A stretch of 32,000 nucleotides of DNA from the NCBI GenBank assembly GCA_002421785.1, contig DIRZ01000002.1, positions 60,001 through 92,000 of the forward strand. The letters run 5' to 3'. A model generated the notes under the pieces. The model was not told where the DNA came from. It worked only from the letters and a program-made list of their open reading frames with translations, and ran no database searches. Source of the stretch: Candidatus Saccharimonadota bacterium. GTDB taxonomy: Bacteria > Patescibacteriota > Saccharimonadia > Saccharimonadales > Saccharimonadaceae. Shown here piece by piece: positions 1 to 32,000 of the stretch (position 1 is its first letter; each line of letters opens with the position of its first letter). Both the position numbers and the translations under genes were made by a program.

Positions 1-1
1 T

Positions 2-110
2 GAGCTATTGCAAAAGTTCCGCGCCGAGCCCGTTGTCGAAGCAGCGCCCGTTGTCACCGCGCCAGAACCCGAAACGAAAGATAAAAAGCACAAAAAAGTT
101 GAGGTAAAAG

Positions 111-118
<8 letters not shown>
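2..118 (+). CDS. atpA: C-terminal tail of F1 ATP synthase alpha subunit (partial, 5' end outside the window)
   Basis: Frame 2 is open from the window edge and reads ELLQKFRAEPVVEAAPVVTAPEPETKDKKHKKVEVKDA*, with TAG at 116-118. It lies immediately upstream of atpG-atpD-atpC, the canonical order. The visible part is a low-complexity tail, so the call rests on synteny. Confidence 0.45.
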
Positions 119-2670
<2,552 letters not shown>

Positions 2671-3702
2671 TTATTCCACCACGATATAATCAAATGCGTG
2701 CCCCGCTGGTGGGAGTGCGCCGTCGACGCTTATCGTGAAGCCTGCCGAGGTACGGTTGATGTACATGCCTGGTACCGGCCTCCCAACTGGTGTTACCACG
2801 ATATGTGGCGTAGCGCCATATTTTTGTACAAATGTTACCGATACCAACAGTCCGTTCCCTGCCCCTACGCCAGTGTTTACCGCAATTGTGCCACTCGTAT
2901 CATTTCCACTAATCGAAACTGTCCCATTGCTCCCGGCTGCGCCCCCCACGGCAACGCTCGGTGCGCTACCCGAACTAAGCAAATGCCCTGTCACCGTTAG
3001 CTGAGCCACTTGGAAGTTTCGCACGCTCAGCGCACCGCCAATCGCCAAGTTGCCGGCAACATTGAGGTTGTTGTTTATAGTCGTTAATTGATTCACCGTC
3101 AACTGGCCCTGTAGCTGGGTGTTACCCGCCACCTTCAGGTCCTTACGCAGATTTAATGTACTGATTGTGCCGTCACCATTCACGTTGAGCTGCTGGACCT
3201 GCGTATCGCCCGCCTGTAATTTCGCCAACGCCGCATCGCTCGCAGTAAACTTACTGTTAAGCTGCAACTGGCCGGCAATCGCAACATCACCACCCATTTT
3301 TACTGTTCCGTTAAAAATTGAATTCGGTCCTACAACGAGTTCTGTCTCGGCATTGCCCACAGGGTTGCGACTGACCCCTAACTGGTCCAGCGTCTCAGCG
3401 CTGAGCGTCACCCCATTACGGGCTGCCGTATCTTCAGCGGAGGCCTGGCCCCTGATCACCAACGAAATAATGACAGCATTCGCCGCTAGAATAAGCGCGA
3501 CAACCGTCAGCCCTATAAATGTAGCTTTGTGCGAAGGCCGATACGCAATGCGTCGCTTCTGGGGGGTAGTAGCGCCCACAGCTGAACCTATGTTTGTAGA
3601 AACAGTACTTTCTTCTACTGTTGCGCTCATATCTTCCTGTGTTTGAAGCGCCTCAGGTGCTGGGGCGTTCGATGCATCAGGTAATTTAGGGTCGTCACTC
3701 AT
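2671..3702 (-). CDS. Membrane-anchored surface protein with short beta-helix-like repeats and a possible lectin-like C-terminal domain
   Basis: 343 aa. After a Pro/Ala/Glu-rich N-terminus there is one TM helix (FIGLTVVALILAANAVIISLVI). Degenerate repeats follow (LNVNGDGTISTLNL / LKVAGNTQLQGQLTVNQL / LNVAGNLAIGGALSV). The C-terminus reads VSVTFVQKYGATPHIVVTPVG...NRTSAGFTISV. The function is unknown. Confidence 0.7.
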   Translation of the reverse strand: MSDDPKLPDASNAPAPEALQTQEDMSATVEESTVSTNIGSAVGATTPQKRRIAYRPSHKATFIGLTVVALILAANAVIISLVIRGQASAEDTAARNGVTLSAETLDQLGVSRNPVGNAETELVVGPNSIFNGTVKMGGDVAIAGQLQLNSKFTASDAALAKLQAGDTQVQQLNVNGDGTISTLNLRKDLKVAGNTQLQGQLTVNQLTTINNNLNVAGNLAIGGALSVRNFQVAQLTVTGHLLSSGSAPSVAVGGAAGSNGTVSISGNDTSGTIAVNTGVGAGNGLLVSVTFVQKYGATPHIVVTPVGRPVPGMYINRTSAGFTISVDGALPPAGHAFDYIVVE

Positions 3703-3790
3703 GTGTCTATTTCTACGTTATATATAAGTATAGTATATCGCTTACGCTCATAACTTGCAAAATTGTTATGGTTCACCCACAATGTGATAC

Positions 3791-4540
3791 ATGACCTGGG
3801 GCGTAATAGGTAGAGGACTCATCGTTGGTGCACTATGCACGTTGGTTGCCGTACCCATTGCCTTTGCAGAGACCCTTCAATCACCCAACTACCGCTTTAG
3901 TGAGCCGAGCGTTGGCGCAGGCAGCCTCAACCAGTCCAGCTCGGCGAGCTACATTGGACAGAGTGGCCTGGGCGACCTAGGTGTCGGCAATGCAGCTTCT
4001 TCCAACTTCCAGATTAACGCTGGATCAAAAACCAATCCCGATCCGACCCTTAGCGTTGCTATCACCTCAACATTAGCCGATTTTGGTAACTTTTCCGCCT
4101 CTACTCCCTCCACAGCGACTGCCAGTTTTACTGTCATCAACTATAGTAGCTATGGCTACGCCGTACAGCTAACCGGCTCGACTCCTACGTACAACGGCCA
4201 CTCCATTAGTCCCATGGCGACTACGGCCGCCTCGCAGCCGGGCACTGAACAGTTTGGTATCAATATGGTCGCTAACACATCACCAATTAGCTTCGGCGCC
4301 AATCCTAACAACGGTGATTTCGGATTTGGTGTGATTGGAAATGGCCCCGCTAGTCTTGACTATGCGCACTATTCCACGCCCAACCAGTTCCGCTATGTCA
4401 GTGGCGAAACCATCGCAAGTGCGCCCAAAAGTTCCGGAGCAACCCAGTATACCATCAGCTTTCTCACAAACGTCGCCGGGGTCACGCCTGGTGGCACCTA
4501 CGTCAGTAACCAGCTGCTCATCGTTACCGGTACTTACTAG
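3791..4540 (+). CDS. Secreted beta-rich protein, short paralog of the two downstream genes (WxL-like domain with Tyr replacing Trp)
   Basis: Signal peptide ending AFA|ETLQ. Motifs DFGNFSAS...FTVINYSSYGYAVQLTG, EQFGINMVAN and C-terminal GGTYVSNQLLIVTGTY align with the C-terminal halves of ORFs 4664-5875 and 5978-7120. Confidence 0.8.
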   Translation: MTWGVIGRGLIVGALCTLVAVPIAFAETLQSPNYRFSEPSVGAGSLNQSSSASYIGQSGLGDLGVGNAASSNFQINAGSKTNPDPTLSVAITSTLADFGNFSASTPSTATASFTVINYSSYGYAVQLTGSTPTYNGHSISPMATTAASQPGTEQFGINMVANTSPISFGANPNNGDFGFGVIGNGPASLDYAHYSTPNQFRYVSGETIASAPKSSGATQYTISFLTNVAGVTPGGTYVSNQLLIVTGTY

Positions 4541-4598
4541 TTATCCACAGATTTTGCACTCACTTCATTACCCCCCCGTAATTATCACCCAAACACTG

Positions 4599-4627
4599 TT
4601 GACAGGCTATACCGCTCATGGTATCAT
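4599..4627 (+). promoter_or_regulatory. Sigma70-type promoter for ORF 4664-5875
   Basis: TTGACA (4599-4604), a 17-nt spacer, then TGG-TATCAT (extended -10, hexamer 4622-4627). The predicted 5' UTR is about 30 nt, A-rich, with no clear Shine-Dalgarno. Confidence 0.6.
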
Positions 4628-4663
4628 CTCTAGTAGAAACCTTAAAAATAAAAAATATCCACC

Positions 4664-5875
4664 ATGAAAATACAAAAAACCACCACACTATTTCGCGCCC
4701 TAGGCGTGTTCTTGCTTGTCGCAGTTGTTGCCGCACAAGCACTATTACAAACCCCATCTGCTAATGCGGAGCAAATCGTCATACGGTCACTTAAGCTCGA
4801 AGCAGCCGACGTGAACCCGGGTGGTTTAAATGGTGGTTCACGCCCGAGTGGTGCGCTTCCAAACGTTAACTCAACTGCAAACCACAGCTTTACGTTCACA
4901 CTCCCCTCAGTCACCGCAACACCAGTGGGGTCGCTACTTTTCGAGTACTGCACCACTGCCGCGGACGTGGGTGGCGCGACCTGCGTGGCGCCAACTGGGC
5001 TGGATACGACTGCTGCGACTCTTGGCGCTACCACTGGTATTACTGGTCTTTCGATTGCCAATATCAGTACAAACTCTTATCGCCTTACCCGCTCCCCTGG
5101 TGCCGCATCAGCTGCGCCTGCAAATACCGTTGTAACTGCAACCGTTAAGGGCATTACTAACCCGTCAGTCCTCGGTACCTTCTATGTGCGAATCTCCAGC
5201 TACAACAGTCTCGACAACACCGGTGGTGCGATTGACCGTGGCACGGTAGCCGCCAGCACCGCCGACCCAATCGAACTGAGCGGGGTGATGCCCGAGTCGC
5301 TCGTCTTCTGTACTGGTGCGACCGTCGGTCTGACTACCGGACTTCCTGACTGCTCAACCGCAACCGATGGAATCATTGAATTCAACAAACTCTTCTCGCC
5401 AACCGATACAGCGTACTCACTCTCACAAATGGCAGCAAGCACCAACGCTGGTGCAGGCTATGTCATCACTGTCAACGGCCCAACACTTACCTCGGGTGGT
5501 AATAGTATCGCCGGCATGGCAACACCCGGAGTCAGCGCACGAGGAACCGCACAGTTCGGCATGAACCTCGTGGCTAACCCAGCTACGGTATCAACAGGTA
5601 TCGATGTCGTCACCGCACCGTTTACGATAGCAAGTGCAGACGTCGCACCTATCTCGAATGCTAGCAACTACCGTGGCCAGCCAGTGACCGACTACGGCAC
5701 CGCCAGCACCTTCAAGTTCCTCACAGGTGACCCTGTCGCAGCCAGCGACAACGGCGGCGCAGGCGCAACTGACGCACAGATTTACACTGTCAGCTACATC
5801 GCCAACGTACCAGGTAGCCAGCCTGCCGGTATCTATGCGACCACCCTCACGTACATCTGTACACCTACGTTCTAG
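4664..5875 (+). CDS. Secreted beta-rich surface protein, large paralog A (WxL-like C-terminal domain)
   Basis: 403 aa with a signal peptide ending ANA|EQIV. It shares long blocks with ORF 5978-7120 (LSGVMPESLVFCTGA...PDCSTAT.G.IEFN.LFSP.DTA...MAASTNA..GY.ITVNGPTL, .FGMNL.AN, and an identical C-terminus TLTYICTPTF). Confidence 0.85.
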   Translation: MKIQKTTTLFRALGVFLLVAVVAAQALLQTPSANAEQIVIRSLKLEAADVNPGGLNGGSRPSGALPNVNSTANHSFTFTLPSVTATPVGSLLFEYCTTAADVGGATCVAPTGLDTTAATLGATTGITGLSIANISTNSYRLTRSPGAASAAPANTVVTATVKGITNPSVLGTFYVRISSYNSLDNTGGAIDRGTVAASTADPIELSGVMPESLVFCTGATVGLTTGLPDCSTATDGIIEFNKLFSPTDTAYSLSQMAASTNAGAGYVITVNGPTLTSGGNSIAGMATPGVSARGTAQFGMNLVANPATVSTGIDVVTAPFTIASADVAPISNASNYRGQPVTDYGTASTFKFLTGDPVAASDNGGAGATDAQIYTVSYIANVPGSQPAGIYATTLTYICTPTF

Positions 5876-5897
5876 TTTACTCTTTCCCGGTTTCTCC

Positions 5898-5927
5898 GAA
5901 CTGCCGCTGCAACAACAGCGGTAGTTC
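5898..5927 (+). terminator. 12-bp stem-loop between paralog A and paralog B (partial terminator or mRNA-stabilising hairpin)
   Basis: GAACTGCCGCTG-caacaa-CAGCGGTAGTTC forms 12 pairs including one G.U, with a 6-nt loop. It starts 23 nt after the stop of ORF 4664-5875. The sequence that follows (GTGTATATTATGG) is U-containing but is not a clean U-tract. Confidence 0.4.
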
Positions 5928-5940
5928 GTGTATATTATGG

Positions 5941-5970
5941 TTGACCCGGCTGAAGTGCTTATGATACACT
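5941..5970 (+). promoter_or_regulatory. Promoter for ORF 5978-7120, predicting a leaderless mRNA
   Basis: TTGACC (5941-5946), an 18-nt spacer, then TGA-TACACT (hexamer 5965-5970). The ATG at 5978 is 7 nt after the -10. Confidence 0.5.
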
Positions 5971-5977
5971 GCTCTAT

Positions 5978-7120
5978 ATGAGAAGAGTGAGGGGTGTTGC
6001 ATACTTTTTGAGCGTATTATTAGTAGCGGTAAGCGTTACGGCAGTTTTCAGCGGGCCTGACGCATCAGCCGCCCAAATTACCGCTCGCAGCCTCACGCTC
6101 GTCGGCGTCACGGGTGTTGGTGGCTCGATGCCGGGCGGCAACGTCAACCATAAGTTTACCTTTACTATCCCTACCCTCGGTACTGCACTCGGTTCTGTCA
6201 AGTTTGAATATTGTACGATTGCTACAAAAGATGCTTGTGTTACACCGACCGGAATGGATGCGTCTATTATTACCGGGCTGAGCGACACCGGTTCCGGCGT
6301 GACTGGTTGGACCGTCCAGGCTGGCTCAACAGCCAACACGGTTATTGTCAGGCGCGCCGCAGCGAGCAACCCGGCGAGCGGCAATCTTGTTATTCAGCTC
6401 AACAACATCAAGAACACGACCGACGTCAACAAAACGTTTTTCGTGCGCATCACCACGCACAGTAGCCTTGACGGTACTGGCGCAATCGTGGACAGCGGAT
6501 CAGTTGCAGCCAGCACCGCCAACCCTATCCAACTAAGCGGTATCATGCCTGAAAGCCTTATCTTTTGTACGGGCGCTGACATCACCGTAAACGCCGGTGT
6601 GCCTGACTGTTCTACTGCAACTAGTGGCGTCATCGAATTTAACCAACTATTCTCGCCACAAGACACCGCGACGGCAGTTTCTAAAATGGCGGCGAGCACC
6701 AACGCATTTTCTGGGTATGCCATCACCGTCAATGGGCCAACGCTCGCTTCTGGGTCATCATCGATTCCCGCTATGGCATCAGGCGCTGCCGATGCCCCAA
6801 TTGCACGAACACGTGGTATCAGCGAATTTGGAATGAACCTTGCGGCCAACACCGTGGCGACCTCTACAACCCCAGTCGGTGCAGCGGTGAACCCTGTTCC
6901 AGACGGGCTCAACCTCCGCGGCCAAGCAGCGTCTGACTACTCAGTCGCCGATCAGTTTAAGTACTCAAACGGCGACATTGTTGCAGCCAGCGATAACGGT
7001 GGCCTTGGTCCAACAAATTCGCAACTCTACACGGTATCCTACATTGTCGACGTCGCCGGTAACTTGCTTGCTGGTACCTATAGCACCACACTAACCTATA
7101 TCTGTACTCCTACATTCTAG
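5978..7120 (+). CDS. Secreted beta-rich surface protein, large paralog B (WxL-like C-terminal domain)
   Basis: 380 aa with a signal peptide ending ASA|AQIT. It is roughly half identical by eye to ORF 4664-5875 across its full length and has the same C-terminal TLTYICTPTF. Confidence 0.85.
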   Translation: MRRVRGVAYFLSVLLVAVSVTAVFSGPDASAAQITARSLTLVGVTGVGGSMPGGNVNHKFTFTIPTLGTALGSVKFEYCTIATKDACVTPTGMDASIITGLSDTGSGVTGWTVQAGSTANTVIVRRAAASNPASGNLVIQLNNIKNTTDVNKTFFVRITTHSSLDGTGAIVDSGSVAASTANPIQLSGIMPESLIFCTGADITVNAGVPDCSTATSGVIEFNQLFSPQDTATAVSKMAASTNAFSGYAITVNGPTLASGSSSIPAMASGAADAPIARTRGISEFGMNLAANTVATSTTPVGAAVNPVPDGLNLRGQAASDYSVADQFKYSNGDIVAASDNGGLGPTNSQLYTVSYIVDVAGNLLAGTYSTTLTYICTPTF

Positions 7121-7123
7121 TTT

Positions 7124-8122
7124 ATGACTTTACACAAATTACCCACCATACTCGTATTATCAACACTCATTGCATCGGCCGTTGTCGCGCCGCTAACTGC
7201 CGCAGTGACAGCAACGCCCACCAACGACCAAGGCTTAGCGCTCGAAATTGCACCACCTGTCGTTAACTTCGCCGTCGAACCTGGCGAGACAATTGACTCG
7301 GAGATCGCAATTCGCGACGTATCAACGTCACCGCTTCTCGTCACAAGCGAGATCAATGACTTTACCGCCAGCGGCGATGAAGACGGTAACCCGAAAGTAC
7401 TCACTGACGCCACCGAAAAAAGCCCCTACTCCATCATCGATTGGGTAAGCCCATTCGAGCAGATGGCATTGGAGCCAAAACAGATCAAGAAGCTCGCCCT
7501 AAAGATTAAGGTTCCAGCCAACGCCGCACCTGGCGGCTACTACGGAGTGATCCGATTCACTGCAACGCCTCCCGATGGTGAAACAACCAGCGTGTCGCTC
7601 GCGCCAAGCCTAGGAGCCCTTGTCATGATCCGCGTTAAGGGCCAGGCAACTGAAAAACTAACTGTCAAAGAATTTTACATGACACAAAACGGCAAGAAAG
7701 GCACGTTCTTTGAAGGTATTCCTTTTGAGTTCGTTCAGCGACTCGAAAATGAAGGCAACGTGTACGAGCAGCCAACGGGACGCATCCTCATCAAAGACAT
7801 GTTCGGCAAGCCCGTAGCCAATGTCAACGTCAACGCAGACAGTCGTAACGTCCTTCCAGGAAGTATCCGTAAATTTACTCAGGAATTTGATAGTAAAGCG
7901 CTCGGCAATATAGGCCTATTCGGTAAGTACACAGCCGAGCTAAGCCTTAACTACGGAGATAAATTAACGACCGGGTCCAGCCTAACCTTCTGGGTTATTC
8001 CTTGGAAGCTCATCGCACTGGTGATTATAGGCCTTATCGCAGCCGTCGTTGGCATCCGTTACGCCTTCAAACGATACACTGATCGCATCGTTGGCAAGTC
8101 ACGTGGCTCACGCCGTCGCTAG
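7124..8122 (+). CDS. DUF916/DUF3324-like (WxL-interacting-protein / CscA-like) cell-surface protein with a C-terminal TM anchor
   Basis: 332 aa, starting 3 nt after the previous stop. It has a signal peptide, then LEIAPPVVNFAVEPGETIDSEIAIRDVSTSPLLVTSEINDF...DGNPKV, then W....MALEPKQIKKLALKIKVPANAAPGGYYGVIRF. The second domain reads LENEGNVYEQPTGRILIKD...VLPGSIRKF...GKYTAELSLNY. It ends with a C-terminal TM helix plus a basic tail (KSRGSRRR). This is the architecture I remember for the Firmicute DUF916+DUF3324 proteins of WxL loci. Confidence 0.75.
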   Translation: MTLHKLPTILVLSTLIASAVVAPLTAAVTATPTNDQGLALEIAPPVVNFAVEPGETIDSEIAIRDVSTSPLLVTSEINDFTASGDEDGNPKVLTDATEKSPYSIIDWVSPFEQMALEPKQIKKLALKIKVPANAAPGGYYGVIRFTATPPDGETTSVSLAPSLGALVMIRVKGQATEKLTVKEFYMTQNGKKGTFFEGIPFEFVQRLENEGNVYEQPTGRILIKDMFGKPVANVNVNADSRNVLPGSIRKFTQEFDSKALGNIGLFGKYTAELSLNYGDKLTTGSSLTFWVIPWKLIALVIIGLIAAVVGIRYAFKRYTDRIVGKSRGSRRR

Positions 8123-8135
8123 ATACACCTAATTA

Positions 8136-8144
8136 TGCTATAAT
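8136..8144 (+). promoter_or_regulatory. Extended -10 promoter for ORF 8151-9104, predicting a leaderless mRNA
   Basis: TGC-TATAAT (hexamer 8139-8144) is followed 6 nt later by ATG 8151. There is no good -35, which is consistent with an extended -10 promoter. Confidence 0.5.
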
Positions 8145-8150
8145 CAGCTT

Positions 8151-9104
8151 ATGCTAAAGCACTTGAAGCTGAGCCACCACGCCAATACCGGCAAAGTGCG
8201 GCCCCACGAACATACGTCATACCTTCCACTTGCCTTGGTATTGCTTGTCGTCGGTTTTATACTCACGACCTTCACGACATTTGCCTGGGAACGGCCGGGC
8301 CCAGCTTCCGAATCTGTCGGCCTATCGGGAGTTATGCCTGGTAGTCCCCCTACTGCTGCAGCGGTAATCAAAACGCCTACTACAGGCCAGCGCTTCACCC
8401 AAACCCCTATCACCGTGGCAGGTACCTGCCCCAAGGACACGCTAGTCGAGCTATTCAAGAATGATATTTTTGCCGGATCTGGTGTCTGTACCAGCGAGCA
8501 AACCTTTTCGTTTCAAATCGATCTCCTCATTGGCCAGAACCAACTTATCGCGCGCGTGTATGACGCCCTAAACCAGCAGGGGCCTGACTCTAACATTGTG
8601 ACGGTATTCTACGATGCCTCAAACGCCCAGGGCAGCCCGCTTACATCGCTTAATTTCGGCGGGCCACAGCTCATTATTAACACAGATGCGGTATTCCGTG
8701 GTGCCTTCCCCAACAAAGAGATGTCCATACCCGTTGATATCATCGGTGGTCGCGCGCCGTACGCGGTGAATATCCAGTGGGGTGACAGTACCAACAAAGT
8801 AATATCACGACCCGACAACGCCACCTTCCGCGAATCACACACCTACACCAAGGGCGGTACTTACCAGCTGGCAATTCAGGCAACCGACGCCGACGGCCGC
8901 GTCGCCTTTCTCACAGTAGCAAGTATCGTGAATGGTCAGCCCGACCCAGCTGTCGCCGCTATCGCCGACAACAAGGCAACCACTAACCTATTGCTCGCAC
9001 TGTGGCCGCTCTACGCCGCTACCTTTGCGGTTGTCGTCAGTTTCTGGATGGGCGAATGGCGCGAAAAACGCCTGCTCATCAAGCACGGTGTACTAGCAGC
9101 CTAA
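8151..9104 (+). CDS. Membrane protein with an extracytoplasmic Ig-like domain plus a PKD-like domain, flanked by N- and C-terminal TM helices
   Basis: 317 aa. N-terminal TM helix YLPLALVLLVVGFILTTFTTFAW. PKD-like signature IQWGDSTN...SHTYTKGGTYQLAIQATDADGRVAF. C-terminal TM helix LLLALWPLYAATFAVVVSFWMG. Confidence 0.8.
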   Translation: MLKHLKLSHHANTGKVRPHEHTSYLPLALVLLVVGFILTTFTTFAWERPGPASESVGLSGVMPGSPPTAAAVIKTPTTGQRFTQTPITVAGTCPKDTLVELFKNDIFAGSGVCTSEQTFSFQIDLLIGQNQLIARVYDALNQQGPDSNIVTVFYDASNAQGSPLTSLNFGGPQLIINTDAVFRGAFPNKEMSIPVDIIGGRAPYAVNIQWGDSTNKVISRPDNATFRESHTYTKGGTYQLAIQATDADGRVAFLTVASIVNGQPDPAVAAIADNKATTNLLLALWPLYAATFAVVVSFWMGEWREKRLLIKHGVLAA

Positions 9105-9142
9105 CTTATCCACAGGGTTGTCAATATTTTTGTATAAGTTAC

Positions 9143-9171
9143 TTGCGTATTTTGCCATAAGCGTATATGCT
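9143..9171 (+). promoter_or_regulatory. Candidate promoter for the 1049-aa fibre gene, giving a 5' leader of about 210-225 nt
   Basis: TTGCGT (9143-9148), a 17-nt spacer, then TATGCT (9166-9171). Confidence 0.35.
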
Positions 9172-9241
9172 AGTGAAGTAAAACCTTGTGTGTGAGAAAC
9201 AAAAACGGCTTTACAGCACATAAAACAAAACCTACTCCACC

Positions 9242-9264
9242 ACACAGCTAACCCCTGTGTTTTT
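9242..9264 (+). terminator. Weak hairpin plus T-run inside the long intergenic leader
   Basis: ACACAG (9242-9247), a 7-nt loop, then CTGTGT (9255-9260), running into TTTTT (9260-9264). The stem is only 6 bp. Confidence 0.3.
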
Positions 9265-9400
9265 GGCGTATTAACACCCAGGAGATACTTCGCCTGGCTT
9301 CACCAGTGATCTCACTACTTTTAAAGTACTCACTAAAAAGCAAACGTAAGTCGGACCCACCATTAAAACAAAAAAACAAATCAGCTTGGCTGGTACGCTC

Positions 9401-12400
9401 ATGCGCGTGCTCTTCGTAAGTACCCTCCTTGTGGGTGTATTTATGGTTGTTCTGTCTGTGGCTCCCAAAGCACACGCCGCAACCAACCAACAAATGAATT
9501 TTCAAGGACGCCTCCTCAATGCACAGGGCGCCGTTGTTCCTGATGGCTTTTATAACATTCAGTTCAAGATATACCAGGATGGTACCGGCACTACTGCTGG
9601 CAACCCCGGGGGAACACTTGAGTGGACAGAAGATTGGCTGAACAGTGGCGGCAAGGGTGTGCAGGTGGTGAACGGGTATATGTCGGTGCAGCTTGGAAGC
9701 ATCAATCCTTTTGCGAGCCAAATCGACTGGAATTCTGACACCTTGTGGCTCAGCATGAACATTGGTAATACCAATGTCAGCTGTACGCCGTTTACGAGTT
9801 GTGCCCCTGATGGCGAAATGGTGCCTATGAAGCGCCTTTCTTCTGTTGCCTACGCGATGAATGCCACTATGCTCAACGGCAAGACCGCTGACAACTTCAT
9901 TCAAAATCAAAATAGCGCCGTTCAAGTAGCCGCCAATATCTGGATAGGCGGCACTACTCGTGCTGATACGGCAGTCCTCTCCCCTACTCTCGACACTGCT
10001 GATGCGACCACCCTCAGCATAGGCGCAACAAATGCAGTGAATGTCAGCATAGGCAAGTCGGCGGGCTCAATATCTCTTCATGCAAGTACGACAACTGTCG
10101 GTACCTCGGGTAGCGCGGCGACTATTAAGGGTGCCACACAAACCGCTGCTAACACTACAGGCGACACACTCACCATTAAGGGCTCAACGGGCAATGGAGC
10201 CGGTGCTGGCGGTCAGCTAGTCATCCAAGGGGGCGATGGCGGCGTAACGAACGGCGCAAATGGTGGTAGCCTATACCTCAGTGGCGGCACTGGCACGGGA
10301 AGTGGTGTCGATGGACTTGTCATCATGACAACCCCCACCTTTTCAACGACTACAAATGATGTAAATTGCTACACCGGAGGGTCCCTTGTGGCATCGAACT
10401 GTACTATTAGTTCAACCTCTATCAATAGTTCATCGGCAGTCATTATTGGCTTCTCTAATGGGGAAAGGACCGCGACACTACCGGATCCTACGATTCTCAC
10501 CGCAGGTCGCGTTATATACATCACTGCCGCAAACGGGTCTAGTGATTTCACGCTAAGCGCTAATGGCGGCGGATTGGGTAACCAGATTGCTATGCGCCAA
10601 AACTCATCTGCTACCATGATTTGGAATGGTAATGACTGGACCGCAGCTGGCGCATCGAGCTCCACGACCCTACAAAGCGCCTACGATAATACCCTGCAAA
10701 GTGCCGGCGGCGCAGAATTGATTGTCAGTAAAACCTCAACGACCAATGGATTAACGATTCGCGACAGCTCTACCAATCCCGTAAATGGAACGGTTATGAG
10801 CATCCAGACGTCGTCAGCTGCCGGGCTGCTATCTGTAAACGGGAATGTAGCCGAATACTCGACCAACAGCGGCGCCGAGGTAGCTGGAGTGAGTGCGACT
10901 ACATTCCCAGCAAACACCTGGCTCCCGATCAGTGGTGCGACAGTCGCTCGCCACACCACTGCTGGAGACTACATTGCAACCGGAAAAGGCTCGACATCGG
11001 TTTTGACAAGCACAACCGCAGGAAGTGGCGTTCGTAACCGCTTGAGCACCGCATTAGTACCAAACATGACATACAACGTTTCATTTGGAACACGACTCTT
11101 AGCCGGGAGCTTCAGTGATCTCCAAGTTTACTATTCAGCAGACGGCTCAGCAGCCTCCGCTCCTTGCACAACAACTAAATCACCCGTGACAAGCATTTGG
11201 ACAAAGATAAACTGTACCTTCGTGGCACCGGCATCTGGAATAGTGGCAGATAACTCTATACTCATCAGACAAGCCAGCTCCGGGACGGCACGCACATTCT
11301 ATGTAGATAATCTCAGCGTCACCGTTGCTGCTGACTTTAATTATGCAACCGATGGAAGTGCTAATGACGGTGATAACTTTACTTCCAACTGGTCATTCGT
11401 CAATGCAACCTCTGGGGCGGGCTCGATTACGCGTAGCACAACCGATGGAGAGGATGCCAGTGATAGCGCACAGGTCACACTAACCACCGGTGCGGCTAAT
11501 GCCGGTATTCGCAACCGCCTTTCCGTCAATCCGCTCCCATCCACACTGTACCGCATGACCGCCTACGCAAAGGTAACCTCAGGAACCTTTACTAATTTCA
11601 AAATTCGTTATTCACCAGATGGCAGCACCGGCTCATCGGGGAACTATACTGATTGTGTCGACTATAATACTCGCACGCTCACGACAACGACATGGACAAA
11701 GATTACGTGTTTCGTTCAAACAAGCAGTACGCCAGCCACAAACCCCCATGCCTACTTTGTTGAAGAGTCAGCTCAAGCGCGCACGTTCCGCGTGGACGCC
11801 TTTACCATGACTCTCACGACCAATACCGCGTCAAACGTACAAATAGGCGGTGGCGAAAATGGTGGCCCGACTACTCTCTTAACACTGGATAAGGCTGCTT
11901 CTGCTCCAATCGCAATCAATAACGATGCGCTCCTCGGTTCGATGTACTATGACACGACACTCGGCAAGCTGCAATGCTATGAGGCAGATGGATGGGGCGC
12001 CTGCGGCTCTAGCCCTGACACCATCGTCACGATTTCTCCAGAATTCACGAATGCAGTACTGCATGGAACGGGTATCGGAACCATGGTTTCAGACCTCTGC
12101 TCAGACACTCTCAATATCAATGATGGATCATCGGGACAGCCAAACGTCTGTGGGACAAATGAGACATTTAACTTTTATAGGTGGACTTCTCCGCAGCCAA
12201 GTGCACAAACATACGGCGTATACGTTACGTATCAGCTGCCGGCAAGCTTCAAGAGCTTCGAGTCTGGCTCCACATCGATAATCGGAAGAACCGACAGCGC
12301 AAACTCTACTATGGAGTATCAGGTGTTTCGCGATGACTCGTCTACTGGCCTCACTACTTGTGGACCGGCCGTCCTGGTGTCCTCTGGAGTTGTGTCGTCA

Positions 12401-12550
12401 TGGCAGCCTGGCCTAGCCACAGGTACAGCCGATCCATCAACTTGCGGATTCGTACCGGGCAACAGTATCGTTTTTCGAATAAATGTAACAGCAAGTCAAA
12501 ATGCAAACGCGTATATTGGCAACCTGAACTTCAAGTTTAGCAACAAATAG
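9401..12550 (+). CDS. Large secreted fibre/adhesin-like protein with two tandem CBM-like (carbohydrate-binding-module-like) domains
   Basis: The ORF is open from TTG 9386. I prefer ATG 9401 (MRVLFVSTLLVGVFMVVLSVAPKAHA|ATNQ, a classic signal peptide). The N-terminal module reads MNFQGRLLNAQGAVVPDGFYNIQFKIYQDG. A Gly/Thr/Ala-rich beta-helix-like stretch follows. Two modules of about 160 aa end in FYVDNLSVT (about 11298-11324) and FRVDAFTMT (about 11787-11813). The C-terminal domain contains LGSMYYDTTLGKLQCYEADGWGACG. Confidence 0.85.
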   Translation: MRVLFVSTLLVGVFMVVLSVAPKAHAATNQQMNFQGRLLNAQGAVVPDGFYNIQFKIYQDGTGTTAGNPGGTLEWTEDWLNSGGKGVQVVNGYMSVQLGSINPFASQIDWNSDTLWLSMNIGNTNVSCTPFTSCAPDGEMVPMKRLSSVAYAMNATMLNGKTADNFIQNQNSAVQVAANIWIGGTTRADTAVLSPTLDTADATTLSIGATNAVNVSIGKSAGSISLHASTTTVGTSGSAATIKGATQTAANTTGDTLTIKGSTGNGAGAGGQLVIQGGDGGVTNGANGGSLYLSGGTGTGSGVDGLVIMTTPTFSTTTNDVNCYTGGSLVASNCTISSTSINSSSAVIIGFSNGERTATLPDPTILTAGRVIYITAANGSSDFTLSANGGGLGNQIAMRQNSSATMIWNGNDWTAAGASSSTTLQSAYDNTLQSAGGAELIVSKTSTTNGLTIRDSSTNPVNGTVMSIQTSSAAGLLSVNGNVAEYSTNSGAEVAGVSATTFPANTWLPISGATVARHTTAGDYIATGKGSTSVLTSTTAGSGVRNRLSTALVPNMTYNVSFGTRLLAGSFSDLQVYYSADGSAASAPCTTTKSPVTSIWTKINCTFVAPASGIVADNSILIRQASSGTARTFYVDNLSVTVAADFNYATDGSANDGDNFTSNWSFVNATSGAGSITRSTTDGEDASDSAQVTLTTGAANAGIRNRLSVNPLPSTLYRMTAYAKVTSGTFTNFKIRYSPDGSTGSSGNYTDCVDYNTRTLTTTTWTKITCFVQTSSTPATNPHAYFVEESAQARTFRVDAFTMTLTTNTASNVQIGGGENGGPTTLLTLDKAASAPIAINNDALLGSMYYDTTLGKLQCYEADGWGACGSSPDTIVTISPEFTNAVLHGTGIGTMVSDLCSDTLNINDGSSGQPNVCGTNETFNFYRWTSPQPSAQTYGVYVTYQLPASFKSFESGSTSIIGRTDSANSTMEYQVFRDDSSTGLTTCGPAVLVSSGVVSSWQPGLATGTADPSTCGFVPGNSIVFRINVTASQNANAYIGNLNFKFSNK

Positions 12551-12565
12551 CCACTACAAATACTG

Positions 12566-12571
12566 TATAAT
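12566..12571 (+). promoter_or_regulatory. -10 box for the giant gene, predicting a leaderless mRNA
   Basis: TATAAT (12566-12571) is followed 7 nt later by ATG 12579. The gap to the previous gene is only 28 nt. Confidence 0.45.
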
Positions 12572-12578
12572 TAAGGTT

Positions 12579-15500
12579 ATGCTACATGTGCGAAGCATTT
12601 TGAGACGTGTGCGTCACTTTGTTCTAGTATCCCCCGTGCGTAGGTTCGCCCTACTGGGTGCTATTTCTGTGCTAATATTAGCCGGCGCCGCACTAGTTAT
12701 TTCTCCACTTCTTTCTAAAAAACCCTATGACCTAGGGCGATCAGCAAAACTACTGACTAATCCGAATAGCCGCATAGCCGGCCAGCTCACGTATGATAAA
12801 GGGTCTTTATCGTTTAACTATAAACAACCCGAACAGGTTAATGGCGAGGCAAATAAAGACATTGAGGCTTCTTTTAATGAGAATATTAGCCAAGGCTTTA
12901 GCGTCAAAGATACAGTCAACGACGTAAGCTTTGGTATGAAGGCTAAAGACAACCACATGGTTGGTCGTCAAGATGAAAACCGCGTTGTCTATCCATTATC
13001 AACTGGGGACGGTTGGACAATATATACAATACAGAAAACCGGTATTAAGGAAGACATTATCCTGACCGAATCGAAACAAGACACACGAGAATTCTCGTAC
13101 GAGCTTGTCTTGAATGATGGGCTTGAGCCAAGAATTGAAAAGGACGGTGGACTTGGTGTGTACGGAAACACGCTTCTTAGTGGCGATATTACCGCCACGT
13201 CAAACGAAGATGTGGAGCTACTAAAAAAAGCTCGACAAAGTGCCGATAAAAATACCTTGCTGTTCAAGATACCCGCCCCCATAGTTCTCGAATCCGGAGG
13301 AAATGAGTCTGAGTACGCCCGTGCGAAGTTTAGCCTATCTGACAACATTCTTACCGTCACGACCACTGGGCTATCTAGAGCGAACTACCCGTTATCTATT
13401 GACCCTAGTATCTATGTAACCAGTGCCCGTGAGTTTATGGCTGGAAATAACGAAACGAACATCGACTTTAACGTAGATGAGCAACTTATCCAAAAATCAC
13501 CGACCACTGGCGCGCGATTCGACCAATGGGATGATACACTATCCCTCCCTGTTGCAACCTCTGCCAATGGTGTAGCAGCTGCCGGTGGATATGTATATTC
13601 GATTGGCGGACGATCATTCCTAGGGCAAGCATTTAATACCCAGGGCGCCGAAACTTTTGTCGTCCCTACCGGTGTTACGAGTATTTCTGTAAAAGTTTGG
13701 GGTGCAGGTGGTGGTGGTGGTGGTGGTGGTGGTTCTACCGGTACTGGAGGCAACGGAGCTGGCGGTGGGTATGTGACAGCCAATGTACCCGTAACTCCAG
13801 GGGAGACGCTCAGTGTCTATGTTGGCGGTGGTGGAAATGGTGGCAATAACGTATCAAACACTGGTAGCGGTGGCGGTGGTGGTGGCTACACGAGTATTTA
13901 TCGTGGGAGCACGCCGCTGGTCATCGCCGCTGGCGGAGGAGGAGGGGGGGGCTCTCGCATCTCGAGGAATGGAGCCGATGGGGGCGCCGGGGGCGGTACA
14001 ACCGGAATTATTGGGGCCACGGTATACAACAACAACGGTGACGGTGGTGGTCCGGGTACACCGACTGCTGGTGGTGGTGGTGGACAAGGTGGAAACAACT
14101 CGGGCGGTGCCGGTTCGTCACTCACGGGAGGCCTCGGCGCCGATGGCCGTAGTGCCACAACTGGCGCTGATGGTGGTGGTGGCTTTGGTGGACTAGCAAG
14201 CGGTGGTGCCGGTGGGCTCGCAAACGTTAACACAACTCGTGCTGCTGGTGGTGGTGGTGGCGCTGGGTACTTTGGTGGTGGTGGTGGTGGCGCCACCTCA
14301 AGTACAACCAACTCATCAGGTGGTGGTGGTGGTGGCGGCTCTAGCTATACGGCAGGCGGCCTGAGTGGAGTAGCCAATAACGCTGGTAGCGGCGTTAACC
14401 CGGGTAATGCTGCTGACCCTGCTCGCAATGGAGCGGGTCAAGGTGGCGGTGGTGGTGCGGGAGGTCAGGGTGGCACAAACGGCGCAAACGGCGCGGTATT
14501 TATTGCCTACGGCTCAGGCACTGAAGTGTCAAAAAATGTCAGCTGGGCAGAGTTCAACTCCGCAACGGGTGAAGTTCAGAGCGCTAACCCCGGGTCAGGT
14601 ACTTGTGCCGGGTGGTGTTCTTCTAACGACTACTCGCTTCCTTCAGAGCGCAGTAACTTCTCACTCGTCGCGTATAGCGGCTACCTCTACGCGATTGGTG
14701 GTGTCGATGCTTCGGGTACCCGAACCAACACTGTCTACATCGCGAAGATTGGCGCCAACGGTGAGCCTCGCCTATGGCACCCCACAGATACCAATCCAGA
14801 CAACTGGGTTTACTGGTACCAAGACGCCAACCTCACATCGGTCCGCTCAGATTTTACCGCAACCGCCTACAATAATCGGCTCTACCTTATCGGTGGCCGC
14901 AGCTCATCTGGTCCGGTCTCTACTGTTGAAATAGCCGATATCACCCCAACAGGGAAATTAGGTGCCTGGTCAGCATCTACTGCGCTCCCTTCTAACGTTT
15001 ATGGTCATGGTGCAGCTATTTATAATGATAGAATTTATGTGCTCGGCGGCTCTAATAGCATAGGAGGCGCTCCTTCGAACACTGTTCGCTACAACAAAAT
15101 TAACACAGATGGAACTCTCAATAATTGGGTCCAAACTACCAATCTGCCGCAAGGACGATTCACCGGCGGAGGTACCATGGCAGCTATCTGGGGGGCCTAT
15201 ATCTACGTCAGTAGTGGGTGTAGTACTGTCAATGGTAGTGGATATTGCACTGGAGTACATTCCAATATTCAACTGGCAAGTATCAATGCCGACGGGAGCC
15301 TTGACGCCTGGAATACTGTCGGTACAGCGGTTGACGAACGACTTGGCGGCAACTTACTCTCCTGGCGTGGTCATTTATACCGAGTGGGCGGGTGCAGCTC
15401 TCAAAACGCCTCTACTGGCGATTGCGGTGCTGCCACTCTTGACTTAATTCGTGTTGGTAAAATAAACCGCGACGGCGATGCTTCAACGGTGGGTGAATCG

Positions 15501-18500
15501 TTTGCTAGCGGCAGTGGAGACTGTACAGGGGGTAACCCATCGCAGTGTAACCTGCCCGGCACAACATATGTCGGTAATATGCTGACAAACAGCTTTATTT
15601 ACAACGGGCACCTCTACATTACCGGCGGATGCACGAACAATGCCTGTAGTTCGACAAGCAACGACGTCGTCTACGCCGCCATCGATACCAATGGCTCTAT
15701 GACTCGCCCTGCAACCTGTAACGGCTCATATGTGGGTGGCTCATGGTGTTATCTCGCCAATGTCCTCCCCAGTGGAGTAGCGGCATCGAGCCCCGTTACA
15801 TTTGGCGGATACGTATACTTAGTAGGAGGACTCACAGGGAGCGCTAATACAAACACCCTGTTGCGAGCCCAACTCAATAGCGACGGCTCGATAGGCGCAT
15901 GGTTATCACAGTCTATGACGGGGGTAGGCGCAGCCAACGTTTCCTACCTATACGCGTACGCCAGAGCAAATCCATCCGCTGTCGCGACTAACCCGGGGAA
16001 CCTGTTCATATTTGGAGGATGCACCAGTTCGAGTTCAGCCGGATGCACTGCGTATACTCAAAATGTCTCTAAGTGTAGCATCGCCAGCGATGGCTCCGTC
16101 AATGGCTGTTCGACCAGTGGACAACTCCAGGTCGGTACAGTACCTGGTGCAACTGGTGTAGGTATCGGTATTATGAGTGGAACAGTGTACGCCAACTATA
16201 TTTACCTCATAGGCGGTGTGGCGCCTGGGCTTGTCGATATGAAAACAGTTCGGTATGCTCGGTTCGACAATAACAATAATGTCGTCGCCGCTAGTGGATC
16301 CAGCTGGACAGAATCACCAAACCAAATGGAAATCGGACGTAGGCGCACCGCAGCTTTCGGATACAACGGCTACATTTACGTCGCTGGCGGGTTCGAAGCA
16401 GGCGGTGGCGGCGTTATCGCAGACATCGAGTTTATTAAAGTCAACGTGAGCGATGGAAGCCTCGGCGACGCGACCGATGGCTTTACGACATCTGAAGTGA
16501 AGATTAACCAACGATGGGGATTGACTCTAGCCGTCTCAAACTCATATGCCTATGTCATAGGGGGCTGTACGATTGGCGATAGCCCTGGAGCATGTACTAC
16601 GCGCACGGATACTATCCAGACGTTCCAGATCTATAACAACGTTAGTGGCGCGCCAGCCGGCTACAGCAATGCCGCAAATACCTATGCCACTAACCCTAAC
16701 CGTCTTGGTGCTACTAGCACTGTGCTAAACGGTCGTCTTTACACCGCAGGAGGTTGCGTCAGCACCACAGACTGTACCAATGCGGTCAACACCGTTTCGT
16801 ATGCACCTATCGACGTCAACGGCAATCTCGGTACGTGGTCAAATACTACAGCCAACCTGCCAGCTGATCGCGCATGGGGCAAGATACTTAACGCTGGCGG
16901 TTCGCTATATTATATTGGTGGCCAAGGTGACGCGGCATCCGATCGTCGCGCCGAAGTATACTATGCAACTCCAGCGGGTAGTGGCAACGTGACAACCTGG
17001 GGAACTGCCTCTAACGGATTACCGAACGCCCGTACAAAATTTGGTGCAGCCAGCTGGAACAATCGCTTATATGTCGTTGCCGGTGAAGGCACGGCCGGGA
17101 CGTGCACAAGCAACCTATGCAGCGACGTCTATGTTAGTCCACAACTAAACAATGGCGGAAACATCACCAGTGCGTGGTCAACAAGCGGTCCGGGTGTCAA
17201 TACCGGTCGCAGTGGTGCTACAGTCACAGCCTACGCGAACAATCTTTATATGTTTGGGGGCTTTGCAGGATCGGGCAATTATCATTCTGATAGTCAATAC
17301 GCACAGATCAACCCATCTACAGGGCTCGTTGGTAGCTGGACGTATTCTGCAAGCCTTCCTAAGCCAATCGGGTTCGCCAATTCGTATGCAGCCAATGGGT
17401 ATATGTACCTCGTCGGGGGGCGAACGTCGGAAGGATCCTGTGAACCGACGACTATGGTTGCTCCAATCAGCGCAAACACCACTATCGCCACTGGAAATAG
17501 CCCAACAGGCATCGGCGCGTGGTACGAAGCCAACCAGAAATATTCCAATTCACGCTACGGAGCTAGCGCTGCCTACTATGATGGAAAAGCCTACTTAGCT
17601 GGTGGTGCCTGTAACGCTGCAACCGCACCAACTGTCGCATCGGCCACAACCACAAATACCGGCGCAGGATTTGCTTCAGACAGCACCACTCATAATGTAG
17701 CCATGCCTGGCACAACAGCGGCTGGCGACTTACTCTTGATGTTCTTTAGCTACGACAGCAACTCAAACCCAACGGTTACCGATCCAGATGGAGCTGGTGG
17801 CTGGACAGAGCTTGCATCAGTTAACAGTGCCACTAACGGCGCTCATGGTTCCGTCTGGGCCAAAGTAGCGACTGGGAGCGACGGCGCGACGGTCAACTTT
17901 GCAACGTCTAATTCACAAAGTGCCGCTGCGCGAGTCTACCGTATACTGGCAGGTGAATGGCACGGTGACCTAACTGGTGTCGAGGTAGCCAGCGGTACTG
18001 GATCGACTACCGCAAGCCCCGATCCACCGACACTCACGCCATCATGGGGTAAAACTGATAACCTATGGTTTGCCTATGCAGCCGGCGGCACACATACTGG
18101 CGTCTCGAGCTATCCAACCAATTATACTAGTGGCGCACACGCAAGTGGCAACACCGGCACCAATGGCGCCAGCGTGGCAACAGCTTATCGCGCGAACAAT
18201 ACGGCGAGTGAGGACCCCGATGCTTTCACCATGGCGAGCAGCCAAACCAGTGTCGCTTTTACGGTTGCAGTCCGCCCAGCTCCTCCTGTGCTCACCTACG
18301 CTGGTGCCAACGAGGTTCAGCAAACTGCGCTGCTCTCGCAACCGCAAATCGCACGCTACTCACTCCTAATGGATACCGACACCGATGTCTATCCCAATGC
18401 ATGGCTCATGAACGGCATCGACAACTCGGTTGGCGCAAACTGGCAATTAAAGTATCGTTCAATGACAAATCCTACCACCTATTGTGTCTCGCCAGCTATG

Positions 18501-18791
18501 ACCACATGGGGGCAGGAAACCGTTTTTGGTAACGTCACCCTTGGGCTACCTGGGGTATACACGCCTAAAAATGGGGCTGGCGCAAACACCGATTGTGCTC
18601 GCTACTTCTTCTTTAACGTCTCGGTAGACAGCTCGCAGGCGTATGGCTATCCAGACGACGTCACGCGCGGACCTACGATTGACAGCCTTTCGTTACAGTT
18701 CACCGGTGATCCATCAAAACGATTAATGCATGGGCGAACATTTACTGGGGGCTTGCAGCAGCCCATTGATACACCATACTATGGACAATAA
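12579..18791 (+). CDS. Giant (2070 aa) N-terminally membrane-anchored surface protein: glycine-rich (ALK/LTK-type Gly_rich-like) domain plus about 18 Kelch-like propeller blades plus C-terminal beta-rich domains
   Basis: TM helix FALLGAISVLILAGAALVISPLL. The Gly-rich module reads FVVPTGVTSISVKVWGAGGGGGGGGGS...GGGYVTANVPVTPGETLSVYVGGGGNGG...PLVIAAGGGGGGG. About 18 repeats have the form (Y/F)xxxxY(I/V/L)xGG, for example YSGYLYAIGG, YNNRLYLIGG, YNDRIYVLGG and NGYMYLVGG. Confidence 0.9.
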   Translation: MLHVRSILRRVRHFVLVSPVRRFALLGAISVLILAGAALVISPLLSKKPYDLGRSAKLLTNPNSRIAGQLTYDKGSLSFNYKQPEQVNGEANKDIEASFNENISQGFSVKDTVNDVSFGMKAKDNHMVGRQDENRVVYPLSTGDGWTIYTIQKTGIKEDIILTESKQDTREFSYELVLNDGLEPRIEKDGGLGVYGNTLLSGDITATSNEDVELLKKARQSADKNTLLFKIPAPIVLESGGNESEYARAKFSLSDNILTVTTTGLSRANYPLSIDPSIYVTSAREFMAGNNETNIDFNVDEQLIQKSPTTGARFDQWDDTLSLPVATSANGVAAAGGYVYSIGGRSFLGQAFNTQGAETFVVPTGVTSISVKVWGAGGGGGGGGGSTGTGGNGAGGGYVTANVPVTPGETLSVYVGGGGNGGNNVSNTGSGGGGGGYTSIYRGSTPLVIAAGGGGGGGSRISRNGADGGAGGGTTGIIGATVYNNNGDGGGPGTPTAGGGGGQGGNNSGGAGSSLTGGLGADGRSATTGADGGGGFGGLASGGAGGLANVNTTRAAGGGGGAGYFGGGGGGATSSTTNSSGGGGGGGSSYTAGGLSGVANNAGSGVNPGNAADPARNGAGQGGGGGAGGQGGTNGANGAVFIAYGSGTEVSKNVSWAEFNSATGEVQSANPGSGTCAGWCSSNDYSLPSERSNFSLVAYSGYLYAIGGVDASGTRTNTVYIAKIGANGEPRLWHPTDTNPDNWVYWYQDANLTSVRSDFTATAYNNRLYLIGGRSSSGPVSTVEIADITPTGKLGAWSASTALPSNVYGHGAAIYNDRIYVLGGSNSIGGAPSNTVRYNKINTDGTLNNWVQTTNLPQGRFTGGGTMAAIWGAYIYVSSGCSTVNGSGYCTGVHSNIQLASINADGSLDAWNTVGTAVDERLGGNLLSWRGHLYRVGGCSSQNASTGDCGAATLDLIRVGKINRDGDASTVGESFASGSGDCTGGNPSQCNLPGTTYVGNMLTNSFIYNGHLYITGGCTNNACSSTSNDVVYAAIDTNGSMTRPATCNGSYVGGSWCYLANVLPSGVAASSPVTFGGYVYLVGGLTGSANTNTLLRAQLNSDGSIGAWLSQSMTGVGAANVSYLYAYARANPSAVATNPGNLFIFGGCTSSSSAGCTAYTQNVSKCSIASDGSVNGCSTSGQLQVGTVPGATGVGIGIMSGTVYANYIYLIGGVAPGLVDMKTVRYARFDNNNNVVAASGSSWTESPNQMEIGRRRTAAFGYNGYIYVAGGFEAGGGGVIADIEFIKVNVSDGSLGDATDGFTTSEVKINQRWGLTLAVSNSYAYVIGGCTIGDSPGACTTRTDTIQTFQIYNNVSGAPAGYSNAANTYATNPNRLGATSTVLNGRLYTAGGCVSTTDCTNAVNTVSYAPIDVNGNLGTWSNTTANLPADRAWGKILNAGGSLYYIGGQGDAASDRRAEVYYATPAGSGNVTTWGTASNGLPNARTKFGAASWNNRLYVVAGEGTAGTCTSNLCSDVYVSPQLNNGGNITSAWSTSGPGVNTGRSGATVTAYANNLYMFGGFAGSGNYHSDSQYAQINPSTGLVGSWTYSASLPKPIGFANSYAANGYMYLVGGRTSEGSCEPTTMVAPISANTTIATGNSPTGIGAWYEANQKYSNSRYGASAAYYDGKAYLAGGACNAATAPTVASATTTNTGAGFASDSTTHNVAMPGTTAAGDLLLMFFSYDSNSNPTVTDPDGAGGWTELASVNSATNGAHGSVWAKVATGSDGATVNFATSNSQSAAARVYRILAGEWHGDLTGVEVASGTGSTTASPDPPTLTPSWGKTDNLWFAYAAGGTHTGVSSYPTNYTSGAHASGNTGTNGASVATAYRANNTASEDPDAFTMASSQTSVAFTVAVRPAPPVLTYAGANEVQQTALLSQPQIARYSLLMDTDTDVYPNAWLMNGIDNSVGANWQLKYRSMTNPTTYCVSPAMTTWGQETVFGNVTLGLPGVYTPKNGAGANTDCARYFFFNVSVDSSQAYGYPDDVTRGPTIDSLSLQFTGDPSKRLMHGRTFTGGLQQPIDTPYYGQ
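13707..13733 (+). repeat. (GGT)9 in-frame trinucleotide microsatellite encoding Gly9
   Basis: Nine perfect GGT codons in the giant gene's reading frame. Shorter (GGT)4-5 tracts lie near 14070-14084, 14242-14256, 14275-14289 and 14319-14333. Confidence 0.9.
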
Positions 18792-19408
18792 TGACTAATA
18801 TTCTACAAAAAACCATGCGTCAGATACGGAAGAACGCGGCGACAGGCACCACCCGACCTGCCCTGAGCCGCAAACAACGCTTGAAAAAGTATAAATTCCC
18901 CCTAGTCCTCGTAGGCATCGCGATCCTGTTGGTTTTCGGCTTTCATATCAAAAACCAGATAGATCAAACATCCACAAAACAGCCAACAGCTAGCACAGAT
19001 ACCGCCGATGAGCCCCCAAAGCTACAAAAAGGCACACCCGATTATGCCACCGTAGCGCCCAAAGGAGTTTCAATTAATAGCCTCGGCGGGTGGACGCGCG
19101 TTAGTCCTCCCGACAGAAACCCCGTGTTTGCCTACGTCCAGACGCTCGGTGACTCCACTATTAGTGTCAGCCAGCAACCTCTTCCTGAAAGCCTACAGAT
19201 AGATTCTGAAGAAGCACTCAGCGCTTTAGCCAAAGACTTTCGTGCTAATGAGATGATTACGGCAGGTGACACACCAGCCTACATCGAGACAAAAAATAAC
19301 GGTGCTCAGTCTGTATTATTCATAAAAAACGGTCTACTGATATTAATCAAATCTTCAAGAAGTGTAGCCAATACTACATGGGTAGAATATATCATTTCAT
19401 TAGAGTAA
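18791..19408 (+). CDS. N-terminally anchored exported protein, translationally coupled to the giant gene
   Basis: 205 aa. Its ATG overlaps the TAA of the giant gene by 1 nt (TAATG). It has a basic N-terminus and one TM helix (FPLVLVGIAILLVFGF). Confidence 0.7.
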   Translation: MTNILQKTMRQIRKNAATGTTRPALSRKQRLKKYKFPLVLVGIAILLVFGFHIKNQIDQTSTKQPTASTDTADEPPKLQKGTPDYATVAPKGVSINSLGGWTRVSPPDRNPVFAYVQTLGDSTISVSQQPLPESLQIDSEEALSALAKDFRANEMITAGDTPAYIETKNNGAQSVLFIKNGLLILIKSSRSVANTTWVEYIISLE

Positions 19409-19446
19409 ATCACCTCTTGCGTAGATAAACGAACAGTCTAATACTA

Positions 19447-19974
19447 TTAACTAGCCGTAACCACTAAATCACCACGCATAAAGCCAGTGCTATCGTTCTT
19501 CGCACAGGTAATGTTAACCGGCCACTTGCCTACTGGCTGGCCTTGCTCTACCGTCCAGCTCCATCCCACGTAGCCATATTCATCTGCCACTTTGGGCGCG
19601 AGGCCGGTATCCGTACTTTTCGTACCGTTATAGAGCACCTCAATGCTGCACGCTGCTTCAGGGAGTGTGCGGATAGATACCGACGCATTTGATCCCGCCA
19701 CAAGCGGGCTCGTGAGGCTGGTGATGTACACGCCGACTGCCTGATTCTGGGCAATCGCCTTAGGCCTGGTAATAACATTGGTGATTTTTGATGGTGTATC
19801 CACCACGGTGACCTTGGCGTTCTGGCCAGCATACCAGTTGTATATGACCACCCCGATGGTAACCAAAAGTAACAGCACGAGAGTCAGCACGAAAGCAATC
19901 AGCGCTGTGCGTTTCCGGCGAAGCCGCTGTTGGCCCTTATAGGTTGCGGGGCTGTTTTTCAGCTCACGCAACAT
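19447..19974 (-). CDS. N-terminally anchored exported protein (hypothetical)
   Basis: 175 aa with a basic N-terminus, TM helix ALIAFVLTLVLLLLVTIGVVIY and a beta-rich ectodomain. It starts 2 nt after the stop of ORF 19977-20546. Confidence 0.7.
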   Translation of the reverse strand: MLRELKNSPATYKGQQRLRRKRTALIAFVLTLVLLLLVTIGVVIYNWYAGQNAKVTVVDTPSKITNVITRPKAIAQNQAVGVYITSLTSPLVAGSNASVSIRTLPEAACSIEVLYNGTKSTDTGLAPKVADEYGYVGWSWTVEQGQPVGKWPVNITCAKNDSTGFMRGDLVVTAS

Positions 19975-19976
19975 AG

Positions 19977-20546
19977 CTACTTCTTATCAGCGTAATACTT
20001 CTCGATAGTTTGTGCTACTTTACCCTCTTTGGTAAGGTTTTCGTAGAACAGCACCTGTCCCTTGTCGATAACCATTTGGTCTTCAGGGCCATGCACTTCA
20101 CTTCCTAGCTTAATCAGCTGAACATCCGAGCCAGCAGTCTCGGTTTGCTGAGGGTTGTTAGCATCTTCGGCATTCGTCTGCGATGCCTGGAGGTAGAAAA
20201 TCTTGTTGAGCTTGTAGGTTTCGGCGCCAACTCGTGAGAGTTTACCGAAGTATACTTGGCCATTCGTCAGGAACACCGCCTGGTACTTACCGCCATCAAT
20301 CAGCTGGCCCTGCACGAGTGCATTGTAACCAGAGTAACCCGCGAACAACACTGCAGCGCCAAGTACCACAGCCGCAATGGTCCATAGCAGACCTTTTTTC
20401 ACCTTTGGTGTTTTGCTTGCTCCACCACGTGTGGCGTGAACGCTATCGCGATGAACCGCAGGTTCGGGCGCGCGCAGTGGTTGTGGCGCAGCGTCACGTG
20501 GTGCAGGCACAGGTTGCCGAGTGGAACGGCCAGAAAATGATTCCAT
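19977..20546 (-). CDS. N-terminally anchored exported protein (hypothetical)
   Basis: 189 aa. A Pro/Arg-rich N-terminus is followed by TM helix LLWTIAAVVLGAAVLFAGY. GAGGGAG lies upstream of the ATG. Confidence 0.7.
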   Translation of the reverse strand: MESFSGRSTRQPVPAPRDAAPQPLRAPEPAVHRDSVHATRGGASKTPKVKKGLLWTIAAVVLGAAVLFAGYSGYNALVQGQLIDGGKYQAVFLTNGQVYFGKLSRVGAETYKLNKIFYLQASQTNAEDANNPQQTETAGSDVQLIKLGSEVHGPEDQMVIDKGQVLFYENLTKEGKVAQTIEKYYADKK

Positions 20547-20579
20547 GAGTACTATTTCTCCCTCTCTTTACTTATAGTT

Positions 20580-20588
20580 ATCATACCA
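20580..20588 (-). promoter_or_regulatory. Extended -10 promoter for the 20546-19447 two-gene operon (with a 5' leader and a Shine-Dalgarno)
   Basis: The minus strand reads TGG-TATGAT (hexamer 20585-20580). It is followed by a leader of about 26 nt containing GAGGGAG before ATG 20546. Confidence 0.4.
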
Positions 20589-20653
20589 TAACTGGGATGC
20601 CGATTCCAGGGACCACCATAAAGTTACTCAAACTATTTTGAGTAAGTGTATTA

Positions 20654-20682
20654 TTGACACTAATTACGGCACCTGCTATACT
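20654..20682 (+). promoter_or_regulatory. Near-consensus promoter for prs, predicting a leaderless mRNA
   Basis: TTGACA (20654-20659), a 17-nt spacer, then TGC-TATACT (hexamer 20677-20682). ATG 20689 lies 6 nt downstream. Confidence 0.65.
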
Positions 20683-20688
20683 GACCCT

Positions 20689-21684
20689 ATGAAAGAACGA
20701 AAGCTGCGCACCCGCCCCGTCATCTTAAGTGGTGAATATAGCCTCCCCTTCGCAGAAAAGGTAGCCGAGCACCTTGACTTGCCCGTTACTCCCACTACTG
20801 TCACGCATTTCGCCAATACCGAAATCAACGCGCACATCGAAGATTCAGTTCGTGATGCAACCGTATTTGCCATTCAGTCACACGGCGCGCCCGTCAATGA
20901 CAACCTGATGGAACACCTGGCAATTGTGCAGGCGGCGCAGCTCGGTTCGGCACACGAAGTAACCGCCATCGCCCCCTACCGTGGCTACGGACGAGCCGAT
21001 CGCATGGCCAAGCCCCATGACGCCTTCATGGGCAAGCTGAGTATGCAGTTCTTCGAACTCGCCCACGCGCGCCGCTTCATCGAAGTCGACCCTCACTCAG
21101 GGCAATCATCGGGCTTTGCCAATGGCATGCTGTATGAATCGATTCCAGCTGCCCCCGTACTCCGTGATGACATCGCAAATGTTATGGCCACTCTCGACAA
21201 CGAGCCCGTCATCGTGTCGCCAGATTTTGGTCGCGACAAGCTAAACGAACGCTACGCCGCCCTACTTGGTGGCCTTGACCTCGCGGTGATCGCCAAAAAC
21301 CGAGACGGCGTCAACCATGTCAATGTCCAGCGCGTTATTGGTGAAGTCGCTGGCAAAGTCTGCTTCATGATCGATGACATGATCGATACAGGCGGCACCA
21401 TCGTGAAGGGCGCGCAGGCACTTCGTGATCGTGGGGCAGCCGCGGTATACATCTACACGACACATCCCATCTTTTCCGATCCGGCGGGTGAGCGCCTGAG
21501 TAAAGCGGTGGCCGATGGCGTGATTAAAGAAGTTGTTACCACCGACACGCTTCGCATTCCCAACTCATTTGACCCGGGTGTCGTACGCACCGTGTCTGTC
21601 GCTCCCCTTGTCGCGGCGGCAATTACCAAAATCTATCATGGCGAATCAGTCTCTGGGTACTTCAACGGTGAAACGCACCACTAA
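20689..21684 (+). CDS. prs: Ribose-phosphate pyrophosphokinase (PRPP synthetase)
   Basis: NDNLMEHLAIVQAAQLGSAHEVTAIAPYRGYGRADR matches the canonical NDNLMELL....A.....A..IT.V.PY.GYARQDR. The PRPP loop is DDMIDTGGT. I chose ATG 20689 (MKERKL...) over the upstream TTG 20638 because the promoter lies inside that extension. Confidence 0.9.
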   Translation: MKERKLRTRPVILSGEYSLPFAEKVAEHLDLPVTPTTVTHFANTEINAHIEDSVRDATVFAIQSHGAPVNDNLMEHLAIVQAAQLGSAHEVTAIAPYRGYGRADRMAKPHDAFMGKLSMQFFELAHARRFIEVDPHSGQSSGFANGMLYESIPAAPVLRDDIANVMATLDNEPVIVSPDFGRDKLNERYAALLGGLDLAVIAKNRDGVNHVNVQRVIGEVAGKVCFMIDDMIDTGGTIVKGAQALRDRGAAAVYIYTTHPIFSDPAGERLSKAVADGVIKEVVTTDTLRIPNSFDPGVVRTVSVAPLVAAAITKIYHGESVSGYFNGETHH

Positions 21685-21692
21685 GCCGCTTA

Positions 21693-21701
21693 TGCTATGC
21701 T
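21693..21701 (+). promoter_or_regulatory. Extended -10 promoter for ORF 21708-21998, predicting a leaderless mRNA
   Basis: TGC-TATGCT (hexamer 21696-21701) is followed 6 nt later by ATG 21708. Confidence 0.4.
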
Positions 21702-21707
21702 ACATAT

Positions 21708-21998
21708 ATGGATGCAGCAACTCTACAATCACTACTCAACGAGACCTCCGGATCGGGCGGTACTAGTTCACTCTTTGACATCAATGCCCTCATCGCGCCA
21801 CTGATGCCATATATCATCATGCTGACGGTCGTATCGTTCGTCATTACCATCCTCTATTTTGTGAGTGTGGTTCAAAAATGGCGCGCAAATGCAGCTATCA
21901 TTGAAATTAGGGATATCCTGCGTGACATGCGCGCCCAGGCCCAAACAGAGCCGCCCGCGGTTACTTCTGTAAATGACGCTCAGGTGAGCGCGACTTAG
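21708..21998 (+). CDS. Small membrane protein (hypothetical)
   Basis: 96 aa with one strong TM helix (LMPYIIMLTVVSFVITILYFVSVV). Its 3' end overlaps the convergent kinase gene by 38 nt. Confidence 0.5.
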   Translation: MDAATLQSLLNETSGSGGTSSLFDINALIAPLMPYIIMLTVVSFVITILYFVSVVQKWRANAAIIEIRDILRDMRAQAQTEPPAVTSVNDAQVSAT

Positions 21999-23754
21999 CA
22001 CGTTTGTTTTCGCTCGCCATATCCAGAATATCGTTATCTATCATGGCAATTTTCGGTAGAATGAGCGTGAAAGTTGAGCCTTTTTCAATCACCGACTCTA
22101 CCACAATATCCCCGCCGTGCCCACGCGCCAGCTGACGCGCTAGGAATAGTCCCAGGCCCGTGCCGCCTTCGTCGTGCGAAAGGGGGTTTTGCACTCGATC
22201 GAACTTTTTAAATATCCGCTCATGGTCTTTCATCTCGATGCCCACACCACTGTCCTTCACTGCTAGGCGCAGCGCGCCATCTTTACTCTCGATGGTTACC
22301 TTTACCTTCGACCCACGACGCGAATATTTAATGGCATTACTCACCAGATTCTCAACAATCATGGTTACGTACCTATCATCAGCCACCACGGGTCGGGGCT
22401 TAGCGCCACGGAACTGTATGGTGATATCTTTTTGCTTTGCTTGCGAGTCCATGTGCGACAATACATCGCGTGTAATCTGCGCCAGGTCACAGGGCACAGG
22501 GTCAATCTGCAGCTGTCCTGCCTCCACCTTCGACACGTATAGCAAATCGTTAATCACATGCAACTGCCGCTCATTCGTAATGTAGGCTTTGTCGGCTAGC
22601 GACTGCTGCGCCGGCGTCAGGCTACCAAATGACCCGTCTCGTAAAATGCCAAGGTATTGCTTCACGCCCGAAGCAGGAGTGCGGAGTTGGTGGGAAGCAA
22701 GTGCGAGTAGCTCATTTTTAGTATTTTCCACTGCCTCTTCGTAGTGTCGCTGAACTCTCATCATCCGGTACACCAGAATGCCGTACACAATAAAGGCAAT
22801 AAAGGCGCTCACGATACTTCCCAGGAAAAACAACCCAAGGGGGCCATACACCTCGTTTATTGACACGTCGCTCCCCGAAATCTCAAGCTTCCAAGCCTGA
22901 TGATTAATGGCGATATCTCGTTCGACGTATTTTTTATCGCCTTCTTGACCGGTGGAAAAATCCGCCTTATACAGTTCAACGCGCTCGGGCTGCGCATGTA
23001 ATTGAATCGTCAGGTTATCACGAAGCCGCGGTGTATTGTTGACTATTTGCCGCATAGAATCATGCGGACGGAACACGACGTAGGCGTAGCCAATCAGGCC
23101 TGCGCGGCGTTCGGCGGTTGTCGACGGCATGCCCGCGTATACTGCCTGATACACAAGCACCCCTGGGTTGACCGCCTTGTCACCGTCTTGCACCAATTTC
23201 ACCGGACTTGTCATTACCGGCTCGCCCGAATCTCGGGCGAGTTCCATTGCTTCATGACGCGATTGCTCGGTGTACATGTCGTATCCAATCGCGCGAAGGT
23301 TCACATCGTTTTGTGGCTCCAAATACACGATGGGCGCATATTCTGCGCGCCCGCCTTCGGGCCACACAGCCACATCGCCACCCCCACCTGGGGCAACTAC
23401 ACGTACATAGCCTACCCCCTGCAGGGCAGGGTATTGCGCCTGGATTCTCATGGTTAGGTAAAACTGTGCCCACTCGTCGCGGGTCATGTCCGGATTTGCC
23501 GTCACCTGGGCAGCAGCGGCACGCAGAACGGTATTGTAGCTATCAAGCCCATTCACTAGCTGCGAATGAACAGTGACGATATTCTGATCCAGCTGCGCGG
23601 CAAAATTTACTTCGTTCTGCGTGGCGGCGGTACGAGCAAAGACACTCGTAATCGTCATGCCCACCAAAAACACGCCAATAGAAATCGCTACAATCGTAAT
23701 ATAGACCGACGTCGTCGTGCGATTCTGGGTAATTCGTCGCAGGAGTGGTTTCAC
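21961..23754 (-). CDS. Sensor histidine kinase with an extracytoplasmic CHASE domain
   Basis: 597 aa with a GTG start. There are two TM helices. The CHASE signature is YAPIVYLEPQNDVNLRAIGYDMYTEQSRHEAMELARDSGEPVMTSPVKLVQD. The H-box is LASHQLRTPAS, the N-box is LVSNAIKYS, and the G-boxes are DSGVGI and GGTGLGLFLARQL. Confidence 0.9.
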   Translation of the reverse strand: MKPLLRRITQNRTTTSVYITIVAISIGVFLVGMTITSVFARTAATQNEVNFAAQLDQNIVTVHSQLVNGLDSYNTVLRAAAAQVTANPDMTRDEWAQFYLTMRIQAQYPALQGVGYVRVVAPGGGGDVAVWPEGGRAEYAPIVYLEPQNDVNLRAIGYDMYTEQSRHEAMELARDSGEPVMTSPVKLVQDGDKAVNPGVLVYQAVYAGMPSTTAERRAGLIGYAYVVFRPHDSMRQIVNNTPRLRDNLTIQLHAQPERVELYKADFSTGQEGDKKYVERDIAINHQAWKLEISGSDVSINEVYGPLGLFFLGSIVSAFIAFIVYGILVYRMMRVQRHYEEAVENTKNELLALASHQLRTPASGVKQYLGILRDGSFGSLTPAQQSLADKAYITNERQLHVINDLLYVSKVEAGQLQIDPVPCDLAQITRDVLSHMDSQAKQKDITIQFRGAKPRPVVADDRYVTMIVENLVSNAIKYSRRGSKVKVTIESKDGALRLAVKDSGVGIEMKDHERIFKKFDRVQNPLSHDEGGTGLGLFLARQLARGHGGDIVVESVIEKGSTFTLILPKIAMIDNDILDMASENKRAKSRSPERHLQK

Positions 23755-23770
23755 TCTTCTAGTGTATCAG

Positions 23771-24019
23771 TTAACGCGATGTCGTGACTAGTTCGTCAAA
23801 ATTAATATCTTCGGCAAATGCGGTCGCGCGCATTCCCAGTTCAAATCGGATTCGCCCCAGTATTTTATCAATAACATCTACTTGACGATCGATGCCCATT
23901 TCTACCGCGTCGGCACGCTGCGCAGCGAGGTCGCGTTGATGCCCCTCTAGCTCCTCGGTCGTGAGAATCGTAGCATCGCTGATTCGTTCGCTTCGGCCTT
24001 GTAGTGATAGTTCTGCCAT
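23771..24019 (-). CDS. Small acidic cytoplasmic protein (hypothetical)
   Basis: 82 aa. A good Shine-Dalgarno (GAGGTG) lies 5 nt before ATG 24019. The kinase gene starts 16 nt downstream. Confidence 0.55.
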   Translation of the reverse strand: MAELSLQGRSERISDATILTTEELEGHQRDLAAQRADAVEMGIDRQVDVIDKILGRIRFELGMRATAFAEDINFDELVTTSR

Positions 24020-24068
24020 AATGGCACCTCGTCTTTCTTGCAGTGCTTTACAGACTGCGCTAATGTTT

Positions 24069-24144
24069 TGGCTCGGGGGGAAGGTTTCGAACCTCCATAC
24101 CTTGCTTCAAAGGCAAGTGACCTAACCCCTTAGTCTACCCCCGA
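24069..24144 (-). tRNA. tRNA-Gln (anticodon UUG), CCA encoded
   Basis: Hand-folded from the minus strand: TCGGGGG-TA-GACT-AAGGGGTTA-GGTC-A-CTTGC-CTTTGAA-GCAAG-GTAT-GGAGG-TTCGAAA-CCTTC-CCCCCGA-G-CCA. It has a 7-bp acceptor stem, a 4-bp D stem, a 5-bp anticodon stem and a 5-bp T stem with a TTCGAAA loop. The U1:A72 pair and G73 discriminator are typical of bacterial tRNA-Gln. Confidence 0.9.
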
Positions 24145-24170
24145 CTAGGTTGGGTCTGACGACTGTCCTG

Positions 24171-24201
24171 AAACAAAAATCACCGCCTTTTTGGTGCGGT
24201 G
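24171..24201 (-). terminator. Intrinsic terminator hairpin plus U-tract between the Gln-codon leader ORF and tRNA-Gln (proposed attenuator terminator)
   Basis: The minus strand reads CACCGC-ACCAAAAAG-GCGGTG followed by ATTTTTGTTT. The stem is 6 bp, the loop 9 nt, and the tail U-rich. Confidence 0.5.
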
Positions 24202-24232
24202 CTTGCTTTTTGTTCTGAATCAACGACAAATA

Positions 24233-24286
24233 CTAAGCAACCGCACGAACGGGTGTGAGAATTTGTTGTTGACGCATAGTAGTCAT
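24233..24286 (-). CDS. Candidate 17-aa leader peptide MTTMRQQQILTPVRAVA with three consecutive CAA codons
   Basis: ATG at 24286-24284, CAA CAA CAA at 24271-24263 and TAG at 24235-24233. The start codon lies 6 nt after a -10 box. The ORF is too short for the supplied ORF track. Confidence 0.35.
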   Translation of the reverse strand: MTTMRQQQILTPVRAVA

Positions 24287-24292
24287 GGCTCT

Positions 24293-24321
24293 GTTATACC
24301 CTATTTACTTTTTCTATGCAA
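24293..24321 (-). promoter_or_regulatory. Promoter driving the leader ORF and tRNA-Gln
   Basis: The minus strand reads TTGCAT (24321-24316), a 17-nt spacer, then TATAAC (24298-24293), then 6 nt, then ATG. I found no credible promoter in the 36 nt between the terminator U-tract and the tRNA 5' end. Confidence 0.5.
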
Positions 24322-24354
24322 GCTTTTCGTGCATATTCGCTCGCAAAGCACCAC

Positions 24355-25152
24355 CTATACAGTCAGGTCACGTCGCGGATAACGGTAGTAGCACGCGGCA
24401 ATACTAGCGACCACCACGACGCAGTAAATACTCACCCACAGTCCGTTTAATGTTCCATTCGCGATGATATCTGGCGCGTTCATTTGCACGAGTGGCGAAG
24501 CTACGCCTAGCCAGTCAAGCGCCGGCTGCATCGTCACCAGTACGTAGGCAAAATACATCACGCCTACTGCTGCGGCCACCAGTCTGCCGGCCAGCCTCGG
24601 TCGCAGGCTACTGGCAGCAAGCGCCGTGCCCACTGCCATAAAGAGTAGTTGCAGCACCGCATAGGCCGCGTTATACAGCGTCAACTCGAGTACCACCGTT
24701 GCTAGGTCGACGTACTGGGCTGCGAGTAGACACGATGTTACCAGTGTCACCACGTTCAGTATTATCAGCACCACAAGCGCCGCGCACAACTTCGCAGTCA
24801 ACACCCGCGCCCGACTCCGTGGCTTCACGTACAAAAACTCCGTCGTTTTGTCTTGTTCTTCCTTATCGATGATATCCGCGCCCATCATGCCTGCCTGAAT
24901 CGCAAGCATAACCGCCACGTACAAGTACAGCACGCCAAAGTACCCCACGATTGTTGTAATATCCAGCCCGTTCATCCCAAACACCGCTTGTACAGTCGCG
25001 GGGAATTGATCGAGCAGCTGATTAACATCCATCCCGCCTGCCGTCAGCGTATTAAATTTCGCCATGCTCGCCACCAGTAGCAGCACGATGCCCGCCGACC
25101 ACAGCAACACGCTTTTCCGATACGTCCGTAATTCTCGCCAAAAAACATTCAT
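24355..25152 (-). CDS. ABC-2 type transporter permease
   Basis: 265 aa with about 6 TM segments. Its start overlaps the upstream permease stop (TGATG). It is the last gene of a three-gene operon with an ABC ATPase. Confidence 0.8.
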   Translation of the reverse strand: MNVFWRELRTYRKSVLLWSAGIVLLLVASMAKFNTLTAGGMDVNQLLDQFPATVQAVFGMNGLDITTIVGYFGVLYLYVAVMLAIQAGMMGADIIDKEEQDKTTEFLYVKPRSRARVLTAKLCAALVVLIILNVVTLVTSCLLAAQYVDLATVVLELTLYNAAYAVLQLLFMAVGTALAASSLRPRLAGRLVAAAVGVMYFAYVLVTMQPALDWLGVASPLVQMNAPDIIANGTLNGLWVSIYCVVVVASIAACYYRYPRRDLTV

Positions 25153-25955
25153 CAGGCGACCGCCTTTTTGTCGCGATGCGTATAGAGCATATAGCCGCCC
25201 ACCAGCATCGCCAGCGCCATTAGGCCGCCGACCAGCCAGTACTGCGCGTCAATTGTGCCCTCACTCACATACGCCAAATAGTCTATGTACTTAAATGGCG
25301 AAACATAGCGAAACTTTTCCTCGCCAATCAGTGCGCCAATCAACCCCACCGCGAATAGGCCAAACACCGCACCAAGCGTATACGCCACCACCGAACGCAC
25401 TCGATGCACCAGCTGAGATACCGCGATCCCGAGCATCATAAACCACAGCTGAAGCGCCAAAAAGCTGGCGTTGACTACCATTACCTTTGCGTTATCAAAC
25501 TCGCCCACCTTAAACACTGCCACCCATACATACACAATTACGCAGTATGCGACGTGCGTTATCAGTATGGCTGTTAACATAGCGGCGCATTTCGCCACAA
25601 ACACATGGGTGCGCGTGATCGGCTTTGTCAGCAAAAAATCCGTCGTTTTTGCTTGCTGCTCGCGCACCATAACTCCAAGCCCCAGCCCCATCGCCTGCGC
25701 CGCACCAATCAGCATGATGTCAATCATTGTAAATGAATAAAATCCAAGGAACGTAGTAAACGCACTCAAGCTTAATCCCAGCATCTCGCGCGCAAACGGA
25801 GGCATGTTCTGCATTAATTGCTGCGTCACCGTCATATCACTACTAAATGCGGGATACAGCGAAATAAACATGAGGCTGGCGAGCCCCAGCACGCCTATCC
25901 AAATTACTGTCTGAAGCCGCAGCCGACGCAGTTCGTAAAGGTAAATGTTCATCAC
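25152..25955 (-). CDS. ABC-2 type transporter permease
   Basis: 267 aa with about 6 TM segments. Its start overlaps the ATPase stop by 4 nt (ATGA). Confidence 0.8.
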   Translation of the reverse strand: MMNIYLYELRRLRLQTVIWIGVLGLASLMFISLYPAFSSDMTVTQQLMQNMPPFAREMLGLSLSAFTTFLGFYSFTMIDIMLIGAAQAMGLGLGVMVREQQAKTTDFLLTKPITRTHVFVAKCAAMLTAILITHVAYCVIVYVWVAVFKVGEFDNAKVMVVNASFLALQLWFMMLGIAVSQLVHRVRSVVAYTLGAVFGLFAVGLIGALIGEEKFRYVSPFKYIDYLAYVSEGTIDAQYWLVGGLMALAMLVGGYMLYTHRDKKAVA

Positions 25956-26848
25956 GCGTCCTTTTGGTAGTATTGCATGAATATCTCTTCTAGCTCGGGC
26001 TCCTCCAGTAACGCGTCCCGCAGCTTCACTCCGGCCAGTGCCTTCATGAGCGCGTTCACATCACCCTGATACAAAAAGCTCATATCGTCGCGGCCCACTA
26101 TCAGGTTACTCACCCCTGGCAAGTCAAAAGTATGTTCGCCTACCGACTCGTCCACCCGCAGTTTGCACCGCACGTAACTATGCCGCCGCAGGTTGTCCAT
26201 GCGCTCGGTCTTTATAATCGTCCCATCTTTAATGATTGCCACGCGGTCGCAGAGTTTTTGCACTTCGCTGAGTATATGCGACGAAAACAATACGGTTGCG
26301 CCACGTTTATTTTCTTCGCGTAGCAAATCAAAAAACGTTTGTTGCATCAGCGGATCCAGCCCCCCAGTCGGCTCATCCAGAATGATCAGCTTCGGACTAT
26401 GCAGCAACCCTTGCACGATGCCGACTTTCTTCTTGTTGCCATAGCTCAGGTCATCAATCTTTTTCTGCAAATCCAAGTCCAGTAGCGCCGCCAGTTCGCG
26501 AATGCGCCGTTGCATTGCTTGCTTTGGCTTGCGGTAAAAACTTGCTGAATAATTCAGCAGGTCAACCACGCGCATATCATCGTAGTAAAACACCTCACTC
26601 GGCAAATACCCGATTTCTTCACGAATTTCAGGACCATGCGTCGTAATATCTTTCCCGAAGATTTTTGCTTTGCCACTGGTTGGCTGAATAAGCCCCAGCA
26701 GGGTCCGAATCGTCGTCGACTTTCCCGCCCCGTTTGGTCCAATAAACCCAAATATCTCGCCTTCATGGATCTCTAAATTGACATCCTTTATGCCAGGGGA
26801 ATGGCCATACATTTTCGTCAGGTGTTTAATGTCAATGATGTTCGTCAT
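25952..26848 (-). CDS. ABC transporter ATP-binding protein (ABC-2 / DrrA-BcrA-like subfamily)
   Basis: Walker A GPNGAGKST, signature LSYGNKKKV, Walker B LIILDEPTGGLD and H-loop SSHIL. I chose ATG 26848 (MTNIIDIKHL...). The longer ORF from GTG 26929 would begin inside the upstream terminator hairpin. Confidence 0.9.
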   Translation of the reverse strand: MTNIIDIKHLTKMYGHSPGIKDVNLEIHEGEIFGFIGPNGAGKSTTIRTLLGLIQPTSGKAKIFGKDITTHGPEIREEIGYLPSEVFYYDDMRVVDLLNYSASFYRKPKQAMQRRIRELAALLDLDLQKKIDDLSYGNKKKVGIVQGLLHSPKLIILDEPTGGLDPLMQQTFFDLLREENKRGATVLFSSHILSEVQKLCDRVAIIKDGTIIKTERMDNLRRHSYVRCKLRVDESVGEHTFDLPGVSNLIVGRDDMSFLYQGDVNALMKALAGVKLRDALLEEPELEEIFMQYYQKDA

Positions 26849-26854
26849 ACCCCC

Positions 26855-26860
26855 AGTATA
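26855..26860 (-). promoter_or_regulatory. -10 box for the ABC-2 operon, predicting a leaderless mRNA
   Basis: The minus strand reads TATACT (26860-26855), then GGGGGT (6 nt), then ATG 26848. Confidence 0.4.
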
Positions 26861-26918
26861 CTCTTTGTCCCACTCTGCATGAAGCCAGGCTCCATCAAAG
26901 GGGCAGGGGAGTAAGTGT

Positions 26919-26953
26919 AAAAAACACACTTCCCGGTGGGACGGGAAGTGTGT
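26919..26953 (-). terminator. Rho-independent terminator of the arsR-FMN reductase operon
   Basis: Perfect 12-bp stem ACACACTTCCCG / CGGGAAGTGTGT with a 6-nt loop. On the minus strand it is followed by TTTTT. It lies 21 nt after the stop at 26974. Confidence 0.85.
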
Positions 26954-26973
26954 CGGCTTATGCTACCGGGTCA

Positions 26974-27519
26974 TTACGCGATCTTTGCGAGCAGCTCATC
27001 GAGCGTTTCGCCCAATTTCGCTGTTACTGCCTGCTCGTCAACAGGCGTACCATCTGGCTGTAGATCCTTCATAAAGAATAGGTTCGTTGCCGTGTCGAGC
27101 ACTTCTGCTTTTAGGTTAGCCGCGAGTGATTCACGCGCAGCCGCATGCGCTTGGTGCGCGCCACTTGTCCAGCCGTAGCCGACCAGCGCCACAGGCTTGC
27201 CATCCCATTCTTTGCCAATCCAGTCGATGGCGTTTTTCTGAATCGCGCTCATGTTGTGGTTGTACTCTGGCGTTACAAATACCACGCCATCTGCGTCAGC
27301 GACCAGTTGCGTCCACTGCTTCACACTATCGTGCTCTGGCACGAAGTCTGGTGATGATGGCGGCATTGGCGCATCATAGAACGGCATGCTTATAGCCGCA
27401 AGATCTGCCACGATTGCGTCAACGCCCTTTGCTTCTAGCTGCGCTTTTGTGAGTGCTACTACCTTATGATTTGCGCTGTTCGGGCGCGCACTTCCGGTTA
27501 CTACTAATACTGCTGCCAT
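26974..27519 (-). CDS. NAD(P)H-dependent FMN reductase family oxidoreductase
   Basis: 181 aa. VLVVTGSARPNSANHKV and FVTPEYNHNMSAIQKNAIDW are typical of the FMN_red (SsuE/ChrR/YieF-like) family. The Shine-Dalgarno AGGAG lies 5 nt before the ATG. Confidence 0.85.
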   Translation of the reverse strand: MAAVLVVTGSARPNSANHKVVALTKAQLEAKGVDAIVADLAAISMPFYDAPMPPSSPDFVPEHDSVKQWTQLVADADGVVFVTPEYNHNMSAIQKNAIDWIGKEWDGKPVALVGYGWTSGAHQAHAAARESLAANLKAEVLDTATNLFFMKDLQPDGTPVDEQAVTAKLGETLDELLAKIA

Positions 27520-27551
27520 ATGGTACTCCTATGGTTAGTTTTTTAATTAAA

Positions 27552-27833
27552 TTATAATTTCGATATGTCGATACCCACGCTCGCTAGCAGCTCATGATTC
27601 AGCGCGTACTGCTTGGCAGTGCCGTGCTTTTCCTCTCGCAGTACACCAGCATCAACGAGCTTCGTAAAATGATGGCTCATCGCTGGTTGCGACAGTTTCA
27701 TGAGTGACGCGCAGGAACTCACCAAATCGCAACTTGCAATCGGCTCGGCCTGCGCCGCCAGCTTGCGCACCAAACTCAGCCGTGTTTCGTCGGCCAGAGC
27801 TTTCAGTACGTCAATCGTCTGTGTATCGTTCAT
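27552..27833 (-). CDS. ArsR/SmtB family transcriptional regulator
   Basis: 93 aa. LKALADETRLSLVRKL...CDL...LSQPAMSHHFTKLVDAGVL is the winged-HTH signature of ArsR/SmtB proteins. Confidence 0.9.
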   Translation of the reverse strand: MNDTQTIDVLKALADETRLSLVRKLAAQAEPIASCDLVSSCASLMKLSQPAMSHHFTKLVDAGVLREEKHGTAKQYALNHELLASVGIDISKL

Positions 27834-27843
27834 CGTACTTCTT

Positions 27844-27871
27844 ATTATATCGAAATATTTAAATAAATCAA
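27844..27871 (-). promoter_or_regulatory. Promoter for the arsR-FMN reductase operon
   Basis: The minus strand reads TTGATT (27871-27866), a 16-nt spacer, then TATAAT (27849-27844), then 10 nt, then ATG 27833. The AT-rich spacer contains the short palindromes ATTTAAAT and AAATATTT. Confidence 0.5.
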
Positions 27872-27880
27872 TATATATAA

Positions 27881-28387
27881 TTACATTTCGCGGCTATCGT
27901 ACGCCCAGTGCAGGAGCGCCTGTCGCTGCTTGCGCCTGCACAGTTGGTCGCCAACCGCGCAGTGCTTCTGTACCTGTGCGACGTGCCGGCGCATGGCTTT
28001 CCAGCGCTTTATCTGGCGCTCGTCATCGGGGCAGCGCCTGCCCATGTAGTACCGGCAGTACCACTGGAACCACCCGCGTGGATCTTCGTCGTATATCCAA
28101 CCTTTGCGCTCCCACTCGGCAAGTGGTTGGCTGGCGTTGATGGCAAAGAAGTTCAGTTGTTCGTCGCGCTCGCCAGTAGCAAACTTCGCATCGACAAACC
28201 AATCCGCCGGGAATTCATTGGTGCAATCACGCATATACACGCCGCCAAACACTCCAAGTTCTAGCATTTGCTTTGGCGTCAGGTCGGGCGTGAACTCAGG
28301 CGCAAAGTGCTTGCCGACTGGTTCGGTCAGTGCATAGGTATAGCCCTGCTGCATGCGATCGTTGACGATTACTGTTTTGGCGGCCAT
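27881..28387 (-). CDS. Conserved hypothetical protein (Trp/Cys/Arg-rich C-terminus), last gene of the MacB-like ABC operon
   Basis: 168 aa. The ATG lies 7 nt after the ABC ATPase stop. Motifs are GVFGGVYMRDC, PADWF and DPRGWFQWYCRYYMGRRCPDDERQIKRW. I could not place it in a family from memory. Confidence 0.7.
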   Translation of the reverse strand: MAAKTVIVNDRMQQGYTYALTEPVGKHFAPEFTPDLTPKQMLELGVFGGVYMRDCTNEFPADWFVDAKFATGERDEQLNFFAINASQPLAEWERKGWIYDEDPRGWFQWYCRYYMGRRCPDDERQIKRWKAMRRHVAQVQKHCAVGDQLCRRKQRQALLHWAYDSREM

Positions 28388-28394
28388 ACGTAGG

Positions 28395-29093
28395 CTAGAC
28401 TTTCTGTTTTTTATGCGCCTTACGCTCAGTTAGCACGCCGTCGTGCATTTCGTATACTTTGTCGCAATAACCAATCAGTCGCTCGTCGTGCGTGACCATA
28501 ATGGTCGCTTTGCCTCGTTCGCGAGTTTCACGTGCCAATAGTTCTACCACCTCGAATGCTTTGGTAGTGTCCAGGCTCGCGGTTGGTTCGTCAGCCAGTA
28601 TTAGGCTTGGCTGACTATATAGTACTTTGGCAATGGCCACACGCTGGCGCTCACCACCCGACAAATCGCTCGGGTATTTTTTGCGGAGCTTCTGGATGCC
28701 GAGTTCGTCAAACAGTGTATTGAGCGCCTTTTTGTTGGGCTTCGCACCAGTTACTTTGTCAAATAGCTGCAGCTGCTTTTCTAGTGTTAAAAACGGCACC
28801 AGGTTTGACGCCCGCAATATAAATCCGACGTGCTTCAGACGAATGGCAGACAGTTGCTTTTTGCTCAAGTCGGTAATGTCCACACCATTAACAGTAACGG
28901 TTCCGCGCGTTGGGTTGCGTAGTCCACCAGCAATGGTCAGGAAGGTGCTTTTGCCCGATCCTGATGGGCCGATCACCGCCACAAACTCGCCCGCCTTCAC
29001 CGAAAAGTTTGTTTCGCGCAGGGCATAGATTGTTTCGCTACCCTGGGTAAATTCCCGGGTCACACCGCGTAGTTCCAGCATCGTCTTTGCCAT
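28395..29093 (-). CDS. ABC transporter ATP-binding protein (MacB/LolD/FtsE-like)
   Basis: Walker A GPSGSGKST, signature LSGGERQRVAIAKVL, Walker B LILADEPTASLD and H-loop VTHD. Confidence 0.9.
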   Translation of the reverse strand: MAKTMLELRGVTREFTQGSETIYALRETNFSVKAGEFVAVIGPSGSGKSTFLTIAGGLRNPTRGTVTVNGVDITDLSKKQLSAIRLKHVGFILRASNLVPFLTLEKQLQLFDKVTGAKPNKKALNTLFDELGIQKLRKKYPSDLSGGERQRVAIAKVLYSQPSLILADEPTASLDTTKAFEVVELLARETRERGKATIMVTHDERLIGYCDKVYEMHDGVLTERKAHKKQKV

Positions 29094-30160
29094 TATCCTA
29101 TCGCCTCCACTGGGTCAATTTTGGTCACGGCCCATACCGATGCTATGCCGCCAATGGCCGCACATAGCAGGAACAATGCCACGATTCCCGCAAAGAAGAG
29201 CGGTTGCACCATAAACGGCACTTTGTCCGCCAGGGCGGCGCCAGTGATGAGCGTGAAGACGAGGCCAATCGCCATGCCAATCACCGACAGTATCACGATC
29301 TGCGCTTTCACCGACTGAGCAATGTAACTATTGGGCACACCCTCGGCCTTTAGTACGCCAAACATGCTTTTTTTCTGCAACGTCAGAATGTACATAAATA
29401 TTGCCAGCACAAACGACGCAATCACAATCAAAAATCCAATCATCGTGCTAAATGTCAGCACCTGCGCATTGTAGCCCGGCAGTTTGAACGCATAGTCGCT
29501 GATACTCTGCCACTGCATCGTATCGGTCGCAAATTTATCGGTGTCAGTGCCAGTTGTCACCAGCGCGCTGACCGTTGTGTTATCGCGCATCCCCTGCATA
29601 CCCGCAATTTCGCTGGCCGTCTGGCGCCAGGCGTCCAGTTGCATGTACACAATCGATGCCGTCTGGAACGTTGCGCGGTCGGTAAAGCCCACTACTTTGT
29701 AGGTAGTATCAGCACCCTTGAACGCCAATGTTTGTCCGAGTGCGACGCCGATACTCTGTAATTCATCGCTCACCACTACTTCGCCCGCACCGCTCGCAGC
29801 ACGCCCCTCAGTAATGTTCGGTGCTAGCCGTCCACTCTGGTCTACGCCAAACAGTGCCACATCTTCTTTGGCATCAGCCTCGACAGTTGCGTTACCCACA
29901 CCCAGCAACGCCGTAGAATCATCGAGGAGCTTGCCGTAGTCTACTTCGGTCAAGATAGATCGTGCCACGTTATCGTTGGCATCTTTTTGAAGCACGACGC
30001 CTGTTGCTTCCCACTTTTCAATCCCCTGCGTATAACTGGTCGCCAGGCCATAGGCCAGCGCCGTCAAAAAGAACGTCAGGTAGCTTACGAGCGCTATCAC
30101 TGCCACGATTAATATAAATCGTGCTTTTTCTTTTACGAGCTCATTTATCGCTAAAAACAT
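29093..30160 (-). CDS. ABC transporter permease, FtsX/MacB-like (1 TM, a large extracytoplasmic domain, then 3 TM)
   Basis: 355 aa. The topology is an N-terminal TM helix, a loop of about 200 aa, and three C-terminal TM helices, ending with the typical ...KIDPVEAI tail. It overlaps the ATPase start by 1 nt. Confidence 0.85.
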   Translation of the reverse strand: MFLAINELVKEKARFILIVAVIALVSYLTFFLTALAYGLATSYTQGIEKWEATGVVLQKDANDNVARSILTEVDYGKLLDDSTALLGVGNATVEADAKEDVALFGVDQSGRLAPNITEGRAASGAGEVVVSDELQSIGVALGQTLAFKGADTTYKVVGFTDRATFQTASIVYMQLDAWRQTASEIAGMQGMRDNTTVSALVTTGTDTDKFATDTMQWQSISDYAFKLPGYNAQVLTFSTMIGFLIVIASFVLAIFMYILTLQKKSMFGVLKAEGVPNSYIAQSVKAQIVILSVIGMAIGLVFTLITGAALADKVPFMVQPLFFAGIVALFLLCAAIGGIASVWAVTKIDPVEAIG

Positions 30161-30168
30161 GTACCTTT

Positions 30169-30174
30169 ATTATA
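30169..30174 (-). promoter_or_regulatory. -10 box for the MacB-like ABC operon (leaderless or near-leaderless)
   Basis: The minus strand reads TATAAT (30174-30169), then AAAGGTAC (8 nt), then ATG 30160. Confidence 0.4.
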
Positions 30175-30215
30175 GGCGACCCACTCGTCGAAAGCTATGG
30201 CCACCTATGTGCAGC

Positions 30216-30614
30216 CTACTCGGTTGTTGTACCGTCAAATTCTGGCGCGTCCTGCACTGCGTCTTCCTTCGTAGCGCGCACAATCCCGTCCTTGTGGTGC
30301 GGTGGCGTGTAGAGCGTGTACATGTTCAGTGGTTCGGTGTCTGATGTATTAATGATATTGTGCCGCGCGCCTGCGGGGACAATGATTGCCGAGCCATCGG
30401 TGACTTGGTATTGATTCCCGTCGATTTCCACGCGCCCGGTGCCGCGCTCAAAACGGAAAAATTGGTCATTCTTGCCATGTGTTTCCTCGCCGATTGCTTC
30501 GCCTGGTTTCAGGCTCATTAGCACTAACTGTGCATGAGCACCCGTATACACTACGTGGCGAAAATCGGTATTCTCCATCGTCATTTGTTCAATGTCTCCG
30601 TGAAATCCGCGCAT
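30216..30614 (-). CDS. Cupin domain protein
   Basis: 132 aa. G.ETH...DQFFRFERGTGRVEIDGNQY.V.DGSAIIVPAGARHNI.N matches the two-motif cupin barrel pattern. Confidence 0.85.
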   Translation of the reverse strand: MRGFHGDIEQMTMENTDFRHVVYTGAHAQLVLMSLKPGEAIGEETHGKNDQFFRFERGTGRVEIDGNQYQVTDGSAIIVPAGARHNIINTSDTEPLNMYTLYTPPHHKDGIVRATKEDAVQDAPEFDGTTTE

Positions 30615-30649
30615 ATCCTTCCGTCCTTTCCTTTACAATTATTACCCCT

Positions 30650-30655
30650 ATTATA
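30650..30655 (-). promoter_or_regulatory. -10 box for the cupin gene (transcript has a 5' leader)
   Basis: The minus strand reads TATAAT (30655-30650), about 35 nt upstream of ATG 30614, with GGAAGGA just before the start. It is divergent from the promoter at 30679. Confidence 0.4.
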
Positions 30656-30678
30656 CGCCTCCTCACATTCCCCGTAAA

Positions 30679-30707
30679 TTGACTATGCATAGTGTTTGTG
30701 TTATAAT
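30679..30707 (+). promoter_or_regulatory. Near-consensus promoter for ORF 30714-30938, predicting a leaderless mRNA
   Basis: TTGACT (30679-30684), a 17-nt spacer, then TGT-TATAAT (hexamer 30702-30707). ATG 30714 lies 6 nt downstream. Confidence 0.65.
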
Positions 30708-30713
30708 GAATAC

Positions 30714-30938
30714 ATGACTTATAACCCCGAAAGCCGCAAGAAGGATATCATCGAGCGCGTTGGCGATTTCACCTTCGGCGTACAAGCCGTTGGTGCGGTG
30801 GCCTGCACGCTTATTGGGTTTATGCCCGGTGCCGTTGTCCTCGGCGCAGGGGCAGCTCTCGACAAAGCGGGCAACAACCTATACAAACAAGCCCGCGAAC
30901 ACACCCGCCGCAAGCTCGGCGGCATCGCTACCAAGTAG
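30714..30938 (+). CDS. Small membrane protein (hypothetical, 74 aa)
   Basis: MTYNPESRKK... with one hydrophobic segment (VGAVACTLIGFMPGAVVLGAGAAL). The upstream TTG 30696 would place the start inside the promoter. Confidence 0.55.
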   Translation: MTYNPESRKKDIIERVGDFTFGVQAVGAVACTLIGFMPGAVVLGAGAALDKAGNNLYKQAREHTRRKLGGIATK

Positions 30939-30946
30939 CTACTCGC

Positions 30947-31165
30947 TTACAATCCGAACGATTTCAGCGCTTCATATACCAGAAAAGCTGGCCACACCAG
31001 GGCTTTCAAGAACCCAAGCACGCCCATCCAAAAGTCCGGCGCAATCGAAATGTAGTACACTGCTGCACCGATGACGCCCAGCCCGTACACTGCTCCGCTG
31101 CCGCCAGCACTATAGTTGTTGTTACTGTGGTTGCACTGTGCTTCTTTGTCGCCATTTGTCTTCAT
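30947..31165 (-). CDS. Small membrane protein (hypothetical, 72 aa)
   Basis: Two hydrophobic helices (AVYGLGVIGAAVYYI and VLGFLKALVWPAFLVY). It has its own leaderless-type promoter. Confidence 0.6.
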   Translation of the reverse strand: MKTNGDKEAQCNHSNNNYSAGGSGAVYGLGVIGAAVYYISIAPDFWMGVLGFLKALVWPAFLVYEALKSFGL

Positions 31166-31172
31166 AGTTCAG

Positions 31173-31201
31173 ACTATATGCCTATGTACACAGAAATACA
31201 A
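31173..31201 (-). promoter_or_regulatory. Promoter for ORF 31165-30947, predicting a leaderless mRNA
   Basis: The minus strand reads TTGTAT (31201-31196), a 17-nt spacer, then TATAGT (31178-31173), then 7 nt, then ATG 31165. Confidence 0.45.
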
Positions 31202-31217
31202 TCATAGCCAAGCGCTG

Positions 31218-32000
31218 CTACGTGTTCAGCTCGTCAAACTTGGCAGCCATGGTCGGGTTGCCACGCGTTAGGCGCTTGATGGTTAGGTCTTCGGCCTTGT
31301 TGTTTGCTAGGCGCAGGTTGTTTTCTGACGACAGCAGTGCGTCCTTTGTCTTTTGCAAGTGATCGATCGTTTTGTCGATTTCGTCGATGGCAGTTTTGAA
31401 CTTGCGGCTGGCCAGGTCGTAGTTACGCGCGAAGCCTTCTTTGAAGCTATTAATGTTATCTTCGAAGTTTGTGATGTCCACATTTTGCGCCTTTACCAGC
31501 GCCAGCTCGCTCTTATACTTCAGCGAATTAAGTGCGGCATTGCGCAATAGCGTGATCATGGGTATAAAGAACTGCGGGCGTATCACATACATTTTTGGGT
31601 GCTTGTGCGATACATCCACGATGCCGGTGTTATACAGCTCACTGTCGGCTTCCAGCAGCGACACCAGCACGGCATATTCACACTTCTTTTCCATGCGGTC
31701 TTTGTCGAGCTCACGCAAAAAGTCTTCGTTGCGCTTTTTGGTAGCCGTTTCGTCGCCTTCGTTTTTCATTTCAAACATGATGGAGATAATCTCATTGCCA
31801 GCGTCGTCGGTTTCGCGGTAAATGTAGTCACCCTTACTCCCGCTGCGCGCATCGTTGTCTTTTTCGAAGTAGGCGCGGGGGAACGCACTCGCCCGCAGCT
31901 TGTTAAACTCAGTTTCACAGTGCTGCTCCAGGGTTTCACCCACCATTTTGGTCGAAAGCTTGACCTTCATATCCTTGTAGTAGGCAATCATTTCTTCTTT
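31218..32000 (-). CDS. DUF2130-like protein (partial, N-terminus beyond the window end)
   Basis: The frame stays open to the window edge (..[12 protein letters not shown]..). KGDYIYRE...[10 protein letters not shown]...[25 protein letters not shown]...[16 protein letters not shown] resembles the restriction-endonuclease-like core that I recall for DUF2130. Confidence 0.6.

Follow-up and report, generated by a model that had tools for sequence, protein, structure and literature searches.

The locus raises the question of what kind of surface structure is encoded by five consecutive genes of a bacterium of the Saccharimonadia. These genes occupy positions 3791–9104 of the window, the 32,000-nucleotide stretch of DNA that was analysed, and a preliminary description had read them as a divergent Csc/WxL-type cell-surface complex. 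We concluded that the block is very probably a Pam pilus operon in compact form, from a member of the Saccharimonadia (CPR/Patescibacteria), and not a WxL cell-wall complex. The locus type is already known, since the Pam pilus was named in a 2026 preprint and is covered by NCBIfam models. The preprint, which is unreviewed, describes a CPR-specific donor-strand-exchange pilus of ultrasmall parasitic bacteria, including Saccharibacteria, with the same parts list and the same co-localisation with ATP synthase (bioRxiv 10.64898/2026.03.03.709456). Cryo-EM showed a filament structure and donor-strand exchange for two proteins alone, PamA and PamB from Ca. Mycosynbacter amalyticus (10.64898/2026.03.03.709456).

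Organization and conservation of the locus

The open reading frames bore out the layout that had been described, with all five genes on the plus strand and a gap of 3 nt in front of the fourth. The operon and its surroundings contain the following features:

111–2670, plus strand: ATP synthase gamma, beta and epsilon genes (from translations); conserved left neighbour of the pam operon
2671–3702, minus strand: 343-aa membrane-anchored protein, divergent and directly upstream of PamT; conserved neighbour
3791–4540, plus strand: PamT, 249-aa single-domain tip pilin (NF058579, Pam_pilin_C)
4599–4627, plus strand: promoter-like sequence ahead of the first large pilin gene; TTGACA-17-TATCAT plus an extended TG, agreeing at 11 of 12 positions; a consensus match only
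4664–5875, plus strand: 403-aa two-domain Pam pilin in the PamA position (NF058581)
5897–5928, plus strand: hairpin resembling a terminator or attenuator behind the first large pilin gene; its 13-bp stem includes 8 GC pairs, and a U-rich tail comes next
5978–7120, plus strand: 380-aa two-domain Pam pilin in the PamE position (NF058581)
7124–8122, plus strand: 332-aa membrane-anchored putative chaperone with two Ig domains, PamC/D type (AF2, Foldseek, hhalign)
8151–9104, plus strand: PamR, 317-aa RbmA-like putative anchor/terminator with a C-terminal TM helix (NF058578)
9386–12550, plus strand: 1054-aa secreted protein resembling a fibre or adhesin; conserved neighbour on the right
12579–18791, plus strand: 2070-aa Gly-rich giant surface protein with Kelch repeats (Kelch families, E 1e-30)

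A check of synteny in related genomes, which the preliminary description had proposed, showed that the order of the block is kept across the Saccharimonadia. Our genome scan kept 80 loci, all from Saccharimonadia, and the order of the pam genes was the same in essentially every sufficiently long locus (80 species). In about 70 Saccharimonadia species the block was found in the same order together with its neighbours, namely ATP synthase, the minus-strand 343-aa gene and the two downstream giants. In essentially all related loci that extend far enough, the ATP synthase block lay upstream of the operon, and the 343-aa gene, whose product gave only weak Pfam matches to bactofilin and adhesive domains, was immediately 5' of PamT in 67 related loci. 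On the other side, homologues of the 1054-aa protein followed PamR in 76 related ORFs; this protein matched CBM_4_9 at 9e-06 (Pfam) and, weakly, Bdello_MAT_N (NCBIfam). Homologues of the Kelch protein, the frequently conserved second right neighbour, were present downstream in most long loci.

Within the operon, 3 nt separate the chaperone gene from the last pilin gene, which equals the median over 68 loci; the number of large pilin genes varied from one to five per locus. Over 70 nt, the hairpin behind the first large pilin gene had a minimum free energy of -25.2 kcal/mol (z = -4.8); of the 68 related loci, 38% had a hairpin with z < -2, and the stem sequences differed.

Three pilins and a putative anchor protein

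Both NCBIfam equivalog models for Pam proteins matched above their curated cut-offs: the 249-aa protein is PamT (NF058579 CPR_pilus_PamT, 255.7 bits, cutoff 240) and the 317-aa protein is PamR (NF058578 CPR_pilus_PamR, 348.2 bits, cutoff 300). The latter had been labelled a PKD-domain membrane protein; its translation shows a hydrophobic segment at the C-terminus, the PKD domain was matched only below the Pfam threshold (E 0.02–0.04), and its family identity is that of PamR. Pam_pilin_C (NF058581, cutoff 55) was found in all three secreted proteins, with 142.4 bits for PamT (E 1.1e-41), 135.0 bits for residues 236–403 of the 403-aa protein (E 2.1e-39) and 122.8 bits for residues 216–380 of the 380-aa protein (E 1.2e-35).

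That the three proteins are paralogous, as had been proposed, is clear from their alignments. The two large ones are 49% identical over their full length (E 2e-110), and PamT and the C-terminal half of the 403-aa protein share 33% identity over an aligned stretch of 139 aa (E 2e-15). Signal peptides are visible in the translations, as are the common end of both large paralogs, TTLTYICTPTF, and the cysteine pairs EYC...C and FCTGA...PDCSTAT noticed earlier (Cys 96/107/216/230/399 in the 403-aa protein and 79/87/197/211/376 in the 380-aa protein). The order PamT–pilin–pilin–chaperone–PamR corresponds to the accession order PamT–PamA–PamE–PamD–PamR in M. amalyticus. This bacterium has PamC and PamD where we found one chaperone and PamA, PamB and PamE where we found two large pilins, so the 403- and 380-aa proteins are assigned to PamA and PamE by position only. 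In relatives, the length of the first slot varies (311–451 aa) and that of the second is conserved (mostly 366–395 aa). The 403-aa pilin is probably the major shaft subunit, and the 380-aa pilin is probably a base or adaptor subunit.

When 149 pilin sequences were compared, the most conserved segments were the C-terminal strand and an inter-domain linker, represented by ELSGVMPESLVFCTGA at residue 205 of the 403-aa pilin. An HMM of the linker matched 152 of 154 pilins, no chaperone and none of 69 PamT homologues (i-E < 0.01). PamT would be a tip pilin that receives a donor strand without offering one in turn. Among the weak non-pilin matches of this HMM, 51 of 74 were PamR N-termini, individually not significant (best i-E 0.28); the N-terminal segment of PamR in the window, SVGLSGVMPGSPP, is similar to the pilin linker. 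The conserved linker and its absence from PamT lend indirect support to polymerisation by donor-strand exchange in this lineage.

The fold of PamT was examined on an AF2 model, in which residues 87–249 form the folded domain. Foldseek matches in the PDB were the PapG pilin domain (target-normalised TM-score, TMt, 0.60), Csu, FimF/G/A, CfaB and TasA, with weak E-values (the best, 1.9e-3, for TasA 8aur) and TM-scores that were all modest.

The 332-aa protein is related to DUF916/WxLIP proteins

The predicted layout of the 332-aa protein, with a signal peptide, two beta-sandwich domains, a C-terminal TM helix and a basic tail, was recovered in the AF2 model (mean pLDDT 80.5; helix at 294–327). 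A loop at residues 79–113 is conserved yet disordered in the model. The best Foldseek match in the PDB was 9i25_C, the WxLIP from locus A of E. faecium bound to a long WxL protein (E 2e-10), and a second WxLIP structure, 9i1y, was found at E 2e-9. Chaperones of chaperone-usher systems, Caf1M, CfaA, SafB, DraB and FimC, followed at E 7e-9 to 4e-7, with modest TM-scores.

The preliminary description had assigned this protein to the DUF916+DUF3324 WxL-interacting proteins, and the first half of this assignment has survived as kinship. WxLIP_PGBD (PF06030) was the best Pfam match of the protein, below threshold at 21.1 against 27.3 bits, and also that of 27 of 36 family members. Paenibacillus plasmids carry genes annotated as DUF916 that the protein matched in tblastn (E 2e-5). 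A profile of the chaperone family was aligned by hhalign with five proteins, four annotated as DUF916 (Pfam confirmed the two that were scanned) and one Deinococcus relative, at E 2.2e-10 to 4.8e-6, while FimC, PamR, Ig-rich proteins and shuffled controls all gave E >= 0.03. Judged by these profiles, the 332-aa chaperone is a distant homologue of DUF916/WxLIP at the superfamily level. The DUF3324 half was not borne out: WxLIP_HBD (PF11797) matched none of the 36 chaperone-family members at E <= 0.1, and the hhalign similarity of domain 2 was collinear and weak, with a best E of 1.2e-4. This link between the chaperone and WxLIP is mentioned neither in the Pam preprint nor in the literature found by searching.

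The 332-aa protein matched no NCBIfam model and had no sequence-level similarity to FimC (E 0.056), so that its role as a chaperone is deduced from fold, architecture and context. The fold matches to chaperone-usher chaperones and pilins would also be expected of a classical chaperone-usher pilus, or a sortase-dependent one, acquired from another phylum, but we consider such an origin hardly credible. A Pfam scan of 11 products of the window matched no usher family, the chaperone here is membrane-anchored, and FimC, FimA, FimF, FimG, FimH and FimI showed no sequence similarity (E >= 0.03). The pilins carry no LPXTG sorting signal or C-terminal anchor and end in ...TLTYICTPTF or ...LLIVTGTY in the translations, and the confinement of all 80 loci to Saccharimonadia argues against acquisition.

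Are the paralogs WxL proteins?

The three paralogs had been taken for WxL proteins with Tyr in place of Trp. This reading was not supported, and the motif on which it was built is an interpretation, not an observation. The WxL family PF13731 was matched neither by the three paralogs at E <= 1 nor by 38 PamT-family members at E <= 10, and Trp is absent from both would-be Trp-x-Leu positions of the paralogs. In hhalign, the paralog profile scored 26.1 (Prob 11.8%) against WxL-like domains, with shuffled controls reaching 23.3; once the C-terminal strand was removed, the score dropped to 10.1, which is background. Matches to chaperone-usher pilins, named beforehand as an outcome contrary to the WxL reading, were what the fold search with PamT returned together with TasA, and no WxL chain was present among its best 50 PDB matches, which are themselves weak.

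If the locus were nevertheless a divergent Csc/WxL complex, the paralogs would bind peptidoglycan non-covalently and the 332-aa WxLIP would hold them on the wall, with no filament formed. It is true that the chaperone is a distant DUF916/WxLIP homologue whose best PDB fold match is a WxLIP, that WxL clusters likewise combine a small and a large subunit with a TM-anchored protein of two Ig domains (PMC10599100), and that the C-terminal strand G-x-Y-x-x-T-L-T is like motif 2 of WxL-like proteins. However, this strand is the whole of the profile signal, orthologues from M. amalyticus were seen as filaments by cryo-EM, and PamR is absent from WxL clusters. Moreover, where the criterion for a WxLIP is at least two WxL-domain neighbours, the genes beside the chaperone encode Pam pilins and not PF13731 proteins. 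We therefore regard a WxL complex as very unlikely; from the WxL reading as a whole, the relationship of the chaperone to WxLIP is supported and the identification of the paralogs as WxL proteins is not.

Discussion

The Pam pilus of M. amalyticus is the system that the locus resembles in its PamT and PamR equivalogs, Pam_pilin_C in three paralogs, two-domain pilins with paired cysteines, a two-Ig TM-anchored chaperone, gene order, adjoining ATP synthase genes and membership of the Saccharimonadia. Apart from the smaller number of chaperones and large pilins, it differs in its first pilin, 403 aa compared with 55 kDa for PamA, and in having the 1054-aa fibre-like and 2070-aa Kelch proteins directly after PamR; in addition, the filaments of M. 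amalyticus have been seen.

Beyond the family identities, folds, synteny and motif distribution established in the present analysis, we infer an order of assembly, an action of the chaperone, a role for PamR and a contact with the host. All five products would be exported by Sec. The 332-aa protein, held in the membrane by its C-terminal helix, would act as a PapD-like chaperone and donate the strand that each pilin lacks in its open, Ig-like C-terminal domain. Because PamT has an acceptor domain and no donor linker, the filament would start there, at its distal tip. The 403-aa and then the 380-aa pilins would presumably join by donor-strand exchange, the inter-domain linker of each (…LSG[VI]MPESL[VI]FCTG…) entering the C-terminal domain of the preceding subunit. 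The linker-like N-terminal strand of PamR may enter the last pilin and stop growth, and its C-terminal helix may tether the filament to the membrane. The pilus would probably be the first structure to contact the host bacterium.

The Pam system resembles the chaperone-usher pili of Gram-negative bacteria (Pap, Fim, Caf1, CFA/I, Csu) in the folds of chaperone and pilin domain, and shares with them the logic of donor-strand complementation and exchange and a tip subunit without a donor strand. Unlike them, it has neither usher nor outer membrane, its pilins have a further beta-sandwich at the N-terminus, and strand donation falls to an internal linker instead of an N-terminal extension. TasA of Bacillus subtilis, the best fold match of the PamT domain, also forms donor-strand-linked fibres in a monoderm, but it polymerises without a dedicated two-Ig chaperone, and its match to PamT is weak (TM-score about 0.33) and has no counterpart in sequence.

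The WxL/Csc clusters of Firmicutes (PMC10599100, PMC9772566, PMC1534035; PDB 9i25, 9i1y) differ from the Pam locus in that their subunits have PF13731 and the Trp-x-Leu pair, in that WxL proteins are thought to sit on peptidoglycan, with no known filaments, and in the composition of WxLIP, which is DUF916+DUF3324 with a TM helix. The likenesses are a two-Ig protein that begins with a signal peptide, has its Ig-like domains roughly perpendicular to each other and closes with a TM helix and a basic tail, and one single-domain subunit accompanied by larger ones with the same C-terminal domain. It is conceivable that Pam pili and the WxL/Csc clusters of Firmicutes and Actinobacteria derive from one monoderm system, in which case both labels would be partly right; we offer this tentatively. 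The ancestor would have combined a two-Ig chaperone anchored in the membrane (WxLIP = PamC/D) with subunits in which a donated strand completed the C-terminal beta-sandwich. A common C-terminal strand motif and the parallel gene architectures are consistent with this, as is the chaperone–DUF916 homology with its negative controls and 9i25_C as the best fold match. AF2 models of WxL clusters place a hairpin strand of WxLIP in the gap of the WxL sandwich, parallel to a WxL strand, which is the geometry of donor-strand complementation. For both systems the prediction is that a strand of the two-Ig protein enters the subunit; the equivalent loop of the 332-aa protein, residues 79–113, is conserved, though disordered in the model. 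On the other hand, neither sequence nor fold demonstrates that the Pam C-terminal domain is a WxL domain, the similarity of chaperone domain 2 reaches E 1e-4 at best, no polymerisation is known for WxL proteins, and the chaperone could have been independently recruited to unrelated subunits. For the present locus we keep to the Pam pilus operon, and the relationship of its chaperone to WxLIP hints at a common origin of the Pam and WxL systems.

Identification of a Pam pilus operon

Translation of the open reading frames placed five genes on one strand, with precisely the coordinates that the preliminary description had assigned to them. They are listed below together with the neighbouring elements.

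Features of the operon and its surroundings
5' of the operon: ATP synthase gamma, beta and epsilon genes (from translations)
3791-4540, + strand: gene of the 249-aa protein, PamT (from ORF translation)
4599-4627: promoter-like site 5' of the 403-aa pilin gene, near-consensus (11/12), extended TG
4664-5875, + strand: gene of the 403-aa protein, large pilin (from ORF translation)
5897-5928: hairpin 3' of the 403-aa pilin gene, 13-bp GC-rich stem, z = -4.8
5978-7120, + strand: gene of the 380-aa protein, large pilin (from ORF translation)
7124-8122, + strand: gene of the 332-aa protein, chaperone, 3 nt past the 380-aa gene (from ORF translation)
8151-9104, + strand: gene of the 317-aa protein, PamR (from ORF translation)

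A Pfam scan of the five proteins gave no match above threshold, and the families were named using NCBIfam release 20. The 249-aa protein matched CPR_pilus_PamT with 255.7 bits (cutoff 240), the 317-aa protein matched CPR_pilus_PamR with 348.2 bits (cutoff 300), and the 249-, 403- and 380-aa proteins all matched CPR_Pam_pilin_C (E ~1e-36 to 1e-42). These three had been described as paralogs, which was borne out: the two large proteins share 49% identity from end to end (E 2e-110), and the 249-aa protein is 33% identical to the C-terminal half of the 403-aa protein (E 2e-15). The C-terminus TTLTYICTPTF common to the two large proteins and the cysteine pairs were also found.

The NCBIfam Pam models derive from a donor-strand-exchange pilus described in a 2026 preprint (10.64898/2026.03.03.709456). 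Cryo-EM of filaments of Ca. Mycosynbacter amalyticus revealed two pilins, PamA and PamB, linked through donor-strand exchange; the operon further encodes the pilin-like PamE and the single-domain tip protein PamT, and it adjoins ATP synthase genes. PamC and PamD are chaperones resembling PapD/FimC that carry a TM helix at the C-terminus, and PamR is an RbmA-like membrane anchor (10.64898/2026.03.03.709456). The accession order in M. amalyticus, PamT-PamA-PamE-PamD-PamR, is the same as the order PamT, pilin, pilin, chaperone-like protein, PamR in the window. The pilins of the window correspond to PamA, PamB or PamE by position only, M. amalyticus lying outside the 80 related loci that we kept for comparison. 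Protein families, chaperone architecture and operon context, the features of a Pam system that could be checked here, all agreed with the published one. The locus is real, coherent and already explained as a Pam pilus operon, here in a compact form that encodes a single chaperone and two large pilins.

Conservation of the gene order and neighbouring genes

When one genome of each GTDB species was scanned for relatives of the chaperone, 142 were found. The 80 loci that were kept all came from Saccharibacteria/Saccharimonadales, the best with 76% identity. About 70 Saccharimonadia species maintain the gene order, which was seen in essentially every sufficiently long locus. It begins with ATP synthase alpha, gamma, beta and epsilon and a 343-aa gene on the minus strand, continues with PamT, one to five large pilins (usually two), the chaperone and PamR, and ends with a protein like that of 1054 aa and, in many cases, one like that of 2070 aa. 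The synteny check that had been proposed for the block showed the paralogs and the 332-aa-type gene co-localised across related Saccharimonadia loci, the chaperone gene starting a median of 3 nt after the last pilin gene. An identical PamR, flanked by the same 380-aa and 332-aa genes, was found in JGI metagenome 3300001592 on contig Draft_10000022 (255,924 bp; our locus L089), and also in SRR943317 and SRR943319; the window probably stems from this population.

The 343-aa membrane-anchored protein (2671-3702, minus strand) is divergent from PamT in 67 related loci and gave weak bactofilin and beta-helix-like matches; the preprint speaks of a 'tail fibre-like' neighbour, to which this protein may correspond (10.64898/2026.03.03.709456). 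On the other side, two giant secreted proteins (9386-18791) lie 3' of PamR, as in most relatives. The 1054-aa protein has a CBM_4_9 match and a weak match to the N-terminal part of a Bdellovibrio mosaic adhesive trimer, and the 2070-aa protein carries Kelch repeats and long poly-Gly tracts; both are possible adhesins that the cell would display on the pilus or together with it.

No support for WxL domains in the three paralogs

The preliminary description read the locus as a divergent Csc/WxL complex in which the three paralogs carry WxL domains with Tyr in place of Trp. This label is judged wrong for the paralogs, having found no support in Pfam, profile-profile or fold comparison. The Pfam WxL model (PF13731) matched none of the three paralogs at E<=1 and none of 38 PamT-family members at E<=10. 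When a small WxL protein of Paenibacillus was used as the seed of a homologue search, only 19 Paenibacillus proteins were recovered, and a 223-sequence profile of the Pam C-terminal domain aligned with a small-WxL profile of Paenibacillus over only 13 columns of the C-terminal strand (E 0.021). The WxL profile of Paenibacillus was also broadened with actinobacterial WxL-like proteins from loci encoding DUF916. At a low threshold this profile gave a full-length collinear alignment (score 26.1, P 0.0025, Prob 11.8%), which matched the 'GY' of the earlier reading to 'GW' and the two C-terminal motifs to each other. Column shuffles scored up to 15.5, 8-column block shuffles up to 23.3 and reversal 12-13. 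After removal of the C-terminal strand from both profiles the score dropped to 10.1, so that the sole common signal is G-x-Y-x-x-T-L-T in the last strand. The nominal full-length similarity was rejected on the shuffle, reversal and deletion controls.

In the model of PamT the folded domain spans residues 87-249. Foldseek gave only weak matches to the PDB, and those ranked best were almost all donor-strand subunits: the TasA fibre, the PapG pilin domain (target-normalised TM-score 0.60), Csu pilins, FimF/G/A and CfaB. There was no WxL chain among the best 50 fold matches listed. At the level of sequence profiles, no similarity was detected between the Pam C-terminal domain and Fim pilins.

The chaperone is a distant relative of WxL-interacting proteins

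The 332-aa protein belongs to a large and well conserved family (946 matches, all unannotated and all in Saccharibacteria). In its AF2 model, based on a 36-sequence alignment (mean pLDDT 80.5), a signal peptide precedes two beta-sandwich domains, and the C-terminal helix (294-327) is followed by a basic tail; the loop 79-113 is conserved in sequence and disordered in the model. PDB sequence searches using the 403-aa and 332-aa proteins and the family profiles gave nothing relevant. When the model was compared with the PDB by Foldseek, the first match was 9i25_C (E 2e-10), described as 'WxLIP from Enterococcus faecium locus A bound to long WxL', and another WxL-interacting protein (WxLIP), 9i1y, followed with E 2e-9. 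RbmA (E 5e-10) and the chaperone-usher chaperones Caf1M, CfaA, SafB, DraB and FimC (E 7e-9 to 4e-7) were matched as well. The TM-scores of all these matches were modest (0.3-0.5), as expected of two-domain proteins that differ in hinge angle.

In sequence comparison, WxLIP_PGBD (DUF916, PF06030) was the top Pfam family for 27 of 36 family members, always below threshold (best E 5.5e-5); WxLIP_HBD (DUF3324, PF11797) had no Pfam match among the 36. By tblastn against plasmids we found annotated DUF916 genes of Paenibacillus (E 2e-5, 69% coverage) and, in Deinococcus, relatives that carry no annotation (E 3e-5). Two WxL genes come after the DUF916 gene in the Paenibacillus locus, as Pfam confirmed: a small one, and a large one that combines RCC1 with a C-terminal WxL domain. 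Using hhalign, the profile of the CPR chaperone family was compared with individual DUF916-type proteins, and it aligned with those of Clavibacter (E 2.2e-10 over 269 columns, extending through the TM helix), Deinococcus (6e-9), Paenibacillus (2.5e-8), Streptomyces (3e-8) and Arthrobacter (5e-6). The controls were negative: E. coli FimC gave 0.056, the PamR of the window 0.2, Ig-rich giant proteins >0.03, and 20 shuffles of each of two DUF916 proteins at least 0.057. The ectodomain without the TM helix retained E 5e-8; domain 1 held most of the signal (E 2.4e-7), and domain 2 was collinear but weak (best E 1.2e-4).

These comparisons place the Pam-type chaperone in the DUF916/WxLIP lineage as a distant member, nearer in sequence to that lineage than to the classical PapD-like chaperones. 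The WxLIP label given earlier to the 332-aa protein is therefore right at the level of distant homology, in agreement with the profile searches, hhalign and Foldseek. Architecture, fold and profile-profile comparison uphold it, whereas DUF3324 and a WxL neighbour were not found and the DUF916 model stayed below threshold.

DUF916-type loci are present in Firmicutes, in Actinobacteria, which are hosts of Saccharibacteria, and in Deinococcus. The neighbours of the chaperone homologues in Deinococcus, Clavibacter, Cellulosimicrobium, Streptomyces, Arthrobacter and Cohnella had no significant similarity to the Pam pilin domain. On actinobacterial plasmids, DUF916 genes are flanked by secreted proteins (loci L003, 6101-7915; L085, 5115-10270; L086, about 3500-6870; L087, 5272-6849), among them a small protein with the WxL-like motifs V-x-D-x-R...GW and C-terminal G-x-Y-x-x-T-L-T-L, and large LamG proteins. 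The one small WxL-like protein scanned, from Clavibacter, was not matched by Pfam WxL. The Streptomyces locus has an unannotated 677-aa GH43-like ORF ending in a WxL-like domain. The Deinococcus plasmid NZ_CP140100 (L002, 5848-11533) encodes a chaperone-like protein of 272 aa that lacks a TM helix and matches the CPR family with E 6e-9. Its gene lies between those of two secreted proteins, of 293 and 181 aa, that have no annotation, and upstream of the gene of an Ig-rich protein of 1090 aa. The C-terminus of the 293-aa protein, ...KLTGTF, recalls ...IVTGTY in PamT; profile comparison gave no significant similarity.

Linker, putative donor strand and possible expression signals

According to the preprint, conservation in Pam pilins is highest in the linker that is donated and in the site that binds it (10.64898/2026.03.03.709456). 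In 149 large pilins we likewise found the highest conservation in the C-terminal strand GTYTTTLTYICT, the C-terminal-domain segment TATSQMAASTNA and the inter-domain linker GTMPESLvFCTG. In the window this linker occupies residues 205-216 of the 403-aa pilin and 186-197 of the 380-aa one. A strict regular expression for the linker missed most homologues, whereas an HMM of it matched 152 of 154 pilins and neither PamT nor the chaperone. Among 74 sub-significant matches outside the pilins, 51 fell in the N-terminal post-anchor segment of PamR (best i-E 0.28, none individually significant). In the PamR of the window, residues about 57-70 (8319-8360) read SVGLSGVMPGSPP, compared with PIELSGVMPESLV in pilins. 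This distribution, in pilins and the PamR N-terminus and not in PamT, fits a model in which PamT would only accept a strand, pilins would accept and donate one, and PamR would only donate and then anchor.

Residues 27-82 of PamT (3869-4036) are predicted to be disordered (pLDDT 33-38) yet are well conserved across 38 homologues; they contain three loose S-x-N-[YF] repeats and Gly-rich turns (QSPNYRF..., SSASYIG..., SSNFQIN...). This part could be host-binding or a self-complementing strand. Each large pilin has five cysteines, four of them in two obvious pairs. The fifth (Cys399, 5858-5860; Cys376, 7103-7105) is part of the C-terminal strand TLTYICTPTF, which is invariant, and the family consensus shows no conserved partner for it; this cysteine could be free or modified, or could link subunits.

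Of 68 related loci, 38% have a hairpin comparable to that behind the 403-aa gene at the end of their first pilin gene, with different stem sequences. The promoter-like site and the hairpin would suit a highly expressed major subunit, and they suggest separate dosage control of the major pilin.

Possible common origin of Pam pili and WxL clusters

A parallel strand that fills a gap is the geometry of donor-strand complementation in chaperone-usher systems. In WxL clusters, the small WxL protein is the domain alone and the large one adds N-terminal domains; the WxLIP consists of a pair of Ig-like domains, set perpendicular to each other, and a TM helix, and one of its hairpins is predicted to close a gap in the sandwich of the WxL domain, where it would run parallel to a WxL strand (PMC10599100). 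With the chaperone in the DUF916/WxLIP lineage, it is conceivable, if rather doubtful, that the Pam pili of CPR and the WxL/Csc clusters of Firmicutes and Actinobacteria are branches of one ancient monoderm system of an anchored chaperone plus strand-completed subunit. If so, the WxLIP would work as a donor-strand chaperone or assembly platform and not as a peptidoglycan- or host-binding protein, and WxL proteins might likewise build donor-strand-linked assemblies.

The locus itself is one more instance of a widespread system described in 2026 and already modelled in NCBIfam. The compact form with five genes is perhaps the commoner layout, and it would offer a simpler model in which to reconstitute assembly. 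What is new is the homology of the chaperone to WxLIPs and the possible common origin of both systems. The link between chaperone and WxLIP appears to be unreported: WxL and DUF916 are nowhere mentioned in the Pam preprint (10.64898/2026.03.03.709456), and our literature searches found no paper connecting WxL to chaperone-usher or Pam systems. This homology gives Pam a detectable relative outside CPR and bears on the "evolutionary origins" left open by the preprint. It also suggests a re-reading that can be tested, namely that the WxL/Csc clusters, still poorly understood, of enterococci, listeriae and lactobacilli are donor-strand-complementation machines; DUF916 loci are common as well in Actinobacteria, the hosts of Saccharibacteria.

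Follow-up and report, generated by a model that had tools for sequence, protein, structure and literature searches.

A giant, probably surface-exposed Kelch-repeat protein encoded beside the Pam pilus genes of Saccharibacteria: a putative host-recognition protein

The window, i.e., the whole stretch of 32,000 nucleotides that was analysed, carries a Pam pilus operon, a gene for a secreted fibre-like protein, a very long gene (the giant), and a gene for a small membrane-anchored protein, all on the same strand. These genes, and the parts into which the giant can be divided, are as follows:

3791..9104, forward strand: Pam pilus operon (PamT, two Pam pilins, a chaperone-like 332-aa protein, PamR), from NCBIfam models
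9401..12550, forward strand: secreted fibre-like protein of 1049/1054 aa upstream of the giant, with a signal peptide
12564..12571, forward strand: TGTATAAT, a putative extended -10-like element 7 nt 5' of the giant's ATG, read directly
12579..18791, forward strand: giant ORF, an uninterrupted frame of 2070 codons (2070 aa plus stop)
12579..12713, forward strand: basic cytoplasmic N-terminus and hydrophobic helix at aa 23-45 (signal anchor), from hydropathy
12753..13415, forward strand: N-terminal beta-rich domain, aa 59-279 (AF2 pLDDT ~90)
13557..13616, forward strand: first half of blade 1, to the GG doublet at aa 343-344 (blade HMM positions 5-20 = aa 331-346)
13623..14510, forward strand: glycine-rich domain, aa ~349-644, in the post-GG loop of blade 1 (PF21722, AF2, Foldseek)
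14511..14648, forward strand: second half of blade 1, with the C676-x3-C680 pair (blade HMM positions 20-48 = aa 631-683)
14649..17552, forward strand: blades 2-17, aa 691-1658 (blade table, blade HMM, Pfam Kelch, PDB phmmer)
17553..17630, forward strand: first half of blade 18, with GG at aa 1675-1676 and C1678 (blade table, blade HMM)
17631..18308, forward strand: optional 226-aa beta-sandwich cassette (the "GDLLLMFF" domain), aa 1685-1910, in the post-GG loop of blade 18
18309..18722, forward strand: family-specific C-terminal domain, aa 1911-2048, with the C1969/C2006 pair (conservation, AF2)
18723..18788, forward strand: nearly invariant C-terminal tail KRLMHGRTFTGGLQQPIDTPYYGQ (near-invariant alignment columns)
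18791..19408, forward strand: 205-aa membrane-anchored protein downstream of the giant, with an N-terminal hydrophobic helix

The Pam genes were recognised by their family models: PamT by NF058579 (255.7 bits, cut-off 240), both pilins by NF058581 (135 and 123 bits, cut-off 55), and PamR by NF058578 (348 bits, cut-off 300). The Pam pilus system of CPR bacteria has been described in a preprint (bioRxiv 10.64898/2026.03.03.709456), along with a "tail fibre-like protein" that is consistently found beside the operon. The giant is absent from that description, the text of which has no occurrence of Kelch, propeller or glycine, and a scan of the giant against the Pam NCBIfam models gave no match. 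The Pam context was not part of an earlier note on this DNA.

The giant lies just downstream of the Pam genes, in the same orientation, and this synteny extends across the class. The fibre-like protein matches CBM_4_9 at 26.5 bits (cut-off 25.9) and, weakly, Bdello_MAT_N at 20.5 bits, far under the cut-off of 60; its gene is found upstream of the giant in all 63 loci with a long enough flank, among 82 loci. At the other end, the overlap with a small anchored protein that the earlier note had proposed is present as TAATG, joining the stop codon of the giant to the ATG of the 205-aa gene, and a homolog of that gene directly follows the giant in 77 of the 82 loci. The order of the 1054-residue gene, the giant and the 205-residue gene is kept in 63-77 of the 82 loci, and an order of eleven genes is retained in a relative with only 61% identity.

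The giant is 99% identical to P0001 of GCA_032229745.1. The single N-terminal transmembrane helix claimed in the earlier note corresponds to the strongly hydrophobic residues 23-45 after the basic N-terminus, with a Kyte-Doolittle mean of 2.88 over 19 residues from residue 23 (value from the near-identical P0001 locus). In most of 59 giant homologs, too, a segment of comparable hydrophobicity comes after a basic stretch that is about 15-80 aa long; a few have a low hydrophobic score or an uncertain start call. The sequence strongly supports an anchor in the cytoplasmic membrane, with the remainder of the giant predicted to be extracellular. The frame is unbroken at 59 loci, the sole apparent breaks coinciding with runs of N, which settles the proposed check for a pseudogene in favour of an intact gene. 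As for the start, the note had assigned the giant a leaderless promoter of its own. The element TGTATAAT has no -35 partner and does not appear in the list of the promoter scan; a leaderless start is plausible for the giant of the window, with a promoter that is putative only. In relatives, the gene start either abuts the upstream gene or is preceded, at a distance of about 25-35 nt, by an extended -10, so that the leaderless promoter is not shared across the family.

A beta-rich N-terminal domain (no match in Pfam and PHROG searches) follows the anchor. The earlier description of an ectodomain of about 300 aa followed by the repeats has to be revised, in that blade 1 is cut off from the other blades by the glycine-rich domain. 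The count of at least 18 Kelch-like repeats agrees with ours: 18 blades align in register by their GG doublets, they show the GG doublet together with a W/LP/R signature, and every motif quoted in the note is present. The Kelch profile search that it suggested gave matches above the Pfam cut-offs for PF24681 (106.9 bits, cut-off 50) and PF01344 (72.7 bits, cut-off 20.1). The blade HMM was trained on blades 2-17, and the strong scores there (E 1e-15 to 1e-20) arise by construction; independent weak matches were obtained for both halves of blade 1 and for blade 18. A phmmer search of the PDB retrieved Kelch propeller proteins (E 5e-8 to 1e-3), and, among solved structures, the nearest relatives are propeller domains of the Kelch type, of which several are six-bladed by name, e.g., the designed SAKe6 proteins. 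These 18 blades suggest three six-bladed propellers; the period-6 similarity among them is weak (p ~0.05), and the three-by-six partition, as well as the placement of inserts on one face, is predicted from the usual geometry of Kelch blades. Kelch motifs are shared with Keap1, KLHL proteins, LZTR1 and SAKe6; however, unlike these proteins, the giant has 18 blades per chain, a predicted extracellular location, Cys-paired loops and entire domains inserted in loops, and it has no BTB/BACK partner domains.

All seven cysteine loops quoted in the note exist, and the pairs proved to be conserved: 20 of the 26 cysteines of the giant are invariant in 121/121 aligned family members, including C1621 and C1678. 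C1393 and C1399 are lost jointly in two of the 121 sequences, and 1509/1514 is the sole variable pair. Eleven of 13 consecutive pairs are spaced by 12 residues or fewer, a result reached by 2 of 100,000 random placements. Cys-paired loops of fixed length occur in blades 5, 6, 7, 9, 12, 13 and 15, and the CxGWC of blade 1 has the same length in 121/121 sequences. We infer that these pairs form disulfides, and their invariance also speaks for a location outside the cell. Such bonds are plausible in this envelope because two sites with disulphide potential were seen by cryo-EM in the Pam pilins (bioRxiv 10.64898/2026.03.03.709456).

The domain that divides blade 1 (from about residue 331) from the later blades comprises about 300 residues with 26-44% glycine; the earlier note did not have this insert. 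Scanned alone, the region matches PF21722 (Gly_rich_2) at 33.6 bits (cut-off 24.3), and the blade-1 HMM match is interrupted by it, with one part on either side. The AF2 model has little regular secondary structure and a pLDDT mostly of 85-96, falling to 56-73 around aa 525-554; glycine positions are conserved across homologs, and one locus (L074) encodes a natural variant lacking the domain. The best Foldseek match is the tail tip of mycobacteriophage Bxb1 (9d93_Qa, E 1.2e-6, 25% identity), and the cyanophage Pam3 fibre is also among the best folds. Bxb1 gp33, the "tail wing brush" (PDB 9D93), belongs to PF21722 as well (45.4 bits, versus 33.6 in the giant) and, as predicted for the domain of the giant, is on the outer side of a host-contacting structure. 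However, gp33 is a free tail subunit, whereas the domain of the giant is an insert in a Kelch-blade loop of a cellular membrane protein, and pairwise BLAST between the two found no similarity. The phage analogy is no proof of receptor binding, because the Bxb1 wing genes look dispensable: there is a related phage without them, and deletion of gp30 is viable. In the tail-fibre adhesin gp38 of phage S16, a glycine-rich helical bundle forms the receptor-binding fibre tip; gp38 is absent from the Foldseek matches, and its likeness to the giant is functional only.

The same domain also matches, at the level of fold, the TG/GRD of ALK/LTK (PDB 7NX3, 7NX1, 7N00 and 7LRZ; E 1.6e-5 to 5e-4 over ~340-380 columns), with which it shares a glycine-rich bundle of polyproline-II-type helices and an extracellular position, ligand binding being the role in ALK/LTK. 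With this likeness to a ligand-binding domain, a single-pass topology, and modules related to phage proteins, the giant could be a sensor signalling across the membrane or a decoy that blocks phage adsorption. We regard either as highly improbable. ALK and LTK are receptor tyrosine kinases of animals and have their kinase domain in the cytoplasm; they are only 17-23% identical to the domain of the giant, the cytoplasmic part of which consists of ~15-80 basic, poorly conserved residues with no recognisable output domain. No conserved signalling gene was found beside the giant either: a CHASE kinase (21961-23754) adjoins it only in the near-identical locus L001 and is missing in L002, the one divergent relative with a gene list reaching that far, and for the PRPP synthetase gene between the giant and the kinase, no more than 4 of 82 loci gave a match. 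There is no direct support for a decoy.

Two beta-rich C-terminal domains had been proposed; both regions are beta-rich, but the first is an optional cassette that most homologs lack. Its 220-229-aa form was found in 16 of 120 listed homologs, and the GDLLLMFF domain is missing from about three quarters of homologs. The cassette (AF2 pLDDT mostly 82-96) has stand-alone homologs of 215-370 aa with 30-46% identity (35-46% for those of about 220 residues); the three contigs examined each carry phage genes, and on one of them the homolog adjoins a pectate-lyase-like gene. This optional status and the link to phage contigs were not in the earlier note. BFVD fold matches reach E values as low as 3e-6, and the fold also resembles that of Mycobacterium phage minor tail proteins and of tail-type proteins from Microbacterium and Clavibacter phages. 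The domain that follows is the most conserved part of the giant (75-85% identity to the query); it forms the extreme C-terminus in every case and has only 100 cluster representatives worldwide. AF2 predicts a beta-sandwich (pLDDT 60-86), and a fold search of the PDB gave no match. The tail KRLMHGRTFTGGLQQPIDTPYYGQ has a pLDDT below 50 in isolation, and no hydrophobic sorting signal was read in it.

The family includes at least 480 homologs, and the species-level genomes that carry it number at least 166, nearly all with Saccharibacteria or Patescibacteria in their titles; its members are annotated as hypothetical throughout. The giant is thus a predicted cell-surface protein that is conserved among environmental members of the Saccharibacteria (class Saccharimonadia). 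In some relatives, a PA14 domain (47 bits) occupies the loop of blade 14 that is equivalent to the insert sites of the window; in others, the corresponding loop of blade 15 or 18 holds a second glycine-rich domain. The post-GG blade loop is thus strongly supported as an insertion site for whole accessory domains.

Propellers of this kind could also belong to a carbohydrate-active enzyme that acts on host glycans, similar to sialic-acid mutarotase (NanM) or galactose oxidase. One homolog was automatically named "N-acetylneuraminic acid mutarotase" by JGI, several have a precomputed PF24996 match, two distant relatives have sub-threshold NANM matches, and the N-terminal domain bears a weak likeness to a portion of the GH92 mannosidase structures, its only Foldseek matches (E 6e-3). 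However, the NANM search of the window protein was empty even at E <= 1, the scores of the relatives are under the 45-bit cut-off, and the "galactose oxidase" names in Pfam denote generic Kelch motifs only. Three tandem propellers with binding-type inserts also differ from the known enzyme layout, and we consider this function very unlikely.

The location just downstream of the Pam genes, combined with the modular surface architecture, makes the giant a strong candidate for a host-recognition protein. We favour, with a probability of roughly 55%, a host- or ligand-binding adhesin that acts alongside the Pam pilus and carries interchangeable modules on its propellers; the "candidate adhesin" of the earlier note retains that rank, given modules with phage relatives, PA14 in homologs, and the Pam neighbourhood. 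The propellers would serve as a rigid, disulfide-stabilised platform showing exchangeable ligand-binding modules on one face, and these modules might bind components of the envelope of host or prey cells. The invariant C-terminal domain and tail would dock the giant to partners encoded alongside, which may be the Pam pilus or one of the two flanking proteins, the fibre-like one of 1054 residues or the anchored one of 205 residues. Such a giant could be a short-range adhesin or host-recognition device, with the Pam filaments as its long-range counterpart.

It should be noted that the propeller core is 55-85% identical among homologs and that the Cys loops are also highly conserved, with moderate loop entropy. 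The core and loops exceed the conservation expected under host-driven diversification, and a conserved structural partner is therefore as likely as a variable ligand. The giant might then be an envelope scaffold, a pilus anchor, or a platform on which the Pam pilus or the neighbouring fibre is assembled; its propellers and invariant tail would bind proteins or wall of the same cell and not a host ligand. The class-wide conservation of the core points in this direction, as do the still higher conservation of the C-terminal domain and tail and the tight synteny with the Pam genes and the 1054- and 205-residue proteins, and the Pam preprint, which found no dedicated trans-envelope assembly machinery, leaves an opening for such a part (bioRxiv 10.64898/2026.03.03.709456). 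Conversely, the lineage-specific swapping of PA14, glycine-rich domains and cassettes is hard to square with a purely internal scaffold, no Pam family model matches the giant, and one distant relative that shares the C-terminal domain (the only one checked with flanks) is located away from the Pam genes. On balance, a structural or assembly role appears unlikely.

The host-binding reading has parallels in known systems. PilY1 and the Saccharibacteria protein PilX2 each have a beta-propeller, a genetic link to a pilus and a suggested part in host binding; however, theirs is a single seven-bladed propeller of RCC1 or PilY1 type, with a pilin-like N-terminus and type IV pili, whereas the giant is a Kelch protein with a membrane anchor that adjoins a donor-strand-exchange pilus. 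At the sequence level, no C-terminal domain of pilin type can be recognised in the giant. PA14-containing adhesins have a counterpart in the blade-loop PA14 of the relatives, a domain that the giant of the window lacks. As for the MAT fibres of Bdellovibrio, the sub-cut-off N-terminal match belongs to the 1054-residue neighbour and not to the giant; these fibres exemplify the use of swappable, phage-like binding modules by a bacterium living on other bacteria.

The giant gene at 12579..18791 (+), which the earlier note had put forward as a candidate adhesin, comprises 2070 codons in a frame that is open throughout and encodes a Kelch protein. Our best explanation is that the product is an adhesin or a host-recognition protein, with a probability of about 0.55. 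A word-indexed protein search returned at least 480 homologs of 1770-2210 residues, and the named ones are all "hypothetical protein" from Candidatus Saccharibacteria or Saccharimonadales; the top match (P0001; GCA_032229745.1, contig JAVTWT010000008.1) has 99% identity. In a scan with one genome per GTDB species, relatives were detected in 166 genomes, including Ca. Saccharimonas aalborgensis and Microsaccharimonas; among 80 listed genomes, nearly all are titled Saccharibacteria, Saccharimonadales or Patescibacteria, and two carry other MAG labels. The family, which is thus kept in at least 166 species-level genomes and whose gene is among the largest in genomes of ~1 Mb, has no name in any database searched. 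We found no paper in the literature linking Saccharibacteria and Kelch proteins, and the tables of a Tn-seq study on oral strains contain no entry for "kelch", "Gly_rich" or "mutarotase".

An open frame of at least 1848 codons was found at 59 giant loci. The breaks seen at two loci (L003 and L038) fall on runs of 100-200 N, located exactly within the GGN-rich DNA of the glycine-rich region, and a pseudogene in relatives was rejected. Metagenome assemblies are evidently prone to break at such DNA, therefore gene calls of this family in databases may often be truncated or split. Some species have two paralogous giants: three genomes each contain two loci with the C-terminal domain (L042/L053 in CAZOOQ01, L058/L062 in JARIHB01 and L006/L068 in CAZIEB01).

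The giant passes the Pfam cut-offs for PF24681 (106.9 bits, cut-off 50), PF01344 (72.7, 20.1), PF13418 (39.6, 21.6) and PF13964 (35.7, 25.3), i.e., its motifs of ~50 residues score at or above the curated cut-offs, as in the Kelch-repeat beta-propeller superfamily. With the GG doublet as anchor, 18 blades fall into register and follow the pattern R-x-x-h-x-h-x-x-x-G-x-h-Y-h-h-G-G ... G-x-h-x-x-W ... L-P, and the Kelch-like blades noticed earlier are thus borne out by profiles well above their cut-offs. A blade HMM built from blades 2-17 matched those sixteen with E-values of 1e-15 to 1e-20, as expected by construction, and, independently, it matched blade 18 and each half of blade 1 weakly. 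The idea that aa 295-330 form an N-terminal half-blade which closes the last blade found no support in the blade HMM and was dropped. In the PDB, the closest matches by sequence are propeller domains of the Kelch type, including the designed SAKe6, six-bladed by name. The occupancy of blades by cysteine loops repeats approximately every six blades, and the period-6 similarity between blades is weak (permutation p = 0.053); a putative split into three six-bladed propellers (3 x 6 blades) is suggested. An enzyme, a sensor or a decoy are minor possibilities for such a protein. For a sialic-acid mutarotase of the NanM type, the giant has no NANM (PF24996) match at E <= 1, and relatives score 23.8 and 40.6 bits, both under the 45-bit cut-off; as to galactose oxidase, its matches are only to the generic Kelch_3/Kelch_4 motifs.

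Conservation was measured on a MAFFT alignment of the giant and 120 homologs with 55-99% identity. The invariant core consists of the N-terminal anchor, the N-terminal domain, ~990 residues of blades and the C-terminal domain. The N-terminus has a basic stretch followed by a 23-residue hydrophobic segment (FALLGAISVLILAGAALVISPLL), and in most of 59 homologs a clearly hydrophobic segment is preceded by a basic stretch of ~15-80 residues, which speaks for a signal anchor that stays uncleaved rather than for a cleaved signal peptide. The N-terminal domain (aa 59-279) is beta-rich in the AlphaFold2 (AF2) model, with pLDDT ~90, and Foldseek found only weak matches to GH92 mannosidase structures. 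Conservation peaks in the C-terminal domain, with 75-85% identity to the query. An exhaustive HMMER search with aa 1911-2070 against 1.84 billion representatives returned only 100 proteins, always matched at their extreme C-terminus, and all six of the long proteins scanned among them are multi-Kelch. The last 22 residues (KRLMHGRTFTGGLQQPIDTPYYGQ) are nearly invariant, yet their pLDDT in isolation is below 50, and we infer that a conserved partner may dock at this tail. Neither a hydrophobic segment nor a sorting signal is present at the C-terminus (...TGGLQQPIDTPYYGQ), the anchor being N-terminal instead; an LPXTG/sortase or other C-terminal-sorted protein was rejected for the lack of a hydrophobic segment at this end.

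All 26 cysteines of the giant lie past residue 675, and the seven cysteine loops quoted in the earlier note are all present (7/7). Eleven of the 13 consecutive pairs are spaced by 12 residues or less, a clustering reached by 2 of 100,000 random placements, and short C-x(4-9)-C motifs occupy the loop after the GG doublet (the post-GG loop) in blades 5, 6, 7, 9, 12, 13 and 15. In the alignment, 20 of the 26 cysteines are invariant in 121/121 sequences, C1393 and C1399 are replaced jointly in two sequences, and 1509/1514 is the only variable pair. The lengths of the paired-cysteine loops are essentially fixed, and their interiors are moderately conserved rather than hypervariable. The invariance of the pairs, the joint loss of 1393/1399 and the fixed loop lengths suggest that these cysteines may form disulfides. 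The earlier note had held that unconserved cysteine pairs or interrupted frames in homologs would speak against its proposal; the pairs are near-invariant and the frame is open in relatives. N-glycosylation of the loops was also considered and dropped, since sequons are no more frequent than in shuffled sequences (26 versus 31 +/- 5).

A region overlooked by the earlier note, aa ~349-644, contains 26-44% glycine. PF21722 (Gly_rich_2) matches aa ~354-565 with 33.6 bits (gathering threshold 24.3) when the region is scanned alone, and is unreported in the whole-protein Pfam scan. The blade HMM is split around this region, its first part aligning to aa 331-346 and its second part to aa 631-683; thus, the glycine-rich domain is an insertion in the post-GG loop of blade 1. 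Its length is near-constant among homologs (335-357 residues) and many single glycines are invariant, which favors a folded domain over a linker. AF2 with a 40-sequence alignment gave a pLDDT of mostly 85-96 with almost no helix or strand assigned, which would be the pattern expected of polyproline-II-type (PPII) glycine helix bundles. Foldseek against the PDB matched the domain to chains Qa and Qb of the Bxb1 tail tip (9d93; ~230 residues, E 1.2e-6, 25% identity), to some twenty glycine-rich ligand-binding domains of ALK/LTK (E 1.6e-5 to 6e-4) and to the cyanophage Pam3 fibre (E 1.3e-3). For ALK/LTK this is a likeness of fold only (E ~1e-5, TM-score relative to the target 0.35-0.48). For mycobacteriophage Bxb1 gp33, annotated "tail wing brush", the family itself is common to both proteins, gp33 scoring 45.4 bits on PF21722; BLASTP of the domain against gp33 gave no significant alignment, so that it is the Pfam profile and the fold that support this link. 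Glycine-rich PPII-bundle proteins, according to a 2026 paper, include gp33, the Pam3 fibre, phage S16 gp38 and ALK. In PHROGs, the domain has a weak match to phrog_863, "tail fiber assembly" (8.8e-5). A PDB sequence search with the region returned only spurious matches to the (GGGGS) linker of scFv16.

Natural giants without the blade-1 glycine-rich domain also exist: L074 (JAQGGU010000092.1, 4942-9795) and P0104 are otherwise intact, and L074 has no glycine-rich domain anywhere in an intact frame. These variants are a useful comparison for the role of the domain. In two representatives the sole glycine-rich stretch lies near residue 1550. Short ORFs are found within the giant gene on both strands, e.g., 14407-14934 (+) and 13898-14311 (-), and are assumed to be by-products of the GGN-rich coding sequence. 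The GC skew is positive (+0.09 to +0.14) at 13001-15000, only over the glycine-rich coding DNA and against a negative background; we attribute this to the composition of GGN codons and not to a replication signal.

The second large insertion is optional. The earlier note had described the "GDLLLMFF" segment (aa 1685-1910) as a beta-rich C-terminal domain. The beta-rich character holds, as AF2 predicts a beta-sandwich with a pLDDT of mostly 82-96; the segment is a cassette that is gapped in ~77% of homologs. In the domain-length table, the common homolog class of ~1850 residues lacks it, and, of the 120 listed homologs, 16 have a cassette of 220-229 residues. It follows GG-A-C of blade 18, and the chain resumes at VLTYAGANEV, which aligns to TLTYASP in cassette-less relatives, so that the cassette and the glycine-rich domain occupy the same type of loop. 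With the C-terminal model, Foldseek found no PDB fold match for the cassette (nothing below E 0.18). Among BFVD models there are 30 matches at E <= 1e-3, mostly uncharacterised Caudovirales proteins of 200-250 residues and including Mycobacterium phage minor tail proteins and tail-type phosphodiesterases of Microbacterium and Clavibacter phages. Searching sequences with only the cassette as query returned 82 proteins, mostly of 215-370 residues, with 30-46% identity over ~90% of the length and E-values down to 1.7e-38. Phage genes (P22-type portal, terminase, capsid, SU10 adaptor or integrase) were found on 3/3 examined contigs with a cassette homolog. On two phage-type contigs (L086, 8254-10193; L088, 10001-14041), there is a P22-type portal gene a few genes downstream of the homolog, on L088 together with a terminase gene, and on L086 the homolog immediately follows a pectate-lyase-like gene. 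A tblastn search of the cassette against 50,697 GenBank phage records gave no match, and PHROGs gave none for the cassette, the N- and C-terminal domains, or the products of the two flanking genes (1054 and 205 residues).

Insertions in other homologs were mapped from large alignment indels, and the inserted pieces were then scanned with profiles:

Domains inserted in post-GG loops of giant homologs
Blade 14 loop: PA14; P0053, P0119 and similar homologs; 47 bits against 24
Blade 15 loop: second Gly_rich_2; P0069, P0116, P0041 and P0093; 28.3 bits against 24.3
Blade 18 loop: second Gly_rich_2; P0013, P0027, P0088 and P0039; 24.1 bits, just under the cut-off

The post-GG blade loop is thus, as judged from alignments and profiles, an insertion hot-spot across the family. 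In Kelch domains, the loop after the GG doublet (the B-C loop) projects from the ligand-binding face. Whole domains grafted in the same loop of different blades are an unusual protein-engineering solution. If the giant is an adhesin or host-recognition protein, its ectodomain would be a rigid, disulfide-stabilised platform of propellers that displays exchangeable binding modules on one face; these modules would bind components of the host envelope, and the invariant C-terminus would dock to a product of the same locus.

The gene order in the window is ATP synthase gamma and beta, a divergent 343-residue gene, PamT, two pilins, a chaperone-like gene, PamR, the 1054-residue gene, the giant and the 205-residue gene. 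At 3791-9104 (+) the Pam pilus operon is complete, with PamT, two Pam pilins, the chaperone-like gene and PamR:

3791-4540 (+), PamT; NCBIfam, 255.7 bits against 240
4664-5875 (+), Pam pilin C-terminal domain; NCBIfam, 135 bits against 55
5978-7120 (+), Pam pilin C-terminal domain; NCBIfam, 123 bits against 55
8151-9104 (+), PamR; NCBIfam, 348 bits against 300
9401-12550 (+), secreted fibre-like protein of 1049/1054 residues; CBM_4_9 just above cut-off
12579-18791 (+), the giant
18791-19408 (+), membrane-anchored protein of 205 residues

The chaperone-like gene, whose 332-aa product has a C-terminal helix, is the only operon member without an NCBIfam model match; Pfam recognises none of the operon, and neither pilin matches any chain of the PDB copy searched. 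A WxL/Csc-type surface cluster, indicated by a sub-threshold WxLIP_PGBD match, was dropped because NCBIfam named the upstream genes as Pam. The Pam pilus was described in 2026 in Ca. Mycosynbacter amalyticus, a parasite of Gordonia amarae, as a CPR-specific filament built through donor-strand exchange and with pilins that have potential disulphide sites and an O-linked sugar; Kelch, propeller and glycine are not mentioned there (bioRxiv 10.64898/2026.03.03.709456).

The full gene order recurs at the near-identical locus L001 and at L002, where the giant is just 61% identical. Among 82 loci, the 205-residue gene directly follows the giant in 77, and the 1054-residue gene precedes it in 63, which are those with a long enough flank; PamR is present in 29 and the chaperone-like gene in 20, roughly the loci whose flanks extend past the 1054-residue gene. 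The giant is thus associated with the Pam locus by conserved co-orientation and adjacency to pam genes; one distant glycine-poor relative has an unrelated neighbourhood. The main rival explanation is that the giant is a structural or assembly part for the pilus, a fibre or the envelope, and the unusually high conservation of the core argues for it; we consider it improbable. The giant has no NCBIfam match at E <= 1, including NF058579, NF058581 and NF058578, and by model it is not a Pam pilus subunit, whereas its upstream neighbours match strongly. The 1054-residue protein weakly matches the N-terminus of mosaic adhesive trimer (MAT) fibres from Bdellovibrio and probably corresponds to what the Pam preprint calls a "tail fibre-like protein"; its L001 gene call begins five codons after the TTG given by the ORF tool.

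The stop codon of the giant overlaps the ATG of the next ORF (TAATG), and the 205-residue product has an N-terminal hydrophobic helix, in agreement with the coupling to a small anchored protein proposed earlier. The same source had suggested a leaderless-type promoter: TGTATAAT ends 7 nt upstream of the giant ATG, and a leaderless start is plausible in this genome; in relatives, the gene abuts the upstream stop, or TGnTAnAAT lies ~25-35 nt upstream.

Each part of the giant is of a known kind (Kelch, Gly_rich_2, PA14, beta-sandwiches), and so are giant bacterial adhesins. The novelty lies in the tandem extracellular Kelch propellers (the three-fold split is suggested) with whole domains grafted at one loop position of different blades, the modules common to phage proteins, and the fixed partnership with the Pam pilus locus. 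To our knowledge, nothing but type IV pili and, as of very recently, the Pam pilus has been implicated in how ultrasmall epibiotic CPR bacteria choose and hold their hosts. Lying beside the Pam operon and having variable parts of the kinds that phages and adhesins use on cell surfaces, the giant is a testable candidate for host-range determination. A more specific version of the adhesin reading, which we offer tentatively and regard as rather unlikely, is that the giant is the cell's own "receptor-binding protein". In it, a fixed triple-propeller chassis beside the Pam pilus would carry binding modules captured from phages, namely the Bxb1 gp33-type glycine-rich bundle and the beta-sandwich common to P22-type-portal contigs. 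Lineages would exchange modules in the blade loops, PA14 included, and attach to a different bacterial host; in a sub-variant, the invariant C-terminal tail would insert into the neighbouring fibre or one of the Pam subunits and so link recognition physically to the pilus. If true, the giant would be a cellular counterpart of module exchange in phage tail fibres, and genes would flow between an epibiotic bacterium and phages; the shared modules suggest exchange of binding modules between phages and CPR bacteria.

Several other features of the region were noted. The divergent gene at 2671-3702 (-) encodes a 343-aa protein with one hydrophobic helix, a repetitive beta-type region and a weak bactofilin-like match (E 0.03), and its position between ATP synthase and PamT is kept in L002. 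A CHASE-domain histidine kinase at 21961-23754 (-), ~3 kb downstream of the cluster, is beside the giant only in L001 and is absent from L002. Two small proteins (175 and 189 aa) that both have a hydrophobic helix and no family assignment are encoded at 19447-19974 (-) and 19977-20546 (-), and their genes are downstream of the giant in 57/82 and 45/82 loci. The first pilin gene (4664-5875) has a promoter-like TTGACA-17-TATCAT with TG (4599-4627 (+), 11/12 positions) ahead of it and, behind it, the terminator-like hairpin that is the strongest in the region (5897-5928 (+), 13-bp stem with 8 GC pairs). Bracketed in this way, the gene looks like a separate high-expression unit encoding a major pilin.

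Follow-up and report, generated by a model that had tools for sequence, protein, structure and literature searches.

The window analyzed here is a stretch of 32,000 nucleotides from a Saccharibacteria (TM7) genome (assembly GCA_002421785.1, contig DIRZ01000002.1, positions 60,001 to 92,000). On its minus strand, the region 24321-24145 lies directly upstream of a tRNA-Gln gene with anticodon UUG and encoded CCA at 24144-24069, which was called by ARAGORN and matched the Rfam tRNA model (RF00005) with 59 bits. The region begins with a -35-like hexamer TTGCAT (24321-24316), followed after a 17-nt spacer by a -10-like hexamer TATAAC (24298-24293) and, six nt later, by an ATG (24286-24284). This ATG opens an ORF of 17 codons plus TAG (24286-24233), giving MTTMRQQQILTPVRAVA, which harbors three CAA (Gln) codons at 24271-24263. 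Further downstream there is a hairpin with CACCGC (24201-24196), a 9-nt loop and GCGGTG (24186-24181), with an energy of -8.5 kcal/mol, followed by the U-tract AUUUUUGUUU (24180-24171). Every one of these elements was found where the preliminary description had placed it, although the 36 nt counted there between the terminator and the tRNA run from the end of the stem, while from the end of the U-tract the gap is 26 nt (24170-24145). The generic sigma-70 and terminator scan called neither the promoter, which is weak by the E. coli consensus, nor the terminator, because of its thresholds, and is therefore not informative here. However, the geometry TTG-N20-TATAA-N7-ATG occurs twice in the window against 0.05 expected.

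Downstream of the tRNA, a conserved hairpin GCAGU(9 nt)ACUGC (24058-24040, minus strand) is not followed by a run of U, and it is GCGGU/ACCGC in relatives, which is a compensatory change. A Shine-Dalgarno-like GAGGUG (24030-24025) precedes an ORF of 82 aa (24019-23771) and is conserved in six of the seven lineages described below, 5-6 nt before the ATG, while the seventh (L095) has GAGGAAG instead. The 82-aa ORF has no Pfam match and belongs to a tiny family; a helical hairpin is predicted for it (pLDDT 77), with no PDB fold match below E = 1.6, and its function is unknown. It is followed by a CHASE-domain histidine kinase (HK) at 23754-21961 on the same strand. Pfam analysis of the rest of the window found no GlnRS or GatCAB genes nearby.

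We recovered the same unit in seven diverged lineages, namely that of the window and those labeled here by their loci L007, L008, L040/L103, L090, L095 and L120, whose HKs, where present, are only 52-63% identical to that of the window. All keep a TTG-type -35 element (TTGCAT, TTGCAC, TTGTCG, TTGTGT or TTGCGT) at 17-18 nt from a TATAAC or TATAAA hexamer, which is always exactly 6 nt before an invariant ATG, while the sequence of the spacer is free. The leader ORF is open in all of them (13, 16 or 17 codons) and the leader peptides are MTTMRQQQILTPVRAVA, MTTMQCQQILVHRGAAV, MTCMRHQQILTKP, MTSTRHQQILTKP, MTTMRNQQILTARWSG, MTATRHQQILMHRQAVV and MTAIRHQQILTHRRAVV. Contrary to the three sensing codons of the preliminary description, only the last two CAA codons (24268-24263 in the window, codons 7-8) are invariant; the first one is CAA or CAG in the species group of the window and TGC, CAT, AAT or CAC (Cys, His or Asn) elsewhere. 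Long ORFs in the window use CAA 133 times and CAG 172 times, so CAA is not the default Gln codon. Still, an open frame of 13-17 codons is not significant in itself, as a test of the first stop in each of the three frames was not discriminating and the +2 frame is also open for a long way in several lineages. Close relatives are 98-100% identical from the ATG to the U-tract, while flanking coding sequence is only 80-93% identical, and the few changes fall in the terminator loop, in the promoter spacer and at a CAA-to-CAG change in the non-conserved first Gln codon. Contigs carrying the identical 82-aa ORF were 100% identical over the leader and gave no comparative information.

Synteny study showed that the genes flanking the unit change between lineages. 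The upstream gene is an ABC permease, or DUF5305 in L090, which rejects the reading of the hairpin as the terminator of an upstream ABC operon, since L090 has the same leader. The HK is found downstream in the window and four other lineages but not in L095 or L120 and is thus not a constant member of the unit, whereas the leader never separates from tRNA-Gln and a small ORF of 82-85 aa. A scan of the genome collection with the HK alignment returned 79 Saccharibacteria loci, of which only one (L040) has the tRNA upstream of the HK; the leader is absent from about 75 other Saccharibacteria HK loci, and HK homologs P0006-P0019 belong to a sister clade without the unit. A metagenome scan with a pattern from the 3' half of the tRNA gave 21 loci, only two of which are from this clade, while the rest are tRNA-Gln genes of other phyla with no leader, so that tRNA-Gln loci of other Saccharibacteria could not be compared. 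A covariance model of the leader found no other copies, the weak hits at loci L077 and L017 being ordinary terminators between genes, and a combined structural pattern searched over all loci was too strict and matched only L090. Concerning a separate promoter for the tRNA, the 26-nt spacer is only 88% identical among close relatives and unrelated between lineages, and no conserved promoter-like element was detected in it, while other Saccharibacteria tRNA genes show ordinary TTGACG-17-TATAAT promoters about 20 nt upstream.

The leader RNA can adopt alternative structures. The pairing of GUGCGGUUGCUU (24246-24235) with AAGCAAGCACCGCAC (24208-24194), extended by UUUGU:ACAAA, was proposed in the preliminary description as an antiterminator and is already part of the unconstrained minimum-free-energy fold (-37.2 kcal/mol, z = -2.3 against shuffles). 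Its 5' strand (segment 2, 24246-24226) consists of GUGCGGUUGCUU, UAGUA and UUUGU, and its 3' strand (segment 3, 24213-24194), ACAAA-AAGCAAGCACCGCAC, includes the terminator 5' arm. An additional helix, P1, had been missed: UCAACAACAAAU (24272-24261) pairs with AUUUGUCGUUGA (24231-24220), joining the Gln-codon region to the stretch just after the stop codon, and represents a candidate anti-antiterminator. As a MAFFT alignment of whole leaders misaligned the variable middle and the 3' arm, covariation was examined with an anchored gap-free pseudo-alignment and with permutations of duplex energies. A hairpin of -8.5 to -14.9 kcal/mol followed by a U-tract is present in all lineages, and five terminator pairs show changes on both sides (0-2 of 500 shuffles reach this). 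For the antiterminator, the duplex energy of each lineage's own strands against other lineages' strands was -18.9 versus -15.0 kcal/mol on average, matched by 3 of 720 permutations. Its GCGG core is invariant, and the base 5' of the core covaries with the base 3' of CCGC in segment 3 (AU, GC, GU and UA), although this covariation is modest (25 of 500 shuffles) and the seven lineages are not independent. Sequestration of the terminator arm exceeds dinucleotide shuffles in all seven lineages (fraction of shuffles reaching the observed value 0-0.055, z from -1.8 to -4.25). P1 is in the RNAalifold consensus and also fits cognate partners better (17 of 720 permutations), but at equilibrium it outcompetes the antiterminator only in L007 and L090.

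In order to test whether ribosome position could select the fold, the transcript truncated before the 3' arm of the terminator was folded with ribosome masks. With a ribosome on the Gln codons the probability that the 5' arm is sequestered is 0.81-1.00, while with a ribosome at the stop codon it is 0.00-0.36, and this holds in all eight sequences, although the stop sits at nt 40, 49 or 52. Full-length folds at equilibrium had given mixed results, as the terminator still wins under a stall mask in some lineages (L007, L040). The model therefore needs kinetic, co-transcriptional control, as the trp attenuator does, although it is not known whether transcription and translation are coupled in Saccharibacteria. 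Untranslated RNA is predicted to take the antiterminator fold in five of seven lineages, so the classical rule that no translation means termination would hold only in L007 and L090.

These data support the hypothesis, put forward in the preliminary description, of a ribosome-mediated (leader-peptide) transcription attenuator, to which we assign a probability of roughly 0.6; transcription start, translation of the leader, termination and the signal sensed are inferred and not supported by transcript, ribosome or termination data. According to this model, transcription starts at or next to the A of the ATG at 24286 and a ribosome translates the 17-codon leader directly, without a Shine-Dalgarno sequence. 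When charged tRNA-Gln(UUG), the only tRNA that can read CAA, is plentiful, the ribosome would run to the stop codon and cover segment 2, leaving the terminator 5' arm free, and transcription would end about 26-36 nt before the tRNA gene. When it is scarce, the ribosome would stall on CAA CAA, segment 2 would pair with the terminator 5' arm as it emerges and RNA polymerase would read through into tRNA-Gln(UUG), the 82-aa ORF and, in this genome, the CHASE kinase. The result would be a negative feedback, in which the tRNA controls its own synthesis through decoding of its own codon. The mRNA is probably leaderless, and such starts look normal in this genome: the ribose-phosphate pyrophosphokinase gene (prs) has TTGACA-17-TATACT-N6-ATG, and four more promoter-to-ATG cases open ORFs of 72-205 aa.

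Other explanations were considered less likely. The conserved RNA could be a terminator/antiterminator switch independent of translation, flipped by a small ligand, a protein or the tRNA itself, with the ORF being incidental. The alternative structures are indeed conserved, the invariant CAACAAAUUCU is also one strand of P1, so that RNA structure alone could explain its conservation, the open frame is not statistically significant and many attenuators are driven by ligands or proteins. However, this seems unlikely, as no Rfam family apart from the tRNA matched at E up to 10 in the window or up to 1 in five relatives, the RNA is only about 116 nt without a conserved internal loop or bulge resembling a binding pocket, the ATG is invariant at exactly 6 nt from the -10, the stop codon moves but always lands within or next to segment 2, and the two invariant codons are cognate to the adjacent tRNA. 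It is likewise doubtful that the conserved nascent peptide (R-x-Q-Q-I-L) is an arrest peptide responding to a drug or metabolite, as in ermCL, tnaC or the bmrCD leader. Ribosome-mediated attenuators that respond to antibiotics exist (PMC4191407) and Ile-Leu after the Gln pair is invariant at the amino acid level while the third base of the Leu codon varies (CTC, CTT, CTG), but AUUCU is also constrained by pairing in P1, the element is tied to tRNA-Gln(UUG) and not to a transporter or resistance gene (the upstream ABC genes being replaced in L090), and an arrest peptide would not require that the codons are always CAA.

The least probable alternative is an independent small gene, encoding a small RNA or micro-protein, with its own constitutive terminator and no regulation, the tRNA being made from leaky read-through or an unrecognized promoter. 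Promoter, short transcript and terminator are the anatomy of a small RNA gene, and terminated attenuator RNAs can act in trans, as rnTrpL does in Sinorhizobium (PMC7968998). Nevertheless, a conserved structure competing with the terminator beyond shuffles and with lineage-specific fit is not expected for a plain terminator, the covariance model found no copies of the leader elsewhere, and an essential tRNA 26 nt behind a constitutive terminator, with a non-conserved spacer and no promoter, would be poorly expressed.

Comparison with known systems showed that the element resembles the attenuators of amino acid operons (E. coli trpL, hisL, leuL, pheL, thrL) in its short ORF near the promoter with tandem codons for the relevant amino acid (two, as in trpL, about 20 nt before strand 2), its overlapping helices 2:3 and 3:4 and candidate helix 1:2 ending in an intrinsic terminator, and a stop codon placed so that a finishing ribosome masks strand 2. 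It differs in that the regulated product would be the tRNA that reads the sensing codons, plus a small protein, instead of biosynthetic enzymes, in lacking a Shine-Dalgarno sequence and in the predicted read-through of untranslated RNA in most lineages. The sensed amino acid would be Gln, for which no leader-peptide attenuator was found in the literature searched. There was no match to the Rfam leader families (Trp_leader, His_leader, Leu_leader, Thr_leader and others), and the resemblance is in mechanism, not in descent. Leaderless leader peptides are not new in themselves, as short peptides rich in one residue and predicted to attenuate downstream genes are reported in Deinococcus deserti, for example a 10-aa peptide with two Cys before cysS (PMC4007540); the targets there are tRNA synthetase and amino acid biosynthesis genes in a different phylum, and transcription starts have been mapped. 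T-box riboswitches also report the charging state of one tRNA species through codon-anticodon recognition and a terminator/antiterminator decision, but they bind uncharged tRNA directly without a ribosome, have Stem I, a specifier loop and the conserved T-box sequence, and regulate synthetase or transporter genes. None of these features, no match to the T-box model (RF00230) and, by eye, no conserved UGGN bulge was found here, and the glutamine riboswitch models (glnA RNA, Downstream-peptide motif) did not match either.

Bacterial tRNA genes seem generally to be controlled at their promoters, by growth rate and the stringent response, and among the papers searched we found no attenuator before a tRNA gene and no mechanism that measures the supply of one tRNA species and feeds back on its own gene. 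In the strongest form of the hypothesis, which we regard as about as likely as not, tRNA-Gln(UUG) sets its own level through a closed loop, in which the stall of ribosomes at the two CAA codons of a leaderless 13-17 codon peptide alone opens the terminator. As far as we could find, this would be the first tRNA gene controlled by ribosome-mediated attenuation, the first Gln-codon attenuator and the first cis-regulatory RNA mechanism worked out for Saccharibacteria or the wider candidate phyla radiation (CPR). If the element works as inferred, leader-peptide attenuation can be used as a homeostat for a tRNA, and there is a concrete cis-regulatory mechanism in Saccharibacteria, reduced-genome episymbionts whose gene regulation is almost unexplored. 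The small 82-85 aa protein that always travels with the tRNA would also become a candidate factor in Gln-tRNA metabolism or starvation signaling.

Sequence inspection placed every element of the unit on the minus strand of the window. The ABC-2 permease gene ends at 24355 and is followed by TTGCAT (24321-24316), a 17-nt interval, TATAAC (24298-24293), 6 nt and an ATG at 24286, which opens a frame of 17 codons, with CAA CAA CAA at codons 6-8 followed by ATT CTC, ending with TAG at 24233. A CACCGC/GCGGUG hairpin with a 9-nt loop (24201-24181) comes next, followed by AUUUUUGUUU (24180-24171) and, after 26 more nt, by tRNA-Gln(UUG) at 24144-24069 (Rfam tRNA, 59 bits). After the tRNA come a short hairpin without a U-tract, a GAGGUG Shine-Dalgarno sequence, an 82-aa ORF (24019-23771) and a CHASE-HisKA-HATPase kinase (23754-21961). 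Every coordinate of the preliminary description, which had proposed a leader-peptide attenuator directly upstream of this tRNA, is correct, and the unconstrained fold of 24290-24145 already contains the antiterminator proposed there (-37.2 kcal/mol, z = -2.3). A generic promoter and terminator scan reported neither element, which follows from its thresholds, as the -35 matches 3 of 6, the -10 ends in C and the loop exceeds 8 nt. Rfam found nothing but the tRNA.

Homologs of the kinase are annotated as Candidatus Saccharibacteria or Saccharimonas, while the 82-aa protein occurs with identical sequence in several sludge-type assemblies whose leaders are identical. More distant relatives were recovered through kinase homologs, homologs of the 82-aa ORF and a tRNA-pattern scan of metagenomes, leading to seven lineages that carry the unit (loci are designated by L numbers). 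Their leader peptides are MTTMRQQQILTPVRAVA in the window species group (the window and L114-L118), MTTMQCQQILVHRGAAV in L007, MTCMRHQQILTKP in L008/L009, MTSTRHQQILTKP in L040/L103, MTTMRNQQILTARWSG in L090, MTATRHQQILMHRQAVV in L095 and MTAIRHQQILTHRRAVV in L120 (complete genome CP064995.1). Where present, their kinases are only 52-63% identical to that of the window. The unit is absent from about 75 other Saccharibacteria kinase loci, from the sister clade of kinases (L091, L092, L010) and from tRNA-Gln loci of other phyla. Four AT-rich metagenome contigs (L096, L102, L104, L108) carry an almost identical tRNA-Gln(UUG) preceded by the same AATATTACTCTTGAGGAATTTTTGCAAGAGTAAAA inverted repeat and flanked by small cysteine-motif genes, which could be a mobile or phage-borne tRNA unrelated to the present element. 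Additionally, a covariance model of the leader found no other copy in the window or in 86 loci. Its only weak hits were intergenic terminators in unrelated Saccharibacteria loci, namely L077 at 2284-2320 (+), with the same CACCGCC...GGCGGUG stem plus U-tract, and L017 at about 1835-1870 (-), with a related ATCGCCC...GGGCGAT stem; both are plain terminators and not leaders.

Synteny study showed that the upstream gene is an ABC-2 permease in most lineages but a DUF5305 gene in L090. The kinase follows in five lineages, whereas in L095 (8000-10700) it is absent from the 4 kb downstream of the tRNA and in L120 (1-3300) it lies upstream of the ABC transporter genes; the prs gene and a small convergent gene stay in place. 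The constant block comprises promoter, leader ORF, terminator, tRNA-Gln(UUG), hairpin, Shine-Dalgarno sequence and small ORF, so the hairpin is not simply the terminator of the ABC operon and the kinase is not the obligatory target. The spacer between tRNA-Gln and the small ORF (24020-24068, minus strand; same position in L007, L008, L040, L090, L095 and L120) holds a hairpin with a compensatory change, GCAGU/ACUGC in the window against GCGGU/ACCGC in relatives, and may be a processing or 5'-stabilizing element for the downstream mRNA after the tRNA is cut out. The small ORF (82-85 aa) encodes a real, conserved protein (33-94% identity across lineages), always next to tRNA-Gln and found only in this clade, in 16 clusters among 5.8 billion proteins. 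It has no Pfam match, and its predicted fold, a helical hairpin (pLDDT 77), has no significant PDB match. Elsewhere in the window, two very large adjacent ORFs are located at 9386-12550 (+) and 12579-18791 (+), of 1054 and 2070 aa, respectively; for the first, the only Pfam hit is a weak carbohydrate-binding-module match, and several neighboring ORFs of 250-400 aa (2671-9104) have no Pfam match at all.

In all lineages the promoter reads TTGnnn, 17-18 nt, TATAA(C/A), exactly 6 nt and then ATG, while the spacers are free to vary. Relatives of the window's species group have an 82-aa protein only 68-94% identical to that of the window. DNA identity to the window in L117, L114, L115 and L116 is 74-84% for the permease 3' end, 80-95% for the 82-aa ORF and 92-96% for the kinase 5' end, but 98-100% for the leader ORF, 97-100% for the post-ORF segment to the U-tract, and 100% for both the tRNA and the spacer from the tRNA to the small ORF; the spacer from the terminator to the tRNA is 88% identical. 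The few differences within the leader fall in the promoter spacer, in the terminator loop and at a CAA-to-CAG change in the first Gln codon, which is not conserved elsewhere. This is the footprint of a functional element stretching from the ATG to the U-tract, and it also argues against a promoter in the 26-nt spacer. Other Saccharibacteria tRNA genes in the fetched loci, encoding tRNA-Asn, tRNA-Pro and tRNA-Thr (L048 at about 6607-6670 (-), L060 at about 6535-6600 (-) and L035 at about 2773-2840 (-)), do have ordinary sigma-70-type promoters about 20 nt upstream of the mature 5' end, such as TTGACG-17-TATAAT before tRNA-Asn in L048, and none has a leader ORF or a terminator.

Concerning the leader ORF, the ATG is invariant and the frame is open for 13, 16 or 17 codons in every lineage, with codons 7-8 always being CAA CAA followed by ATT CTN. 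Under the wobble rules CAA is expected to be read only by a UUG anticodon, and long ORFs in the window use CAG slightly more than CAA (172 to 133). The open frame is not significant by itself, because the +2 frame is also long in several lineages, and CAACAAAUUCU is also a helix strand, so these observations support translation but do not prove it. The -10/N6/ATG geometry points to a probable 5'-terminal AUG. The strict pattern occurs twice in the window against 0.05 expected, and several ORFs start 5-8 nt after a good -10 hexamer with a -35 at 17-18 nt, at 20654-20691 (+), 30679-30716 (+), about 18750-18793 (+), about 31165-31205 (-) and about 27366-27405 (-), which suggests that leaderless mRNAs are common in this genome. 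One example is prs, with TTGACA-17-TATACT-N6-ATG at 20689; this start gives a 331-aa product, the same length that the assembly's gene caller gives prs in locus L002, and not the 348-aa longest ORF. Leaderless leader peptides have been described in Deinococcus deserti (PMC4007540).

RNAalifold on the whole leaders returned the "off" fold, consisting of P1 (the Gln-codon region with the post-stop region), an inner CCGC:GCGG hairpin and the terminator. Terminator hairpins are -8.5 to -14.9 kcal/mol and all are followed by a U-tract. On a gap-free alignment anchored on the GCGG and CCGC cores, the terminator has five pairs with changes on both sides, which 0-2 of 500 shuffles reach, while the antiterminator core has one clearly covarying pair (AU, GC, GU, UA, with one mismatch), whose covariation score is reached by 25 of 500 shuffles. 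The extension of the antiterminator differs in sequence and in bulges between lineages (UGCUU:AAGCA in the window, GUUUAAG:CUUAAAC in L007 and L095, and others elsewhere), and therefore the duplex energies of each lineage's own strands were compared with those of all mismatched lineage pairs. The whole antiterminator gave -18.9 against -15.0 kcal/mol, with 3 of 720 permutations as good, compared to 37 of 720 for the extension alone and 17 of 720 for P1. Shuffling the partner region lowered both sequestration of the terminator arm and fold energy in all seven lineages (fraction of shuffles reaching the observed value 0-0.055, z = -1.8 to -4.25).

In order to examine the geometry, each transcript was folded truncated just before the 3' arm of the terminator, with a ribosome footprint masked. 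With either conserved Gln codon in the A site, the probability that the terminator 5' arm is paired upstream is 0.81-1.00 in all eight sequences, while with the stop codon in the A site it is 0.00-0.36; without a ribosome it is 0.85-1.00 in five lineages, 0.00 in L007 and 0.28 in L090. The stop codon lies at nt 40, 49 or 52, yet it always places the ribosome on strand 2, and the Gln codons always lie about 20 nt before strand 2. Full-length equilibrium folds are less clear-cut and, as in trp, the decision would have to be made kinetically.

Taken together, these data fit a trp-type, ribosome-mediated attenuator whose sensing codons are read by the tRNA it controls, a reading to which we assign a probability of about 0.6. 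A switch that does not depend on translation appears unlikely in view of the invariant ATG geometry, the placement of the stop codon and the lack of any Rfam match. The invariant Gln-Gln-Ile-Leu suggests an arrest peptide that senses another signal, although we consider this unlikely as well, and an unregulated small gene with a constitutive terminator is the least likely alternative, given the conserved competing helix.

In mechanism, the element matches the leader-peptide attenuator class on every feature that could be tested in silico, except a dominant 1:2 helix, for which the evidence is mixed. Full-text literature searches found no attenuator before a tRNA gene and no Gln-codon leader peptide, although many subscription papers fell outside the literature searched and absence there is not proof, and a term search within PMC2965389 found no mention of tRNA genes or glutamine. 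The element differs in that its target is a tRNA gene plus a small protein, the amino acid is Gln, the mRNA is probably leaderless and the lineage is Saccharibacteria.
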